From Sandaracinaceae bacterium (GTDB taxonomy: Bacteria; Myxococcota_A; Polyangia; Polyangiales; Sandaracinaceae): a DNA stretch of 64,000 bases. Both the position numbers and the translations under genes were made by a program. The notes under the pieces are model-generated. The model did no database searches. It was not told where the DNA came from and was given only the letters and a program-made list of their open reading frames with translations. Shown here in pieces: positions 1 through 64,000 of this stretch (within the stretch, counting starts at the first letter, position 1; the number at the start of each line of letters is the position of its first letter). The DNA lies in contig JBGAQA010000004.1 of assembly GCA_044220955.1 (NCBI GenBank), forward strand, positions 1-64,000, in the 5' to 3' direction.

Positions 1-4
1 TGCC

Positions 5-1332
5 ATGGACGAACGCTACAAGGACGAGATCACCGCTGCCAGCCGTTTGCTAACGCGCGCCATCGTCGAGAAGGAGACCGATCTCGCGAAGGCCGCGCTG
101 ACGATCGACGCACTGACCCGGGCGCTGCTCCGCGACGTCGGACGCGAGACGGTTGCCGCCGTGTACGCGGAGCTGATGTCGCGCGCCGCTCGGGCTGCGG
201 GCGCGAGCGGATTGAAGGTGCACCGGTCTCCGACGATCGCGGTCATGACGCTGTTCGGCGTCCTGACGATCGTCTCGACGTACTTCCGCGACGCGCGCAC
301 CAAGCGCTCGGCCAGACCGCTCGCGGATCTCGGCCTGCACCACGGAGCTCGCACACCCGCCGTCGAACGCGCGCTCACCGACTTCGGCGCGGAGGAGTCG
401 TTCGGACAGGCCGCCAAGCGTTTCGAGGAGCACTACGGCTTCGACGTCGGCCGCACGACGGTGCTGCGCGTCGTCGAGGGGCACGCGGCCAACGCGCAGG
501 CGTTCGTGCACGCCCGACTTGAATCGGCAGAGAAGCAGTTCGACGAGCCGCTTGCGACGCGTCCGGGCGTCGAGCGCATGATCGTGCAGCTCGACGGGTG
601 CGAGATCCGAACCGGCACACTGCGGCCCGCGGGAACCGACGAGAAGAGCCCGGTGCGCGCGGGTTGCCCAAGCGCGTGCGCGACGAAGCCTGGGTCGATG
701 TTCGTGTCGCCCTCGCGCGACCGGTCGACGAGCTCGAGCCTACGTACGTCGCGCGCTACGACAAGTACGAGAGCGTCGTCGACGAGCTGTTCGGAGCCGC
801 GTGCTACCGCGGGCTCTCGTCGAGGACGAATGTCTTCGCTCCCAGCGACGGCGGCTTCGGCCTGCGCGAGGCGCTCGACGCCAAGTTCGCCGGGCTCCGC
901 TTCATCCTCGACCGACCGCACCTGCGCTCGCATCTGTTCGAGACGGCCGATGCGATCGGCCTGCGTGACGACGAACGCTACCGCTGGGTCGCTCACAAGA
1001 TCGTCCTGCTCGATGGCGGCGCAGAGCAGATCGAGACGGCGTTCGGCGAACTGCGGGCACACAAGGGACGCGGCAAGAAGCGCGTCGGCCAGCTCCTCAA
1101 GCACCTCACCCGATTCCACGATGATCTCGGTCACGACGAGATCCGCGCCGCCGGCCTGCCCGTCGGCTCCGGCGAGGTCGAGAGCGCGCACAGGACGATC
1201 CCGCAGAAGCGCCTGAAGCTGCCCGGCGCCTGGTGGCACCCCGACACCGTCAACAAGATGCTCGGCCTCCGCGTCCTGCGCGCCAACCGCGACTGGTGGG
1301 CCGACTACTGGGAACACTCCGCTGCCGCCTGA
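5..1332 (+). pseudogene. Transposase with apparent 2-nt (GC) insertion at ~659-660
   Basis: gtg cgc [gc] ggg ttg ccc aag: removing GC joins the two ORFs into one frame (…SPVRGLPKRVRDEAW…). Confidence 0.7.
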
Positions 1333-1354
1333 CCAACCGCCAGCGATCACACCC
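5..1354 (+). mobile_element. ISKra4-family-like insertion sequence; transposase split by a frameshift; left end outside window
   Basis: N-half in ORF 5.. (…MIVQLDGCEIR) and C-half in ORF ..1332 (SDGG, ILDRPH, GSGEVESAHRTIPQKRLKLPGAWW, typical ISKra4 C-terminus). Probable right terminus CAGCGATCACACCC at 1341-1354. Confidence 0.8.
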
Positions 1355-1409
1355 GGGCTGGCTCGAGCGCACGACACGTGCCGCGTTCTCGGGTTAGTCT
1401 GAGGCCGAG

Positions 1410-2594
1410 ATGGAACCGATCGACGTCTGCGTGATCGGACTCGGAACGGTCGGACTCCCTCTCGCGGCGTGGTTCGCGAAGCAGGGCCTCCGCGTGCACG
1501 GCGTCGATCACGACGCGAGCCGCGTGCGGCGCGTGGCAGCGGGCGACGTGCCCACGCGCGAGCCCGGCTTGCACGACCTGGTGCTGGAGGTGACGGTCGC
1601 CGGGCGCCTCCGCGCGTCGCGGGAACCGGTGCACGCGCGCGCGTACGTCATCGCGGTCCCGACGCCGATCGACGCCGAACGTCGTCCGATGCTCCACGCG
1701 CTCCACGACGCCGTCGACGCGATCGTCCCTCGCCTCACCGACGACACGCTCGTGGTCGTGGCGTCGACCGTTCCGGTCGGGACCACGCAGGCGATCGCCA
1801 CGCGTATCCGCGCGGCGCGCGGCGAGGCCGGGACGATCCACGTCGCGTTCGCGCCCGAGCGCATCCTTCCGGGCGCCGTGCTCGCGGAGCTCGCCGAGAG
1901 CCCCCGCGTCGTCGGCGGTGTCGACGAGGCCGCGACGGCGCGCGCGGCGTCGCTCTACGCCTCCCTGGGAGCGGGCGAGGTCTCGCAGACCGACGCGCGC
2001 ACGGCGGAGCTCTGCAAGCTGGCCGAGAACGCGCAGCGTGACGTGGCGATCGCGTTCGCCGACGAGCTCGCCAGCGTCGCGGAGCGTCTCGGCGTGGATG
2101 CACGCGAGGTGACCCGCATCGCGAACCGCCACCCGCGCGTCCACTTGCTCGACGCGACGACAGGCGCGGGAGGCCCCTGCCTGCCGAAGGACGCGTGGCT
2201 CCTGGCTGGTGCGGCTCCGGACGACACGCGCCTCGTGCAGGAGGCCCGAAAGGTGGCGGAGCGGCGCGTCCGCGCGCTCGTGACGCGCGTCCTGGACGCG
2301 AGCGCCGGCCGGCGGGTGATCGGATGTCTGGGCATCGCGTACAAGCCCGACGTCGACGACACGCGCGGATCCACCGCGCTCGAGATCGTCGAGCGCCTGA
2401 AGCGTGCGCGCCCGGCTGGCGTGCTCGTGGCCGATCCCGTGGTGACCGGCCGCAGCGACACCGTCGAGGTCGACGAGCTGCTCGCGCGTGACGCGGCCCT
2501 GGTGGCGCTGGTCCGCCACCGTCTTTTCGTCGCGCGGCGCGAGCAGCTCCGCGGTCGCGTCGTCGTGGACGCCTGCGGACTCACGTCGGGATGA
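1410..2594 (+). CDS. wecC: UDP-N-acetyl-D-mannosamine dehydrogenase / nucleotide-sugar dehydrogenase
   Basis: GLGTVG Rossmann motif, IAVPTP, PERILPG, KLAEN, GGPCLPKD, GIAYKPDVDDTR; overlaps wecB (ATGA). Confidence 0.85.
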   Translation: MEPIDVCVIGLGTVGLPLAAWFAKQGLRVHGVDHDASRVRRVAAGDVPTREPGLHDLVLEVTVAGRLRASREPVHARAYVIAVPTPIDAERRPMLHALHDAVDAIVPRLTDDTLVVVASTVPVGTTQAIATRIRAARGEAGTIHVAFAPERILPGAVLAELAESPRVVGGVDEAATARAASLYASLGAGEVSQTDARTAELCKLAENAQRDVAIAFADELASVAERLGVDAREVTRIANRHPRVHLLDATTGAGGPCLPKDAWLLAGAAPDDTRLVQEARKVAERRVRALVTRVLDASAGRRVIGCLGIAYKPDVDDTRGSTALEIVERLKRARPAGVLVADPVVTGRSDTVEVDELLARDAALVALVRHRLFVARREQLRGRVVVDACGLTSG

Positions 2595-3703
2595 ACGTCC
2601 TCGTCGTGATCGGGACGCGTCCCGAGGCGATCAAGATGGCGCCCGTCGTCCGCGCGCTCGACGCGTCGCCGCGGCATCGCCGCACGCTCTGCGCGGTGCA
2701 GCAGCAACCGGCGTGGCTCGAGGGTGCGCTCTCGACCTTCGCGCTCGTCCCCGACCTGGTGGTGGGCGCGGGCGCGCCCGACGCGGACCCCGCCGAGCGC
2801 CTCGCACACGTCCTCTCGGAGATGCGAGGCGTCCTCGCGCGCGTCCGTCCCGACGTGGTGCTCGTCCACGGCGACACGACGACCGCGCTGGCGGCGGCGC
2901 TCGCCACGTTCTACGCGCGCATCCCGCTGACGCACGTGGAGGCGGGACTGCGCTCCTTCGATCTCGGCGCGCCCTGGCCCGAGGAGGGGCACCGCGTGAC
3001 GATCGATGCGCTCTCGCAGCGCCTGCTCGTCCCCTCGGAGCGCGCCCGCGAGAACCTGCTCGCCGAGCGCGTGGATCCACGGCGCATCGTCGTCACGGGC
3101 AACCCGATCGTCGACGCCTTCGAGCACGTGCTACCCGAGGCGCGCACCATCGCCCTCGCGTCGATCGAGGGGCTCGGCGCGCTCCCGAGCGGCGCTCGTC
3201 TCGTGACCGTGACCTGTCACCGCCGCGAGCAGCATGGCGCAGGGCTCGAGCGCATCGCGGGTGCCATCGCGCGCGCCGCCAAGGAGCGAGACGATCTCGT
3301 CTTCGCGTGGCCCTTGCACGCACATCCGGCGGCGCGGGATCCGATCCGCCTGCGGCTCGCAGACACCCCGAACGCGCGCGTCCTTCCGCCGCTCTCGTAC
3401 CCGAGCTTCCTCGCGCTCCTCGCGGCGAGCACCCTCGTGGTCACGGACTCGGGCGGCGTGCAGGAAGAGGCGCCGCTCCTCGGCCGACCGCTGCTCGTCG
3501 CGCGCGATCGGACCGAGCGGCCCGAGGTGATCGCGTCTGGCGCGGGGCAGCTCGTCGGCACCTCGGAGCAAGGGATCGTCAGCGGAATCCTCGCGCTCGT
3601 CGACGATGCGGCGGCCCGCGAGCGCATGACGCGAGCCGCGTTCCCCTACGGGACGGTCGGCGCCGCCCAGCGCATCGTGCAGGCGCTGACCCTCCACGGA
3701 TGA
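2591..3703 (+). CDS. wecB: UDP-N-acetylglucosamine 2-epimerase (non-hydrolysing)
   Basis: GTRPEAIKMAP, HGDTTT, HVEAGLRS, PWPEE, TDSGGVQEEAP, TERPE motifs. Confidence 0.95.
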   Translation: MNVLVVIGTRPEAIKMAPVVRALDASPRHRRTLCAVQQQPAWLEGALSTFALVPDLVVGAGAPDADPAERLAHVLSEMRGVLARVRPDVVLVHGDTTTALAAALATFYARIPLTHVEAGLRSFDLGAPWPEEGHRVTIDALSQRLLVPSERARENLLAERVDPRRIVVTGNPIVDAFEHVLPEARTIALASIEGLGALPSGARLVTVTCHRREQHGAGLERIAGAIARAAKERDDLVFAWPLHAHPAARDPIRLRLADTPNARVLPPLSYPSFLALLAASTLVVTDSGGVQEEAPLLGRPLLVARDRTERPEVIASGAGQLVGTSEQGIVSGILALVDDAAARERMTRAAFPYGTVGAAQRIVQALTLHG

Positions 3704-3849
3704 GCGCGACGTCGCAGCGGGCGCGCACCCGCGCGATCGTCGCCTGCAGGGACACGCAGCCGCCGCGTCGTGCGCTCTTCGCGCGAAGGCCGCCCTCACC
3801 CCCCGCGATCCGTGACCGCTCGGCGACGCCGGGCGCGAGCAGGCCGCCT

Positions 3850-4110
3850 GTCATCTCGCCATCGCTGGGCGCTCACGTCGCAGCTGAGCCGGGCGTGGTC
3901 GTCGAGCGGGCCGAGGAGCTGGGCCATCTTCAGAGCGCCGCTCGGGAGCAGGACCGCGCGGCTGCACTCGTGGAAGTCGAGGTGCCGGAGTTGATGGACG
4001 TGCTCGACCGCGTAGCTCCGCGTCTCCTTGCTGATGACCCATCGCTCGCCGTGCCGCGCCGAGCCCCGCGCTTCCTCTTCTGCCGGTACAAGCCCTGCGC
4101 CCGGTCGGGT
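3850..4110 (-). pseudogene. Degenerate DDE integrase-like (IS481/Mu-type) transposase fragment
   Basis: ETRSYAVEHVHQLRHLDFHECSRAVLLPSG…LLGPLDDHARL resembles the integrase-core segment of such transposases; frame-broken. Boundaries approximate. Confidence 0.55.
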
Positions 4111-4239
4111 ACGCGGGCATCGGTGCGAGCTCGGGGCGCTCCTTCGCGAGCGCACACGGGTTGTCGTGGTGGAGCGGGTAGGCGATCGAGCGCGAGCGGC
4201 GGCCGGAGCAGGTAGCGGCTGAGCTACGCGAGTCGGTCT

Positions 4240-4580
4240 CGCTGGTGCTCCCACTCGGGGGCGCGCCTCAGGGCAGCCGAAGTCGTGCGGGTCGTCGTCC
4301 GCGGCGTCGCGCTCGCTGCGGGTCGACGCCAGGTAGGCCCGCGCGAGGCTCTGCTCGTCCTCGTCCTCGTCGAGCTCGGGTCCGTCGAGCTCGGGTCCGT
4401 CGAGCAGGCGCTCCGCGGGAGCGATGCTGCGGACGAGGATCGCCTCGAGCTCGTCGGGCGTCGGCGCGGGGATCCCATGGAGCTCGCAGCGCGTGTCGTA
4501 GACCCGGTCGAGCGGGAGTGAGGCTGTGGACGTGGACGTCCACGCGCAGGTTGCTGCTCGAGCGCATGCCGCAGCTCGCC
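4240..4580 (-). pseudogene. Degenerate IS91-family (HUH/Y2) transposase fragment
   Basis: RSSSNLRVDVHVHSL, then after a frameshift LDRVY…IPAPTPDELEAIL, resembling the IS91 'LNxHxHxLxLDGVY…PxP' region. Boundaries approximate. Confidence 0.55.
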
Positions 4581-4693
4581 GATCGTGGAGCCCGCCGGCG
4601 TGTAGACGAACAGCGTATGGCGCGCCGCGCATGCGCGCGCGAACGTCCGATCGACGGCGCTCTGTCGCGCCTCATTCAGTTCAGGACGACACC

Positions 4694-5227
4694 ATGACCC
4701 GTACATCGCTGACGCTGCGCCTTCTTCTTTCTCTTCTCATCGTGGCTGGCTGTTCGACGACGCCGGTCGGGAACGACGCCGGCCCGACGCACGGCGGGGA
4801 CACGGGCACGCCCTCGGAGGACACGGGCACGCCCTCGGAGGACACGGGGACGGCCGCGGATCCGCTCGTGGGAACCTGGGTGAGTGGGCCGACGACGGCG
4901 ACGGGAACGGCGATGCAAGAGACCACGTACACCTACACGTTCGCCGCCGACGGGACGTACACGTGGAATCGGCACATCGTGTACCCCGAGGGCACGGGCG
5001 CGGTGCTCGCCGGCTGCACCCGCGACGGGGTCGTGTCGGGAACGTACGTCTCGGCCAGCCTGATGATCACGCCGACGATGGGAACGTCCGAGATCACCGG
5101 CGCGACGTGCGGTGGAACCTCCGCGTCGATGCCGATTCCCGGGGGCGACCCGGAGTTGATGGCGACCACCGCCGCGCTCTCGGGAACCATGCTGACGGTC
5201 AATGGCGAGGCCTACACCAAGCAATAG
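4694..5227 (+). CDS. Lipoprotein, lipocalin-like beta domain after a repeat linker
   Basis: Lipobox VAGC; DTGTPSE repeats (21-bp tandem at 4798-4848); DPLVGTW…YTFAADGTY. Confidence 0.7.
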   Translation: MTRTSLTLRLLLSLLIVAGCSTTPVGNDAGPTHGGDTGTPSEDTGTPSEDTGTAADPLVGTWVSGPTTATGTAMQETTYTYTFAADGTYTWNRHIVYPEGTGAVLAGCTRDGVVSGTYVSASLMITPTMGTSEITGATCGGTSASMPIPGGDPELMATTAALSGTMLTVNGEAYTKQ

Positions 5228-5274
5228 TCGCCGATCGCCTGCACGTCCCCGTCCCTCTCGATTCGGAGGTCTCC

Positions 5275-5955
5275 GTGATTCGTTCCTCGCTGCTCGGTCT
5301 CGTCGCTCTCGGCCTCTTGGGCTGCTCCTCGGGAGGGGACGCGCCGCGCGCGACCATGGGGACCTCCGCTGACACCGCAGCGAGCGCGGTGGCCGAGATG
5401 CAGCAGGGCTCACCCGCGCTCGAGAACGAGATCCAGGGGCCCGGCGCGATGAACCTGGGAATGGAGGTCATGGGCGCCGTCTGCAACGGCGGCGCCGAGG
5501 ACGTCGCGTACTGCCAGGGCAGCAACTACGTCGAGTGCGACATGGGCGCCTGGAAGTCGGTCCCGTGCGGTGACTCGCCTCAGTACTGTGGAGAGCTGAA
5601 CGGCACGGTCGGCTGCTACTCGCAGATGAGCAACGATCCGGAGCCGGGGCCGGACCCGGTGGACGCCGCGACGAGCGGTGGCGACGCCGGGACGCCGACG
5701 TGCCCGATGGCCGACGGCATCTACGACTACGTGTCCGTCACGGGCGACGGGTGCGGCCCGCAAGGAGCCGCCCAGCTGGAGCAGCACGGCTGCGACGTCG
5801 CCGCGGTCGGCGGCCCGTTCGATTCCCTCACGTTCGCCATCAACGCCGATGGCACGCAGAGCAACTGCGCGATGAGCATGCAGTGCTTTACCGTCTCGGG
5901 CGCGATGATCACCTACCGCCAGGATCCTTGCACGTGGGTCTACATGCGTCGCTAA
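5275..5955 (+). CDS. Cys-rich lipoprotein
   Basis: GGAGG RBS before GTG; lipobox LLGC; multiple Cys. Confidence 0.7.
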   Translation: MIRSSLLGLVALGLLGCSSGGDAPRATMGTSADTAASAVAEMQQGSPALENEIQGPGAMNLGMEVMGAVCNGGAEDVAYCQGSNYVECDMGAWKSVPCGDSPQYCGELNGTVGCYSQMSNDPEPGPDPVDAATSGGDAGTPTCPMADGIYDYVSVTGDGCGPQGAAQLEQHGCDVAAVGGPFDSLTFAINADGTQSNCAMSMQCFTVSGAMITYRQDPCTWVYMRR

Positions 5956-5986
5956 CTTGGGTCGCGGCGGGGTATCATTCGAGAGC

Positions 5987-6313
5987 ATGTATACGCGTGG
6001 AGCACGACCTGGGGGGCGGAACGAACTCGCCAGCGAGGCTCCGGAAGCTTTGCGCGCCACGCGCCTCGATCTCGGCGACGGGGAGATGGTGATCTTCTCG
6101 TACCCGGTCCCTGGGCCCACGCACGCAGCCGACTTGGCGCGGCTCACGGCCGCCGAGCGAGCCGTTCTCGCCCTTCTGCTCGCCGGTCAGACGAACGCCG
6201 AGGTCGCGGTCAAGCGCAGGAGGAGCGCGCGGACCGTCGGCAAGCAGATCGACGCCATCTACCGCAAGCTCGGAGTCCACTCGCGGGGTGAGCTGGCGGC
6301 GCGCTACGGCTGA
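5987..6313 (+). CDS. Small LuxR-type HTH regulator
   Basis: LTAAERAVLALLLAGQTNAEVA…SARTVGKQIDAIYRKLGVHSRGEL. Confidence 0.85.
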   Translation: MYTRGARPGGRNELASEAPEALRATRLDLGDGEMVIFSYPVPGPTHAADLARLTAAERAVLALLLAGQTNAEVAVKRRRSARTVGKQIDAIYRKLGVHSRGELAARYG

Positions 6314-7305
6314 GGGTCGAGCGTCACGCCCTGCATCATCCGCACGAGCTGGACCCGCGAGCGGGCGCCCAGTTTTCGAGCCGCTCGCGAGAGCAGCGTC
6401 GCCACCGTCGATTCCGCCAGATCGAGCGCGTAGGCGATCACCTTGTTCGCGTGTCCGAGCGCAGCCGCCCCGGCGACCATCTGCTCTCGGGGCGAGAGGA
6501 ACGAAATGGCGGCCGCGGTGCGTGGGAGGTTCGGGTACGCGACCACGTACCGACGGCCGTCGCGTTCGAACTGGTCGACGAGCGTCCAACGCTTCTCCAC
6601 CATGCACCGCCAGAGCGCCAGTGTCTGCGCAGCATCCGAGCCCACCCCACGCGTGTGCGCCCGATCGAGGCGCAACGTCGCCTCACGCAAGGCCGCTCGC
6701 GCGAGACGTGTACGCGCGCCGCCTTCCGCATGAACCAGCTTGCCACCTGGCTCGAGAACCGCCGCTGGCGCCTGCGCGTCTGCTCGCAGTCGACGTCGGA
6801 GCCGCGCGGCCGTGGCGAGGTGAGGCGCGACGCGGTTCCAGAACGCCTCCTCGCCGCGACCTGCTGCGAGCGAGCGTCCGCCGGGAGCCCACGTCGCGAA
6901 CGCGATTCCCTCCCCGTCCGAGTCGAGGCCCATCAGCCCGGCGGCACCGCTGGCTTCGTGCTCGTGGAGGGTGCCCAGCGCCGACGCGCTCTCGCGCAGC
7001 CCCAAGACCAGCGGCGTGTTGCTGAGGCCGAAGGGGCCGCCGAGGTGGATCTGCCGAAGGAACTCGCGTCCGGCGTTCGCGATCAGCCCGTTCCACAGCG
7101 CGAGCACGTCCACCTTGGTGGGGCCGACGTGACCGTGTCCCTCGAACTCCCCTGGACCGCCGATGCGTACGAAATAGCCCGTCACCCCGAGCCCCCGGTC
7201 CAGGTTGGGGCGGACGGCACGCGTGACGCGCGCCAGCCAGACGTCGTCGGAGGTGTCCCGCGCGTAGGCCGCATCCAGGATGTCGAGCGCCGTGCTCGGC
7301 TTCAC
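6304..7305 (-). CDS. LuxR-family regulator with N-terminal putative sensor domain
   Basis: C-terminal LSPREQMV…GHANKVIAYALDLAESTV HTH; GTG start overlaps the upstream stop. Confidence 0.8.
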   Translation of the reverse strand: MKPSTALDILDAAYARDTSDDVWLARVTRAVRPNLDRGLGVTGYFVRIGGPGEFEGHGHVGPTKVDVLALWNGLIANAGREFLRQIHLGGPFGLSNTPLVLGLRESASALGTLHEHEASGAAGLMGLDSDGEGIAFATWAPGGRSLAAGRGEEAFWNRVAPHLATAARLRRRLRADAQAPAAVLEPGGKLVHAEGGARTRLARAALREATLRLDRAHTRGVGSDAAQTLALWRCMVEKRWTLVDQFERDGRRYVVAYPNLPRTAAAISFLSPREQMVAGAAALGHANKVIAYALDLAESTVATLLSRAARKLGARSRVQLVRMMQGVTLDPQP

Positions 7306-8453
7306 CTGCGCCGCCCACGGGGCCGCTCGGAACCGGCAGATGGAGTCCCGGAGGACTCCGGGGGTCGAGTCGGAAGCGCAACCTCGGCCGCGCGCGCGAA
7401 CCTGACCATGCCCACGCGGGTGGTCGTGCCCAGCTTGCGTGCGAGGCGTCCGACGAGCGTGCTGACGGTGGACTCGGCGAGCGCGAGTTCGTACGAAATC
7501 TCTTTGTTCGAGAGGCCGCAGCCCACCGACGCCAGAACCTGTCGCTCTCGGGGCGAGAGATCGCGGCGCGTCTCCCATGGCTCGTTCCGCGCGGCGACGA
7601 GGTAGCGGCGGCCGTCGCTCTCGAATCGATCCACGAGCGTCCACCGCTGCGCGACCAAGCAGCGCCAGAGGTCGACCGCTTGCTCGCGATTCGACCCGAC
7701 GTGGGCACGGTCGATCGCGCGCGCTGCGCGTCGCAGTGCCTCGCGGACGTCGCGCGTTCGCGCATCGTGGTCAGCGTGCAGCACGCGGCCCCCGGGATCG
7801 AGGACCGCGTCGGGGGTCGTGTGCTCCTGAGGGTTCCGTGTGAGCCGCATGCGCAGTCGGTATGCGGTCGCGACGTGCCGAACGACGCCAGCGAACTTCG
7901 CCTTGGTCGCCACGAGCTCCGAGCGCTCGACCCACCGCTTTCGGTTCGCGACGAACGCGACCGATACTCCGCTCGGATCCCGCGCGACGAGGTTCAACGA
8001 GTCGGGATAGAAGAGTCGCTCCGACGCGCTCTGGCGCGCCGCGTGCTCGACGAAAGCATGCGCCCAGCCGCGGCCGGCGAGCACACGCAGATGTTCGTCG
8101 AACGTGGGCACGTCATTGCTCACGGCATGCCAGAGCTGCTGCGCCGACGACACGGTGCCGAACGAGAGCATTCCGTTCATCGAGGCGGTGTCGGCGCCGC
8201 GCATGAGGGGTTCCCACCAGTTCTCTCGCCAGATCGCGCACCACTCCGGCCGCCCTCCCACGACGAGCGGAACACCCAACGAGTGGCGCCCCTCAGCGAA
8301 CGTGGCTGTAAAGGCGTGCGTACCGAGCCCGGTATCGATGTGGGGCGCGATGGCTCGAGCGATCCCCGTCAGCCAGGCCGCGTCGTTCCGATCCAGGGCA
8401 TACACCGCGTCGAGCACGTCGATCAGCCCCAGGTCCCCCGCCCGCTCCGCCAT
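7302..8453 (-). CDS. LuxR-family regulator, paralogue of 6304..7305
   Basis: LWRCLVAQRWTLVDRFESDGRRY and LSPRERQVL…GLSNKEISYELALAESTV. Confidence 0.8.
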   Translation of the reverse strand: MAERAGDLGLIDVLDAVYALDRNDAAWLTGIARAIAPHIDTGLGTHAFTATFAEGRHSLGVPLVVGGRPEWCAIWRENWWEPLMRGADTASMNGMLSFGTVSSAQQLWHAVSNDVPTFDEHLRVLAGRGWAHAFVEHAARQSASERLFYPDSLNLVARDPSGVSVAFVANRKRWVERSELVATKAKFAGVVRHVATAYRLRMRLTRNPQEHTTPDAVLDPGGRVLHADHDARTRDVREALRRAARAIDRAHVGSNREQAVDLWRCLVAQRWTLVDRFESDGRRYLVAARNEPWETRRDLSPRERQVLASVGCGLSNKEISYELALAESTVSTLVGRLARKLGTTTRVGMVRFARAAEVALPTRPPESSGTPSAGSERPRGRRR

Positions 8454-8841
8454 GCCTCGCCGCCTCCGTTCGATCGCGGCCGGATTGGCCGAGATCACCC
8501 CCACCGTCCTCCCCGCGCGTCCCCGGAGTGCATCCCGTGCGCTGAACGCGCGCAAGCGAGTGTCTGGCCACATGACGTCGTTGATTACCCCATACGGCCT
8601 CCCATCGCTGCCGAGGGTGTGGGTGCAGGTGATACGGGGGGGCGATGCGACGTCCTTTCCCCTATCCTCGGGCCGTCCGATGGGCCCCTCTCCCTGTCCA
8701 CGCCGTCGCTCTCCGGACGACGACGCGCCGCGCGCGCCGCACACGGACGTGAGCAGCACGCCGAGCGCGTTCCCTGCACCGAGGCGTCGCCAGGCCCGGG
8801 CACGGGAAGCGGCACCCGCAGCGTCCGTCCCTGAAGTCCGT

Positions 8842-10455
8842 ATGTCGCTCGTGCGAGACGCTTCCCTGATGGTGCTGCTGCTCGTGCTGGCGCTCCCCGC
8901 GCGAGCGCAGGACGACCTCGCCACGCGAGAGGCAGCCCTGCGCGCGCGCGTCGAGGCGAGCGCGACCGACCTCGCCGCGCGCTGCGAGCTCGGCTACGTG
9001 CTCGTGCGCGAAGAGCGCTTCGAGGACGCGCGCACGTTGCTCGCGCCCACGCTCGACGCCCTCCCGGCTCCGGCGGTCGCCGAGCGCGAACGTCGAGGCA
9101 CGTGCCTCTACAACCTCGGGCGGGCCGAGGAAGGGCTCGCGCATTTCGAGGCGGCCGCCACGCGCTACCGCGCCTCGCTCGCGCTGCGCCCCAACGACGC
9201 GGTCCAGCTCCGGCTCGACGCGGTCCTCGCGCGCCTGTCGGCGCCTGCTTCGCCACCTCCGACCGCGGCCCCGCCGTTCCCCAGGCCCGCGAGGCTCGCA
9301 CCCGAGCTCGCCACGCGCTGCGCGCTCGATTCGCAGTACGTCGAGATCGCCCAGGAGCTCCCGGTGTCGATCGAGGGCGTGACCCGCGCGGTCCTGGTCG
9401 ACGATGACCGGCAGTGGCGAGTCGCGTTCCTCGGCGAGACGACGTGCGCGACGAGCGAGGTCCTCTTCGACGAGGCGTGGGGCTGGCGCTGGCACGACAC
9501 CTCGAGCGTCACCGCGACGGTGAGCGGGAGCGGGGAGCGCACCCGCGTCGCCGTGCGCACGCGCCTGACGCACGACGCCCGGCTCGAGGCGCGCGACTTC
9601 GCCGAGGAGCGCGTCACGGTCGTCTGGGGGAGCGCGACCGAGCTCTCCTCGTTCACCAACCCGATCGCCGCACACCGTGGTGCCGATCCAGGGTTCGAGC
9701 TCGCGCTCTCGTTCGACGCCCAGGGGCGGAGCGTGCTGAGCGTCGTGTCGGGGTCGCCGCCGCCCGAGATGGCCGCGATGGCGGGGACGCACACGCTCCC
9801 GATGCGCGACGTGCCGGAGCTCTGGTCGGGCGAGGTGATCCCCGCGTCGCTCGCCCGCGCCTTCCGCGGGCGCCTCTTCGACCGGACGCGCGTCGTGCGG
9901 CGTGTCGACGGCGACGGGCTGTCTGCGGTCGTCGTCTTCACCGAGACGGGAGGCGACGCCGATGAGAGGGGACTCTTCTACGCCGCGCTCCGGAGCGGCG
10001 ATCGATGGATGGCTGCGCGGCCGTTCGCGCAGTACTACCCCGCGACGAACGCCTCGCACCGCGGCCTCGACGCGGTCGATCTCGTGCGGGTCGCGATCGA
10101 GCCGGTCCTCGCGGGCGCGTCGCCGGCGCTCGTCGTGGAGTGGCAGCGCGAGCGCGACGACCTCTGCGAAGACGTGATGGACGAGCAGTACTCGCAGGCG
10201 GCGACCTCGGTCTTCTGGGTCGAAGGAACCCGCGCCCGCAGCTGGACGATCCCGACGACGGTGCGCGCGAGCTTCGGTCGATCGTTCCAGCTCTCCGTCG
10301 CGCTCGCGGCGGGCACCGTGACGGTGGCGGAGGTGGAGGGCTCTGCGCCGCCGGGCGTGCGCGGGGCGCTCGGGACCCATTCGATTCCTGACATCCACCC
10401 GACGTTCTCGCTGCGCGGTAGCGACGAGATCGACGTCGAGCCCCCAGGGCCCTGA
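8842..10455 (+). CDS. Secreted TPR-containing protein with internally duplicated beta domain
   Basis: Signal peptide (ARA/Q); TPR-like CLYNLGRAEEGL; repeated segments FELALSF…GSPPP…AGTH and FQLSVAL…GSAPP…LGTH. Confidence 0.7.
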   Translation: MSLVRDASLMVLLLVLALPARAQDDLATREAALRARVEASATDLAARCELGYVLVREERFEDARTLLAPTLDALPAPAVAERERRGTCLYNLGRAEEGLAHFEAAATRYRASLALRPNDAVQLRLDAVLARLSAPASPPPTAAPPFPRPARLAPELATRCALDSQYVEIAQELPVSIEGVTRAVLVDDDRQWRVAFLGETTCATSEVLFDEAWGWRWHDTSSVTATVSGSGERTRVAVRTRLTHDARLEARDFAEERVTVVWGSATELSSFTNPIAAHRGADPGFELALSFDAQGRSVLSVVSGSPPPEMAAMAGTHTLPMRDVPELWSGEVIPASLARAFRGRLFDRTRVVRRVDGDGLSAVVVFTETGGDADERGLFYAALRSGDRWMAARPFAQYYPATNASHRGLDAVDLVRVAIEPVLAGASPALVVEWQRERDDLCEDVMDEQYSQAATSVFWVEGTRARSWTIPTTVRASFGRSFQLSVALAAGTVTVAEVEGSAPPGVRGALGTHSIPDIHPTFSLRGSDEIDVEPPGP

Positions 10456-10458
10456 TCA

Positions 10459-10548
10459 CGACCGGAGAGCTCGCCACGGCCGGACGGAAGCGGGCGTAGC
10501 CCGCGGACGGGAAGGGCCGGAGCGGCGAGCCGACACAAGTGCTGATCA
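10459..10548. repeat. Palindromic dispersed element, copy A
   Basis: GGAGAGCTCGCC…CCGGACGGAAGCGGGCGTAGCCCGCGGACGGGAAGGGCCGGAGCGGCGAGCCGACAC; CTGATCA at 10452-10458 and 10542-10548. Confidence 0.85.
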
Positions 10549-10580
10549 GCCGCCAGCCCGGCCCGACACGACCCTCTTCG

Positions 10581-11156
10581 TCACGAGCGCGGGTGCACGT
10601 AGTCGAGGCGGAAGCGGACCTGGCTCGGGAGCTGCGGGCTCACCACGGTGTAGTCGAGGTGCATGCGCGCGCCGTCGGGCTCGGTCGAGAGCAGCTGTCG
10701 CATCTCGGAGCCCTCGCCCTCGTAGAAGAGCTCGAGCCACCCGCCCTCGAGGCGCGGCGTGACGCGCGGGGTCCCCTCCGCGCCGGAGACCGCCGCCGGA
10801 GCGCCGATGCTCCCGTCGATGAGGGTCGTGCGCTCGGTCGACTGCAGCGACACCTGTACGCGCGCGCTCTCGAGCGTCACGCGCACGCGGCCCGGGGGCG
10901 CCATGCTCGTGCGGAGCCGGCCTCGCGCGTAGCTCTGGAAGAGCTCGGGGTACGTCGCGATGCCGGGCTCGAACGCCGCGTCCACGATGCGCACCGCGTG
11001 GGCGACGGTGCCGTCGTAGACCCAGGTCCCGGCGAGCGTCCCGGGGACGGAGGCGGTCTGCGCGCTGCCGACCGGCAACGGCGCGGCGAGCGCGAGGAGC
11101 AGTGCGAGCGCGAGCGCGCTCGCGGCGACGTGCCCGTTCCGTGCTCCGGCGTCCAT
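10581..11156 (-). CDS. Secreted hypothetical protein
   Basis: Hydrophobic signal segment, LAGTWVYDG, GC3-rich codons; start uncertain. Confidence 0.6.
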   Translation of the reverse strand: MDAGARNGHVAASALALALLLALAAPLPVGSAQTASVPGTLAGTWVYDGTVAHAVRIVDAAFEPGIATYPELFQSYARGRLRTSMAPPGRVRVTLESARVQVSLQSTERTTLIDGSIGAPAAVSGAEGTPRVTPRLEGGWLELFYEGEGSEMRQLLSTEPDGARMHLDYTVVSPQLPSQVRFRLDYVHPRS

Positions 11157-11221
11157 CGGGGCGATGGTGCCGTCCGGCCGGAGCGGCGGCAAGCCGCGCT
11201 GCGCGTCAGCCGAGCGCAGGA

Positions 11222-12460
11222 TCATGCCACCGCGGCGTCCAGCGCACGGCCGAGGTCGTCGGCGAGGTCGCGCCAGTACTCCACGCCGATGCTCAGGCGG
11301 ACGAGGCCCTCGGTCACGCCGCTGGTGCTCAGGTCCTCGTCCGACATCTCCGACGCCGTCGTGGTCCGCGGGTGGCAGGCGAGCGACTCGACGCCGCCGA
11401 GGGAGACGGCGATCAGCACGCGCTCGAGCGCGTCGAGGAAGCGGAACGCCGCCGCGCGCCCGCCGCGGAGCTCGACCGCGATCATCGAGCCGGGGGCGCG
11501 GCACTGCGCGCGGAAGATCGCGGCCTGCTCCCCCTCGAAGAGCGTGGGGTGGTGCACGCGGAGCACGGCGGGGTGCTTCGCGATCAGCGGCACGAGCTTC
11601 GCCGCGTTCTTCGACTGCTTGATCATGCGGAGCCAGAGCGTCGCCATGCTGCGCTGGAGCATCCACGCGGTGAAGGGCTCGCAGATCGTCCCGAGGAACG
11701 CGCGCATCGTCTTGAAGCGGGTGACGAGCTCGGGGTCCCTGGCGGTGATCGCGCCGGCGACGAGGTCGCTGTGCCCGCCGAGGAACTTGGTGGCCGAGTA
11801 GATCACCACGTCGGCCCCGTGCTCGAGCGGCGACTGGAACACCGGGCCGAGGAACGTGTTGTCGACGGCCATCAGGACGTGGCGCCCGGGGCAGCTCGCG
11901 TCGATCTCGCGCCGGAGCCGCGCGAGATCGATCATGTGCAGCGTCGGGTTCGCCGGCGTCTCGACGTAGACGAGCCCGAGGGTCTCCGCGTGCTCGGCGA
12001 GCGCGGCCTTCCAGCCGCCGTCGGCGACGGGGATCGCGTCGATGCTCCACTCGGGGAGCATGTGACGGAAGAAGTGATCGGTGCCGCCGTACACCGGCCG
12101 CTGGTAGAGGATCTTGCGCCCCGGCTTGACCAGCGTGAGCACGGCCGTCGTGATCGCGCTCATCCCGCTCGTGAATGCCGCGCACGCCTGGGCTCCGCGC
12201 TCGACGGCGGAGAGCGCGTCCTCGAACATCTCGGCGTTCGGGTGGTTCAGGCGCGCGTAGATCAGGCTCTCACGCTCGCCGGGGACCGCCGCGGCCTTGC
12301 CCAGCGCCACCTCGAAGTGGTGCGCTGCCTGCTGGGCGGTCGCGAAGCAGTACGTGGAGACGGGGTAGATCGGCGGCCGTACGGCCATCACGCTGAGCGT
12401 GGGGTCGTAGCCTTCGGAGATGGAGCTGGTCTCGGGATGGACGTGCGGGCCCTTGCGCAT
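11222..12460 (-). CDS. PLP-dependent transsulfuration enzyme (cystathionine gamma-synthase / methionine gamma-lyase family)
   Basis: YARLNHP, SGMSAI, ETPANP, DNTF, SATKFLGGHSD, VSLGGVESL. Confidence 0.92.
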   Translation of the reverse strand: MRKGPHVHPETSSISEGYDPTLSVMAVRPPIYPVSTYCFATAQQAAHHFEVALGKAAAVPGERESLIYARLNHPNAEMFEDALSAVERGAQACAAFTSGMSAITTAVLTLVKPGRKILYQRPVYGGTDHFFRHMLPEWSIDAIPVADGGWKAALAEHAETLGLVYVETPANPTLHMIDLARLRREIDASCPGRHVLMAVDNTFLGPVFQSPLEHGADVVIYSATKFLGGHSDLVAGAITARDPELVTRFKTMRAFLGTICEPFTAWMLQRSMATLWLRMIKQSKNAAKLVPLIAKHPAVLRVHHPTLFEGEQAAIFRAQCRAPGSMIAVELRGGRAAAFRFLDALERVLIAVSLGGVESLACHPRTTTASEMSDEDLSTSGVTEGLVRLSIGVEYWRDLADDLGRALDAAVA

Positions 12461-12511
12461 GGCCCGCCACCATACCCGAGCGAGCGCCGTCTCGCCGCGA
12501 TGGGAACGGCC

Positions 12512-12958
12512 TCAGGCGCCCGTCGAGGGCCGCCTCGCGAGGTCGCGCACGATGGCGTCCGCGTCGAGGGCCGATCCCGTACGGGCCAGCCCCGCGGCGA
12601 CGGCCGCCGCCAGCGTCCCGTGCATCGCCCAGGGCACGGCCGGCTGCGCGAGCCAGAACACGGCCGTGAGCGCGCCGCGCGAGAGCGGCGCCGGCAGCGC
12701 GAAGTCGAGCCCGGCGCAGTGCTCGCGCAGCACGCGCTGGTTCGCCCGGAGCCACTCGCCCGCCGCGCCGCGGGCGGCGGCGTCGGGCAGGCCGCCCGGG
12801 GTCTCGCCCGCGTCGTAGACGAACGCGAGCTTCCGATCCGATGCGAGCAGTCGCTCGCGGGCCCACGCGAGCATCGTCCACATGCTCGCCGCGTCCGCCG
12901 CCCCCACGCGCCGCGCGACGATCAGCGGCGGGTGCGCGTCGATCGTCAGGTAAGGCAT
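12512..12958 (-). CDS. Hypothetical protein, possibly STAS/SEC14-like
   Basis: Coupled to the serS stop; FVYDA…RGALTAVFWL pattern. Confidence 0.55.
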   Translation of the reverse strand: MPYLTIDAHPPLIVARRVGAADAASMWTMLAWARERLLASDRKLAFVYDAGETPGGLPDAAARGAAGEWLRANQRVLREHCAGLDFALPAPLSRGALTAVFWLAQPAVPWAMHGTLAAAVAAGLARTGSALDADAIVRDLARRPSTGA

Positions 12959-14292
12959 CAGCCCCCTGGGGGCGCGATGCGCTCGACGCCGCCGACGTAC
13001 TTGCGAAGGGCGTCCGGGATCACGACGCTGCCGTCCGCCTGCTGCCCCTGCTCGAGGATCGCGACGAGCGTGCGCCCGATCGCCAGGCCGCTGCCGTTCA
13101 GCGTGTGCGCGAGCTGGGGCTTGGCCTTGTCGTCGGCGCGGTAGCGGATCTTCGCGCGCCGCGCCTGGAAGTCGCCGAACCAGCTGCAGCTCGAGATCTC
13201 GCGGTACGCGCCCTGCCCGGGCAGCCAGACCTCGAGGTCGTAGCACTTCCTGGCGCCGAACCCGAGGTCGCCCGCGCAGAGCTCCACGGTCCGATAGTGC
13301 AGGCCGAGCACCTCGAGGACTCGCTCGGCGTGCCCGCGGAGCAGCTCGAGCTCCGACGGTCCTTCGCCCGCGGCGCAGAAGCGGACGAGCTCGACCTTGT
13401 CGAACTGGTGCTGCCGGATGAGGCCGCGCGTGTCCTTGCCGTAGCTGCCCGCCTCGGCGCGGAAGCACGCCGTGTACGCGCAGTACGCGCGCGGCAGCTG
13501 ACCGGGCTCGAAGATCTCGTCGGCGTGCATGTTGGTGACGGGCACCTCGGCGGTCGGCGCGAGGTAGAGCTCGTTGTTCTCGCGCTCGTCCGCGCTGGCC
13601 GTGTCGGCGAGCCTCGTGCGCTCCGTCTTGAACATGTCGGCCGCGAACTTCGGGAGCTGGCCCGTGCCGCGCATCGCGCGGGGCAGCACCAGCGCGGGGG
13701 GCCACACCTCGGTGTAGCCGTGCTCGGTGCCGTGCAGGTCCATCATGAGCTGGAGCAGCGCCCGCTCGAGGCGCGCGCCCATGCCGACCAGGATCGTGAA
13801 GCGCGCTCCGCTGATCTTCGAGGCGCGCTCGAAGTCGAGGATCCCCAGGCGCAGGCCGAGGTCGTGGTGGTCCTTCGGCGCGAACGCCATCGCCGGCTTG
13901 TCGCCCCAGACCTTGGCGACGCGGTTCTCCGCCTCGCCCTTGCCGTCGGGCACGCTCGGGTCGGGCATGTTCGGGACGCCGAGGAGCAGGTCCTCGAGCT
14001 GCGGCTCGAGCGCCTTGTCGCGCGCCTCGAGCTCCTTGATGCGGTCGCCGAGGACGCCGAGCTCCTTGCGCTTCGCCGCGAACTCTTCGCTCTTCTTGTC
14101 GGCGACCTTCGCCATCGCGGCGCTCGCCTCGTTCTTGCTCGCGCGCGCGCGCTCGAGCTCGGTCAGCGCGGAGCGGCGCTCGAGCGCGAGGGCGGCGATC
14201 TGATCGAGCACGCTCGCGTACGCGTCCGACCTGCGGCCGATCGCGGCGCGGACTTCGTCGAGGTGCTCGGTGACATGACGCGGATCCAACAT
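12958..14292 (-). CDS. serS: Serine--tRNA ligase
   Basis: GTGQLPKF, PTAEVP, FRAEAGSYGKDTRGLIRQHQFDKVE, YREISSCS, TLNGSGLA. Confidence 0.98.
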   Translation of the reverse strand: MLDPRHVTEHLDEVRAAIGRRSDAYASVLDQIAALALERRSALTELERARASKNEASAAMAKVADKKSEEFAAKRKELGVLGDRIKELEARDKALEPQLEDLLLGVPNMPDPSVPDGKGEAENRVAKVWGDKPAMAFAPKDHHDLGLRLGILDFERASKISGARFTILVGMGARLERALLQLMMDLHGTEHGYTEVWPPALVLPRAMRGTGQLPKFAADMFKTERTRLADTASADERENNELYLAPTAEVPVTNMHADEIFEPGQLPRAYCAYTACFRAEAGSYGKDTRGLIRQHQFDKVELVRFCAAGEGPSELELLRGHAERVLEVLGLHYRTVELCAGDLGFGARKCYDLEVWLPGQGAYREISSCSWFGDFQARRAKIRYRADDKAKPQLAHTLNGSGLAIGRTLVAILEQGQQADGSVVIPDALRKYVGGVERIAPPGG

Positions 14293-14318
14293 GGCCTGCG
14301 CCGTATACCATGCGCCCC

Positions 14319-15353
14319 ATGGCTCGCCCGTTCCGGCTCCGGTCCGCGCTGCTCCCCGCGCTCGTGCTCCTCGGGGTCCTCTTCTCCGCGTCGCTCGCGC
14401 TCGCGCAGCGCTCCGGCGGCAGCTTCGGCGGCGGCGACTTCGGCGGCGGTGGGGGCGGCGGCTACGAGGGCGGCGGCGGCTACCACGAGGGCGGCGGCGG
14501 GGGCGGCAACGCAGGCTTCGTGTTCGCGCTCGTGCGCCTCGGCATCGAGCACCCACCGCTCGGATTCGCGATGCTCGCCGTCGTGATGGTCGTGCTCTTC
14601 ATGCGGGCCGTGGGCGGCGCCGATCGCGCGCGCCGGACGCCCGGCCCGCAGGCGCGCGCGTGGATGAACGTCGACGTGACCGCCGTCCGCATCGGCATCG
14701 ACGCGCGCTCGCGCGAGTTCGTCCAGCGCGAGCTCGGCAAGATCGCGCTCCACGGCACCGCCCAGTCGCGCGATCTGCTCGAGTCGATGCGCTCGGTCAT
14801 CCGCCTGCTGCGCAAGTGCGACACGGCGTGGGTGTACGGCGGCGCGTCCAACTACCACCCGATGAGCCCGCCGGTCGCGGAGGGCGTGTTCAAGCGCCAC
14901 GCGCAGGACGCGCGCAGCAAGTTCACGGCCGAGCTCGTGCGCAACGCCAGCGGCAAGGTCGCCTCCCAGGCGAGCCCCGGCTACGTGCCGCGGGAGGCGG
15001 AAGGCGAGGGCGTCGCCCTCATCACGCTCGTCGTCGCTGCGCGCCGCGAGATCCGCGACTTCTTCGGCGGACGGCGCGAGGAGATCAACGCGGTGCTCGA
15101 GGACCTCGAGCGCCTCACGGCGCACGAGCTCGTCGCCGTCGAGGTGGTGTGGATGCCCGCCGACCCCGACGATCGGATGAGCAGCGCGACCCTCGAGGCG
15201 CTCGAGCCCGACATCGCGAAGCTCGCCCCGCAGCCGGGCAAGAAGGGCAAGCCCGTCGGCCGCGTGCACTGCGCCTACTGCCGCGGGCCCTTCGCGGCGG
15301 AGCTTCCGACCTGTCCGCACTGCGGCGCGCCGGCGCCGGCGCCGCCCGAGTGA
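14319..15353 (+). CDS. DUF1517-like membrane protein with C-terminal zinc ribbon
   Basis: Signal peptide, RSGGSFGGG, TM segment, LVAVEVVWMP…D; C-terminal CAYC…CPHC. Confidence 0.75.
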   Translation: MARPFRLRSALLPALVLLGVLFSASLALAQRSGGSFGGGDFGGGGGGGYEGGGGYHEGGGGGGNAGFVFALVRLGIEHPPLGFAMLAVVMVVLFMRAVGGADRARRTPGPQARAWMNVDVTAVRIGIDARSREFVQRELGKIALHGTAQSRDLLESMRSVIRLLRKCDTAWVYGGASNYHPMSPPVAEGVFKRHAQDARSKFTAELVRNASGKVASQASPGYVPREAEGEGVALITLVVAARREIRDFFGGRREEINAVLEDLERLTAHELVAVEVVWMPADPDDRMSSATLEALEPDIAKLAPQPGKKGKPVGRVHCAYCRGPFAAELPTCPHCGAPAPAPPE

Positions 15354-16801
15354 CGGGGGACCGCGCGAGCGAGACCGGCGAGCGGGCGCTCCGCCCGGAG
15401 CTGGGCCTCGTGGCTGCGATCGCGCTCGTCGTGAACGCGACGATCGGCACGGGCATCTTCCGGACCCCCGCGGCGGTCGCGCAGCACGCGGGATCGCTGC
15501 CCGCCGCCCTCGGCGTCTGGGTCCTCGGGGCGCTCGTCGCGCTCGCCGGCGCGCTCTCGATCGCGGAGCTCTCGGCGGCGCTGCCGCGCGCGGGCGGGAT
15601 CTACGAGCCGCTGCGCCGCGCGTTCGGGCCGCGGGTCGCGTTCGTGTACGGCTTCGCGAAGATCACGCTGCTCGCGCCCAGCGCCGTCGGGTCGTTCGCG
15701 ACGCTCGCGTCCGAGTCCATCGAGGCGTTCCTCGGCCTGCCTCCGGATCGTCCGCGCGAGATCGCGATCGCGCTCGCGGTCCTCGCGCTCGCGCTCGCGA
15801 TCAACCTGCTGCGCGTGCGCTCGAGCGGCGCGGTCCAGGCCGCGGTGACGGCCGTGAAGTACGGCGGGCTCGCGGTGCTCGCGCTGGCCGGGCTCGCGCT
15901 TCCGTTCATCCCGACCGACGCGCGCGCGCCCGAGGCGCACGTGACGGGGGGCGGCGTGCTCGCCGCGCTCGTCTCGGTGATGTGGGCGTACGACGGCTGG
16001 GCCGACCTCGCCAGCGTCGCGGCCGAGACGCGCGACGCGCCGCGGACGCTGCCGCGCGGGCTGGTGCTCGGCACGCTCGCGGTGGGCGCGATCTACCTGC
16101 TGACGAACCTCGGCTATGCGCGCGTGCTGGGCTTCGCGGGCCTCGCGACGGCGGGGCCCGGCGCGGAGATGCCGGGTGCGCGCCTCGCGGCGGCCACGCT
16201 GGGAGCGACGGGCGCGCGTGCCCTCTCCGCCCTCGTGGTCGTCTCCTGCGTCGGCGGCGCGATGGCCTCGCTCCTGACGAACTCTCGCGCGCTGGTCCCG
16301 ATGGCGACCGACGCAGGAGTGCTCGCTTCGAAGGATCCGGACGGGAGCGCGCGCAGCGCGCGGACGGGAGGGGCCGCAGGAGCGAGCCGATGGTGGGTGG
16401 TCGACGGGACGTTCGTGCGCGCGCTCGGGCGGGTCGACCCGGCCAGCGGCACGCCGCGCCTCGCGGTGATCGTCACGAGCATCCTCGGCGTGCTCTACGT
16501 CGTCTCGCGCGACTTCGAGGAGCTGACCGACGGCTTCGTCGTCGGGTACTTCCCGTTCTACGCGCTCGCGATCGTCGCGCTCTTCGTGCTCCGCCGCCGC
16601 GAGCCGGATCTCGTGCGGCCCTTCCGCACGCCGATCGTGATGCCCATCGTCTTCCTCGCGGGCGCGGCGCTCGTGCTCGGCGGCGCGGTTCAGGGCGGCG
16701 GCCAGCGGATGCTCGTGCCCGCGGCCGTGCTCGCCCTCGGTGCGCTTCTCTCGTTCTTCTTCTTCAGGAGCGCGCCGAGGTCTACTTCTTCTTCTGGGTG
16801 A
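15350..16801 (+). CDS. APC-family amino acid permease with a 31-aa in-frame repeat insertion
   Basis: IGTGIF, AELSAALPRAGG, WAYDGW, RPFRTP; many TM helices. Confidence 0.9.
   Translation: MTGDRASETGERALRPELGLVAAIALVVNATIGTGIFRTPAAVAQHAGSLPAALGVWVLGALVALAGALSIAELSAALPRAGGIYEPLRRAFGPRVAFVYGFAKITLLAPSAVGSFATLASESIEAFLGLPPDRPREIAIALAVLALALAINLLRVRSSGAVQAAVTAVKYGGLAVLALAGLALPFIPTDARAPEAHVTGGGVLAALVSVMWAYDGWADLASVAAETRDAPRTLPRGLVLGTLAVGAIYLLTNLGYARVLGFAGLATAGPGAEMPGARLAAATLGATGARALSALVVVSCVGGAMASLLTNSRALVPMATDAGVLASKDPDGSARSARTGGAAGASRWWVVDGTFVRALGRVDPASGTPRLAVIVTSILGVLYVVSRDFEELTDGFVVGYFPFYALAIVALFVLRRREPDLVRPFRTPIVMPIVFLAGAALVLGGAVQGGGQRMLVPAAVLALGALLSFFFFRSAPRSTSSSG
16314..16406. repeat. Palindromic dispersed element, copy B (in-frame inside permease)
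   Basis: GGAGTGCTCGC…CCGGACGGGAGCGCGCGCAGCGCGCGGACGGGAGGGGCCG…GCGAGCCGA; CGACG at 16309-16313 and 16402-16406 (93 bp apart). Confidence 0.8.
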
Positions 16802-18008
16802 GGGGCATGGCCACGCTCGGCCCCTCGTTCGTGAACAGACCCTTCGGCGGCTTCGCCGAGTCGGCGGCGGCCGCCGGCTGCTTCTTCTGCGTCAGGTCGG
16901 CCTCGACGACCTCGACGTCCGAGATCGACAGATCCTCGGAGCTCTTCTCGACCTCTTGGTCCATCCCGAGGTCCACCTTGGGCTCGGGGATCGACGCCGC
17001 CGTGGGCGCCTTGAGCGCGCCCGCGACCGACTCGGTCATGTCCTTGCCGAGGCGCACGCGCGCGGCCTTCACGCTCGCGCCGAGAGGCTCGGCGTCCGCC
17101 TGCTCCGTCGTCGAGCGCAGGACCGACGCGAGCGCCCGCGCCATCTCTCGCGCCGTCTGGAAGCGCTCGTCCGGGTTCTGGGTGAGCGAGCTCGAGATCA
17201 CCTCGGCCAGCGTCGGCGGGACGTCGTCGCGCACGCTCCGCAGGTCCGGGATGTCGCCCTTACGGACGGCGAGGAGCACCTCGAGGTCGTTCTTGCCCGT
17301 GAAGAGGCGGCGCTGCGCGAGCGCCTCCCAGAGCACCACGCCGAGCGCGAAGATGTCCGAGCGCGCGCTCGGCTTGGCGCCCGTGATGAGCTCGGGCGCG
17401 CAGTACGCCAGCTTGCCCTTGATCACGTTCGGCCGTGTCATCGACGCGCGGTCCATCGCGCGCGCGAGGCCGAAGTCCGTGAGCTTCACGGTCCCGTTGC
17501 TGCCGAGCAGGATGTTCGAGGGGGACACGTCGCGGTGGTACACGGGCGCCGGCGTGCCGTCGGCCATCACGCGCTCGTGCGCCGCGCCGAGCCCGCGGAG
17601 GACCTCGATCCCGATCGCCGCGACGAGCGGCCACGGCGTCGGGCGGGGCGTGTGGCCTGCCGCGACGGGCCGCTGGAACGAGCGGACCCACTGGAACATG
17701 TCCAGGCCCTCGCACCACTCCATCACCAGGTAGTAGCCGCCGTCCGGCTCGCGCCCGAAGTCCATGATGTGGACGATGTTCGGGTGCTCGAGCTGCGAGC
17801 CGACGCGCGCCTCTTCCTCGAACATCTTGATGAACGAGGGATCGGCCGTCTTCCCGGCCTGGATCCGCTTGACCGCGACCTGCTTCGCGAAGCTGCCTGC
17901 CCCGCGCAGGATCGCCTTCCACACGACCGCCATGCCGCCTTCGCCGGCGGCGACGAGCAGCTCGTATTTCCCTGCGATCAGTTTTCCGGGGGCGTCGGGC
18001 GCCGACAT
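16782..18008 (-). CDS. Ser/Thr (Hanks-type) protein kinase
   Basis: GEGGMA, VAVK, HRDVSPSN, DFG, APE, DIFALG. Confidence 0.92.
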   Translation of the reverse strand: MSAPDAPGKLIAGKYELLVAAGEGGMAVVWKAILRGAGSFAKQVAVKRIQAGKTADPSFIKMFEEEARVGSQLEHPNIVHIMDFGREPDGGYYLVMEWCEGLDMFQWVRSFQRPVAAGHTPRPTPWPLVAAIGIEVLRGLGAAHERVMADGTPAPVYHRDVSPSNILLGSNGTVKLTDFGLARAMDRASMTRPNVIKGKLAYCAPELITGAKPSARSDIFALGVVLWEALAQRRLFTGKNDLEVLLAVRKGDIPDLRSVRDDVPPTLAEVISSSLTQNPDERFQTAREMARALASVLRSTTEQADAEPLGASVKAARVRLGKDMTESVAGALKAPTAASIPEPKVDLGMDQEVEKSSEDLSISDVEVVEADLTQKKQPAAAADSAKPPKGLFTNEGPSVAMPLTQKKK

Positions 18009-18117
18009 GGACCGGTGAACCTTACGCGACGATCCGCCTCCGAGGCAACGCCGATGGTCGCGGCAACTGCTCGGAAGGCTTGCGCAAGCGCTTCCGCAGC
18101 CCGACGCTGCGTGGACC

Positions 18118-19278
18118 GTGGAGACCCGAATCGTGCGGCGGCTGTCCGAGGTGCCCGCGTCCGCGTGGGACGCCGTCGCGGGCCAGGACGACCCCTTCGT
18201 CGAGCACGCGTTCCTCGCGCTGCTCGAGGAGTCGCGGAGCGTCGGGCGCGGCACGGGCTGGGACCCGCGGCACGTGACGATCTGGGACGGGACGACGCTG
18301 GTCGGGGCGCTCCCGGCGTACCTGAAGGACGACAGCTGGGGGGAGTTCGTCTTCGACTTCCAGTGGGCCCGCGCCGCGCAGGCCGCGCGCATCCGCTACT
18401 ACCCGAAGGTCGTCGCGATGGTGCCCTACACGCCCGCGACGGGGACGCGCTTGCTCGTGGCGCCGGATCGTCCGCGCGCGCCGATCGTGCGCGCCCTGCT
18501 CGAGGGCGTGCGCGCGATGGCCGTGGACGAGGGCGCGAGCTCCGTGCACGTGAACTACCTCGACGAGGCGGAGCGGGACGAGGCGCTCGCGCTCGGCTGG
18601 CCGAAGGCGCGCCTCAGCGTGCAGTTCCACTTCCGCAACGAGGACGAGCGCAGAGCGCCCTACGCGAGCTTCGAGGCGTTCCTCGCGCGCTTCCGGTCCT
18701 CGGCCCGCAAGCAGATCCGCCGCGAGCGCCGCGAGGTGACGGACGCGGGCTTCGAGGTGCGCACGAAGGTGGGCGCCGAGCTCGACGCCGCCGACTGGAA
18801 GGCGCTCGACACCTTCTACCGGATGAACGTCGCGCGCCACGGCAGCTACGCGTACCTCACGCCCGCGTTCTTCGCCGAGATGCCGCGGCGCCTCGGGCAC
18901 CGCGTCGTCGCGTCGCTCGCGTACCGAGGAGCCGAGCCGGTCGCCGGCACGCTGAACTTCGAGAAGGGCGCGCGCCTCTACGGGCGCTACTGGGGCTGCG
19001 TCGACGACGCGCCCTTCCTCCACTTCGAGTGCTGCTACTACCAGCTGATCGAGCGGGCGATCACGAAGGGCATGACGCGCTTCGAGGCCGGCGCGCAGGG
19101 GCACCACAAGCTCAAGCGCGGCCTGCTCCCGGCGGAGGTCCACTCGGTGCACTGGATGAAGGACCCGCGCCTCGCCATGGCCGTCGAGTCGTTCCTCCCC
19201 GAGGAGGCGGCGGCGGTGCGGCGCGAGATCGACATGCTCGCCGGTGAGGGACCGTTCCGCCGCGACGAGCCGGGCTGA
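18118..19278 (+). CDS. FemAB-like GNAT protein (DUF482 family)
   Basis: SWGEFVFDFQWA, YYPK, LYGRYWG, LHFECCYY, FEAGAQGHHKLKRG. Confidence 0.9.
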   Translation: METRIVRRLSEVPASAWDAVAGQDDPFVEHAFLALLEESRSVGRGTGWDPRHVTIWDGTTLVGALPAYLKDDSWGEFVFDFQWARAAQAARIRYYPKVVAMVPYTPATGTRLLVAPDRPRAPIVRALLEGVRAMAVDEGASSVHVNYLDEAERDEALALGWPKARLSVQFHFRNEDERRAPYASFEAFLARFRSSARKQIRRERREVTDAGFEVRTKVGAELDAADWKALDTFYRMNVARHGSYAYLTPAFFAEMPRRLGHRVVASLAYRGAEPVAGTLNFEKGARLYGRYWGCVDDAPFLHFECCYYQLIERAITKGMTRFEAGAQGHHKLKRGLLPAEVHSVHWMKDPRLAMAVESFLPEEAAAVRREIDMLAGEGPFRRDEPG

Positions 19279-19573
19279 GCGCTGCTCGACGGAGCGTTCG
19301 TGCGCGCGGACTTCCCCGGCGGCACGCGCGTCGAGGTGCCGCCCGCAACGGTGTCGAACGTCAGACCGTGCGCGCTCACGCTGCGGACTTCCGCCGCGCC
19401 TTCTTCGCCGCCCGCCTGGCCTTCTTCGACTTCATGCCTGCCGATGTAGCAGGAGGTGACGACACTCCCGGCTCGCGGCGCGGACGGGCCCGGGAACGAA
19501 CGGCCGCCCGCTGCGCGTCCAACGTTGGCGACAATGTTGGTGAAGGCGCGGCTTGCGCGGTAGCACGGCCATC

Positions 19574-21181
19574 GTGACCGAGGAGTCCCCGAAGGCGGCG
19601 AGCGAGGCGGGCGGGCGGGCCTCGCTCACGCGGAGCGCCGGGATCGTCGCGGCGGGGACGCTCGTCTCGCGCGTGCTCGGCGCGGCGCGCGACGCGGTGT
19701 TCGCGGCGTGCTTCCCGGTCGAGGGCACCGACGCGTTCTTCGTCGCGTTCACGATCCCCAACGCGCTCCGCGGCCTGCTCGCCGACGGCGCCGTCTCGAG
19801 CGCGTTCATCCCGACGTACACGGACGTGCGCGCGAAGGAGGGCGACGAGGCCGCCAAGACGTTCTACGCGCGCCTCAGCGGCGCGATGCTCGCCGTCCTC
19901 GCGCTCGTCTCCGTGAGCGGCGTCGTGGCGGCGCCCGCGCTGGTCACCGCGTACGCCGAGGGCTACGCCGACGATCCGAGGCTCTTCGCGGACACGGTCA
20001 CGCTCACGCGGATCGTGTTCCCGTACATCTTCTTCATGGGCGCGGCGGCGCTCGGCACGGGCTTGCTCAACGCGCACCAGCGCTTCGCCGTGCCCGCGCT
20101 CGCGCCCGCGCTGCTGAACGTGGCGCTCATCGCGGCGCCCTTCGTGCTCGTCGGGCCCGCCGTGTCGATGGGGCTGCCGCCGATCGCGAGCCTCTCGATC
20201 GCGGCGATCGTGGGCGGCGTGCTCCAGATGGTCGCGCAGTGGCCGGCGCTCGCGAAGCTCGGCGCCTTCTCGCTCCCCCGCATCGACCTGCGGGACGAGC
20301 GCGTGCGGCGCGCGCTCGCGCTGCTCGGGCCGCTCGCGATCGGCCTCGGCATCTACCAGGTCAACGTGATGCTCTCGCGGCTGTTCACGTCCTACCTGCC
20401 GGCCGGCGCGCAGAGCTACCTCTACTACGGGCAGCGCCTCGTCGAGATCCCGCAGGGCATGTTCGCGCTCGCGATCGCGTCCGCCGCGCTCCCGACGCTC
20501 GCCGACCTGCACAGCCGCGGGCAGACGGACGAGCTCAAGAAGGTCTTCGCGTTCGCGCTGCGCTCGAGCCTCTTCATCGGCGTGCCAGCGACGGTCGCGC
20601 TCGTGGTGCTCGCCGAGCCGATCGTGTCGGTGCTCTTCCAGCGCGGCGCGTTCGACCGCCACGACGCGCTCGAGACGGCTCGCTCGCTCGCGTGGCAGGG
20701 CGCGGGCGTGTGGGCGATCGCGTGCGTGCGCGTGGTGGTGCCCATGTTCTACGCGCACGGCGACACGCGCACGCCGCTCGCCGGGAGCGCGACCAACCTC
20801 GTGGCGTTCGTCGGCCTCGCGCTCGCGCTCCGCGGATCGATGGGGCACGCGGGCATCGCGGTGGCGATCAGCGCGGCGGGCGTCGTGCAGCTCCTCGTCC
20901 TGATGATCCTCTTGCGCCGCAAGCTCGGCCGCCTCGGCCTCGCGAGCGTCGCCGCGAGCGCCGCGCGCATCGGCGCGGGCGCCATCGCGATGGGCGCCGC
21001 GGGCGTGGGCGTCGCCCAGCTCGGCGACTGGTCGCGCGGCGGCAACGACCTCGGCAACGCCCTCGTGCTCGCGCTGGCGCTCACGGCGGCGGGCGTGGCC
21101 TACGTCGTGGTGCTCCTAGCGCTGAGGGCGCCGGAGCTCGCCGACGTGCTCGCCGCCGTGCGGCGCCGCGTCCGTCGCTGA
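19574..21181 (+). CDS. murJ: Lipid II flippase MurJ/MviN
   Basis: SRVLGAARD, AFTIPNALR, FIP, YYGQRLVEIP, FYAHGDTRTP. Confidence 0.93.
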   Translation: MTEESPKAASEAGGRASLTRSAGIVAAGTLVSRVLGAARDAVFAACFPVEGTDAFFVAFTIPNALRGLLADGAVSSAFIPTYTDVRAKEGDEAAKTFYARLSGAMLAVLALVSVSGVVAAPALVTAYAEGYADDPRLFADTVTLTRIVFPYIFFMGAAALGTGLLNAHQRFAVPALAPALLNVALIAAPFVLVGPAVSMGLPPIASLSIAAIVGGVLQMVAQWPALAKLGAFSLPRIDLRDERVRRALALLGPLAIGLGIYQVNVMLSRLFTSYLPAGAQSYLYYGQRLVEIPQGMFALAIASAALPTLADLHSRGQTDELKKVFAFALRSSLFIGVPATVALVVLAEPIVSVLFQRGAFDRHDALETARSLAWQGAGVWAIACVRVVVPMFYAHGDTRTPLAGSATNLVAFVGLALALRGSMGHAGIAVAISAAGVVQLLVLMILLRRKLGRLGLASVAASAARIGAGAIAMGAAGVGVAQLGDWSRGGNDLGNALVLALALTAAGVAYVVVLLALRAPELADVLAAVRRRVRR

Positions 21182-21236
21182 CGGAGCGCTCGACGCTGCG
21201 CTCGATCCGACCGACGCCTCGTGCGAGCATCCGCGC

Positions 21237-21542
21237 ATGAAGCGGATCGTGCTCGGCGCCGCGGTGCTCGGCCTCCTCGTCGGTTGTCAGTCGCGCGCGG
21301 AGGGCCTTCGAGCGCTCTGCGACGCGCCGCGCGACTGCCCGGAGTGCATGTCGGCTCCGCCCGAGCTGCAGGCCGTGCTCCTGTCGACGTACATCGACGA
21401 TCACCTCTCGAACGGCGAGGTCCGCGATCTCTTCCAGCACCTGCCGCAGGTCGACCCGGCGCAGCGCGTCGTCCTCGTCCGCGACGCCGCGGCTGCCGAG
21501 GGCATCACGGAGTGTCCGCTGCTCGACGTGTGGGGACACTGA
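21237..21542 (+). CDS. Small lipoprotein
   Basis: Lipobox LVGC; Cys pairs. Confidence 0.65.
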   Translation: MKRIVLGAAVLGLLVGCQSRAEGLRALCDAPRDCPECMSAPPELQAVLLSTYIDDHLSNGEVRDLFQHLPQVDPAQRVVLVRDAAAAEGITECPLLDVWGH

Positions 21543-21770
21543 CGATCGCGTCAGCGCGAGGTGCGCCGACGGCGCTCGCGCATGTGCCTCCGACGATCGG
21601 GCCCTGACGCCCCGTCACCTCCGTCGCCGGCGGATCGGGCGCACCCGTCGGTCGTCGCTCCGCGCGATGCTCGATGGCTCGCGCGATCGGAGCCTCCGCC
21701 ACGTCGAGATGTGCGGCACCTGCACTTCCGTCGCGCCCGTGCGCACGCCGCTCGCCGCGCAGCTTCCCGA

Positions 21771-23252
21771 TCAGTTCCCGTACCCGAGCGCGCGGAGCTG
21801 CGCGCGCTGCTCGTCCGTGAGCTGGATCGGCGCGGTGGTCGACGCCGGGCGGTGCGTGGCGGCCTCTTCGATCGCCTGCTGCATCCGCAGACGCAGCTCG
21901 GCGGCGACGTCGGGCTCGCTCGCGAGCAGGTTGTGCATCTCGCGGGGGTCGGCCTCGAGATCGAAGAGGCCCTGCACCGGATCGGGCGAGACGCGCTCGC
22001 CGTACTTGTAGCGCCCCGCGACGATCGCCTGCACGACCTCGCTGCGTCCCGTCTCGATGATCAGGTCGCGCAGCTCGAGCGCCTCGCCGCGCGTCGCGGG
22101 CAGGAGCGAGCGGCCGGGCGTGCCCTCGGGCGGCGTGCGCTGCGCGACGTCGACGAGCGTCGGGAGCAGATCGATGAGCGAGACGGGCGTGGGGACCAGG
22201 CCCGGCGTCTGTCCCGGGACGGCGATCACGAGGGGCACGCGCGCGACCTCGTCGAACGCGGTGTGCCCGTGGCCCAGGCGGAAGTGGTCGTGGAACTCCT
22301 CGCCGTGGTCGGCCGCGACGACGACCACGAGGTGGCCGTCGTCGATGCGCGCGAGCAGCTCCGCGAGGTAGTCGTCGGCCGCGCGGACCTCCGAGTCGTA
22401 CGCGGCGACCGCGTAGCCGATGCCGTCCGCGATCGTGACGTGCTCCTGGATCAGGCGGGCGTCGAGGAACTCGGCGAGCTCGATCGTGTCGATGAACGGG
22501 TAGCGCGGCCGATCGGGCGGCCAGAACGTGTCGAAGATCGGCCCCGTCGGCACGTAGGGCGCGTGCGGCTCCACGAGGTGGACCCAGAGCAGGTAGGGCG
22601 TGTCCCCCGCGACGAGCCCGTCGAGCTGCTCGGCGACGCGCGGCCGCACGTCCGCGAGCGTCGCGAAGTTCAGGCACGCGTACGAGTCGAACCCGCGCCC
22701 GAAGCCCTGAAGGTCGGTGAGGTGCACGTTCGCTGTCACGCCGACGGTGCGGTAGCCGGCGGCGTGCAGCTCGGCGGCGAACGTGGGCAGCGAGGGCGAG
22801 AGCACCTCCTGGCCGAGCACCTGCGCGTCGACACGCAGGCCGTGCTGGACGCCGTGCGCGCTCGGCAGCACGCCGGTCACGATCGACGCGACGGAGGGCA
22901 CGGTCCACGTCGAGGCTGCGTACGCGCGCTCGAAGCGGGTGCCGCGCGCCGCGAGGGCGTCGATCGTCGGGCTCGTCGCTCGCTCGTAGCCGTAGCTCGA
23001 GAGGTGATCGGCGCGCAGCGTGTCGATCGTGAAGAGCAGGATGTCCGGGCGCGGATCGGTACGCGCAGCGCGCTGGATCAGCACGCGCTCCGTCGGTGGC
23101 GGAGCTTCGAGCGCGGTCGTCGGCGCCGGATCCGTCGTGGTCGTGGGCGGCGCCGTCTCGGAAGAGGGCCCGAGCTGCGAGACCACGAACACGGCGAGGA
23201 CGACGAGCACGCCCCCGAGCACGGCACGCAGCGCGTTCGGCGACGCGCGCAT
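21771..23252 (-). CDS. Membrane-anchored sulfatase-family protein
   Basis: IDTLRADHL, WTVPSVAS, EPHAPY, ADHGEEF, LRALGY. Confidence 0.88.
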   Translation of the reverse strand: MRASPNALRAVLGGVLVVLAVFVVSQLGPSSETAPPTTTTDPAPTTALEAPPPTERVLIQRAARTDPRPDILLFTIDTLRADHLSSYGYERATSPTIDALAARGTRFERAYAASTWTVPSVASIVTGVLPSAHGVQHGLRVDAQVLGQEVLSPSLPTFAAELHAAGYRTVGVTANVHLTDLQGFGRGFDSYACLNFATLADVRPRVAEQLDGLVAGDTPYLLWVHLVEPHAPYVPTGPIFDTFWPPDRPRYPFIDTIELAEFLDARLIQEHVTIADGIGYAVAAYDSEVRAADDYLAELLARIDDGHLVVVVAADHGEEFHDHFRLGHGHTAFDEVARVPLVIAVPGQTPGLVPTPVSLIDLLPTLVDVAQRTPPEGTPGRSLLPATRGEALELRDLIIETGRSEVVQAIVAGRYKYGERVSPDPVQGLFDLEADPREMHNLLASEPDVAAELRLRMQQAIEEAATHRPASTTAPIQLTDEQRAQLRALGYGN

Positions 23253-23255
23253 GCG

Positions 23256-24431
23256 TCAGGCGAACTTTCCGCTCGCGAAGACGTGGCCGAGCAGCTGGTC
23301 GACGCGCTGGATGGCCTCCTGCGCCGGCCGCGTGTCCATCGCGGAGAGCGCGGCCTTGATCTCGTTCAGCGCCTTCAGCTGGCTGAAGAGCTGGATGTCG
23401 GAGAGCGGCCGCTCGCCCGTCAGGAGATCACGGATGCGGTTGATCTCGGTGACGAGCGCGTCGATGCCCACGTCCACGGCGCCGCTGCGCCGCGCCTGGG
23501 GGTGGTCGCGGTACCAGCTCTCGAGCACGCCGCCGACGATGCCGTCGAGGATCTCGGCCTGATCGAGGTTGTTCCACGCGTGCTTGAGCAGGAAGAAGTC
23601 GCTCGGATCGGGCGCGGGGCGGCCGTCGACGAGCGCGCTCGCGGCGAAGAGCTTGAGCATCTTCACGGCGCGGCGATCCGAGAGGCTCACGCCCTCGGCG
23701 CGGATCTGGAAGACGAGCCCCTTGTACTGCGCGAGGAAGTCCTCGGGCACCTTCCGCAGGCGCTCGCCGAGCGAGAGGTGCAGCGCGTGCAGGTCGGCCG
23801 CGCTCAGCACCGGCTGCGTGCGGTCGTAGCTGCCGTCGATCTTGCTGACCTCGTGGGCCAGACCGCGCACGAGCAGATCCTGGAAGTGGTAGCTGTCGAG
23901 GTTGTCGCTCCGCAGGCGGATGAGGAAGCGATCGAAGACCGCCATCAGCTCCTCGTCGTTCGGCACCTCGTTCGACGCGCCGAAGCACGAGAGCAGGGGC
24001 ACCTTGACGACGCTGCCGCCGACCGTGAAGAGGCGCTCGTTCAGCACGCCGAGCAGCGAGTTCAGGATCGCGCTGTTGGCCTTGAAGATCTCGTCGAGGA
24101 AGACGATCTCGCCCGTGGGCAGCATCCCCTCGGTGCGGCGCTGGTAGGTGCCCGCACGGAACGCCTGGATGTCGATCGGGCCGAAGATCTCGTTCGGCTC
24201 GGTGAAGCGCGTGAGCAGGTACTCGAAGTAGCGTGCGTCGACGAGCTTGGCGAACATGCGCACGAGCGCGCTCTTGGCGGTGCCCGGCGGGCCGACGAGG
24301 AGCATGTGCTCGCCGGCGCACGCGGCGACCAGCATGAGCCGCACGGTCTCGGACTTCCCGAGGAAGGTCGCCTCCAGCGTGCGCGACACCTGACCGAGGC
24401 GCCTGACGATCTCGGGAACCGGGAGAGCCAC
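23256..24431 (-). CDS. MoxR/RavA-like AAA+ ATPase
   Basis: Walker A GPPGTAKS, YLLTRFTEPNEIFGP, FLDEIFKANSAILNSLL, ASNE, SDRR. Confidence 0.9.
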   Translation of the reverse strand: MALPVPEIVRRLGQVSRTLEATFLGKSETVRLMLVAACAGEHMLLVGPPGTAKSALVRMFAKLVDARYFEYLLTRFTEPNEIFGPIDIQAFRAGTYQRRTEGMLPTGEIVFLDEIFKANSAILNSLLGVLNERLFTVGGSVVKVPLLSCFGASNEVPNDEELMAVFDRFLIRLRSDNLDSYHFQDLLVRGLAHEVSKIDGSYDRTQPVLSAADLHALHLSLGERLRKVPEDFLAQYKGLVFQIRAEGVSLSDRRAVKMLKLFAASALVDGRPAPDPSDFFLLKHAWNNLDQAEILDGIVGGVLESWYRDHPQARRSGAVDVGIDALVTEINRIRDLLTGERPLSDIQLFSQLKALNEIKAALSAMDTRPAQEAIQRVDQLLGHVFASGKFA

Positions 24432-24471
24432 GCGCTGCTTTTATCACGCCGGGGTGAGCTACGCTGGGCTC

Positions 24472-25272
24472 GTGGCCTTCCGGGACGATCGCGAGGCGCT
24501 GTCCGAGCGGATCGCGAAGCTCGAGCGCGAGCTCGCGGCGGGGGAGCGTGCGGCCGAGGACGCGGCGCGCGCCCTCGCCGAGCAAGCGGCGCTGAAGGCG
24601 CAGCTGCGCGCGATCACCGAGGAGCGCGACCAGCTCCGGGCCGGCGCGGGCGCGCTCGTGCAGCGGACGCGGCGCACGTTCGCGGCGTTCGCGCTCGTGT
24701 CGGCGGTCGCGGCCGCCGGGATCGTCGTCGCGCAGCAGAACGAGCTCGCCGCGGAGCGCGCCGCCCACGCGCGCGACAGCGCCGAGCTGCGGGCGGAGGT
24801 CGGGGCGACCCAGCTCGAGCGCGATCGCGCGCGCGACGAGGCGACGCGCGCCGTGCAGCGCCTGGAGGCGCGCAGCGAGTGGCCCCCCTCTCCGTCCCCT
24901 CCGGCCGTCCCCTCGGACGGTCCTTCGCCGAGCCGGCGGACCTACGCGGGGACTCTGGTCACGCGCATCGGGCGCGCGCCCGAGACGGTGGGTGCGCGAT
25001 GCTCGGTCGTCATCGACTACGAGTCGTGGGCGCACGACTGCCGCGCGACGGTCACGTGCGGCGAGATCAACCTCTACCCCGGCGCCGGCGAGGGGTTCTT
25101 CCGGTGCACCGCGCGCGACGGTTCCGTCGTCCGCGGCGAGGACACGCACCCGACCTCGACCTCGCGCGATCCGCGCCTCGATCTCGACCTCGATCGCGGC
25201 ACGATCCTCGTGTCGGACACCGGGCCCGACTGGTCAGTCACCGTCCGCATCGTGCCGGACGTCCCCATCTGA
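24472..25272 (+). CDS. Hypothetical membrane protein with coiled coils
   Basis: AFRDDREAL coiled-coil start, one TM, Cys-containing C-terminal domain. Confidence 0.6.
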   Translation: MAFRDDREALSERIAKLERELAAGERAAEDAARALAEQAALKAQLRAITEERDQLRAGAGALVQRTRRTFAAFALVSAVAAAGIVVAQQNELAAERAAHARDSAELRAEVGATQLERDRARDEATRAVQRLEARSEWPPSPSPPAVPSDGPSPSRRTYAGTLVTRIGRAPETVGARCSVVIDYESWAHDCRATVTCGEINLYPGAGEGFFRCTARDGSVVRGEDTHPTSTSRDPRLDLDLDRGTILVSDTGPDWSVTVRIVPDVPI

Positions 25273-25277
25273 GGCCC

Positions 25278-26183
25278 GTGCATCGCCGCATCGCCCCGCT
25301 CCTCGCGCTCCTCGCGTCGCTCGCGGCCGCTCCGGCCTGGGCGCAGGATCGCGACGGCGATCGCGTCCTCGACGCCGTCGATCTCTGCCCCGACGCGAGC
25401 GAGGGCGAGCGCACGGTCTTTCCGGGCGACGGCTGTCCCGACACCGACGGCGACCACGACGGAGTGGTCGACGACTACGACGCGTGCCCGGGGGCGGCCG
25501 AGACGGCGAACGGGCTGCGGGACCTCGACGGCTGCCCGGACGAACCGAGCGCGCCGCCGCCGCTCGTCGGCACGCCCGGGGCGGACCCGACGCGGGTCGG
25601 GTGCTTCGAGGGCGCGGCGCTGCTGGACGTCGCGGGTGGCGCCAGCGGCTCGACGCAGCTGCTCCCCCGCGAGGACGCGCCCGCGTGGATGGGGACGTCG
25701 CCGCTCGAGTGCTACGCGGCCGTGTCGTACGACGGGCGCCACGCGATCCACTGTGCCTCTGCCGACGGCACGGCCGAGGCGACCCTTGCGCTGCGCGTGG
25801 AAGGGGGCGCGGCGATCGGCGTCGTGGCGTTCCGCTCTTCGCACGGGCTCGACCATCGCCCGTGGAGCGGCCGTGCGCTCCCCTCGTTCGACCGCGAGCG
25901 CGTGGCCGAGATGGTCGCGGCGCAGGGCGAGGCGCTCGGGGCTTGCTACGAGCAGGTGCTCGTGCGCACGCCGGGCCTCGCCGGCCGGGTGACGGTCCGC
26001 CTCACGGTGACGCCGACGGGCGCGCTCACCGACGTGCGCGTCGCGAGCGACACGCTCTGGCCCGCGCGCCCCGAGGTCGGCGAGTGCATCGTTCGCGTCG
26101 TGGCGCCGCTCGTGATCCCCGATCCGCCGCGCTGCCGATCCGTGACGCTCTCGTTCCCGCTCGCGTTCGAGCCCGAGCCCTGA
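25278..26183 (+). CDS. Secreted protein with thrombospondin type 3 repeats and AgmX/TonB-C-like domain
   Basis: AWA/Q signal; DRDGD…DLCPD, DGCPD repeats; ACYEQ…LAGRVTVRL…ECIVR…SFPL. Confidence 0.75.
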   Translation: MHRRIAPLLALLASLAAAPAWAQDRDGDRVLDAVDLCPDASEGERTVFPGDGCPDTDGDHDGVVDDYDACPGAAETANGLRDLDGCPDEPSAPPPLVGTPGADPTRVGCFEGAALLDVAGGASGSTQLLPREDAPAWMGTSPLECYAAVSYDGRHAIHCASADGTAEATLALRVEGGAAIGVVAFRSSHGLDHRPWSGRALPSFDRERVAEMVAAQGEALGACYEQVLVRTPGLAGRVTVRLTVTPTGALTDVRVASDTLWPARPEVGECIVRVVAPLVIPDPPRCRSVTLSFPLAFEPEP

Positions 26184-26203
26184 TCGCCTCGAGAAGCCGT
26201 CGC

Positions 26204-26366
26204 GGGGTCACTCCACGGGGTCGCAACCACCTGAATTCGAAGGATTCCTGCGGGTAGGTGCGCGATTCGCATTCGACGCTGCGTTTGCAGGCGGTTCCGA
26301 GAAAACGCGCACCTAGCCGCCGGTTCGCCGTGATGTCGCGGGGTTGGATGGGTATGGAGTGACCCC
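26204..26366. mobile_element. MITE/REPIN-like non-coding element, 163 bp
   Basis: Perfect 12-bp terminal IR GGGGTCACTCCA (26204-26215) / TGGAGTGACCCC (26355-26366); inner IR TAGGTGCGCG (26255-26264) / CGCGCACCTA (26306-26315). Confidence 0.7.
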
Positions 26367-26369
26367 CAC

Positions 26370-28865
26370 TCAGCCCTCGAAGAGATAGCAGGCGCCGGAG
26401 GTGCTCGCGCCGTTCGATGCGCCGCTGCCGTCGACACCCGTGGCGGCCGAGTCCTCGGTCTCCGCGCCCACCACGATGGTCACTCCGGAGACGTCGACGC
26501 TGCGCCCGAAGTGGTCCATCGGGTCGGTGTTGGAGGCCTTGAGGTACTCGGCCGACGACCACGCGCTGCCGGTCCGCGTCAGCACGTACGCGGCGCCGGC
26601 CGCGGGGTCCGCCGTGCTCGCCGCGTTGCCCTCGACGCCGGTGGCGTCGCTCGCCTCGCCGACCGCTCCGATCACGATCACGTCGCCGTCGATGGCCACT
26701 GCGCCGCCGAAGAGCCAGCCCGCGGCGCCGTTCGACGCCTTGAGGTACGCCTGCGGCGACCACGTCGCGCCGCTGCGGACGAACACGTACGCGGCTCCAG
26801 CGTTGGCCGCCGCGTCGTTCGTGCCGTCGCCGCCGACGGTGCGGGCGCTGCTGTCCTCGTCGGGCGCGCCGACGACGATGGTATCTGCCGAGATCGCGAC
26901 GGACGCGCCGAACCAGTCGCCGGCGCCCGTGTTGGTGGCCTTGAGGTAGCCCTGGCTCGCCCACGCGCTCCCGGTCCGGAAGTAGACGTACGCCGCGCCG
27001 GCGCCCGCCGCCGCGTTGCTGGCCTGCGAGCCGCCCACCCCCATCGCCGCGCTCGCCTCGCCGATCGCACCGACCACCACGGTGTTGCCCGAGATGGCGA
27101 CGCTCCACCCGAACACGTCGCCCGCGTCCGTGTTGGTCGCCTTCACGTACGCCTGCTGGGACCACGTCGTCCCGCTCCGCGCGAACACGTAGGCGGCGCC
27201 GGCGTCCATGCGCGAGTTGCTCGCCTGCGAGCCCCCGACCCCGGTGGCGGAGCTGTCCTCGTAGGGGGCGCCGACGACGATCGTGTCGCCGGAGATCGCG
27301 ACCGCGTGCCCGAGCTCGTCGCCGCCGTCCGTGTTCGTGACCTTGAGGTAGGCCTGCTGCGACCACGCGACGCCCGTGCGGACGAACACGTACGCGGCGC
27401 CCGCGTCGGCCGCGCCGTTCGTCTGCGGCCCGTTCACGGTGGTGGCCGGGCCGTCCTCCAGCGGCGCGCCCACGACGATGGTGTCGCCCGAGATCGCCAC
27501 GCTCGTGCCGAACTGGTCGCCCGCCTCGGCGTTGCTCGGCTTCAGGTAGGCCTGCTGCACCCAGGTGCCTCCCGCGCGGACGAACACGTACGCCGCGCCC
27601 GCGTCCGTCGCCCCGTTGTTGGTCGCGTCGCCGTCGATGGTGGTGGCCGCGCTGTCCTCGAGGGGTGCGCCCACCACCATCGTGTCGCCGTCGATCGCGA
27701 CGCTGATGCCGAGCTGATCGCCCATGCCCGTGTTGCTGGCCTTCACGTAGTGCCCTGGCGCGAAGCCGCGCACGATCGTGACCGTGTAGCTGCGGCTCGC
27801 GCCGCCGAGGGCGGTGACGACGACGCTGTGCGCGCTCGCCCCGAGCGGGAGCGTCGGCGAGGTCCACGGGGTCCCCGACGGAACGGTCGAGCCGTCGACC
27901 GTGATCGTGGCGTCGGAGGGCATCGGGCCGTCGTGCGCGACGACGAAGCTCACCGATGCGCTCGTGAGCGGCACGCTCAGCCGGTACGCGGTCACACCCG
28001 GGCCGAACGCGGGGGCGAGCGTCCCGGCCCCCGGCGCCAGGGTGGCGAGCGCGGGCGCGTTCCAGAGGCACGTGCTCGGCCCGGTGTGTGACCAGGCGCC
28101 GTCGTCGCCGGCGCCCAGCACGCCGCAGTCGATCTCACAGGCGCCGGCCACGCAGATCGTGACCCCACCGGTCGGCATCGGGCACGCGCCGCAGCCGCCG
28201 TCGGACCCCGCGGCGTCGGGAGCCAGGAACGCGTCGGGCGCTGCGGGTGCGTCGGCCCCGGCGTCGTCGGGCGGAGCGACGTACGCGTCGGTCGCGCTCG
28301 CGTCGTCCGACCACGCGTCCCGCTGCATCGAGGTCGCGTCGACCGCGGCGTCGTCGGGGGCCGCGTCGAGCGCCGCCGCGTCGGGCGTGGAGGCGTCCGT
28401 CTCCGGACGCGGGACGCACGCGTCGCCCTCGCACACCCCATCGGGGCAGCGGACCACGGTGCCGCACGCGTTGACGCACTGACCGAGGCGACAGACGAAG
28501 CCGCTCGCGCACGCGGTACCGCCCTCGCAGTCATCGACGACCGCGAGCGAGCACGCGCTCCCACCGCCGCTCGGGTCGGCGAGGCAGCGCGCGCCCGCTG
28601 GGCAGTCCCTGCTCGTGACGCACTCGCTGCGGCATCGCCCGACGGCGCACACCAGCGGCGCGCTGCAGTCCGACGCCCGGGAGCACACGGCGCCCGGGGC
28701 GGTGCCCGCCTGACAGCCGAGCGCCAGAACCGCCAAGAGCGCGCCGCGCGCCGCGAGCTCGCGTCCCCGCCACGCGATCTCCCGACCGGAGAGCTCGCCA
28801 GGGAGGTCCCGGACGGAAGCGGGCGCAGCCCGCGGACGGGAGGGGCCGGAGCGGCGAGCCGACAC
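26370..28865 (-). CDS. Lipoprotein with Cys-rich region, cadherin-like sandwich and FG-GAP/integrin-like beta-propeller repeats
   Basis: Lipobox ALGC; about six repeats YLKASNT…DxFGxSVAISGDTIVVGA…AGAAYVF. The start lies inside repeat copy C and is uncertain. Confidence 0.85.
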   Translation of the reverse strand: MSARRSGPSRPRAAPASVRDLPGELSGREIAWRGRELAARGALLAVLALGCQAGTAPGAVCSRASDCSAPLVCAVGRCRSECVTSRDCPAGARCLADPSGGGSACSLAVVDDCEGGTACASGFVCRLGQCVNACGTVVRCPDGVCEGDACVPRPETDASTPDAAALDAAPDDAAVDATSMQRDAWSDDASATDAYVAPPDDAGADAPAAPDAFLAPDAAGSDGGCGACPMPTGGVTICVAGACEIDCGVLGAGDDGAWSHTGPSTCLWNAPALATLAPGAGTLAPAFGPGVTAYRLSVPLTSASVSFVVAHDGPMPSDATITVDGSTVPSGTPWTSPTLPLGASAHSVVVTALGGASRSYTVTIVRGFAPGHYVKASNTGMGDQLGISVAIDGDTMVVGAPLEDSAATTIDGDATNNGATDAGAAYVFVRAGGTWVQQAYLKPSNAEAGDQFGTSVAISGDTIVVGAPLEDGPATTVNGPQTNGAADAGAAYVFVRTGVAWSQQAYLKVTNTDGGDELGHAVAISGDTIVVGAPYEDSSATGVGGSQASNSRMDAGAAYVFARSGTTWSQQAYVKATNTDAGDVFGWSVAISGNTVVVGAIGEASAAMGVGGSQASNAAAGAGAAYVYFRTGSAWASQGYLKATNTGAGDWFGASVAISADTIVVGAPDEDSSARTVGGDGTNDAAANAGAAYVFVRSGATWSPQAYLKASNGAAGWLFGGAVAIDGDVIVIGAVGEASDATGVEGNAASTADPAAGAAYVLTRTGSAWSSAEYLKASNTDPMDHFGRSVDVSGVTIVVGAETEDSAATGVDGSGASNGASTSGACYLFEG

Positions 28866-28876
28866 GATTGCTCATC
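28780..28876. repeat. Palindromic dispersed element, copy C
   Basis: Near-identical to copy A (CGACCGGAGAGCTCGCCA…GCGGGCGCAGCCCGC…GCGAGCCGACAC…GCTCATCAGC). Confidence 0.85.
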
Positions 28877-28933
28877 AGCATCGCACGAGGCGCGCGCGTC
28901 GCGCACGCCCCGCTGGAGGGCGCGTGCCCTCGC

Positions 28934-29125
28934 TCACCTCACGTTGTCGGGCTGCCGCGGTCCGGTGTCGTGATCCATTCCCGTGCGCAGGTCGGTGACG
29001 ATCACCCGGATCGTGAAGTCGGCCGGGTTGCTGCTCGCGAGCACCGCGTCGAGCTTGGCCTTGATCGTCACCCGATCGTCGTTGTGGCCGAAGTCGATGA
29101 CTGCGTTGGTCTGCGTGAGTGACAT
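28934..29125 (-). CDS. Small hypothetical protein (63 aa)
   Basis: Purine-rich upstream tract, ATG start, strong GC3 bias. Confidence 0.6.
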   Translation of the reverse strand: MSLTQTNAVIDFGHNDDRVTIKAKLDAVLASSNPADFTIRVIVTDLRTGMDHDTGPRQPDNVR

Positions 29126-29211
29126 GGACGTGCCCTCTCTCTCTGGATGCGCGTGCCGATCCCCCTTGGCCCGGCCGGCGCCCGGACGCTACCACGGAGG
29201 GCGCCGGCCGA

Positions 29212-30264
29212 TCACTCGCCGAGCCACTCGCAGACCCAGTTGCCCGGCAGGCACGCGTGCGGCGCCGAGCTCGGGCACGCCATGTCGCTCGTCGTGCAGC
29301 GCACCTCGCACGTGCGTGCTCCGTCCGCGCGCTGTACGCAGTCCAGCCCCGCGTCGCACTCGGCGCTCGTGGTGCATGGGTGGCGGATCGCGCCGTTGAG
29401 CTCGATCGCCCACGCGCACTGGCGGTTTCCTTCGGTCACCGGCGGGCACGTCATGCCCGCGGGGCACGGGTGTGCGTCGTCGCACGCGTCGTTCGCCGAG
29501 GTGGCGCAGATCCAGCCGAGGTTCGGGTCCGACGTGCACGTCTCGCTGGTCGGGCACGAGAGGCGGAGGTCGCTGCCGACGCCGGGCGTCTCGCAGGGGT
29601 CCGCGCAGAAGCGCGCGCACGCCGCGTCGCCGCGCACGGCGAGGCAGCGGAGGTCGGGCGCGCACTCGCAGTCGCGGTGGCACATGCCGCCGCGCGCCGT
29701 CGTGCCGGGGACCGCGCACGCGGGGATCGAGGTCGGGTCGATGGTGTAGGCGATCGCCGTGCTGCCTGCTGCGATCGTCCACGCGCCGGCCCTGAGATCG
29801 GGGATCGCCACGTCGCGCTCGTACGCCGCGCCGATGCTCGCGCAGTCGGTGCGCCCGTGCTCGTGCCAGACGTGCGGCGTGATCGTGATCGTCATCGCGC
29901 TCGGGTCGATCGCCACGTCGACGGGCCCGGGCGTGTCGCACGACGAGAAGTAGTGGATGCCCACGCGCAGCATCGCCGTCGCGCCCTCGTTCTCGGCGCA
30001 GCGCTCGACGGTCACGATCAGGTCCACCACCGCCGGCTCGAGCGTGAAGTAGCGCTCGCCTGGATCGAACGCGTCCACGGGCACGGCCGCGTCCGCTCCG
30101 GCGTCCGGCGCGTCGGCACCCGTCCCCGCGTCGTCGACCGACGCCGCGTCGGGCCGCGCCCCGGTGTCCTCGATCTCGTGAGCGCTCGCGCACGAGCACC
30201 CCGAGGCGAGCCCGGCGGCGAGCGCGAGCGGGAGGAGCGCAAGAATCATCCATCGAGGAGTCAT
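29212..30264 (-). CDS. Cys-rich lipoprotein
   Basis: Lipobox ASGC; DAG linker; many Cys repeats. Confidence 0.75.
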   Translation of the reverse strand: MTPRWMILALLPLALAAGLASGCSCASAHEIEDTGARPDAASVDDAGTGADAPDAGADAAVPVDAFDPGERYFTLEPAVVDLIVTVERCAENEGATAMLRVGIHYFSSCDTPGPVDVAIDPSAMTITITPHVWHEHGRTDCASIGAAYERDVAIPDLRAGAWTIAAGSTAIAYTIDPTSIPACAVPGTTARGGMCHRDCECAPDLRCLAVRGDAACARFCADPCETPGVGSDLRLSCPTSETCTSDPNLGWICATSANDACDDAHPCPAGMTCPPVTEGNRQCAWAIELNGAIRHPCTTSAECDAGLDCVQRADGARTCEVRCTTSDMACPSSAPHACLPGNWVCEWLGE

Positions 30265-30268
30265 CGCG

Positions 30269-31351
30269 TCACCTCACGTCGAGCAGCGCGCTCGCCTCGG
30301 CGAGGCGCTCGCTCGTGATCCGCGACCGCAGCTTCTCGGCGCGGAACTGCAGCTTGGCCCGGTCTCCGTCGTCGAGCAGGCGGATCTCGTCGAGCGTGCG
30401 CGCGTTCTCCAGCATCGCCGGGAGCAGCGCCGCGTAGCGCAGGGCGCCCTCGTCCATGGCGCTCGGCAGCGCCTCGTCGCGCCCGCCGTCGAGCGCGCGG
30501 GTCTGCGCCATCTCGACGAGCAGCTGCACGGCGATCGACACCAGCTTGGCATCCGCCTGCAAGAGCGGCAGCGAGATCGCCTTCGCGAGCGCGCTCGCCG
30601 CGCGCCACTCGTCCTTCGACACGAGCTCGCGCGCGATGGCCCCGCGGATGCCCGCGTCGGAGAGCACGGCGAGCGACGCGAGCCCGAAGCGGAAGCGCGG
30701 CCGCTCGGCGACGGTCAGGAGCTCCGTGACCGGCGAGCGCGAGACGAGCGCCTCGAGCCGCCCGCGCAGCCCGAGCTCGGTGCGCTCGTCGACCGCGTCC
30801 ACGAGCTCCACGAGCCGCGCGAGCTTCTCCTCCTGCCGCGGCAGCATGAAGCGCGGCATCACGTCGCTCGTCCACGGGATCGCGCGCCCCTTGAAGCGGT
30901 ACGTGTAGAGCCACGTCTTGAGCACGACGTCCTTGCGCCGCGCCTCGAGCAGGGGCCCCACGAGCGCGTGCCGGGCGAGCGCGTCGCCGCGCGTGGTCGG
31001 CGCCGGCACGAGCGCGAGCCAGCGATCGGTCCACGCGAGGATCGTCTTGCGCGCGCCGCGCGCGAAGAGGCCGTCCAGCGAGGGATCGGTGAGCGCGAGC
31101 AGGTCGTGCGCCGCCGCGGCGAGCGCGATGAGCCCGGGCGAGGGCCAGGGCACGGTCTCGACGGGCACGATCCCGCTCGCCGCGCGGTGAAGCGCGTCGA
31201 AGATCCGCTCGTCCACCTCGGGCGAGGTCGCGCTCGTGTCGACGAAGAACGAGAAGCACCCGGGCGCGATCGGCCGGTCGAGCTCGCCCGCGCCGCCCTC
31301 GACGACGGGCAGCACGAAGCGCCCGACCAGCGCGTCGTACGCCTCCTGCAT
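30269..31351 (-). CDS. Conserved helical hypothetical protein; candidate FtsH/vWA/MoxR ternary-system component (fvmX6-like)
   Basis: Long GC3-biased ORF (LVGRFVLPVVEGG…AHDLLALTDP…LVSRSPVT). Family call is from recall and context only; start uncertain. Confidence 0.5.
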   Translation of the reverse strand: MQEAYDALVGRFVLPVVEGGAGELDRPIAPGCFSFFVDTSATSPEVDERIFDALHRAASGIVPVETVPWPSPGLIALAAAAHDLLALTDPSLDGLFARGARKTILAWTDRWLALVPAPTTRGDALARHALVGPLLEARRKDVVLKTWLYTYRFKGRAIPWTSDVMPRFMLPRQEEKLARLVELVDAVDERTELGLRGRLEALVSRSPVTELLTVAERPRFRFGLASLAVLSDAGIRGAIARELVSKDEWRAASALAKAISLPLLQADAKLVSIAVQLLVEMAQTRALDGGRDEALPSAMDEGALRYAALLPAMLENARTLDEIRLLDDGDRAKLQFRAEKLRSRITSERLAEASALLDVR

Positions 31352-31436
31352 CTTGCGCGCGTCGGCCAAGCGCGCCTCAGTCCTTGCCCAGCCGCCGGAG
31401 CGACGCCTGGGGGCTTCGTCCGCTACGCTCTTTGGA

Positions 31437-32360
31437 GTGACCACCTCGCGCGCGCTCGTTTGTTGGGTGATTGGAGCGGTCCTGCTGCTGGGCGGACCGG
31501 TCACCAGCGCGCGCGCGGACGGCTGCGGCTGCGGCTGCCTGTTCAACGTTCAGCCCTTTTTCGCGGGCACCAGGCCCGGCCCGCACGCCGTCACGTCGAG
31601 CGCACGGCTGTTCGCGCAGCTCCAGGCGTACGACGCGAGCACCGTCAGTCTCGTCGATGACGCGGACGTGCCGGTCGCTTTCACGCTGACACCCGCAGAC
31701 GACTCCGGCGGCACCGCGTTCTGGCTGACGCCCGATGCGTCGCTCGGTCTGGGCAGGCATTACCGGCTCACGGCGACACGCAGGGACGGGTCCGTGTTCC
31801 GGACGGAGCTCGTCGTCGATGCCACGGTCGGACGCACGCCGCCGTCCGTGACGGGCCTTCGCGTCCGACTTCCCGAGTCTGCGCCTCCGCGGCTGTGCGG
31901 CGATCTCAGGGGACTGATCGTCGAGTGGGACGCGCTCCACGAGGTGCTCCTCGAGGATGCCGTGGTCGAGGTCGAGGTGCAGCGTGCCGGCGCAGTGATC
32001 GGCCGGACCTTCGCGCGAAGCGTCCCGTATCCCGACGGGACCACTACCCGCTGGCTCGGCGCGGGCGCGGACCCGGATTGCGTCGGCGGCGCCTGGCTTC
32101 CGGATCTCGACGGTGACCTGCTGGATGCGCGGCTTCGTGTCTGGGACCAGGCCGGCCAAGCGACCGGGTGGATCGAGGTGTCCTTCGAGCCGGTGGTGCT
32201 GGGCGTCGGGAGCCCACCGCCCTGTCCGGCGAGGAGCTGCACCGCGACGGGCGCACGATCGCGCCCCGATGCGTTCTGCTGGGCAATCGCGCTCGCGGCG
32301 TTGGTGCACCGCGGATGCCTCACGCGCTCGCGAGGGCGCGTTGCGGATCCGGGATCGTGA
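31437..32360 (+). CDS. Secreted hypothetical protein with possible MYXO-CTERM-like tail
   Basis: Signal peptide ARA/D, CGCGC; C-terminal SC…hydrophobic…basic tail; more A/T-ending codons than its neighbours. Confidence 0.55.
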   Translation: MTTSRALVCWVIGAVLLLGGPVTSARADGCGCGCLFNVQPFFAGTRPGPHAVTSSARLFAQLQAYDASTVSLVDDADVPVAFTLTPADDSGGTAFWLTPDASLGLGRHYRLTATRRDGSVFRTELVVDATVGRTPPSVTGLRVRLPESAPPRLCGDLRGLIVEWDALHEVLLEDAVVEVEVQRAGAVIGRTFARSVPYPDGTTTRWLGAGADPDCVGGAWLPDLDGDLLDARLRVWDQAGQATGWIEVSFEPVVLGVGSPPPCPARSCTATGARSRPDAFCWAIALAALVHRGCLTRSRGRVADPGS

Positions 32361-32375
32361 TTCCTCGTCACCCTC

Positions 32376-33884
32376 TCAGTCCTTGTTGTCTTCGCTCTGC
32401 CCCACGACGCCCCAGAGCGGGAAGCTCGTCTCCGGCCCGTAGGCGACGAGCGGGAGCGTCGGATCGTGGCGGTCGGGCGCGTCCGCGTGCACGAGCTTGC
32501 CGCCCACGTCGCGCAGGACGGTGCGCGAGACCGGGCCGAACGCCTCGTCGGGAACGATGCGCGGCTGCTCCTGCCCGGGCTCGAAGAACGCGTGGCCGGT
32601 GCCGCGGTCGGAGAGCAGCTCGGTCAGCACGGACGGCGACACCGCGGGCACGAGCGCCATCCCCGCCGGCACGTAGATGCGGTCGGCGACCTCCGAGTAG
32701 AAGCGGCCGAGCGGCACCGTCTCGATGCCGCGCTGGTCGACGAGGAAGATCGCCTTCTCGGTGATCGCCATCCTCAGCGAGGCCAGCGTGTGGCTCGGCA
32801 AGAGATACAGCATCTTCGAGAGCCACTCGCGCTCGGCGATGGGCACCACCGACGCGACCACGCGGCGGGCGGGCGCGAGCGTCGGCGCCAGGCGCAGCGA
32901 GACGTCCACGAGCGCCGCGCGGACGCTGGCAGGCACGAGCTCGGCGACGTTGCGCGCGTCCTCCCGCGCGAGCTCGGCGCGCACGAGCGTGCGGACGGCC
33001 GAGAGCGGCGGCAGGGGGTCGAGGCTCAGGACGGTCCCGTCGCCGCGGAACATCGTGAGGCTGTTCTCGGCGAAGAGCGACGAGCACGCGTCGAGCGAGA
33101 TCGGGTGCTTGAAGCCGAGCTCCACCGCGAAGCGGCGCCCGACCGGCTCGAAGACGCTCACGCCCGGGAGCGAGCGCAGGAGGCCCAGCACGCGCGCGGG
33201 CGGGTCGTCCACGTCGAGGACGTGCAGGCGCCGCGGCCGCTCGTCGAACGCGCTCTCGCTCGGCCACTCCGCCAAGCCCACCGAAGCCTTCACGCGCCAG
33301 CGGAAGAGGTAGCCCACGATCGCGTGCCCCACGCCGGTCTCCGCGGTCACGAGCACGCGCGTCGGCGTCGTGCGCTCGCGCGGCGGGATCGAGAAGGGCT
33401 GCAGCTTCAGCACCAGCTCGCGGAACGGGATCTCGCGATCGAACGCGTACGCCTGGCGCCACGCGTCGTGGTGGAGCACCACGTCGGCGCTGCTCTCGGT
33501 CAGCGAGACCACGTCGTAGCCGAGCGGCGCCGACGCGTCGCGGTACTTCACGAAGTGGCGCGTCGTGCCGGTGAACGCCTCGCCGCCCGCCAGCCGCGCG
33601 ACCGCCGCGACGCGATCCATGCGGTAGCTCGACTCGGCCCCGAGGGAGACGAGCACCTCCTTGGTCTTGAGCGGGCTCGTCACGCGCCTGATCGAGAGGG
33701 TCGGGAGCACCTCCTCGAGCGAGCCCTCGTCGCCGTACGCGCGGAAGAACGCGACCACGCGATCGAGCGAGCTGAAGAGGAGCACGCCCTTGCTCCCGAG
33801 CACGACGCCGCGCGAGTCGGGCGCGATCCCGGGCGTGCGGAAGCGCGTCTGGTGCAGGGCCGCGCGCTCGAGGATCGGGCTCAT
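32376..33884 (-). CDS. Conserved hypothetical protein; candidate FtsH/vWA/MoxR ternary-system component (fvmX7-like)
   Basis: 502-aa GC3-biased ORF (HQTRFRTPG…FVKYRDASAPLGYD…ELGFKHPI…FPLWG). Family call is from recall only. Confidence 0.5.
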   Translation of the reverse strand: MSPILERAALHQTRFRTPGIAPDSRGVVLGSKGVLLFSSLDRVVAFFRAYGDEGSLEEVLPTLSIRRVTSPLKTKEVLVSLGAESSYRMDRVAAVARLAGGEAFTGTTRHFVKYRDASAPLGYDVVSLTESSADVVLHHDAWRQAYAFDREIPFRELVLKLQPFSIPPRERTTPTRVLVTAETGVGHAIVGYLFRWRVKASVGLAEWPSESAFDERPRRLHVLDVDDPPARVLGLLRSLPGVSVFEPVGRRFAVELGFKHPISLDACSSLFAENSLTMFRGDGTVLSLDPLPPLSAVRTLVRAELAREDARNVAELVPASVRAALVDVSLRLAPTLAPARRVVASVVPIAEREWLSKMLYLLPSHTLASLRMAITEKAIFLVDQRGIETVPLGRFYSEVADRIYVPAGMALVPAVSPSVLTELLSDRGTGHAFFEPGQEQPRIVPDEAFGPVSRTVLRDVGGKLVHADAPDRHDPTLPLVAYGPETSFPLWGVVGQSEDNKD

Positions 33885-33952
33885 CGAGCGGGAGCGTAGC
33901 AGGGCGCCGCCGCGCCCTCGACGCGGCCCACCCCGCGGGCGACGATGCGCGC

Positions 33953-34429
33953 ATGCCCACGGTGAACCCGAGCCTCGACGAGATGGCGCGCTTCGAGCGA
34001 GAGACGCCCGACGACGCGCCCATCGTGATGCTGAACCTCCTGCGCTTCCGGGACGAGGCCGACTACGGGCCCGAGGGACCGCGCGGCGTGCCCGGGAAGA
34101 AGGCGTACGCCGCCTACAGCCGCGCAGTCATGCCGCTGCTCCTCGAGGTCGGCGGGCTGCCGCTCTGGATGGGCCGCGCGCGCGCGAGCGTGATCGCGCC
34201 CGAGGACGAGACGTGGGACGAGGTGCTGCTCGTACACTACCCGTCGCGCCGGGCGTTTCTCCGGATGGTGCGCTCGCCCGCCTATCGAGAGGTCATGCGC
34301 CATCGCACGGCGGCGCTCGCGGACTCGCGCCTGGTCGAGACGCGACCTGCATTCTTGCCGCGCTGGCTCCTGCGCGCGGGCCGGCTCGCCGTGCGCGCGA
34401 AGGCGCTCGTGGCGCCCGGCGTTCGATGA
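33953..34429 (+). CDS. DUF1330-family protein
   Basis: PIVMLNLLRFR, WDEVLLVHYPS, HRTAALADSRL. Confidence 0.8.
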   Translation: MPTVNPSLDEMARFERETPDDAPIVMLNLLRFRDEADYGPEGPRGVPGKKAYAAYSRAVMPLLLEVGGLPLWMGRARASVIAPEDETWDEVLLVHYPSRRAFLRMVRSPAYREVMRHRTAALADSRLVETRPAFLPRWLLRAGRLAVRAKALVAPGVR

Positions 34430-34436
34430 CCGCGTT

Positions 34437-35618
34437 CTACCTGGGTGCAGGCTGAGCCAGGGCGCGCGCGAGGTCCGCGATCGCCGCGGCCCGACGGCCG
34501 GCGCGGCCGCGTCCCGCCGCGCGCGGCGCGAGGCCGCGCTCCTCGGACAGGCTCTCGGGCGTCCCGGTGCGGCGGTTCTCGAGCATCCGGAACACGAGCC
34601 GCAGGTCGAGCCGCTCCGGGATCGGCAGCCCCGCGCCGCGGAGCGCGTGGACGGCGTGCGTCCCCCAGTGGACCACGACGTCGCCTTCGCCGACGAGCTG
34701 GCGCCACGCGTCGAGCAGCTCCGCGCCGTCCGTGCCCGCCGCGAGCGTGTCCGCGTCGAGCTCCGCGTGGGCGGTCGTCCCGGGCGCGAGGACACCTCGC
34801 GTCCGGACCACGCGGTCGAGCCGCCGGCCGTCCTCCACGCGCTCGGCGACCAGGTGTACGAGCTCTCCGTGCGGCTCGCGGGCACGCTCCGGCGTGCCGT
34901 GCGGCCACGCGCTCGACTCGACCGACACGCACACCAGCGCATCCCGCCGCGTGAGGAGCGGCTCGGGCACGGGCGGCTTCTTGCGCTCGACCCCGCGCGG
35001 CCGTCGCGCGCGTGGCGCGTGGAGGCGGCTCGCGTGCTCGATCTGCGCGTCGATCATCGCGCGGAACGGCGCCAGCATCGCGGCGAAGCGTGCCGGGTCG
35101 TCCTCGAGCGTGCCCAGCACGTGGGCGAGCGCCTCGATCGTCGAGACGTAGTCCTCCCGCGGCTCGCGCCGGATGCGGTACTCGCTCGGGGCATGCGGGA
35201 CGAACGTCAGTCGCGGCAGCGCCGCGAGCGCGGTCGATGCGCGCACCACGTTCTTCGCGTGGGACCACGTACCGTCGACGACCACGAGCGTCCGCGGTCG
35301 CGCGTCGCCGAGCGCGGCGAGGTCGGTCGCGTCCTGCCCCGGGTAGAGGAGCGCGGCCCGCTCCGGCGACTGCCCCAGGATGCGCGCGAGCGCGTCGTCG
35401 CTCCAGCGAGCGCCGACGTGGAGCTCGGCCCCCGCGATGCAGAGGCTCGCCATGCGCGCCGTGCCGATGGCGACCCTGCGCTCGCGCGGGTGCTGCAGGA
35501 TCACGACGCGCGTGCGGGTCGCCAGCGCAGGCAGGTGCGCGCAGTAGCAGAGGCGCTCGGGGCGCAGGCACCGCGCGCAGCTCGGGCGCGGCTCGAAGCT
35601 CGACGTGCTCACGCTCAC
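34437..35618 (-). CDS. DTW-domain protein (tRNA-uridine aminocarboxypropyltransferase family) with C-terminal extension
   Basis: CARC…CYC, LQHPRE, LLYP, VDGTW, YRIRREP, STIEA. Confidence 0.85.
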   Translation of the reverse strand: MSVSTSSFEPRPSCARCLRPERLCYCAHLPALATRTRVVILQHPRERRVAIGTARMASLCIAGAELHVGARWSDDALARILGQSPERAALLYPGQDATDLAALGDARPRTLVVVDGTWSHAKNVVRASTALAALPRLTFVPHAPSEYRIRREPREDYVSTIEALAHVLGTLEDDPARFAAMLAPFRAMIDAQIEHASRLHAPRARRPRGVERKKPPVPEPLLTRRDALVCVSVESSAWPHGTPERAREPHGELVHLVAERVEDGRRLDRVVRTRGVLAPGTTAHAELDADTLAAGTDGAELLDAWRQLVGEGDVVVHWGTHAVHALRGAGLPIPERLDLRLVFRMLENRRTGTPESLSEERGLAPRAAGRGRAGRRAAAIADLARALAQPAPR

Positions 35619-35675
35619 GACGGGGAGTCCTGGGTAGTACGCCTTTCACCGTGCTCGCGGTAGTCTCCCCGCCAT

Positions 35676-36146
35676 ATGAGCGCGATCGATGCGGTCGGGA
35701 TCGAGGCGAGGCAGGTCTTGCTCGAGGTGATGATGAGCGTCGCGTGGGCCGATCGCGAGCTCGCGCCCGAGGAGCGGCAGGCGGCGAACGCGGCGGCGCT
35801 CGCGCTCGGGCTCGTCAATCCGGGCGAGCGCGACGTGATCTCGCCCGAGCGCAGGCCCATCCCGGTCGAGGAGATCGACGTCACGGCCCTCAAGGAGCGG
35901 GATCGCGAGCTCGTCTATCTCTGCGCGGCGTGGATGGCGATGGCCGACAGCATCGAGCAGTCCGAGGAGACGCAGCTCCTGGTCCGGATGCGGGAGAAGC
36001 TCGCGATCGGCGCCGAGCGCGCGGGCTGGCTGATGGCGCGCGCCGTGGACCTGCGCAAGAAGCAGGCGCTCGAGCGGGCCTCGTGGTGGCGCGCCTTCGA
36101 TCGGCTCGTCGTCGAGGCGGCGCGCGCGCTGCCCCGCTCGGGGTGA
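35676..36146 (+). CDS. TerB-like protein
   Basis: VAWADRELAPEE and MAMADSIEQSEE duplicated motifs. Confidence 0.7.
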   Translation: MSAIDAVGIEARQVLLEVMMSVAWADRELAPEERQAANAAALALGLVNPGERDVISPERRPIPVEEIDVTALKERDRELVYLCAAWMAMADSIEQSEETQLLVRMREKLAIGAERAGWLMARAVDLRKKQALERASWWRAFDRLVVEAARALPRSG

Positions 36147-36544
36147 CGAGCTTGCGCTGGGCGCTCCTGCTCCTCTTCCTCGTCGGGGTCTCGGCGTCGC
36201 GCGTGTCGGCAGACGACGAGGCGCTGCGCGCGAGGCTCGACGCGCTCGGCACCATCGCCGAGCCCGAGGCCGATCTCGCGCGGGCCGCGCGCGCGGCGCT
36301 CGAGCGCGCCTCGGCCGACCGCTCACGCGGCGACGAGCCCGCTGCGGCGCGAGCCGAGCGGATCGCGGAGGCCACGATCGGCCTGATCGAGCGCCGGCGT
36401 GCGCGCGCGGGGGCCGAGCAGAGGCGGCGCGTGGCCGAGCGCGAGCGCGACGCGCTGCGCGCCCGGGTGGAGCAAGCGCGGGGCGCGGCCGCGAGCGATG
36501 CGCGCGAGCGCGAGCGCCTCGATCCCGCGAGGACGACGCCGTGA
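36143..36544 (+). CDS. Secreted helical protein
   Basis: Signal peptide; GTGA coupling on both sides; coiled coil. Confidence 0.55.
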   Translation: MTSLRWALLLLFLVGVSASRVSADDEALRARLDALGTIAEPEADLARAARAALERASADRSRGDEPAAARAERIAEATIGLIERRRARAGAEQRRRVAERERDALRARVEQARGAAASDARERERLDPARTTP

Positions 36545-37692
36545 GGTGGGCGCTGGTCGCGCTGGCGCTGCTGGGCGCCTGCGGAGGCGCGCCGCGCGCC
36601 GCCGCGACGCTCGACGCGGACCTCGAGGCCATCGGTCTCGACGCCGCGAGCACGCGCGCTCCGGACCTCGCGAGCGCGGCGCGGAGCGCGGCGGACCAGG
36701 CCCGCGCGGCGGACGCACGCGGCGACGCGGCCGCGGCGGCCGACGAGGCCACGCTCGCGCGTCTGTTCGCGCAGGCGGCCGTCGAGGAGTCGGCGCGCCT
36801 GTCGGCCGACGACGCGCGTCTCGCGGCCGAGCGCGAGACGCTCGACGCGGAGGCGGCGCTGCACGCGGCGGAGGCCGGGAGCGCCGAGAGCGCCGCCGCG
36901 CTCGCCCGGCTCGCGGCGGCGCGCACGGCGCGAGAAGAGGGTGCACGGGCGCTCGCGCGCGCGGAGATCGACGAGGCGCGCCCCGGTCGCGCGCGACAGG
37001 ACTCGCTGAGCGACGCGGGCGAGATGCGCAGCGCGGCGCGGGCCATCCGCGATCGTGCGCGCCTGCTCTGGTCGGCGGCGCTCGCCCTCGGGGCCCCGCC
37101 CACGACGGAGGTGGACGATCTCATCGCCGCTTCGGACGCCGCAGACGTGCCGATCGAGCAAGTGCGGCTGGCCGACAGGGCGCACGCCGCGGCGCGCGCG
37201 CGCCTCGCCGAGGCCCGGCGCGCCCACCCCGGCGTCGACGCCGCGCGGATCGCTTCCCTCGTCGAGGCGGCCGAGAGCGAGGGCTTCCGCATCGTGCGGC
37301 TCGGCCGCGGGATGGGGATCGAGCTCGACGAGGTGTTCACGGGATCGGCCGTGCGCCCGAGCCGCGCCGCCGAGGGACGGCTCGCGAGGCTCGCGGCGCT
37401 CGTCGCGTCGTACCCGGACGGCCCCGTGCTCGTGGAGATCGACTCGCCGACCGCCGCCGACGCGTCCCGCAGCGCGCCGCAGCGCGCCGCGGCCGTCGTG
37501 CGCGCGCTGGTCGCGGGCGGTGTCGACGCCTCGCGCGTGTCGGCCGCAGATCCGATCGCACCCGACGGCGCGCCGGGCCCCACGTCGCGCGTGCGCGTCG
37601 TGCTCGTCGCCTACCTCGACGCCCTTCCTGCCTCGGGAGGGGCGATCCCGGTCACGAGCGGCGCGAGCGACGCGGACGCCGCCAGCGAGTGA
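36541..37692 (+). CDS. Lipoprotein with coiled coil and degenerate OmpA-like C-terminal domain
   Basis: Lipobox LGAC; QRAAAVVRALVAGGVDASRV. Confidence 0.65.
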   Translation: MRWALVALALLGACGGAPRAAATLDADLEAIGLDAASTRAPDLASAARSAADQARAADARGDAAAAADEATLARLFAQAAVEESARLSADDARLAAERETLDAEAALHAAEAGSAESAAALARLAAARTAREEGARALARAEIDEARPGRARQDSLSDAGEMRSAARAIRDRARLLWSAALALGAPPTTEVDDLIAASDAADVPIEQVRLADRAHAAARARLAEARRAHPGVDAARIASLVEAAESEGFRIVRLGRGMGIELDEVFTGSAVRPSRAAEGRLARLAALVASYPDGPVLVEIDSPTAADASRSAPQRAAAVVRALVAGGVDASRVSAADPIAPDGAPGPTSRVRVVLVAYLDALPASGGAIPVTSGASDADAASE

Positions 37693-37764
37693 TCGAGCAG
37701 GACCCTCGGTCGCGGGCGAAGGGGCACGACGCCCGCGCGACCGGTCGCGAGCGGTGAGCGCGGC

Positions 37765-38817
37765 TCAGCCGATCAGGCGCGCGATCCTCGGAGGAAGCGG
37801 CGCCGTGCTCCCGACGGGGTGCGTGCTCGAGAGGGTGTGCACGAAGAGCAGGCGCCGCCCGCGGCGGGGGCCCCGGGCCGCGCGCACGAGGCTCGCGAAG
37901 GCCTTCTCCGTGTAGGTGGCGTCGAGCGCGAGCCCGCCGACGTCCTCCGCCAGCCGTCCGGCCTCGCGGCCGCTCGGAGTGGGGATCCCGTACCCCCGGC
38001 CGATCTCCGCGTCGTCGAGGATCATGTTGTCGAGGGCGAGCTCCGCGACGTCGGGGAAGCGATCGTCGAGGGAGCGAAGGACGTCGGTCGCCGTGCGCAG
38101 GCGCGAGGCGAGCCACGCGCGGCGCACCACGCCCGCGGGCAGCACCCGGACTCCGACGACGCTCGCCATGACGCCCGCCGCGGCCAAGCCCAGCGCGAGC
38201 CCGGCGAGCGTCCCGCCGCTCCCGAGCGCCACGAAGATCGCGTCCGGCTCGGATCCCTTCGCCTCGAGCAGCTGCCCGGCGAGCTCGAGGCCCGCATCGA
38301 CGTAGCCGATGACCCCGGGGGCTTCCGAGCCGCCGGGCCCGATCACGTAGGGCCGCCTGCCTTGCGCCCGGAGCCTCAGCAAGAGCGCGGCCATCGCCGG
38401 TGCGACCGCCACGTAGACGGGCACCGGGTGGATCTCGGCGCCCGCCGCGATGCTCGCCCTCAGGGTGCTCTCGACGTGCGGCGTGCGCTTCTGCGGGACC
38501 ATCACCGCATGCACGTCCAGGCCGAGCTTGCGCCCGTAGAGGGTCGTCGCGAGCACGTGGTGAGATCCCGCAGCGCCCGTCGTCACGATCGTGTCTGCGC
38601 GCGACTCGAGGGCGTCGGCCAGCAGCCGCTCGAGCTTGCGGACCTTGTTTCCGCCGTACTGCCCGGGCGCACCGGTCAGGTCGTCGCGCTTGATCCAGAT
38701 CTCGCTCGCGAGCGCGTCCGTCAGGTGCGCGGAGCGCTCGAGCGGCGTGGGAAACGCACCGAGCGAGACGTGCGGGAGCGAGCGGAGACGGCTCCAGCGC
38801 TGGGAGAGCACGCTCAT
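37765..38817 (-). CDS. D-cysteine desulfhydrase / ACC deaminase family PLP enzyme
   Basis: IKRDDLT, GGNKVRKLE, GSHH, GSGGT, LDATYTEKA. Confidence 0.9.
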   Translation of the reverse strand: MSVLSQRWSRLRSLPHVSLGAFPTPLERSAHLTDALASEIWIKRDDLTGAPGQYGGNKVRKLERLLADALESRADTIVTTGAAGSHHVLATTLYGRKLGLDVHAVMVPQKRTPHVESTLRASIAAGAEIHPVPVYVAVAPAMAALLLRLRAQGRRPYVIGPGGSEAPGVIGYVDAGLELAGQLLEAKGSEPDAIFVALGSGGTLAGLALGLAAAGVMASVVGVRVLPAGVVRRAWLASRLRTATDVLRSLDDRFPDVAELALDNMILDDAEIGRGYGIPTPSGREAGRLAEDVGGLALDATYTEKAFASLVRAARGPRRGRRLLFVHTLSSTHPVGSTAPLPPRIARLIG

Positions 38818-38892
38818 CGTGAGGTGGCGTCTGCTACCACCTTCGCGCGTTCGTGTCGCGTCCGTCGCGCGATTGACGTACCATGCCCGGCC

Positions 38893-39540
38893 ATGAACCG
38901 CGCTGCTCGTCTCGCTGGCTTCCTCGCGCTCGCCTCCGCAGCCTCGGCCTTCGCGGGCTGTGGCACCGCCACCACGCTCGACGAGGACGCGGGCACGGGC
39001 GGCGGCACCGACACCGGCATCACGATCGGTCGCGACACGGGCACGACGACGATGACCGACACGGGCACGACGACGCCGGCCGACACGGGCATCATCGTCA
39101 TCCCGGAGGACACGGGCCCGGGCCCGGGCCGCGACGGAGGGCCCTTCATGCGGCCCGACATGGGCCCGCCGATGCCCGGCAACGACGCGGGGACGACGAT
39201 GGGCGTGATGTGCGGCACGGCCGTCTGCGGCGCGAGCGAGATCTGCTGCGTCACGCGCGACCCGGGCGGCATGATGCTCTCGATGGCTTGCACGACCGAG
39301 GCGGCGTGCACGGGCGTGCCGGTCAGCTGCGACGGTCCCGAGGACTGCGGGGGCGGTGAGGTGTGCTGCGCGAGCGGCGGCGCCGGCGGCATGGGCAGCG
39401 CGATGTGCGCGCCCGACGCGGACTGCGGCGGCTTCACGTCGGTGCGGCTCTGCCACACGGACGGCGACTGCTCGGCGGGCGACGCGTGCTGCATGTTCAT
39501 GGGCATCAGCGCCTGCTTGCCGCCGATCGCCTGCCGCTGA
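38893..39540 (+). CDS. Cys-rich lipoprotein
   Basis: Lipobox FAGC; DTG repeats; CDGPEDC…CC. Confidence 0.75.
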   Translation: MNRAARLAGFLALASAASAFAGCGTATTLDEDAGTGGGTDTGITIGRDTGTTTMTDTGTTTPADTGIIVIPEDTGPGPGRDGGPFMRPDMGPPMPGNDAGTTMGVMCGTAVCGASEICCVTRDPGGMMLSMACTTEAACTGVPVSCDGPEDCGGGEVCCASGGAGGMGSAMCAPDADCGGFTSVRLCHTDGDCSAGDACCMFMGISACLPPIACR

Positions 39541-39577
39541 CCCGATCCCACGGCGGGGCGCCCGTGGGCCTGGTGGC

Positions 39578-40255
39578 ATGAGCTTCGCGCGCATCCTCGA
39601 GCCCGAGCTGATGGACACCGAGGAGGAGGCCCTCGAGTACCACGCCATGGACTTCTCGGAGCCCGACGCGCGATTCGCGCGCGACGCCGTGGCGCTGCTC
39701 GGGGGACTTCCGAGGCCCGAGCTGATCGACTTCGGGGCGGGCACCGCCAAGATCCCGGTGATGATCTGCCGCGCGCGCCCCGACGCGCGGGTGCACGCGA
39801 TCGATCCGGCCGCCGAGATGCTGAAGGTCGCGGCTCGGCACGTCGCAGACGCGGGGCTCGCAGGGGCGATCACGCTCGCGCGCTCGGACGGCCGCGCGAC
39901 CAAGCTCGCTGCGGCGCGCTTCGACGCGGTGCTCTCGAACTCGACCGTGCACCACATCCACCAGCCGCTCGCGCTCTTGCGCGAGATGAAGCGTGTGCTC
40001 AAGCCCGGCGGCGCGATCCTCGTCCGTGATCTCTGCCGTCCGCGCTCGATGGACGAGGCGTGGGCGATCGTGAAGCGCGTCGCCGCCGGGGACTCCCTGC
40101 GCCAGCAGCAGCTCTTCTTCGACTCGCTCTGCGCCGCGCTGAACGTCGAAGAGGTGGAGAGGCTGCTCGCCGAGGTGGGCTGGCGCGAGCTGAAGGTGAC
40201 GATGAGCTCGGACCGCCACTGGTCGATCGAGCGCCGCGCCTCGGCGGCGCCCTGA
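39578..40255 (+). CDS. Class I SAM-dependent methyltransferase
   Basis: RILEPELMD, DFGAGTA, SNSTVHH, VLKPGG. Confidence 0.88.
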   Translation: MSFARILEPELMDTEEEALEYHAMDFSEPDARFARDAVALLGGLPRPELIDFGAGTAKIPVMICRARPDARVHAIDPAAEMLKVAARHVADAGLAGAITLARSDGRATKLAAARFDAVLSNSTVHHIHQPLALLREMKRVLKPGGAILVRDLCRPRSMDEAWAIVKRVAAGDSLRQQQLFFDSLCAALNVEEVERLLAEVGWRELKVTMSSDRHWSIERRASAAP

Positions 40256-40266
40256 GGGGCCCGCGC

Positions 40267-41385
40267 TCAGGGGCAGAACGCGCGCTCCGGCAGCTCGCAC
40301 GTGAGGCTGCTGCCGCAGCGCCCGCTGTAGCACTGCTCGCTCACCGAGCAGCTCTGCCCGAGGCCCCGCATCGCCTCGCAGACGGAGAGCAGGCAGACGT
40401 GGTCGGCGACGCACGCGGCTGGATCGAAGCAGTCGCCCCCGGCGAGCTGCACCGGCGCACAGGCGAGGGGAGAGCCCTGGCAGGCATGGCCCTCGGGACA
40501 GACCCCCTGGCCGACGCAGGGCTCGCCGACGCCGGGATTCGCGGCGCAGACCGAGCCGTGGTCGTAGTCGCAGAACAGGCCCTCCGCGCACCAGCGCGCG
40601 GGGTCGACGTCGGTGGAGAAGTCGAACGGGTTCACACAGGCGTCCCCGAGCGCCGCACGTCGCAGGTCGCGCACCTCGTGGCAGGTGCCCGCCGAGCAGC
40701 GAAGCGCGCCCTCGCAGCCCGCCGCTCCACAGGCCTGGCCGAGCCCCGGGCGCGCGCTCGTGTCGGTCGCGCACACGCCCGTCGCGTCGCATCTCAGACC
40801 GCGCGCGCACGGCGCGGCCGTGCACGCCTGGCCGAGCTGGGCCTCCAGGGCGCAGCGGCCTGCACAGGTGCACACGCCCGCCGCACACTCGGCCGTCCGG
40901 GTGCACGCAGCTCCGGCGGCGACGGTGCCGTGGAGGGCGGCGCGGCACGCGTCCGGCCACTCCGTGTCGCTCGGGATCGCCCCCGAGGCGCACACGGCGT
41001 CGTCGAAGGCCATCAGACAGGCGGAGGCCATGCTCGCGTCGAACGCGACGTCGGGGGACGCGAGCAGCTCGCCGTAGCGCCCCCGCGTCACCGCCAGGCA
41101 CTGGGCGCGCGAGAGGAACCTCTGGGTGAAGTCGAGGTCCGCCAGCGCGCAGTGGAACGCGGCGTCGCATCCGAGGCTCGCCATGGCGTCCACCAGCTCG
41201 GCCGCGCTCGTGGGCAGTGCCGCGTCGAGCTGCACCCCGGAGTCGCGCGGAGCGTCGGCGTCGAGCGGAGCGCCCGTGTCGGGGAGCGCGCTCGCGTCGG
41301 CGCCCGTCGCCGCGTCGGTCGGCGCGGCGGGCGAGGGACATCCGGTCACGATCAGGGCACAGAAGAGCAGCAGGGATCGGGTCAC
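40267..41385 (-). CDS. Cys-rich repeat lipoprotein
   Basis: Lipobox VTGC; repeated GxxC…C units. Confidence 0.75.
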   Translation of the reverse strand: MTRSLLLFCALIVTGCPSPAAPTDAATGADASALPDTGAPLDADAPRDSGVQLDAALPTSAAELVDAMASLGCDAAFHCALADLDFTQRFLSRAQCLAVTRGRYGELLASPDVAFDASMASACLMAFDDAVCASGAIPSDTEWPDACRAALHGTVAAGAACTRTAECAAGVCTCAGRCALEAQLGQACTAAPCARGLRCDATGVCATDTSARPGLGQACGAAGCEGALRCSAGTCHEVRDLRRAALGDACVNPFDFSTDVDPARWCAEGLFCDYDHGSVCAANPGVGEPCVGQGVCPEGHACQGSPLACAPVQLAGGDCFDPAACVADHVCLLSVCEAMRGLGQSCSVSEQCYSGRCGSSLTCELPERAFCP

Positions 41386-41407
41386 GGCGGGGCCTTTCGC
41401 GGGGGGC

Positions 41408-42370
41408 TCAGAACGCGAGCATGGTCGCGCAGTCGACGTCGCTCCCCGGCTCGACGCCGAGCAGCGTGGTGTAGCGCGCGTAGAAGCCGATGCGATCGGC
41501 GACGCGCGCATCACCCGGCATGTGGCACTCGAGGCCGCCGTTGATGATGTCGATCGTCACGCCGAAGCCGGGGCGGCGGCCGGCGGCGAGGTCGGCGGCG
41601 CTCGGCGTCCATCGGCCGGTCATCGCGTCGTGGCATGAGGGCTTGGGCGCCTGGGGCGTCATCCAGAACCAGATCGCCGTCTGCCACCCGACGACCCCGT
41701 CGCGCGTCACGAGGCCCGGGTCGTGGAGCAGGTCCAGGCCGAGCGCATCCCCGCACTGCGCGTAGTTGTAGTTCCACGAGAGCTGCAGGGGCCCACGCCC
41801 GTGGTACGTCTGCCCCGCGATGCACGGGAAGCTCGTCGCGTCGCAGTAGCCGGTGCAGCTCCCGCTGCCGCAGCCCACCTCCTCGCGGAAGCAGAGGCCC
41901 CAGGCGTGGGGGCCGTCGGGCGCGCTCGGCCAGCCGCCCGTCGTCTCGTGCGATGCGTTGGCGAGGAAGGCCGCGGCCTCGCGCCGCCGGTCGTCGAGCG
42001 AGCCGTCCGCCAGGAACGAGGGGAAGCGCGCCGCGGCGAGGACGAACGCGTCGTAGTCGTAGAGCGAGGCGTTGCAGGCCGCGTCGGTCCGGTGGAGCAA
42101 CATCGCGTCGAAGGTCGCGCGCGAGATCACGTCTCCGAGGCTCGACGGGCCGGCGTCGCTGCCCGGCGAGGCGGCGTCGCTCTCTCTCGTGCCGGTGTCG
42201 GAGCCCGCGTCCGGGGCCGGATCTGCGTCGGGTCCCGTCGCAGCATCGGGCAGCGTTCCGGTGTCCATCGCCGCCGCCCGCGCGTCCGCGCCGAGGCCCC
42301 CGTCGCTCGCCGGAGCCCCGGTCGAGCACGCGATCGCGAAGGAGCAGCAGAGGACGAGAGCGCGGCGCAT
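41408..42370 (-). CDS. GH19 chitinase, lipoprotein
   Basis: [53 protein letters not shown]; lipobox AIAC. Confidence 0.93.
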
Positions 42371-42433
42371 CGCGCGAGCATGCGACGGAAACGAACGAGG
42401 CGCCCTCCTCTCGGAGAGCGCCCCGTCGCCCGA

Positions 42434-42457
42434 CCCTCTCCCGCTCGCGGGAGAGGG
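42434..42457. repeat. REP-like hairpin or possible terminator
   Basis: CCCTCTCCCGC-TC-GCGGGAGAGGG perfect 11-bp stem just downstream of the OmpA gene. Confidence 0.6.
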
Positions 42458-42465
42458 CTTGCCCA

Positions 42466-44781
42466 TCAGTCGTGCGCCGAGATGATGAACTGCACGCGGC
42501 GGTTGCGCGCGCGGCCCGCGGCCGTGATGTTCGGCGCGATCGGGTTCGAGTCGCCGTAGCCGTGCGGCTCGAGGCGGCTCGAGTCGACGCCGTGCGCCAC
42601 GAGCCAGTCGCGGACCGCCTCGGCGCGGCGCTGCGAGAGATCCTGGTTGTGGTCGTGGCCGCCACGGTTGTCCGTGTGCCCCTGGATCTCGATCCGCGTG
42701 ATCTCGGGGTGACGGAGCAGCACGTCCGCGATCTCGGTCAGCAGCGGCTCGCTGTCGGCGACGATCTCGGCGCTGTCGGTGACGAAGTTGATCTGGCGGC
42801 GGATGGTGATCTCGCGGGTGCCGACGCGCACGAGCGAGCGCGCGGGCCGCGCGACCAGCGTGATCTCCGGCGTCGCCTGCTCGCGCGCGACGACGGTGAA
42901 CTGCGCCTGCGTGATCAGGAAGTTCTCCGCCTCGACCCGCGCCGTGTACGTGCCCGGCGGCAGATCCTGGCGCTGGAAGTCCCCCGAGGGGCTCGTGACG
43001 ACCGTGAAGCCCTGCGGGCCGGTGACGGTCACCGTGGCGCCGCCGACGGCCGCGCCGGTGTCGCCGACGACGTGGGCGCGCACCGAGCCGACGCGCGGGA
43101 GCGCGACGAGCTCGCAGGTGACGGTCACGTCGCCGCCCTCGGCGGCCACCGTCGCCGCGCAGCTGCCGTCCTCGTAGAGCGGCGCGTGGATCGCCAGCGC
43201 GACCTCGCCGGGATCGAGCTCGTAGGTCGTGAAGTGCCCGTCCGCGCTGCCCGCGAGCGCCGTCAGGTCGCGGCCCGGGAACGAGACGATGGCGTCGGCC
43301 ACGCCCGTGGTCGTGCCCTGCTCGACGATCGTGCCCACCACGCGGCCGCGGGGCGGCGGCGGGATCTGGTGCTCGACGACGCGCTCGACCGAGACCTCCT
43401 GGATCACGGGCGGCTCCTCCATGCCGTCGAAGGCATAGGCGAGGCCGAACATCACGTTGTAGGGCGCGTTCGGCGCGAGCTCGCGGACGAACGTGTTCAT
43501 GCCCGTCGTGCCGATGTCGGCCGCGATGGTGATGGCGAGCCCGCGGAAGTCGCCGGGCGGCTGCAGGCGCAGGCCGAGGGTCAGCGTGCTCGGGTACGAG
43601 CCGAAGCCCTGGTGCGCGATGCAGCCGTCCTCGCCGGCGCGCGGCGAGCCGCTTCCGGGCGACGAGGGGATGAAGAGGCAGTTGTAGCTGCGGCTGTTGA
43701 CCGCGATGCCCACCGTCCACTCGACGATCGGCGTGATGTAGAAGTCGGGCAGGCCCGAGATCGGGACCTCGATCGGGAACTCGAGGCCGAGGCCGAGGTT
43801 GATGAAGTCCGTCCGGTTGATGCCCAGCGCGAAGCGCTCGACGCGCGAGAGCAGGTGGCGGTCCTCGTTCTGCGGCGACATGCGCGCCTCGGGGCCCGTC
43901 GTCGGCAGCGCGTTGTAGCGAGCGTTCTCGACGTCGTTGGTGAGGATGGCGGACTGATCGAACCAGTACTGCGCGTTCAAGCGCGCGATCATCGGGAACT
44001 CGACGCCCTGGATGCCGCGCAGGTCGAGCGCGCCGGCGAAGCGGACGCCGAAGCTCGTGGAGCGGGCGACGAGGCCGATGTCGCCGACGGTGTTGAGCAG
44101 GCCCACCGAGACGTCGCCGCCGATGGTGAGGCCCGGGATCACCTCGAAGTACGCCTTCACACCGAGGAGCGTGTCCCCGAGCACCTGGAACAGGCCGGGC
44201 GACTCGCGATCGTTCGAGTTGGCGGAGCTCGTCACGGACGCGAAGAACTCGAGGAAGTCGAGCGGCGTCCAGCTGAGCGAGAGCGCGCCGCCGATGTGCT
44301 GGTCGTGGTCGCCACCGACGAGCCAGTTGTTCAGGATGAAGAAGTTCGTGAGGAGGCCGACCCGGAACGACTGCGAGGGGCCCGAGCCCGCGTCCACCAC
44401 GTGGATACCGCCGGTGGGTCCGCTCCAGGTGTTGTGGAGCGTGAAGCGGCGGCGGCGCCACGCGCGGCTCCCGGAGCTCGACAGCAGATCGCCGCGCGGG
44501 TCGTAGGCGTGCCCGTCCTCGGTGCGGGGCGAGACCGTCCGCGTCGTCGACGTCGCCGCGGGCGTCGCGCCTTCGTCCGCGTCCGCGTCCGCGTCTTCGT
44601 CGCCGAATTCGTCCGACTGCGTCGTGGCCGCAGGGGTCGCCGCGGGCGTGTCGCCGCGCTCGCGGTCGTCGAACTCGTCGTCGAACTCGTCGAACGACTG
44701 CGCGGACGCGGCCAGTGGGAGAGCGCTCAGGGCGGCGGCGAGCACCAGAAACGAAATCGACCGGGTGAAGACAGTTCGCAT
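42466..44781 (-). CDS. OmpA-family outer membrane protein (barrel, carboxypeptidase-regulatory-like sandwiches, OmpA C-domain)
   Basis: Signal peptide; IQGHTDNRG…[12 protein letters not shown]…GYGDSNP…NRRVQF. Confidence 0.88.
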
Positions 44782-45023
44782 CCGATGCTCCTCGATGGCC
44801 GTGCCGTCCGAGACGCGCTCCGTGGCGCGTGCTTCATACACCATCCCACGCCGCAAGCACAAACCTCGCCGCAAGGATCGGACGCGATTCAGCGCGCTTG
44901 CGCGATCACACGGCACGAACCGGCGCAGCACGAGCGCGTCCGGGGCGCGGCTGCGTCATTCGGCGCACGGCGGTGTGCGTGTCGTCTCAGCGTGCCACGC
45001 CGTCCCCGTCGACGACGCGGCGC

Positions 45024-45392
45024 TCACTCCGGCGCGTCGGGCGCCGGGAGCTGCACGATGAGCGACACCTTTCCGCTCTCGGGGATCATGACCGCGCGCG
45101 CCCCCGAGGCGGATCCGTCGGGACCCGTCGCCTCGACCACGTGGCGGCCGGGAGCGACACCCTCGAGCTCGCACTCGCCGGCCTCGTTCGCGTCGCAGGA
45201 CGTCTCGTTCCCGGCTTCGTCGCGGATCGTCACGCGGCCCTGGGCGGGGTGCCCGTTCCGCACGACGTGCACGACGATCACCGAGTGGTCCGTCGCCGGC
45301 ACGGCCAGCTGAGCCAGCGCGTCGCCGCCGGCGCCGAGCCCGACCAGGCTCGCGGCGCCGATGGCAGCGGTGAGGCGGCGCACCGAGAACAC
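45024..45392 (-). CDS. Small secreted beta-sandwich protein
   Basis: Signal peptide; G.CELEGVAPGRHVV; start 45392 or 45383. Confidence 0.6.
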   Translation of the reverse strand: MFSVRRLTAAIGAASLVGLGAGGDALAQLAVPATDHSVIVVHVVRNGHPAQGRVTIRDEAGNETSCDANEAGECELEGVAPGRHVVEATGPDGSASGARAVMIPESGKVSLIVQLPAPDAPE

Positions 45393-45453
45393 GAAGCCGT
45401 TATAGCCCCCGCCCGGGGCGCGGTCACGGAAGATCCGGCGGCGTGCCGCCCTC

Positions 45454-46389
45454 TCAGGCCTCTTCTTCGGCGGGGACCTCGTACTGCGAGGTCTCGTCGT
45501 TCGTCGCCGTCGCCGCGCCACTCGGTGCCATCCGGCGCGCCGGCCGGCCTGGCCCGGGGGCGGCCTGGACCCGCGCCTCCTCGGGCAGCTCCGGACGCGG
45601 CGGGTGGGCGGGCTTCGGCAGACCGCCGCGGCCGTAGTCGAACAGGCCGCTCGACGTCGCGGCGTCCGGGCGCGGCTCGGGCTGGGGGCTCCACGCCGCC
45701 GGCAAGGTCGGTCGCGTCAGGATCGTCCCGTTGAACGTGTGCGGCGACGGGAGCGCGACGGGGGCGCTCGCCGTCCCCGGCCGCGGCTTGGCCGCCGCGC
45801 CGGCGCTCGCCGCCCGCGCGGGCGGGCCCTTCGGCGGCGGCGGTCGCGAGCGGGCCGTCTCGGCGACCAGCTCGTCGAGGTTGCCTACGGCCGTCGGCTG
45901 CTGCTCGGCGAACCCGGCCGCGTCCGGCTCCGCGTCCTGCACGTCGTCGGTGACGTCCGCCTCGACGGACTCGAGCGCGTCGGCCGCTGCGGCCTGCTTC
46001 GCCGCGTGCTGCTGCTCGAGGTCCTCGATCGAGACCTCACCCGTGGCGGGCTCCGCGTTGGGCTCCCCCGACATCGAGTTCCGCGCCATGAGCAGGCGCT
46101 CGAACATCACCTCGGCCGTGCCCTCGAGCGAGAGCGACTCGACGACGACGTCGAAGCGGTACTCGGGCGGGTGCTCCTCGCCGTTGTCGTAGCTGCCCTG
46201 GCACTTGCCCGTGCCTGCGAGCGCCGTCGAGCCGTCGGAGAACAGCACCGTGAACGTGACCCACTCGCCCTCGGCGATCGGCTCGGAGTACGGGAGCATC
46301 AGTCGCTCGGTGTCCACGCGCTGCGCGAAGTTCTCGGACAGCTCGGAGAAGTCGGCGAACGGCGTGGCGATCTCGAGGGCGCGGCTCAT
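45454..46389 (-). CDS. Hypothetical protein with N-terminal degenerate PilZ-like domain and low-complexity tail
   Basis: GEWVTFTVLFSDGSTALAGTG pattern; coupled to the xseB stop. Confidence 0.55.
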   Translation of the reverse strand: MSRALEIATPFADFSELSENFAQRVDTERLMLPYSEPIAEGEWVTFTVLFSDGSTALAGTGKCQGSYDNGEEHPPEYRFDVVVESLSLEGTAEVMFERLLMARNSMSGEPNAEPATGEVSIEDLEQQHAAKQAAAADALESVEADVTDDVQDAEPDAAGFAEQQPTAVGNLDELVAETARSRPPPPKGPPARAASAGAAAKPRPGTASAPVALPSPHTFNGTILTRPTLPAAWSPQPEPRPDAATSSGLFDYGRGGLPKPAHPPRPELPEEARVQAAPGPGRPARRMAPSGAATATNDETSQYEVPAEEEA

Positions 46390-46640
46390 GGCTTCTCCTT
46401 GGCGCTCGTGTCGTCGAGCGCGTCGATCCTGGTCGGCTTGGTGGTTCCGTTCGAGAGCAGCTGCTCGACCTTGAGCTCGGCCTGCTCGAGGCGCTCGGCG
46501 CCGAGACGGGAGAGGCGCACGCCCTCCTCGAAGAGCGCGAGCGAGTCCTCCAGCGGGAGGTCTCCCTTCTCGAGCGCCTCCACGATCTCGTTCAGCCGCG
46601 CCAGCGCGGTCTCGAAGCTCGGCTCCGCGGCGCGATCCAT
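46386..46640 (-). CDS. xseB: Exodeoxyribonuclease VII small subunit
   Basis: SFETALARLNEIVEALEKGDLPLEDSLALFEEGVRL…AELKV. Confidence 0.93.
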   Translation of the reverse strand: MDRAAEPSFETALARLNEIVEALEKGDLPLEDSLALFEEGVRLSRLGAERLEQAELKVEQLLSNGTTKPTRIDALDDTSAKEKP

Positions 46641-46675
46641 CCGAGCGGCAGACTGCCTCGATCGAGGGTCGAGGG

Positions 46676-48517
46676 TCAATGCCGGCCCGCGGTCCCCAGG
46701 CGCACGATCGCGGGGGCGTCGGGCACGCGGGGCACGAGGATCTCCCCGTCGACGGGCGCGAGGCGCAGCACCCGCCCGTCGGCGAGCAAGATCGTGGCCC
46801 GCACGTCGTCGGCGATGCTGGCGTCGTGGATGGCGATGCGGACGTGCAGCGGGGCCGTGGCGAGCGTGGTCCGTTCGCCGCGCAGGGCTGCCGCGACGCG
46901 GGGATCGGTCTCGATCCGAGCGCGCCCGAGCGCGCGCGGCCCGGCGAGCTGATCCGGTGGGAGCGCGAGCGCTGCCGCCAGTCGGACCTCGGGCGCCGGA
47001 TCCTCGAGCGCCGCGACGATCACCGCGCGGTGGCGCGCGCTCCCGAGCGCACCGAGCGCGCGGACGGCCTCGGCGCGCATCAGCGGGTCGTCGTGCCGTG
47101 TCGCCCGGACGAGGCGCGATACGAGCTGCCGGCGCTCGGCTGCGGACGCGACCGGCAGGGCATCGGGGATGCGGCCGATCCCGGCCAGGCACGTCTCGTC
47201 CGCGTCGAGGAGGGCCTGCGTCGCCGCGACGCTCTGCGGAGCACCGCCCGCGGCGAGCGCGAGCCAGCCGACGACGCGCGCGTCGCGCTCCGTCTCGAGC
47301 GCGCGCGCCGCGGTCTGCGCGCCGCCGGCGAGCACGAGGCAGAGCGCGCCGTCGACTCCGAGCGCAGCCTCGATGCAGCCGCGCTCGTCGACGTCGCCCG
47401 TGAGCGCGCGCGTCCACGGCGCGACGGAGCGCGCGAGGAGCGCCGCGTGCGCGTCGCCCGCCGGGTGGGCGAGCGCGAGGGCCAGGTCGGCGTCGGGCGA
47501 AGGCGGGAGCGCGGCGAGGATGTCGGCGCGGTCCCGCTCCACGAGCGCGTCGAGCGCTTCGGCACGCGTCGCGGGGACCTCGACGAAGCGCGCGATGCGC
47601 TCCCCGTCGGCGGAGACGTCGCGTTCGAGCAGCACGCCGAGCGCGCGCGCGGCCGCCTCTGCGCCGCGCGCACGCATGCGATCGAGCGCCACGTCCGCTT
47701 CGGCGGGCGCCAGGACGAGCAGCGCGCGGAGCGACGCCGTCTCGCGCGCGTCGTCGGCGTCGAGCCAGCCTCGCCATCGCTCGAGCGGAACGCGCTCCGG
47801 CGCATGCCGGGCGAGCAGGTCGAGCGCGGGCTCGATCAGCGTCGCGTCCGAGCGCGCCATCGCGGTCTCGGCCAGGGCGATCGCCTCCTCGGACGCGCTC
47901 TGCGCCCGCGCGAGCGCACGCAGCACCTCGCGCGCGACGGTCGGCTCGAGGTCGAGCCCCGCACGGACGAGCGCGGCGTCGCGTGCTGCCGAGGGCGCCG
48001 CGGACGCGATGCACGAGACGACGCGATCGCGGAGCGCGGGATCGTCGAGGGTCGCGGCGAGCCACCCGAGGCGCGCTTCGGTCCGCACGAGCGCGTCACA
48101 CGAGCGGGATCGGGCGCCCTCGCTCGCCAGGTGCTGGCGCAGGACCGGGAGCGCGGTGTCGCCTCCGATCGCGTCCAGGGCTCCGGCGATCGCACGCCGC
48201 TCCGGCACCGCTGCGCGCTCCCACGCCAGGGCGAGCGCGACCACGTCGCTCTCGTCCGCGCGGCGGGCCAGCGCCTGGATCATCGCGGCGAGCGTCTCGG
48301 GCACGGCCTCGTGCTCGATGGCGCTCCCGAGGGGCGCGGCGAGCGCGTCGTGTGGACCGACGAGCGCCAGCCGTCCGGCCGCGTCACGCCGCGTCTGCGC
48401 GTCGGCCGACGCGAGCGCGGGATCGCGCGCGGCGAGACGCGCGAAGAGCCCGTCCTGCGCGCGCGCGAGGCGTGGCCCGCACGCGAGCGCGAGCAGCGCG
48501 ACGAGCGCCCACCTCAT
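46676..48517 (-). CDS. Secreted HEAT-repeat protein
   Basis: Signal peptide ARA/Q; DDPLMRAEAVRALG, DPAPEVRLAAALAL. Confidence 0.7.
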   Translation of the reverse strand: MRWALVALLALACGPRLARAQDGLFARLAARDPALASADAQTRRDAAGRLALVGPHDALAAPLGSAIEHEAVPETLAAMIQALARRADESDVVALALAWERAAVPERRAIAGALDAIGGDTALPVLRQHLASEGARSRSCDALVRTEARLGWLAATLDDPALRDRVVSCIASAAPSAARDAALVRAGLDLEPTVAREVLRALARAQSASEEAIALAETAMARSDATLIEPALDLLARHAPERVPLERWRGWLDADDARETASLRALLVLAPAEADVALDRMRARGAEAAARALGVLLERDVSADGERIARFVEVPATRAEALDALVERDRADILAALPPSPDADLALALAHPAGDAHAALLARSVAPWTRALTGDVDERGCIEAALGVDGALCLVLAGGAQTAARALETERDARVVGWLALAAGGAPQSVAATQALLDADETCLAGIGRIPDALPVASAAERRQLVSRLVRATRHDDPLMRAEAVRALGALGSARHRAVIVAALEDPAPEVRLAAALALPPDQLAGPRALGRARIETDPRVAAALRGERTTLATAPLHVRIAIHDASIADDVRATILLADGRVLRLAPVDGEILVPRVPDAPAIVRLGTAGRH

Positions 48518-49167
48518 CCGAGGAGCCACGAGAGCAGCGCGCTCGCGCCGAGCACCAGCGCCGCCGCGCTCCGGGCGAGCGTGGCCTCCGCGCGCGGCGC
48601 GACGTGCGGATCGAGCGCCTCCCTCCGCGGGGAGACGCGCGGCGGATCCGCCCCGTCGGGGACCGGCTCGAAGAGCGTCCCTGCTCCGCGGTACGGCATC
48701 GCGCCCCGGGCGCAGATCCGGAAGCACGCGACGACCTCGACCTCTTCTCCGGCGCGGATGCGCTGCTCGACGACGAGGCCAGCCTCGCCGTGGGCGGGCG
48801 GCGCGTCCACGATCACGGTGCGTGGATCGACCTCGACGGCCCCGGTCTCGTCTTCCACGCGAAACGGGAACGCCTCCAGCGTGTGGGCCACGTCGCGCAG
48901 CACGCCCTGGCCCGGGTCGACCGACGCGCGCAGGACGTAGACGCAGCGCGCGTCGTCCACCTGGCTGGTCACCGTCTCGAGGGGCACCACGCGGCCGCGG
49001 ATGCGAAACCGCCCCTGTTCGAGCTGGGCGATCGGGCGCAGGCGCGTGCCGTCCTCGGCGGGCCGCCGCTCCGCGCGCGTCGCCCACGCCACGAGCGCGT
49101 ACGACGCGAGCCCTCCCGCTGCGAGCACCGTCACGACCACGACGAGCAGAGCATGCCGCGGGCCCAC
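48514..49167 (-). CDS. Two-TM protein with GIDE-like domain
   Basis: RIRGRV, PFRVEDETGAVEVDP, EQRIRAGEEVEV. Confidence 0.55.
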   Translation of the reverse strand: MGPRHALLVVVVTVLAAGGLASYALVAWATRAERRPAEDGTRLRPIAQLEQGRFRIRGRVVPLETVTSQVDDARCVYVLRASVDPGQGVLRDVAHTLEAFPFRVEDETGAVEVDPRTVIVDAPPAHGEAGLVVEQRIRAGEEVEVVACFRICARGAMPYRGAGTLFEPVPDGADPPRVSPRREALDPHVAPRAEATLARSAAALVLGASALLSWLLG

Positions 49168-49263
49168 GCTCGCGGTCGAGCCCCGCCGGCGGGCGAGGAG
49201 GCGCTGGCCCCGCCATCGCCGGGGTTGTATCCTCGCCGCCTTCTTTCGGAGCCCCACCTCGTC

Positions 49264-49683
49264 ATGACGTCCCGCCCGCTCGCTGCGCTTCTGTTCGTCG
49301 TCCTCGGGGCGATCGCCGTGCCCGGCTGCGGCCAGGGGGACGGGGGCGTCTGCCAGCTCAACAGCGACTGCGCGGCCGGCCTCGTCTGCACGTGCAAGCT
49401 CGGCGGCGGCGTCGAGGCGCGCGGTGTCTGCCGTGCGACGGAGACGACCATGTGCACCGTGACGAGCAACGACTCCGGCCCGCCGGTCGACGCCGACCGT
49501 CAGGACGGGGGCACGGACGCTTTCGTCGGCGCCGACGCCGCGAGCGACGCGGGCTCGGACGCGGGCGGCTCGGACGCGGGCTCGGACGCGGGCGGCTCGG
49601 ACGCGGCCTCGGCGGCCGACACCGGGACGGACGCTTCCACTTCCGCCGACACGGGCGCGGACGCCAACGCCGACGCCGGATGA
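49264..49683 (+). CDS. Lipoprotein with SDAG tandem repeats
   Basis: Lipobox VPGC; CQLNSDC; 27-bp tandem repeat near 49546-49605. Confidence 0.7.
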   Translation: MTSRPLAALLFVVLGAIAVPGCGQGDGGVCQLNSDCAAGLVCTCKLGGGVEARGVCRATETTMCTVTSNDSGPPVDADRQDGGTDAFVGADAASDAGSDAGGSDAGSDAGGSDAASAADTGTDASTSADTGADANADAG

Positions 49684-51560
49684 GCACCCACGATCGCATC
49701 GGCCGCGATCCGCTCATCGGCCGGACCATCGGCGGTCGCTATCGCCTCATCCAGCGCCTCGGAACCGGCGGGATGTCGAGCGTCTACCTCGCGCGCCACG
49801 TGCTGATCGATCGCCTCATGGCGATCAAGACGCTGCGCCGCGACCTCGCGAGCGACCCCGTGCAGCGCGACCGCTTCATCCGGGAGGCGCGCGCCGTCAA
49901 CCGCATCAACCACGCGAACATCGTCGAGATCACCGACTTCGGCGAGAGCGAAGACGGTCTGGTGTACCTGGTGATGGAGTACATCGCGGGCGAGTCGCTG
50001 CTCAAGGCGATGGGCGCCGGGCCCTTCGCGCCGCTGCGCGCCCTCGACATCGCCGAGCAGGCGGGCAGCGCGCTCGCGCGGGCCCATCAGATGGGCGTGA
50101 TCCACCGGGATCTCAAGCCGGAGAACATGATCCTGGTGGAGCTGCGCGACCGGAAGGACTTCCTCAAGATCCTCGACTTCGGGATCGCCAAGATCACCGA
50201 CGCGCCGTCGCTGACGGGCTCTCAGCAGATCTTCGGCACGCCGGGCTACATCGCGCCCGAGTACATCCAGTCGACGGCGATCGACGGGCGCGCGGACCTC
50301 TACTCGCTCGGTGTGATCCTCTACGAGCTCGTCACCGGCGCGCTGCCCTTCGACTACGAGTACCCCGGCGACCTGCTCGTGAAGCACGTGACGGAGACGC
50401 CCTTCAAGCCGAGCGCGCGCAAGGCCGACGTCCCGGCGCCCATGGAGGCGTTCATCCTCCGATGCCTTCAGAAGAACCCCGACGAGCGATTCCGGGACGC
50501 GTTCCACTTCCTCGACGAGCTCCGCGCGACGCGCGAGCTGCTCGGCCCGGCGCTCTCCTGGGGCGGGCTGAACGAGGCGGACGTCCCGGTCGAAGAGGAC
50601 GACGTACCCGTCCCGATCGGCACGCCACGCCGGCCCATGTCGGCCGAGGCGCGCACGCCGCGCGACGAGGCTCGGGGCCACGACAGCACGCCGACCACCG
50701 AGCAGCTCATCGACGTGCCCGACGAGGCGCGCCGCAGCGACACCACGCTGCCGCCGCCGCCGGACCCGGGCGAGTACCCGAGCGACGGCTCGAGCCGGCC
50801 CGTGACGGCGGAGTACGTTCGTCCGGCGATCCCCGTCGCGCCCAACGACGACCTCGAGGTCGAGATCGAGGTCGAGGAGCCCGCAGGACCGCTCGAGATC
50901 CAGGAGCAGGGCGTCTCCACGGGCCTCTCGGGGGCGCGTCGGTGGCGTGAGCGCTTCGTGGCGATCCGCGCCTGCGTCGAGGAGCTCTCGGGCGGCGCGA
51001 TGCCGCCCGACGAGATCGTGCGCGCGATGGCCCTCGCCGAGCGCTCGATCGAGCAGCTCGAGGAGTCGGTGCGCAGCGCCCGGATGCACCAGCAGGCGGT
51101 CGAGGCGCTCTCCGAGCGCGCGCGCGACTTCCGCGCGACGCTCGGCAAGACGATCGACGAGCTCGCCGCCGAGCTCAGCAAGCGGCGCGGGGAGCTCACG
51201 CTGCTCGCCCAGCGACGGAGCGATCTCGCCGAGCGGCGCGACGCCGCACGGCGCGGCGTGAAGCTCGGCGGCACCACCGAGGGGCAGGCCGACGCGCTGC
51301 TCTGGGAGCTCGCGGCCGTCGAGGAGGAGCTGCGTCAGAAGGGCGGTGCGTGCGACGAGGTCGAGGCGCACCTCGGCGAGCTCCGCGCGCGCCTCGAGCG
51401 CGAGAACGAAGAGCTCGAGATCGAGCTGAGCGTGCATACCCACGTGCTCGACCAGGAGATGGTGCGCCTCTGGCCGCTCGCGACCGCGCTCCGCGATCCC
51501 CTGCAGGAGGTCGAGGACTGGGTGCGCGCGCGATGGGAAGAGAGCCCGCCAGCCTCGTGA
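49680..51560 (+). CDS. Ser/Thr protein kinase with C-terminal coiled coil
   Basis: GTGGMS, AIK, HRDLKPEN, DFG, GTPGYIAPE; no TM segment seen. Confidence 0.92.
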   Translation: MSTHDRIGRDPLIGRTIGGRYRLIQRLGTGGMSSVYLARHVLIDRLMAIKTLRRDLASDPVQRDRFIREARAVNRINHANIVEITDFGESEDGLVYLVMEYIAGESLLKAMGAGPFAPLRALDIAEQAGSALARAHQMGVIHRDLKPENMILVELRDRKDFLKILDFGIAKITDAPSLTGSQQIFGTPGYIAPEYIQSTAIDGRADLYSLGVILYELVTGALPFDYEYPGDLLVKHVTETPFKPSARKADVPAPMEAFILRCLQKNPDERFRDAFHFLDELRATRELLGPALSWGGLNEADVPVEEDDVPVPIGTPRRPMSAEARTPRDEARGHDSTPTTEQLIDVPDEARRSDTTLPPPPDPGEYPSDGSSRPVTAEYVRPAIPVAPNDDLEVEIEVEEPAGPLEIQEQGVSTGLSGARRWRERFVAIRACVEELSGGAMPPDEIVRAMALAERSIEQLEESVRSARMHQQAVEALSERARDFRATLGKTIDELAAELSKRRGELTLLAQRRSDLAERRDAARRGVKLGGTTEGQADALLWELAAVEEELRQKGGACDEVEAHLGELRARLERENEELEIELSVHTHVLDQEMVRLWPLATALRDPLQEVEDWVRARWEESPPAS

Positions 51561-51584
51561 GGTCGAGCGGCGCGCTCGCCGCGG

Positions 51585-52865
51585 TCACCGCACGCTGGGC
51601 AGCATCGTCGGTGGGGCGACCGCCGCGGGCGCCGTCGTGAACTCGACGAAGCGCCGGATCTCGTCGGCGGCCTCCGGCCCCGGCGCGGCGAACTCGAACC
51701 CGATGGCCTGCCGGTGGCGCGCCTCGCGCTTCCAGCGCGCGACCGCGGACAGCGCGACCACGCGGCCGCTCACCGGCAGTCCCACGCGCAGCGTCACGCG
51801 CGCGCCCAGCTCGACGGGGTCGGCCAGCAGGGCCAGCAGCCCCCCCTCGCTGAGATCGGCGGTCTGCCCGTCGCGGACCGCGCCGTCGGCCGCCACCACG
51901 CGGATCGGCGCGACGTAGGGCGCGCGCGCGAAGTGGCGCCGCGGCCTGCCGGTCTCGACCGAGGGCGGGGGCGCCGCCTCGAGCACCCCGAGCGCTCCGC
52001 CGCGGATGCCGGTCGCCTCCACCAGCTCGCTCGCCATCTCCGTCGCGCTCGCGTGGCGGTCGGCCGGATCGCGCTGCAAGGCCCGCTTCATCCACCGGTC
52101 CAGCGCGTCGCAGGGACGCCCGACGGCGCTCGAGAGAGACGGGAGCGGCGATCCGGCGACGAGCGCGCGCACCAGCGCGCGCGTGCCGCCCGCGATCGGC
52201 AGCACGCCCATCAAGCACTCGTAGAACACGAGCGCGAGGGCGAACAGGTCGGCCCGGCTGTCCACGACGTCCGCGAGCAGCTGCTCGGGCGCCATGTAGT
52301 CGAGGGTCCCGATGCGGTCGCCCATGCGCGTCAGCTTCGCCGGGGCCTCGGCCGTCGAGACGAACGCGGCGACGCCGAAGTCGATCAGCTTCACCTGCTC
52401 GCGACCCGCGCGCGACCTGGTGACGAAGATGTTGGAGGGCTTGACGTCGCGATGGACCAGGCCGGCGCGGTGCACCGTCTCCAGCGCGTCGCAGACCTCG
52501 AGCGTGAGCGCCACGGTGCTCTCGAGCGGCAGCTTGGCCCGGGCGATGAGCACGGCGTCGAGCGCGCGACCGTCGAGCATCTCGAGCGCGACGTAGGGAA
52601 TCGCCCCGTCCGTGCCGGCGTCGAGCACGTCGACCACGTGCGGGCTCCGAGCGAGCTCCAGGGCGCGCGCCTCGCGCAGCAGGCGCTCGCCCAGCATGGG
52701 CGCCTCGACCAGGCTCTGATCGACGGTCTTCAGCGCGACGCGCCGGCCGAGGTGAACGTGCTCCGCCTCGAGGACGACGGCCATGCCTCCGCGCGCGATC
52801 TCGCGCCGGACGCGGAACCGATGATCGATCATCTCGCCAGGCTGGGGAACGCGGGGCTCAGGCAC
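51585..52865 (-). CDS. Ser/Thr protein kinase with C-terminal PilZ domain
   Basis: HRDVKPSN, DFG, YMAPE; PilZ motifs RHFAR (RxxxR) and DLSEGG (DxSxxG). Confidence 0.88.
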   Translation of the reverse strand: MPEPRVPQPGEMIDHRFRVRREIARGGMAVVLEAEHVHLGRRVALKTVDQSLVEAPMLGERLLREARALELARSPHVVDVLDAGTDGAIPYVALEMLDGRALDAVLIARAKLPLESTVALTLEVCDALETVHRAGLVHRDVKPSNIFVTRSRAGREQVKLIDFGVAAFVSTAEAPAKLTRMGDRIGTLDYMAPEQLLADVVDSRADLFALALVFYECLMGVLPIAGGTRALVRALVAGSPLPSLSSAVGRPCDALDRWMKRALQRDPADRHASATEMASELVEATGIRGGALGVLEAAPPPSVETGRPRRHFARAPYVAPIRVVAADGAVRDGQTADLSEGGLLALLADPVELGARVTLRVGLPVSGRVVALSAVARWKREARHRQAIGFEFAAPGPEAADEIRRFVEFTTAPAAVAPPTMLPSVR

Positions 52866-54024
52866 GGGTCACTCCTTGGGCTGGCGTTCCTTGTCGCACG
52901 TAGGGCCCGGGCTTGGCGATCAGATAGCCCTGGACGAGATCGGCGCCGAGGTCCCGCACGCACGCCAGCTCGCCCTCCGTCTCGATGCCCTCGGCCACGA
53001 CCAGCATACCGAGGTCGTGGGCGAGGGTGCAGGTCGATCCGACGACGCGCCTGCGCACCGGATCCGTGTCCACGCCGCGCGTCAGGGACATGTCGATCTT
53101 GACCACGTCGGGCGAGATCCGCGCGAAGTAGCTGAGCCCCGCGTACCCGGCCCCGAGATCGTCGATCGCGATCCGGTATCGCAGCTTGCGCAGCGCCTCG
53201 ATCCGCGACTCCACCTCGCCGACCCCCTCGAGCGACGCCCGCTCCGTGATCTCGAGCACCACGTTGGCGGCGTGCTCGCTGAGCGGCGCGGACGGGTCGT
53301 AGAGCTGCGGGTCCGCGAGGTCGCTCGAGTGGAGGTTCACGAAGAACGCGTGGTCGAAGGGCCGTGCCTCGCGCGCCAGGCCCGCGATCATCCCGCGGAG
53401 CTGGCGCCCGAGCGCGTGGAGCCGACCGAGCAGCTCGGCTGCGCCGAGGACGGCGGGCGGGTTGGGCAGGCTCGGCTCCGACGAGCGCATCAGCGCCTCG
53501 TACCCCGACACCCTGCGTGTCGTGACGGAGACGATGGGCTGGTAGACGAGCCGAAGGCTCGACGACGCGCGCTGGAACGCCGCGTCGAGCGCCTCCCGCT
53601 CGTCGCGGCTCGGCCCGGACGCCCGGGCGCGCGTGAGGCGCCCCCACTGCACGGCCTCGCCTACCACCTCGCGGACGCGCGCCGCGTCGACCGGCTTGGC
53701 GAGGTAGCGCACCACACCCAGCTCCATCGCGCGCATCGCGTCCTCGACCTTCGGAGCGCCCGTCAGGAGCACGACCGGCACGTCCGGGTGGGTCCGGCGC
53801 AGGACCGCGAGCATCTCGAGGCCCGTCATCTCCGGCATCGAGACGTCCGAGACGATCGCGTCGACGTCCTTCATCGTCTCGAGCGCGCGAATGGCCGCCC
53901 CCGGTGACGTGAACGTCTCGACGCGGTGCCCGTGCGTCGCGAGCACGTCGGAGAGGGTCCTGGCGACCATCGGGTCGTCGTCGATCACCACCACGCGTGC
54001 GTCACTGCTCGCTCGATCATCCAT
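52858..54024 (-). CDS. Response regulator REC-EAL c-di-GMP phosphodiesterase
   Basis: REC (IDDD, SDVSMP, KP); EAL motifs YEALMR, VN, EITE, DDLGAGY, KID, EGIE, QGY. Confidence 0.92.
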   Translation of the reverse strand: MDDRASSDARVVVIDDDPMVARTLSDVLATHGHRVETFTSPGAAIRALETMKDVDAIVSDVSMPEMTGLEMLAVLRRTHPDVPVVLLTGAPKVEDAMRAMELGVVRYLAKPVDAARVREVVGEAVQWGRLTRARASGPSRDEREALDAAFQRASSSLRLVYQPIVSVTTRRVSGYEALMRSSEPSLPNPPAVLGAAELLGRLHALGRQLRGMIAGLAREARPFDHAFFVNLHSSDLADPQLYDPSAPLSEHAANVVLEITERASLEGVGEVESRIEALRKLRYRIAIDDLGAGYAGLSYFARISPDVVKIDMSLTRGVDTDPVRRRVVGSTCTLAHDLGMLVVAEGIETEGELACVRDLGADLVQGYLIAKPGPYVRQGTPAQGVTRA

Positions 54025-56884
54025 GGTCGTTCCTCACTTCGTCGGGGCCATCGCCCTGGGGCGTCCACGCGCGGGACTGGATCAGAGCGCGGACGGCGCT
54101 CGCGTCGACCGGCTTCGGTAGCCGTGGGAATTGCGGGTCGATCCCGTCTCCGTCCCGGCTCGTGAGCAGCACCAGGCGGCTCGCGACCTCGGGTCGCCGC
54201 GCCAGCAGCCAGGGCCACCCGCCGCCCGTCCGCGAGTCACCCGCGCGCGCCTCGCAGAGCACGAGGTCGAAGCGCTCGCCGTCCTCGAGGCGTGCCCACG
54301 CCGACTCGGCCGCGTCGGTCACGACGACCTCGTGGTCGCCGCGCAGCGCTCTCGCGATGCCGTGCCTCACGAGTGGATCCCGATCCACGACCAGCAGGCG
54401 TCGTCGTCGAGCGCTCGGCGGGCTCGGGCTCGAGACCCGCGGCGGCTCGGCGCCGAGGGGTGCTCGCGCGAGCCACACGGTGAACGTCGTCCCCGCTCCG
54501 AGCGTCGACTCGCATTCGATCGTGCCGCCCGCGTCGGCGACGATGCGCTGGCTGATCGAGAGCCCGAGTCCCGTCCCCGTGCCCACCGGCTTCGTGGTGA
54601 AGAAGGGCGTGAACACGCGGCGCAGCGTGTCGGGGGTCATGCCAGGGCCGTCGTCGCAGATCGTGATCTGGGCCCCGCCGCTGCGGCCGGAGCTCGCCCG
54701 CACCCGGATCTCGCCGTGGCGTCCCGTCTCGGCGATCGCCTGCGCCGCGTTGACGATGAGGTTGACGAAGACCTGCACGAGCCGGCTCTCGGAGCCCATC
54801 GCGATCGGGACGTCCTCGATCGTGGTGTGCACCGTGGCGACCGCGCGCGTCGCCGCGTGCGAGATGCGCAGCGCCGCGTCGAGCGCGTGGCTCACGTCCA
54901 CCGGGACGATCTCGTCCCGGGGCGCCTCGCGTGAGAGCGTGCGGAGGTCGGCGACGATGGTGCGCACGCGTCGTGCGGCATCCAGCGCGGTGCGCAGGCG
55001 CCCGGCCCCCTTGCCGGTCTGCCCGATGTCCTCGAGCGCGAGCTCGATCTCGGCGACGACGGTGGTCATGGGGTTGTTGATCTCGTGCGCGATGCCGGCG
55101 GCGAGCACGCCGACGCTCGCGAGACGATCGTTGGTGATCTGCCTGACCTGTGCCTCGCGCTCCTGCGTCACGTCGCGGAGCACGGCCACGGCGCCCGCGA
55201 TCTCGCCCGCGTCGCCCTCCACGGGACGCGAGGTGACGGCGACCCAGCGCCGCTGGTTGCCCTCCGCGCGCGTGGAGATGACGCCGTCGGCGGGCTCGCC
55301 GCCGAGCGCTCTGGCCATGCTCAGATCTTGCCAGCCGCACGTCGTGACCTGACCGTCGAGACGGAGGTCGAGCCGCTCTGGCCACGCCGGTCCGGGGAGC
55401 TCCCCGATCTGCGCGACCAGCTCCCGCGCGGCCTCGTTCGCGCGGGTCAGCTTCGCGTTCCGGTCGAGCACGAGGATCGGATCCCCGATCGCATCGAGGA
55501 TCGACTCGAGCAGGTGCGCGCGCGCACGCTCGGTCTGCGAGACGTTCTCGAGCTGCTGGAACGTGCGCGCGAGCGCCAGCACGAGCGCGAGCTGCCCAGC
55601 CACGACCTCTGCGAAGTCGACGCGCTGGTCGTCGAGCGCCTCGGTGGCGTGCAGCACGATGGCGCCCAGCAGCTCGTCGCGGTGGACGACGGGCACCACG
55701 ACCGCCTCGCCCCCTTCGATGCCCACGCTGGCGCTGGTCACGCGGAGCGGAGTCCGCAGGTCCGCGCTGGCGGCCAGCTGCGCCATGAGCTGCTCGGCGG
55801 AGCTCTCCACGTCGGTGCGCGCCTCCCCGATGCTGCGGCGCACCCAGCGCGAGCCGCTCCGCACGACCACTCCGCCCCAGGCGATGCCGCCCAAGTCGAG
55901 ACACGCGTGCAGCGCGGTGTCGACGGCGCGCTCGACGTCGCCGGTCTCGGCCAGGACGCTCGTGAGACCTCCCAGCACCGCGAGCCGCGCCGAGAGCGCG
56001 GCGGTGCGCTGCGCGAGCACGGCGTTGCGCGAGAGCTGGCGATCGAGCTGGCGGGCCAAGCGCCCGGCGTGGTCGGGCGCGCCCTCGGCCGACGGCGGCG
56101 CGGGACGATTCGACCGGACCCTGCCGTTCGCGATGCGCCGGAGCTCGGGGATGGTCTCGTGGACGTCGTGCGCGCGCGCGAGGTAGGCATCCGCGCCGAC
56201 GCGCTGGGCCAGTGCGCAGTCCTCGGGCTCGAGGTCGCTGTTCGTGAGCAGCACGACCGGGATCGCGGCGAGGTCGGGGTCGGCCCGCACGCGGCTACAG
56301 AGCTCGAAGCCGTCGATGCCGGGCATCAGGACGTCGCTGACGATGAGGTGGGGGTGGTGCTCGCGCGCGGCGTGCAGCGCGGCGTGTCCGTCGGACGCGC
56401 TGATCACCTCGAAGCCGGCCTGGCCGAGGCGCAGCGCCCACAGGCGTCGCTGCGTGGCGTCGTCGTCGACCAAGAGCAGCCGAGTGCCGCGCCCGGCCGG
56501 GGGCGCGAAGCTCGCCGAGGTCGGCAGGTGCGCCTTCACGGAGTTGACGAGGCGGGGTGGGTCGATCGGCTTGGCGATCACGTCGTCGAACCCGGCCGTC
56601 GCGAGGCGCGTCTCGTCCGCGCCGGTCACCAGCCCGGTGAAGGCGAGGATCGGCACGCCGGGACCGACGCTCGCCCGCAGGGGAGCGAGCAGATCGAAGC
56701 CGTTCCCGTCGGGAAGGAGCAGGTCGAGCAAGACCAGGTCGGGACGCGCCGCCTGCGCCTCGGGGATGGCGTCCTTCGCCCGGGCGGCCTCGCTCACCGC
56801 GAGGCCCTCGGCCTCCAGCAGCGAGCGAACGAGGCGCCGGGTCCACGCGTGGTCGTCGATCAGCAGCACGCGCGCCCGGCTCAC
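54017..56884 (-). CDS. Cytoplasmic hybrid histidine kinase (REC-REC-GAF-like-PAS-HisKA-HATPase-degenerate REC)
   Basis: VLLIDD, LLLVDD, AHEINNP, NLIVNA, DDGPGM, FFTTK, GTGLGL. Confidence 0.88.
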   Translation of the reverse strand: MSRARVLLIDDHAWTRRLVRSLLEAEGLAVSEAARAKDAIPEAQAARPDLVLLDLLLPDGNGFDLLAPLRASVGPGVPILAFTGLVTGADETRLATAGFDDVIAKPIDPPRLVNSVKAHLPTSASFAPPAGRGTRLLLVDDDATQRRLWALRLGQAGFEVISASDGHAALHAAREHHPHLIVSDVLMPGIDGFELCSRVRADPDLAAIPVVLLTNSDLEPEDCALAQRVGADAYLARAHDVHETIPELRRIANGRVRSNRPAPPSAEGAPDHAGRLARQLDRQLSRNAVLAQRTAALSARLAVLGGLTSVLAETGDVERAVDTALHACLDLGGIAWGGVVVRSGSRWVRRSIGEARTDVESSAEQLMAQLAASADLRTPLRVTSASVGIEGGEAVVVPVVHRDELLGAIVLHATEALDDQRVDFAEVVAGQLALVLALARTFQQLENVSQTERARAHLLESILDAIGDPILVLDRNAKLTRANEAARELVAQIGELPGPAWPERLDLRLDGQVTTCGWQDLSMARALGGEPADGVISTRAEGNQRRWVAVTSRPVEGDAGEIAGAVAVLRDVTQEREAQVRQITNDRLASVGVLAAGIAHEINNPMTTVVAEIELALEDIGQTGKGAGRLRTALDAARRVRTIVADLRTLSREAPRDEIVPVDVSHALDAALRISHAATRAVATVHTTIEDVPIAMGSESRLVQVFVNLIVNAAQAIAETGRHGEIRVRASSGRSGGAQITICDDGPGMTPDTLRRVFTPFFTTKPVGTGTGLGLSISQRIVADAGGTIECESTLGAGTTFTVWLARAPLGAEPPRVSSPSPPSARRRRLLVVDRDPLVRHGIARALRGDHEVVVTDAAESAWARLEDGERFDLVLCEARAGDSRTGGGWPWLLARRPEVASRLVLLTSRDGDGIDPQFPRLPKPVDASAVRALIQSRAWTPQGDGPDEVRNDHG

Positions 56885-56895
56885 GCGCAGGGTCG

Positions 56896-56911
56896 AGCAT
56901 GGCCCGTGCCG
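56896..56911 (-). promoter_or_regulatory. Sigma54 (-24/-12) promoter of the leftward operon
   Basis: CGGCACGGGCCATGCT on the minus strand (GG-N10-GC); predicted TSS ~56885, at the GTG start. Confidence 0.65.
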
Positions 56912-56950
56912 CGCGGGACCGGTCGCCCACGACCCGAGCGGGCGCGGAGT

Positions 56951-56988
56951 TGGTCCATTTCGTCCACCCACCTGGCCGAAATGGACCA
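56951..56988. promoter_or_regulatory. Perfect inverted repeat, candidate enhancer/operator
   Basis: TGGTCCATTTCG-N14-CGAAATGGACCA, central in the divergent intergenic region. Confidence 0.65.
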
Positions 56989-57018
56989 CCTCGCGCTGGC
57001 CCGAATGACACCGTCGGC

Positions 57019-57035
57019 CGGCACGCCTCGTGTAA
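57019..57035 (+). promoter_or_regulatory. Possible sigma54 promoter of the rightward operon (GG-N10-GT variant)
   Basis: CGGCACGCCTCGTGTAA; good -24 box, GT instead of GC at -12. Confidence 0.4.
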
Positions 57036-57049
57036 CACTGGCACCTGCG

Positions 57050-59353
57050 ATGAGCGCTGCCGTCCCGCGCATCCTGGTGGGCATCGTGCTCGCCGCGGCC
57101 TTGCTCGTCGCCAGCGCGCTCGCCGCATCGCGGGCGTACGGGACGGCCTTCCCTTCGCTCTTCGTCGATCCGTTCGGTGGCTTCTCCGCGGTGACGCTTC
57201 CGGCCTGGGGCGACGGGCTCGACGTGGAGATCGGCGCGCCCGTCACTCCGTCGGAGGACGGGGCGGACGCGAGCTCGCTGCCGGCGGAGCGCCTCTCGGC
57301 GGCTGCGGCCGCAGCCGAGGCGCGGGGCGACACTTCGCTCCGCGTCGTGATCGGCGCGCCTCCTGCGGCCCGGCAGGTATCACTTCCTCTGCGCCGGCTG
57401 GGCGCCGCCGAGATCCTCTGGCTCTACGGGCTCTACGTGCTCGCCGGCCTGCTGCTCCTGTGGTCGGGGATGATGGTCGGGGTCGTCGCGGGCGAGCAGG
57501 CGGGGGGGCGCGCGTACGTCGCGCTCGCGCTCGTCGCGTTCGTCTTCCTGGTGACGTTCCTCGACTACCACACCACTCGTTGGCTCGCGCCGCTGTTCGC
57601 GGCCGCCACCGTCGGGAACTCGGTCGCGCTCTTCGGCCTCGCCTGGCACTTCCCCGAGGCACCCGCGGTCGGTCCGACGGCCCGCCGGATCGCCGCGCTG
57701 GCGCTCTGGATCGGCGTCGCCTTCTCGATCGCCCTCGCGCTCTGCGTCGCGCTCGGGATCGACTTCCGAGCCGGCCGACGGCTCGCGGACCTCCTCGCCC
57801 CGTGCGCGCTCTTCGCGCCCATCGTCGGCGTGCTGCTGCGGATGTATCGACGCGACGCGCAGGGCGCGCGCAAGCAGGTCAGGTCGGCGGCGCTGGCGCT
57901 GCTCGCCGTGCCCATCACGCTCGCCGTGGCGTTCGCCGTGCTCCTGTCGCTGGGACGGCTCGCGGTGTTTCCCGCGGCGCTGCCGTTCGTATCGTTCGCG
58001 GTCCCGGGGGCGATCGGCACCGCCCTCATCCGTCACAACGCGCTCGGCGTTCGTCGGGTGGTCACCCAGCGCCTGCTCTACCCGCCGATCGGCCTGATCG
58101 CGTGCACTCTCGCTGCCGCCTTCGCGCAGCCCTTGTGGGCTCCCGGGACCTGGGTCCAGTCGATCGCGGTCGGCGCTTCGGTCGGCGTCGCGTTCTCGCT
58201 GCTCGCCGTGACCTTCGTCGCCCGCGTGTTCGGGCGCGCCACCGCGACGTTCCAGCCCACCCTCGAGGGGCTCGCCGACGAGGTCGCGGCGCTGCGCAGG
58301 CCCGATGCCATCCGTGGGCGCCTGGCGGAGCTGGTCCACCGGTGCCTCCCCTCGCGCGACGTGCGCAGCGTGTCGGCGAGCGAGCTCGACTCGCTTCGCT
58401 TGACCGAGATCGATCGCCGAAGGCTCGCGGCCGGCCAGACCGTCTGGACGGATCCGGCACAGAGCGCGCCCGAGCCCTCGCTCGTCGCGCCGCTCCGGTT
58501 CGGTGGACAGGCGCTCGGCGCGCTGATCGTGTCGCCTCGCGCAGGGGACGGCTTGTTCACGGACGCCGAGATCCGCATGTTCCAGACGATGGTGAGCCTC
58601 GGCGCGCTCGCGCTCCACCACGCGGAGCTGCTGCGCGAGGTCGAGGAGCGGCGGGCGATCGAGGTGGCGGCGACGCGCGGCGACGGCCGACGCGCCGTCG
58701 ACGCCATCGCCGCCGAGATCGCGCACGAGCTCTCGTATCCCATCACCTTCTTCCGGCACACGCTCAACCAGGTGGCGGCCGGACGGCTGAGTCACGACAT
58801 CGTGGAGGTCGGCAAGGACGAGGTGGAGCGCCTCGAGCGCATGCTCGCCTGGGTCCGCAAGCTGCAGGTGCCGGTGCCGGAGGTGGGGCGGGTGCGCGTG
58901 CGCCTCGTGGTGGGTCACGCGCTCGTGCTGCTGCAGAGCGAGCTCGAAGCCCGGCACATCACCTGCGACGTGGACGTCCCCGCGGAGCTCGAGGTCGCGG
59001 CGGAGCAGGACGCCCTGCTCCAGCTGGTGGCGAATCTGCTCCGAAACGCCATCCGCGCGGCGCGATCCCGCGTCGGCGTCGCGATCCGGGACGAGCGAGG
59101 GCTGCCCGAGCTCGCGGTCTGGGACGACGGTCCGGGCGTCCCCGCGGATCTCGTCGAGCGGATCTTCGATCCGTCCTTCACCACGCAGAGCGACGTCGAG
59201 GGGCACGGGCTCGGCCTCGCGGTCGCCCAGCGCGTGGTCACGGGGTTCGGCTGGAGCATCGACGTGCGTCGCGAGGACCAACGAACGGTGTTCGCCGTCT
59301 CCATGAGGCAGCGCGGCGCGCGCGCCGACGTCCTCAAGCGGGTCGCGTCGTGA
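57050..59353 (+). CDS. Multi-TM membrane sensor histidine kinase (TM bundle, GAF-like, HisKA, HATPase)
   Basis: About nine hydrophobic segments; EIAHELSYP, NLLRNA, DDGPGV, GHGLGL. Confidence 0.88.
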   Translation: MSAAVPRILVGIVLAAALLVASALAASRAYGTAFPSLFVDPFGGFSAVTLPAWGDGLDVEIGAPVTPSEDGADASSLPAERLSAAAAAAEARGDTSLRVVIGAPPAARQVSLPLRRLGAAEILWLYGLYVLAGLLLLWSGMMVGVVAGEQAGGRAYVALALVAFVFLVTFLDYHTTRWLAPLFAAATVGNSVALFGLAWHFPEAPAVGPTARRIAALALWIGVAFSIALALCVALGIDFRAGRRLADLLAPCALFAPIVGVLLRMYRRDAQGARKQVRSAALALLAVPITLAVAFAVLLSLGRLAVFPAALPFVSFAVPGAIGTALIRHNALGVRRVVTQRLLYPPIGLIACTLAAAFAQPLWAPGTWVQSIAVGASVGVAFSLLAVTFVARVFGRATATFQPTLEGLADEVAALRRPDAIRGRLAELVHRCLPSRDVRSVSASELDSLRLTEIDRRRLAAGQTVWTDPAQSAPEPSLVAPLRFGGQALGALIVSPRAGDGLFTDAEIRMFQTMVSLGALALHHAELLREVEERRAIEVAATRGDGRRAVDAIAAEIAHELSYPITFFRHTLNQVAAGRLSHDIVEVGKDEVERLERMLAWVRKLQVPVPEVGRVRVRLVVGHALVLLQSELEARHITCDVDVPAELEVAAEQDALLQLVANLLRNAIRAARSRVGVAIRDERGLPELAVWDDGPGVPADLVERIFDPSFTTQSDVEGHGLGLAVAQRVVTGFGWSIDVRREDQRTVFAVSMRQRGARADVLKRVAS

Positions 59354-60726
59354 GCATCCTGGTCGTCGACGATCAGCGCACCGCGCGGGTGATCCTGCGG
59401 GACATCCTGGCCGACGAGGGGCTCGCGGTCCTCGAGGCGGAGAACGCAGCGGAGGCGCGCCGGCTCAGCGCGGAGCACGCGATCTCGCTCGCCTTCGTCG
59501 ACATCCGGCTCTCCAGCGATCCACGAGATCGCAGCGGGCTTGAGCTCGTACGCGAGCTGCGCGAGACCAGCGGCGCCTCGGTCGTCGTCGTCTCCGGGCT
59601 GCGAGAGACGCACGAGGTCCGCGCGGCCTTCCGCTTCGGAGCCGACGACTACCTGCTCAAGGACGAGATCGCCGAGGAGACGCTTCGCCCGATCGTCGCC
59701 CGCGTGCGCGAGCGCGCTCAGCTCCTCGCGGAGGTCCACGCGCTCCGAGCGCGGGTCTCGGGTCGTCCGCGCGAGGTCACGAGCATCGTCGGCACCTCGG
59801 CGCCGATCCGCGCGCTGCGCGAGCGGATCCGCCGCGTCGCCAGCTCCGCGCGCCCCGTCCTGGTGAGAGGCCCCTCGGGCTGCGGCAAGGAGCTGGTCGT
59901 CCGCGAGATCCACGCGCTCGGCCCGGCGCCGGACGCGCCGCTCTTCGACGTCAACTGCGCGGCCCTCCCGGAGTCGCTCGTCGAGTCCTACCTCTTCGGC
60001 CACGAGCGCGGCGCCTTCACGGGGGCCGATCGGCGCATGCCGGGTGCGTTCGGAGCCGTCGGAAGCGGCACGCTGTTCCTCGACGAGGTCGCGGAGCTGT
60101 CGCCGACGATGCAGGCGAAGCTCCTGCGCGTCCTGGAGTCGAACCGCTACCGAGCCATCGGCTCGACGCGCGACCAGTCCTTCACCGGACGTATCGTCGC
60201 CGCCACACACGCGGACCTCGAGGCGCAGGTGAAGGTGGGCCGCTTCCGGGAGGATCTCTATCACCGGCTCGACGTGCTCGTGGTCCGCGTGCCCCCGCTC
60301 GGCGCGCGCAGGGAGGACATCGCCTCGCTCGTCGCGCACTTCGCTCGGCAGCAGCCCCGCGTGCTCCGGTTCACCGAGGAGGCTCTCGGAGCGCTCGAGC
60401 GCGCCGAGTGGCCGGGCCACGTTCGACAGCTACGAAACGTGATCGATCGCCTGGCGGTGCTGCACGAGGACGACCCCATCACGGCTGACACGGTGCACGC
60501 CGAGCTCGGCGTCGTGGACGAGAGCCCTGAGCTCTCGACCTTGGCCCGCCTCGCGCTGGCGCGGCCCGGGCCCAACCGGCTCGAGGCGCTCGAGCGCGCG
60601 CTCATCGAGGAGGCCCTGCGCATGTCGCGCGGGAGCCACTCCGAAGCCGCGCGCCTTCTCGGCGTCCACCGAAAGCGCATCGCGCGCCGGGTCGGACGGA
60701 GCGAGTGGCCGACCGAAGCGGACTGA
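59350..60726 (+). CDS. Sigma54-dependent response regulator (NtrC-type enhancer-binding protein)
   Basis: REC; GPSGCGKE; HERGAFTGA; LFLDEV; FREDLYHRL; Fis-like HTH. Confidence 0.95.
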   Translation: MSILVVDDQRTARVILRDILADEGLAVLEAENAAEARRLSAEHAISLAFVDIRLSSDPRDRSGLELVRELRETSGASVVVVSGLRETHEVRAAFRFGADDYLLKDEIAEETLRPIVARVRERAQLLAEVHALRARVSGRPREVTSIVGTSAPIRALRERIRRVASSARPVLVRGPSGCGKELVVREIHALGPAPDAPLFDVNCAALPESLVESYLFGHERGAFTGADRRMPGAFGAVGSGTLFLDEVAELSPTMQAKLLRVLESNRYRAIGSTRDQSFTGRIVAATHADLEAQVKVGRFREDLYHRLDVLVVRVPPLGARREDIASLVAHFARQQPRVLRFTEEALGALERAEWPGHVRQLRNVIDRLAVLHEDDPITADTVHAELGVVDESPELSTLARLALARPGPNRLEALERALIEEALRMSRGSHSEAARLLGVHRKRIARRVGRSEWPTEAD

Positions 60727-60768
60727 GCGCCCCGGACGACGAGCGCTCACATGCGCGGGTGATGAGGG

Positions 60769-60786
60769 TTGGTGTGCGGAATGCAA
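60769..60786 (+). promoter_or_regulatory. Sigma54 (-24/-12) promoter of the biosynthetic operon
   Basis: TTGGTGTGCGGAATGCAA (GG 60771-60772, N10, GC 60783-60784); ATG at 60799. Confidence 0.6.
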
Positions 60787-60798
60787 GGGGCCGCACCC

Positions 60799-61764
60799 AT
60801 GACCTCCACCCTCCGAACCTCCGAGCCCCTTCGTCTCCTCGAATCGACACGCGCGCGCGCGCGCCCCGCGCGAGCGATCGCGGCGTCGCTGCGCGCTGCG
60901 ATCGGCGCCTCGTGGTCTGCCCACGAGCGCGCCTTCCCGCTGCACCAGAGCGACTCCATCACCTTCGACCGCACCGAGCCCGTCGAGACCGAGTGCTTCT
61001 CGATCGCGACGATCCTCGATCTGTGCGGCCACCACGTGGACGCTCCGACGCGGCGCGCCGCGCAGCGGAGCCTGCTCGACGACCTCGCGCGCAGCGGCGA
61101 CCTCGTCCGCTTCTTCCGGTCCGAGCGCCTCCCTCCGGACGCCGACTGCACGGCCGTCGCCGCCCTCGCCTTGTGGGAGCTCGGCGCGCTCGACACGCGC
61201 CGCGCACGCTCGATCGCGTCGCGCTTGCTCGACCATCGCACGCGAGACGGCCGGATCTCGGTCTACTTCGACGACGAGGGGGAGCGCGCCGAGCGCGTCG
61301 ACGCCGTCGTGACGTGCAACGTCCTGCGCTTCGCGACCCAGGTCGGCATCGCCGAGCGCTCGGCGAGCGACGTCGAGCAGATCCGGGCGGCGCTCGGCAG
61401 CCCCACGCGGTACTACCCGGCCGACGTGCTGCTCTTCGCGGCGGCGCGGCTCGTCCACGCTCGCGCCGACCTCGCGCCCGCGCTCGCACCGATGCTGCGC
61501 GAGGCGCTCGCGGCGAGGCGCGCGTCCGAGGCGACGTCCCTGGAGCAGGCGTGCCGGGCCGCCGCGGCGTTCTACGCCGGGCTCGAGGCCGAGCACGTGC
61601 TCGAGCTCGCGCTTCCGCTGCGCGACGTGTCCCGGCCGTTGCGGCCGGAGCCGTTCTTCTCGCTGGGACGTCGTGCGTCGTACTTCGGATCGACGCCGCT
61701 CACGGCCGCGTTCCGACTTCACGCGATCACCCTCGGGGCCTCCGTCGGAGCGGGCCATGACTGA
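60799..61764 (+). CDS. Standalone class II terpene-cyclase-like (beta-domain) protein
   Basis: LPPDADCTAVA, DGRISVYFD…RVDAVVTCNVL, TRYYPADVLLF, YFGSTPLTAAF resemble the cyclase domain of HAD-type drimane synthases and monodomain cyclases (from recall). Confidence 0.65.
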   Translation: MTSTLRTSEPLRLLESTRARARPARAIAASLRAAIGASWSAHERAFPLHQSDSITFDRTEPVETECFSIATILDLCGHHVDAPTRRAAQRSLLDDLARSGDLVRFFRSERLPPDADCTAVAALALWELGALDTRRARSIASRLLDHRTRDGRISVYFDDEGERAERVDAVVTCNVLRFATQVGIAERSASDVEQIRAALGSPTRYYPADVLLFAAARLVHARADLAPALAPMLREALAARRASEATSLEQACRAAAAFYAGLEAEHVLELALPLRDVSRPLRPEPFFSLGRRASYFGSTPLTAAFRLHAITLGASVGAGHD

Positions 61765-62893
61765 GCCCGTCGAGCACTTCCGGGGCGCTGCTGGAGCGGC
61801 GCGCCTCGAGGGCGATCGCCATGGGGCCCGCGGTCGCTACCTCGCGGCGCTCGTGCGCGGTCCGCTGCGCCAGTACGCCGACAACGTCGGAGACGTCCGG
61901 ATGGAGGTCGTCGCGGTCGGCGAGACGCTGGTGCCGATCCTGCTGAACGACGGTGGGGACACGGACTGCTACCTGACCTCTCCGATCGGCTACTACGTCC
62001 GCTACGTACGAGACGAGATCCCGCGTCTGCGACAGGACGCCTTCACGCGGGTCTTCGACAAGGTGATCGCGGGGCTCGAGCACCCGCTGCGCTGGTCGTC
62101 GTTCAATCGTGTCGCGTACGTGAATCACTGGCTCATGAGCACCTCGCCGCGCGTGCGCTTCGACCGCTCGAGCCTCGAGGCGCTCACGCGCCACCTCGAG
62201 CGCGAGTACCCGACGCACACCCTCGTGTTTCGCGGTCTGACGCGCGACGAGACGGAGCACTGCTCGAGCTTCGCGGCGGCGGGCTACGAGCTCGTGGTGA
62301 GCCGTCCGATCCACGTGTGGAGCAGCGATCGCCGGGTGGAGTCTCGCGACACGCGGCGCCAGCGCGTCTGCGACGCGCGCGCCGTCGAGCGCTTCGTCGT
62401 CGGACACGAGCCCTCCGCGCACGACCTCGACGCCATCCCGGCGCTCTATCGCAGGCTCTACGTGGAGAAGTACTCGCGGATGAACCCGGCGTACACGCGC
62501 GCGTACTTCGCGCACCTGCTCGACTCCGGCTGGGGCGCGGTGACGATGCTCCACTCGGACGGCGCGCTGGTCGGCTTCGTGACCCACGCGATCGACGCCG
62601 ACGGTGCGCTGCTCGGCCTGAGCGTGGGGCACGATCCGGCCGTCTCCCAGCGGGACCTGCCCGTCTACCGCGCGCTCGTCTCGACCCTCTTCCAGCGCGC
62701 CGAGCGCGAGCAGAGAGCGCTCTTCCTCAGCACCGGGGTGTCCGACTTCAAGCGGCGGCGCGGCGCGGTCGAGCTGCTCGAGTTCGACGCGGTGCGCGCG
62801 GCGCACGCGCCTTGGCCCGCGCGCGCGGCCTGGTGGACGGTCGGGAGCGCCTTCGATCTGGCGATCCAGAACATCGACACGAGGCAGGTATGA
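61757..62893 (+). CDS. GNAT-superfamily protein
   Basis: CYLTSP, YVNHWLMST, LYRRLYVEKYSRMNPAYT, STGVSDFKRRRGA. Confidence 0.7.
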   Translation: MTEPVEHFRGAAGAARLEGDRHGARGRYLAALVRGPLRQYADNVGDVRMEVVAVGETLVPILLNDGGDTDCYLTSPIGYYVRYVRDEIPRLRQDAFTRVFDKVIAGLEHPLRWSSFNRVAYVNHWLMSTSPRVRFDRSSLEALTRHLEREYPTHTLVFRGLTRDETEHCSSFAAAGYELVVSRPIHVWSSDRRVESRDTRRQRVCDARAVERFVVGHEPSAHDLDAIPALYRRLYVEKYSRMNPAYTRAYFAHLLDSGWGAVTMLHSDGALVGFVTHAIDADGALLGLSVGHDPAVSQRDLPVYRALVSTLFQRAEREQRALFLSTGVSDFKRRRGAVELLEFDAVRAAHAPWPARAAWWTVGSAFDLAIQNIDTRQV

Positions 62894-63780
62894 GCGCGCA
62901 CGCCAGCACGCTGCGCGTGGGCCTACGCGACGTGGTTCGCACGGCGCGCCTCCCCAAGATCGCGCCGGTGCCGCTGCTCGCGTGGAGCGGCTACGCGCTC
63001 CGCCACGGACGGGACGTCCTGCCGCTGGCCTGGGTCACGCTCGCGGTCGTCGCGGTCACGCTCCTGGTGACCCGCCTCAACGTGCTCACCGACGAGTCGC
63101 TCGACCTTGCGAGCCGCCCCGAGCTCGCGCGCGGCCTGCGGCGCAGCGCGCGGTTCGTCGTCGGCGCGAGCGTGGTCGAGGTCGCGCTGCTCTGCGTCGC
63201 GTTGCTCGCGGTGGACGGCGACGCTCGTCTCGCGCTCGTCGCGCTGCTCGCGTTCGGCGTGCTCTACTCGTTCAACTTCCTGTCGCCGCATCCGGTGCGC
63301 TCGCGCTGGAAGGCCCACTGGCTCGGCCACGCCGCGGCGTTCGTCGGGAGCTATGCCGCGCTCTGGGCCGCGGGAGCCGGCGCGGCCGGGCACGGCGGCG
63401 GGGCGCTCGTGCTGCTCGTGGCGCTCGCCACCGGCGTCGTCGACTACGCCGTGTACGTCGGCGAATGCGCGATCGACCACGACGAAGAGGCCTCCGCGGG
63501 CCTGCGCACGGCGGCGGCGCTGCTCGGCCCGCGCACGTCGTCCGTGCTCGCGCTCGTCCTGTTCGGCGCCGGTGCCTGCCTCCATGCCAGCTGGATCACC
63601 ACCGCGCTGGCCGCGGCGTTCGTGCCGCCGCTCGCGCTGCGAGGCACGTTCCTCGTGGCACTCGCCGCCGCGGAGCTCGGAGGCCACCGGGATCGCGCTC
63701 ACGCGCTGCGCTCGCGCGCGGCCGACGCCGTGTTCCTCGCGACGCGCCTCTGGACCTTCTTCGCGCTCGCGCTCGCCTGA
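62890..63780 (+). CDS. UbiA-family prenyltransferase
   Basis: Multi-TM; NVLTDESLD (NxxxDxxxD), LYS, DHDEEASAGLRT. Confidence 0.75.
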   Translation: MSAHASTLRVGLRDVVRTARLPKIAPVPLLAWSGYALRHGRDVLPLAWVTLAVVAVTLLVTRLNVLTDESLDLASRPELARGLRRSARFVVGASVVEVALLCVALLAVDGDARLALVALLAFGVLYSFNFLSPHPVRSRWKAHWLGHAAAFVGSYAALWAAGAGAAGHGGGALVLLVALATGVVDYAVYVGECAIDHDEEASAGLRTAAALLGPRTSSVLALVLFGAGACLHASWITTALAAAFVPPLALRGTFLVALAAAELGGHRDRAHALRSRAADAVFLATRLWTFFALALA

Positions 63781-63786
63781 GCGTCG

Positions 63787-64000
63787 TCAGTACGTGCGGA
63801 CGCCCGAGAGGAGCCAGCCCTGGCCCTCGCGGCGGAGCGTCAGCGTGACGTGCACGCGCTCGCCGTCGACGCGCGCGCCGACCGAGACCGTGCCCGTCTC
63901 GCCGCGGACGTCGACCTCGTCCTGCACGATCTCCACGTGACCGTCGCGGTCGAGCGGCTCGAGCGCGTCGTGCAGGACGTCGGGCAGCGCCGCTTCGTCG
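63787..64000 (-). CDS. 3' end of a CDS running off the window (NTF2-like beta region)
   Basis: Manual translation …VDVRGETGTVSVGARVDGERVHVTLTLRREGQGWLLSGVRTY*. Confidence 0.5.
   Translation of the reverse strand, partial: DEAALPDVLHDALEPLDRDGHVEIVQDEVDVRGETGTVSVGARVDGERVHVTLTLRREGQGWLLSGVRTY

Follow-up and report, generated by a model that had tools for sequence, protein, structure and literature searches.

A putative stand-alone drimenol-synthase-type cyclase encoded beside a membrane sensor kinase in a Sandaracinaceae bacterium

Does a membrane sensor kinase control a terpenoid pathway that is encoded right behind it and, if so, in which order would the enzymes of this pathway act? These questions are raised by five genes at the end of the window, i.e. 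the whole stretch of 64,000 nucleotides analysed here, which comes from an uncultured sludge bacterium. The locus is made of known parts in a new combination, with a link between sensor and cyclase that recurs in other genomes.

Gene order, regulators and promoter region

The five reading frames, all on the plus strand, were found at the coordinates given in the original prediction (Table 1). The cyclase and GNAT genes overlap by 8 nt and the GNAT and UbiA genes by 4 nt, as had been noted before, and GC3 is 0.91–0.94 across all five genes. All four gene junctions are spanned by almost identical pieces of contigs that come from two other sludge studies, so the order of the genes does not stem from misassembly. 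The genes are located on a lineage-specific insertion with a GC content of 73.2% (73.9% in the left flank), whose flanks lie close together in two congeners, with 145 bp between them in G419 and 728 bp in G422. A search of positions 50000–64000 against Rfam gave no match, and no exporter gene was found on the 12.2-kb island.

Table 1 Features of the locus and of the island that bears it
Feature	Position	Strand	Basis
Lineage-specific insertion, 12.2 kb, bears sensor-to-UbiA genes and signalling cargo	51543-63786		Congener flank comparison
Ser/Thr kinase with C-terminal PilZ, island cargo	51585-52865	-	Pfam Pkinase, PilZ
Receiver-EAL protein, island cargo	52858-54024	-	Pfam Response_reg, EAL
Hybrid histidine kinase (receivers, GAF, PAS, HisKA, HATPase), divergent from sensor	54017-56889, start approximate	-	Pfam
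Membrane sensor kinase	57050-59353	+	Pfam (HATPase_c, GAF), hydropathy, alignment, profile search
NtrC-type sigma54 activator	59350-60726	+	Pfam, NCBIfam, motifs
Inverted repeat, 7 bp perfect, 12-nt spacer	60724-60749		Sequence, fold
Sigma54 -24/-12-like box	60770-60785	+	Consensus, matrix, genome-wide spacing count
Class II terpene cyclase beta domain (predicted)	60799-61764	+	PDB match, model, fold searches, profile, residue mapping
GNAT-superfamily transferase, 378 aa (predicted)	61757-62893	+	Pfam Acetyltransf_6, Atlas, low-confidence model
UbiA-superfamily membrane protein (predicted)	62890-63780	+	Pfam below curated cut-off, Atlas, motifs

The sensor starts with an N-terminal transmembrane (TM) segment, followed by an extracytoplasmic domain, ~8 more TM segments and then GAF and kinase parts with H, N and G boxes. 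Nine hydrophobic segments in a hydropathy scan, the HATPase_c and GAF matches and a 4-nt overlap of the kinase and activator genes agree with the earlier claim of a multi-TM histidine kinase coupled to the activator. Solved structures were matched by the sensor profile only in the GAF and kinase parts. In the membrane region, D-Y-H at residues 172–174 is invariant in the sensor alignment. A genome-wide profile search revealed a single copy of this sensor type, which is also rare elsewhere, with a strong match in one of 300 sampled genomes. The activator contains the receiver phospho-Asp, an AAA+ domain with Walker A and B and with the intact GAFTGA that had been read before (at residue 221), and a Fis-type HTH, and rpoN is present in the source genome; with these features the activator is a sigma54 enhancer-binding protein.

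The GG-N10-GC box between activator and cyclase is where it had been placed, its GG beginning 45 nt past the activator stop; the distance from the box to the ATG of the cyclase gene is only 14 nt, a near-leaderless geometry. A bare GG-N10-GC occurs at chance level (917 on the plus strand of the 64-kb window). Against the sigma54 consensus the box has four mismatches, for which chance is 0.085 per 72 nt, falling to 0.0095 for its TGG-N9-TGCW core, and with a matrix built from the 46 best boxes of the genome it scores poorly (0.13 per 72 nt). The spacing of 14 nt was considered as an argument against a promoter, but this was overturned by a genome-wide count: boxes with at most two mismatches pile up 11–15 nt before an ATG (19 observed, ~2.4 expected), as do boxes with the same core (12 observed, ~3.2 expected), with the four-mismatch class being only 1.6-fold enriched. 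Judging by these enrichments, ~40–75% of boxes of this kind with this spacing are more than chance matches. The box is credible because its spacing to the ATG falls into the genome-wide peak, and a sigma54 promoter ahead of the cyclase gene is plausible, albeit with a weak match to the consensus. The inverted repeat, which lacks a T-run, is a candidate activator site or hairpin.

The cyclase and its putative partner enzymes

The cyclase is a single-domain protein of 321 aa. The class II cyclase fold (alpha/alpha toroid) that had been proposed for it was corroborated by a model with a pLDDT of 93 and by concordant fold searches. The best fold match was AsDMS (Z 34.4, rmsd 2.8, TM 0.79, 299 residues aligned), Foldseek gave E 3.6e-14 and TM 0.77–0.79, and a PDB sequence match had E 7.7e-14. 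MstE was matched with Z 25.6 and rmsd 3.3 over 281 residues, with the D-x-D motif aligned. In the family profile, AsDMS reached E 1.5e-82 and AstC 2e-51, whereas MstE, with 7e-4, was at the edge of noise. Since AsDMS beats MstE in both profile and fold, the MstE-type membership proposed originally did not stand; judged by alignment and model, the protein is a stand-alone beta domain of the drimenol-synthase type (AsDMS/AstC, DMS-1).

In AsDMS, D331, D333 and Y427 are catalytic and Y373, R378, R425, Y426 and R513 are diphosphate ligands (excerpt of PMC12365925). D114 and D116 of the window cyclase correspond to the acid motif and Y206 to the activating Tyr, and in the sequence alignment Y156, R163, R204, Y205 and R291 match the five ligands. 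The orthologue P0006, at 57% identity, also keeps all catalytic and diphosphate-binding residues. In common with AsDMS/AstC (HAD-TCbeta, DMS-1; PDB 9MHS, 9M7D-F, 22TY) are the beta-domain fold, D-x-D-x-T, the activating Tyr, an aromatic cage and the diphosphate-binding residues. Unlike AsDMS/AstC, the window cyclase has no fused HAD phosphatase (the activator gene is upstream and the GNAT gene downstream), it lacks a stretch of 7 residues ahead of the RYY motif as well as the QW-like motif, which is present in 41 of 63 aligned sequences, and it is partnered with UbiA, GNAT and a two-component system. In the tree it sits on a long branch.

Among the 150 relatives listed, 104 have 270–420 aa, some of them perhaps being contig fragments, and 31 are longer than 420 aa; 23 of these long forms are fused to a diphosphate-consuming domain (class I synthase in 14, HAD in 8 and His-phosphatase in 1). 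Further, 6 of the 13 metagenome loci that were scanned had a class I synthase within the cyclase or next to it. A word-index protein search gave no cyclase relative outside its own cluster, and plasmids gave no match. G495 was rejected as a close orthologue: despite a high profile score, its cyclase is only 32% identical and has a class I synthase as its neighbour, and the locus queries detected neither GNAT nor UbiA in G495. The locus draws attention to numerous stand-alone cyclases of the drimenol-synthase type, and no characterised one was found in the literature searched. A survey kept only DMS1 matches of 550–650 aa (PMC12324236), so stand-alone forms like the window cyclase were not sampled there. 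The AsDMS paper suggests that the fused form descends from an enzyme that stood alone.

The protein encoded at the end of the operon belongs, by its motifs and matches, to the UbiA superfamily, whose motifs are NxxxDxxxD and DxxxD (10.64898/2026.10.28.762581). Motif 1 is intact (N64-x3-D68-x3-D72) and motif 2 is D196-x3-E200 (DxxxE); six hydrophobic segments were seen at the cut-off used. The earlier UbiA assignment was supported by Pfam (E 5.5e-6, under the curated cut-off) and by Atlas, where 30 of 30 matches were UbiA (best 0.94). A close relative was not found; the word-index search returned only the protein's own cluster, and there was no PDB sequence match. The GNAT assignment was likewise supported, by Pfam Acetyltransf_6 (E 1.8e-7) and Atlas (0.98). 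The model of this protein has a pLDDT of only 64 and gave no Foldseek match at E <=0.001, FemX coming first at 1.1e-3. Superposition on FemX gave Z 10.9 and rmsd 6.0 over 255 aligned residues, and single-domain acetyltransferases tied at Z 11.8. To go by this low-confidence model, the protein might be an aminoacyl- or acyl-transferase with a FemX-like tandem-GNAT fold. It had no PDB sequence match, the word-index search yielded three relatives beyond its own cluster, and a scan of genome contigs with the single GNAT protein found nothing. Among 107 frames flanking members of its family, DUF3419 (17), Rieske (11) and ATP-grasp (9) were seen but never terpene genes.

The kept diphosphate ligands favour cyclisation of FPP or GGPP before the UbiA step. 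Most likely, the cyclase would act first, on FPP or GGPP, and the UbiA protein second, the reverse of the original order. Our preferred reading, to which we give about an even chance, is a terpenoid pathway that is under sensor control and starts with cyclisation. In it, the membrane kinase would phosphorylate the adjacent activator, and the activator would then switch on sigma54 transcription of the three enzyme genes from a near-leaderless start. D116 of the cyclase, aided by D114 and Y206, would protonate FPP or GGPP supplied by housekeeping synthases (three polyprenyl synthases are encoded in the source genome). On the evidence of fold and residues a bicyclic drimane- or labdane-type diphosphate would be released, activity and chain length being presumed. 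The UbiA protein would take over the role that a class I synthase or phosphatase has in relatives; it may ionise the cyclic diphosphate and then pass the cyclic moiety on to a small acceptor, which is somewhat likelier, or quench it to an alcohol or olefin. In the weakest step, the GNAT protein might acylate or aminoacylate the acceptor or product. All three enzyme genes are short and easily expressed and assayed. Drim-7-enyl diphosphate, the product of AsDMS, is non-allylic and would be a poor UbiA donor; the cyclise-first model would therefore require either a delta-8 drimane or a C20 product.

Parts of such a pathway have counterparts. PtmT1 is UbiA-like, and the transferase Rv3378c is not known to be of the UbiA type. 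In PtmT2/PtmT1 and similar pairs, a class II cyclase works first and an enzyme with the UbiA fold then uses the cyclic diphosphate (excerpts of PMC4004862 and PMC9814783), but PtmT2 is a two-domain GGPP cyclase of actinobacterial clusters, and the combination of a class II cyclase with a UbiA cyclase occurs in 14% of 342 ent-CPP synthase clusters (excerpt of PMC9814783). Cyclisation followed by terpenyl transfer to a small acceptor is known from Rv3377c/Rv3378c, which make tuberculosinyl adenosine (excerpts of PMC9814783 and PMC9585517) but have a two-domain cyclase and neither a linked sensor nor a GNAT.

The opposite order is that of MstE: the UbiA protein would prenylate an acceptor, the cyclase would cyclise the tail and the GNAT protein would decorate the resulting meroterpenoid. 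The pathway partner of MstE is a UbiA-type prenyltransferase. MstE (Scytonema merosterol) is, like the window cyclase, a single alpha/alpha toroid with a D-x-D motif (D-A-D in both) and a UbiA-family gene in its cluster, and the binding mode of AsDMS is described as similar to that of merosterolic acid synthase (excerpt of PMC12365925). Furthermore, an AsDMS-like basic head-group site could accommodate a carboxylate or phosphate, the long branch and the loss of diphosphate ligands in other sensor-linked cyclases (see below) would fit another substrate, and the non-allylic donor problem would be sidestepped. However, MstE is of a different clade (11–15% identity in structural alignments) and takes prenylated dihydroxybenzoate, whereas the window cyclase and P0006 retain all five ligands, the usual partners of the family consume diphosphates and neither an acceptor-making gene in the operon nor genes for an aromatic acceptor were found here. 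We consider the MstE order fairly unlikely, given this and the noise-level profile match.

Recurrence of the sensor-activator-cyclase link

The trio of cyclase, GNAT and UbiA was found in no other genome or contig examined, an outcome that the original prediction had named as counting against it. None of the cyclase loci examined had a GNAT or UbiA partner, in a comparison made without the short contigs of the closest orthologues P0006 and P0003 (1,748 bp and 2,351 bp), and a cyclase or UbiA partner was seen at none of 88 GNAT loci. Cyclase occurrence refers to sampled genomes and not to the whole species-genome collection, the 63-row alignment being too diverse for a locus scan. Since the trio was not found elsewhere, it is only the gene overlap that argues for a function of GNAT and UbiA together with the cyclase.

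The layout of sensor, activator and synthesis gene did recur: of 15 genomes of the order that encode a cyclase, four, from three other families, have it beside homologues of the sensor and activator (29–43% and 47–63% identical to the window proteins, respectively). This adjacency of sensor and cyclase recurs far above chance. The other four sensor-linked cyclases group in a clade of their own, with just 21–25% identity to the window cyclase. They have lost Y373, R425 and R513 (AsDMS numbering) and may therefore act on something other than a diphosphate. Three of them run convergently to the sensor or activator gene, and no UbiA or GNAT was found near any of the four. The window cyclase joins this clade at an SH-aLRT of only 81, in quick tree searches with long branches. 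The sensor-activator-cyclase core looks older than the trio, with GNAT and UbiA looking like lineage-specific additions.

A recurring link of this kind could be a terpenoid autoinducer loop, in which the exported product is sensed by the adjacent kinase and thereby stimulates its own production. Such a loop could operate with either enzyme order; it agrees with the cyclise-first pathway and adds the identity of the ligand. In four families, that of the window included, a rare, single-copy sensor has a class II cyclase as its neighbour, the membrane D-Y-H is invariant and the two closest sensors found (42–43%) both flank a cyclase, although sensors flanking cyclases came from the cyclase search and are a biased sample. 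At seven loci found via the sensor membrane region no cyclase was present, one of these being a contig of 2,950 bp and two being stretches below 7 kb, with a cognate activator in two only. In G230, a sensor-activator pair without a cyclase lies ahead of an alpha/beta hydrolase. A good sigma54 box ~45 nt ahead of the activator gene itself in G491 and G476 would suit a loop; ahead of three of the four other sensor-linked cyclases no sigma54 box with a start 8–19 nt downstream was found. In the window, the box is downstream of sensor and activator, so that the enzymes alone would be induced, and the island is without an exporter. Moreover, the same layout would be expected of a kinase that senses stress or prey and has a terpenoid as its output, and we regard the loop as unlikely.

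ComQXPA, the quorum sensing system of Bacillus, has an isoprenoid-handling enzyme encoded next to a multi-TM sensor kinase of ~770 aa and a regulator. An isoprenoid-handling enzyme, multi-TM sensor kinase and regulator are also adjacent here, but the regulator is a sigma54 activator and no gene for a peptide precursor was found. A ComX-like peptide precursor had been considered on account of small conserved frames and protease-like genes near three other loci and was rejected: a search of the window and genome gave no homologues of them, and their likeness to the G436 clostripain is marginal. A description of a terpene-cyclase-made signal read by a cognate kinase was not found in a literature search that was not specific for signalling and largely outside subscription journals. 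The recurring link is a concrete small system in which to seek terpenoid signalling. It is conceivable, if doubtful, that myxobacteria-like predators have a family of two-component circuits in which a cyclic terpenoid or its conjugate, made by the neighbouring single-domain class II cyclase, is recognised by the rare multi-TM kinase. The chemistry would then be varied by swapping cyclase and tailoring genes, and in the locus studied here an aminoacylated drimane or labdane autoinducer would arise through a cyclase that uses diphosphates, a transferase of the UbiA type and an aminoacyl-transferase.

Quite improbable is a recent recombination mosaic on a signalling island, with regulators and enzymes not forming one regulated pathway, GNAT and UbiA serving other substrates or drifting, and the box being a chance match with read-through from upstream: unrelated signalling genes do share the island, the neighbours of the GNAT family are never terpene genes and the UbiA protein is an orphan, but start and stop codons overlap across the three enzyme genes, the catalytic motifs are intact, the sensor-cyclase adjacency is far above chance, and intact orthologues of the cyclase (57%) and the GNAT protein (74%) are present in other samples.

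Gene content of the locus and its insertion

The five reading frames lie where the original prediction had placed them, overlap by 4, 8 and 4 nt and have GC3 values of 0.91-0.94. The first encodes a multi-TM kinase (HATPase_c and GAF matches, nine hydrophobic segments) and the second, by domain and motif searches, a complete sigma54 enhancer-binding protein, both as proposed; rpoN is present in the genome (7.5 Mb, 72.5% GC, 88% complete), which its gene content suggests to be myxobacterium-like. Parts of the stretch occur in 20 runs (8 studies) on sludge or bioreactors, and all four gene junctions are bridged by near-identical contig pieces from 2 of four runs examined. The locus sits in a 12.2-kb insertion with the GC of its host, the flanks of which stand 145 bp and 728 bp apart in two congeners (G419 and G422, respectively); cyclase and UbiA were found in none of five congeners (genomes 81-97% complete). 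According to a domain search, the other cargo comprises Ser/Thr kinase-PilZ, receiver-EAL and hybrid kinase genes, a block which suggests a link to c-di-GMP. Homologues of these signalling genes are carried by the congeners at other places.

Coordinates of features in the window and in related loci (L-numbers) of other genomes (G-numbers)
Feature	Location	Strand	Remark
Island	51543-63786		insertion
Signalling block	51585-56889	-	other half of island
Sensor kinase	57050-59353	+	
Activator	59350-60726	+	
7-bp inverted repeat	60724-60749		could be an activator site
Sigma54 box	60770-60785	+	14 nt before cyclase ATG
Cyclase	60799-61764	+	
GNAT	61757-62893	+	
UbiA	62890-63780	+	
Clostripain-family gene	L232:2-1177		G436, just upstream of sensor
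Gene pair	L233:9757-11216		G491, between sensor and activator
Gene pair	L234:2340-3903		G476, between sensor and activator
Sigma54 box	L233:12380-12560		G491, region containing a box with 3 mismatches
Sigma54 box	L234:1930-2120		G476, region containing a box with 2 mismatches
Cyclase and LanM-type gene	L229:3581-8310		G716
Cyclase and FadL-type gene	L224:1904-7659		G687

The cyclase and its family

The cyclase has the predicted class II fold, but membership of the MstE (merosterol) type did not hold. Its top PDB sequence match is a drimenol synthase (E 7.7e-14), and a model built from 63 sequences (pLDDT 93) aligned with the drimenol synthase AsDMS at Z 34.4 (rmsd 2.8, 299 residues) versus Z 25.6 for MstE. 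The profile of the 63-sequence alignment matched AsDMS with 1.5e-82, the related AstC with 2e-51 and MstE with 7e-4; a phylogeny (PMC12324236) places MstE and AsDMS (DMS-1) in separate clades. PMC12365925 names D331, D333 and Y427 as catalytic residues of AsDMS and Y373, R378, R380, R425, Y426 and R513 as its diphosphate ligands. By residue mapping, the window's enzyme keeps the former as D114, D116 and Y206, and Y156, R163, R204, Y205 and R291 at ligand positions, all shared by P0006, an orthologue at 57% identity. Both form a long branch in the tree and lack a QW-like motif found in 41/63 aligned sequences. Judged from sequence and model, the cyclase most likely works like AsDMS. A description of a stand-alone AsDMS-type cyclase was not found in the literature; such forms may be listed in the supplements to the papers on AsDMS and on cyclase phylogeny.

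Among the best 150 of 181 family representatives, 104 are 270-420 aa long and 31 exceed 420 aa. A domain scan of these 31 yielded 14 class I synthases, 8 HAD domains, one His-phosphatase, one methyltransferase and nothing in 7, and none has at least three hydrophobic segments. At the metagenome cyclase loci scanned (13 of 19; 62 frames), a class I synthase occurs in 6 and UbiA in none. The partners being mostly class I synthases or phosphatase-type domains, the family's usual next step would be one that consumes the cyclic diphosphate, and in the window's operon only UbiA is a candidate for such a step.

AsDMS-type beta domains are widely found fused to class I terpene synthases or next to them, in both orders and often with P450 (proteins P0011, P0015, P0034 and others; loci L131, L135, L138, L146, L223, L225, L226); no characterised member of this set was found. 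G716 has a cyclase from the sensor-linked clade whose gene overlaps the end of a gene for a LanM-type lanthipeptide synthetase (DUF4135 and LANC_like), hinting at a terpenoid-modified peptide, and in G687 a main-family cyclase follows a gene for a FadL-type outer-membrane channel, near HMG-CoA-synthase-like and chemotaxis genes.

Linkage to sensor and activator, and the candidate promoter

Among 385 further genomes from the order, 15 matched a six-sequence cyclase profile, and all 16 loci were examined. In four of them, which belong to three other families (G502, G436, and the two congeneric genomes G491 and G476), the cyclase adjoins a homologue of the window's sensor, matched across the membrane region with 29-43% identity, and the activator (47-63% identity) lies within a few kb. 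It is the combination of sensor, activator and cyclase that is conserved, a link of which no description was found in the literature; gene order varies, and in G491 the sensor is divided between two frames. A genome-wide profile search found one copy of this sensor type in the window's genome. The type is rare, with matches in 10 of 300 sampled phylum genomes, strong in only one. Since adjacency by chance amounts to ~14 kb in 9 Mb for each carrier genome, the four cases are not due to chance, though related genomes are no independent samples. The link does not look obligate, as no cyclase was found at seven loci reached via the sensor: in G230 the same sensor-activator pair precedes an alpha/beta hydrolase, and most of the others have distant sensors or lie on short contigs.

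The four linked cyclases form one clade (SH-aLRT 97), are 21-25% identical to the window's and keep D-x-D and YY, but have lost Y373, R425 and R513. In their scanned surroundings (32 frames in the final scan, 31 of them from 47 picked in wider flanks) no gene for a UbiA, GNAT or prenyltransferase came up. The window's cyclase may have taken the place of an older one, or it may have diverged strongly; the trees favour neither.

The gene pair conserved in G491 and G476 codes for a ~110-aa protein and a larger one of 374-394 aa, in which protease-like motifs are visible by eye and which gave no convincing Pfam match; together with the clostripain-family gene of G436 it is possibly the peptide-processing part of those circuits. 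In the same two genomes a good sigma54 box ~45 nt before the activator gene suggests positive autoregulation.

Of the predicted sigma54 promoter, the bare GG-N10-GC motif proved uninformative in the window and the box is a mediocre consensus match, but its spacing falls within a genome-wide peak. At 3,580 candidate ATG starts (the window's own box left out), boxes with at most two mismatches occur 11-15 nt upstream 19 times (~2.4 expected), four-mismatch boxes 31 times (19.5 expected) and boxes sharing the core of the window's box 12 times (~3.2 expected); five- and six-mismatch boxes show no excess. This pile-up, at 12-14 nt before ATG codons, implies many leaderless sigma54 transcripts in this genome, and we lean towards a real promoter that would give a near-leaderless transcript. 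For myxobacteria a literature search on such transcripts yielded a single paper, with a passage on a sigma-A promoter.

Proposed order of the pathway and uniqueness of the trio in the searched data

We give about an even chance to chemistry in which the cyclase would act first on a prenyl diphosphate and UbiA would then use the cyclic diphosphate. Drim-7-enyl diphosphate, the AsDMS product, is not allylic, and this order therefore needs a C20 product or a delta-8 drimane, the type made by AstC. In two of the three polyprenyl synthases of the genome, the fifth residue before the first Asp-rich motif is aromatic, a mark of short-chain enzymes. According to PMC9128629, GGPP is not turned over by AsDMS homologues. 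Precedents exist in class II cyclase and UbiA cyclase pairs (PMC9814783; PMC4004862), in UbiA-type terpene synthases (10.64898/2026.10.28.762581) and in Rv3377c/Rv3378c, where cyclisation likewise comes before transfer (PMC9814783; PMC9585517). The MstE order, with UbiA prenylating an acceptor before cyclisation, is unlikely.

In UbiA motif 1 is intact, and motif 2 reads DxxxE. Close relatives were found neither in 31 family genomes nor among six paralogues tested in the window's genome, and 4 of 400 phylum genomes gave weak partial matches. The GNAT protein is a member of a widespread family that has no name. Its model is of low confidence (pLDDT 64), and FemX-like aminoacyl-tRNA transferases tie with ordinary acetyltransferases in the fold search. 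None of 88 GNAT-family loci (the best 80 of 137 from a genome scan and 8 others) matched the cyclase profile or the UbiA sequence, and 107 flanking frames scanned of 132 picked contained DUF3419 (17), Rieske (11) and ATP-grasp (9) but no terpene or UbiA families. The trio, expected to be syntenic elsewhere, is therefore unique within the searched data, which counts against the original prediction, and no description of it was found in the literature. A mosaic without one shared pathway is the least probable of the three readings.

Autoinduction, a separate question, appears rather doubtful. A precedent for a terpenoid signal across kingdoms is thallusin, whose synthesis involves a UbiA enzyme and a different set of genes (10.64898/2026.05.21.724671).

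The 370-aa GNAT family (L021-L100) recurs in many phyla, where its neighbours include DUF3419, ATP-grasp, Rieske, FabH and AMP-binding genes, with which it apparently forms an unnamed biosynthetic module.
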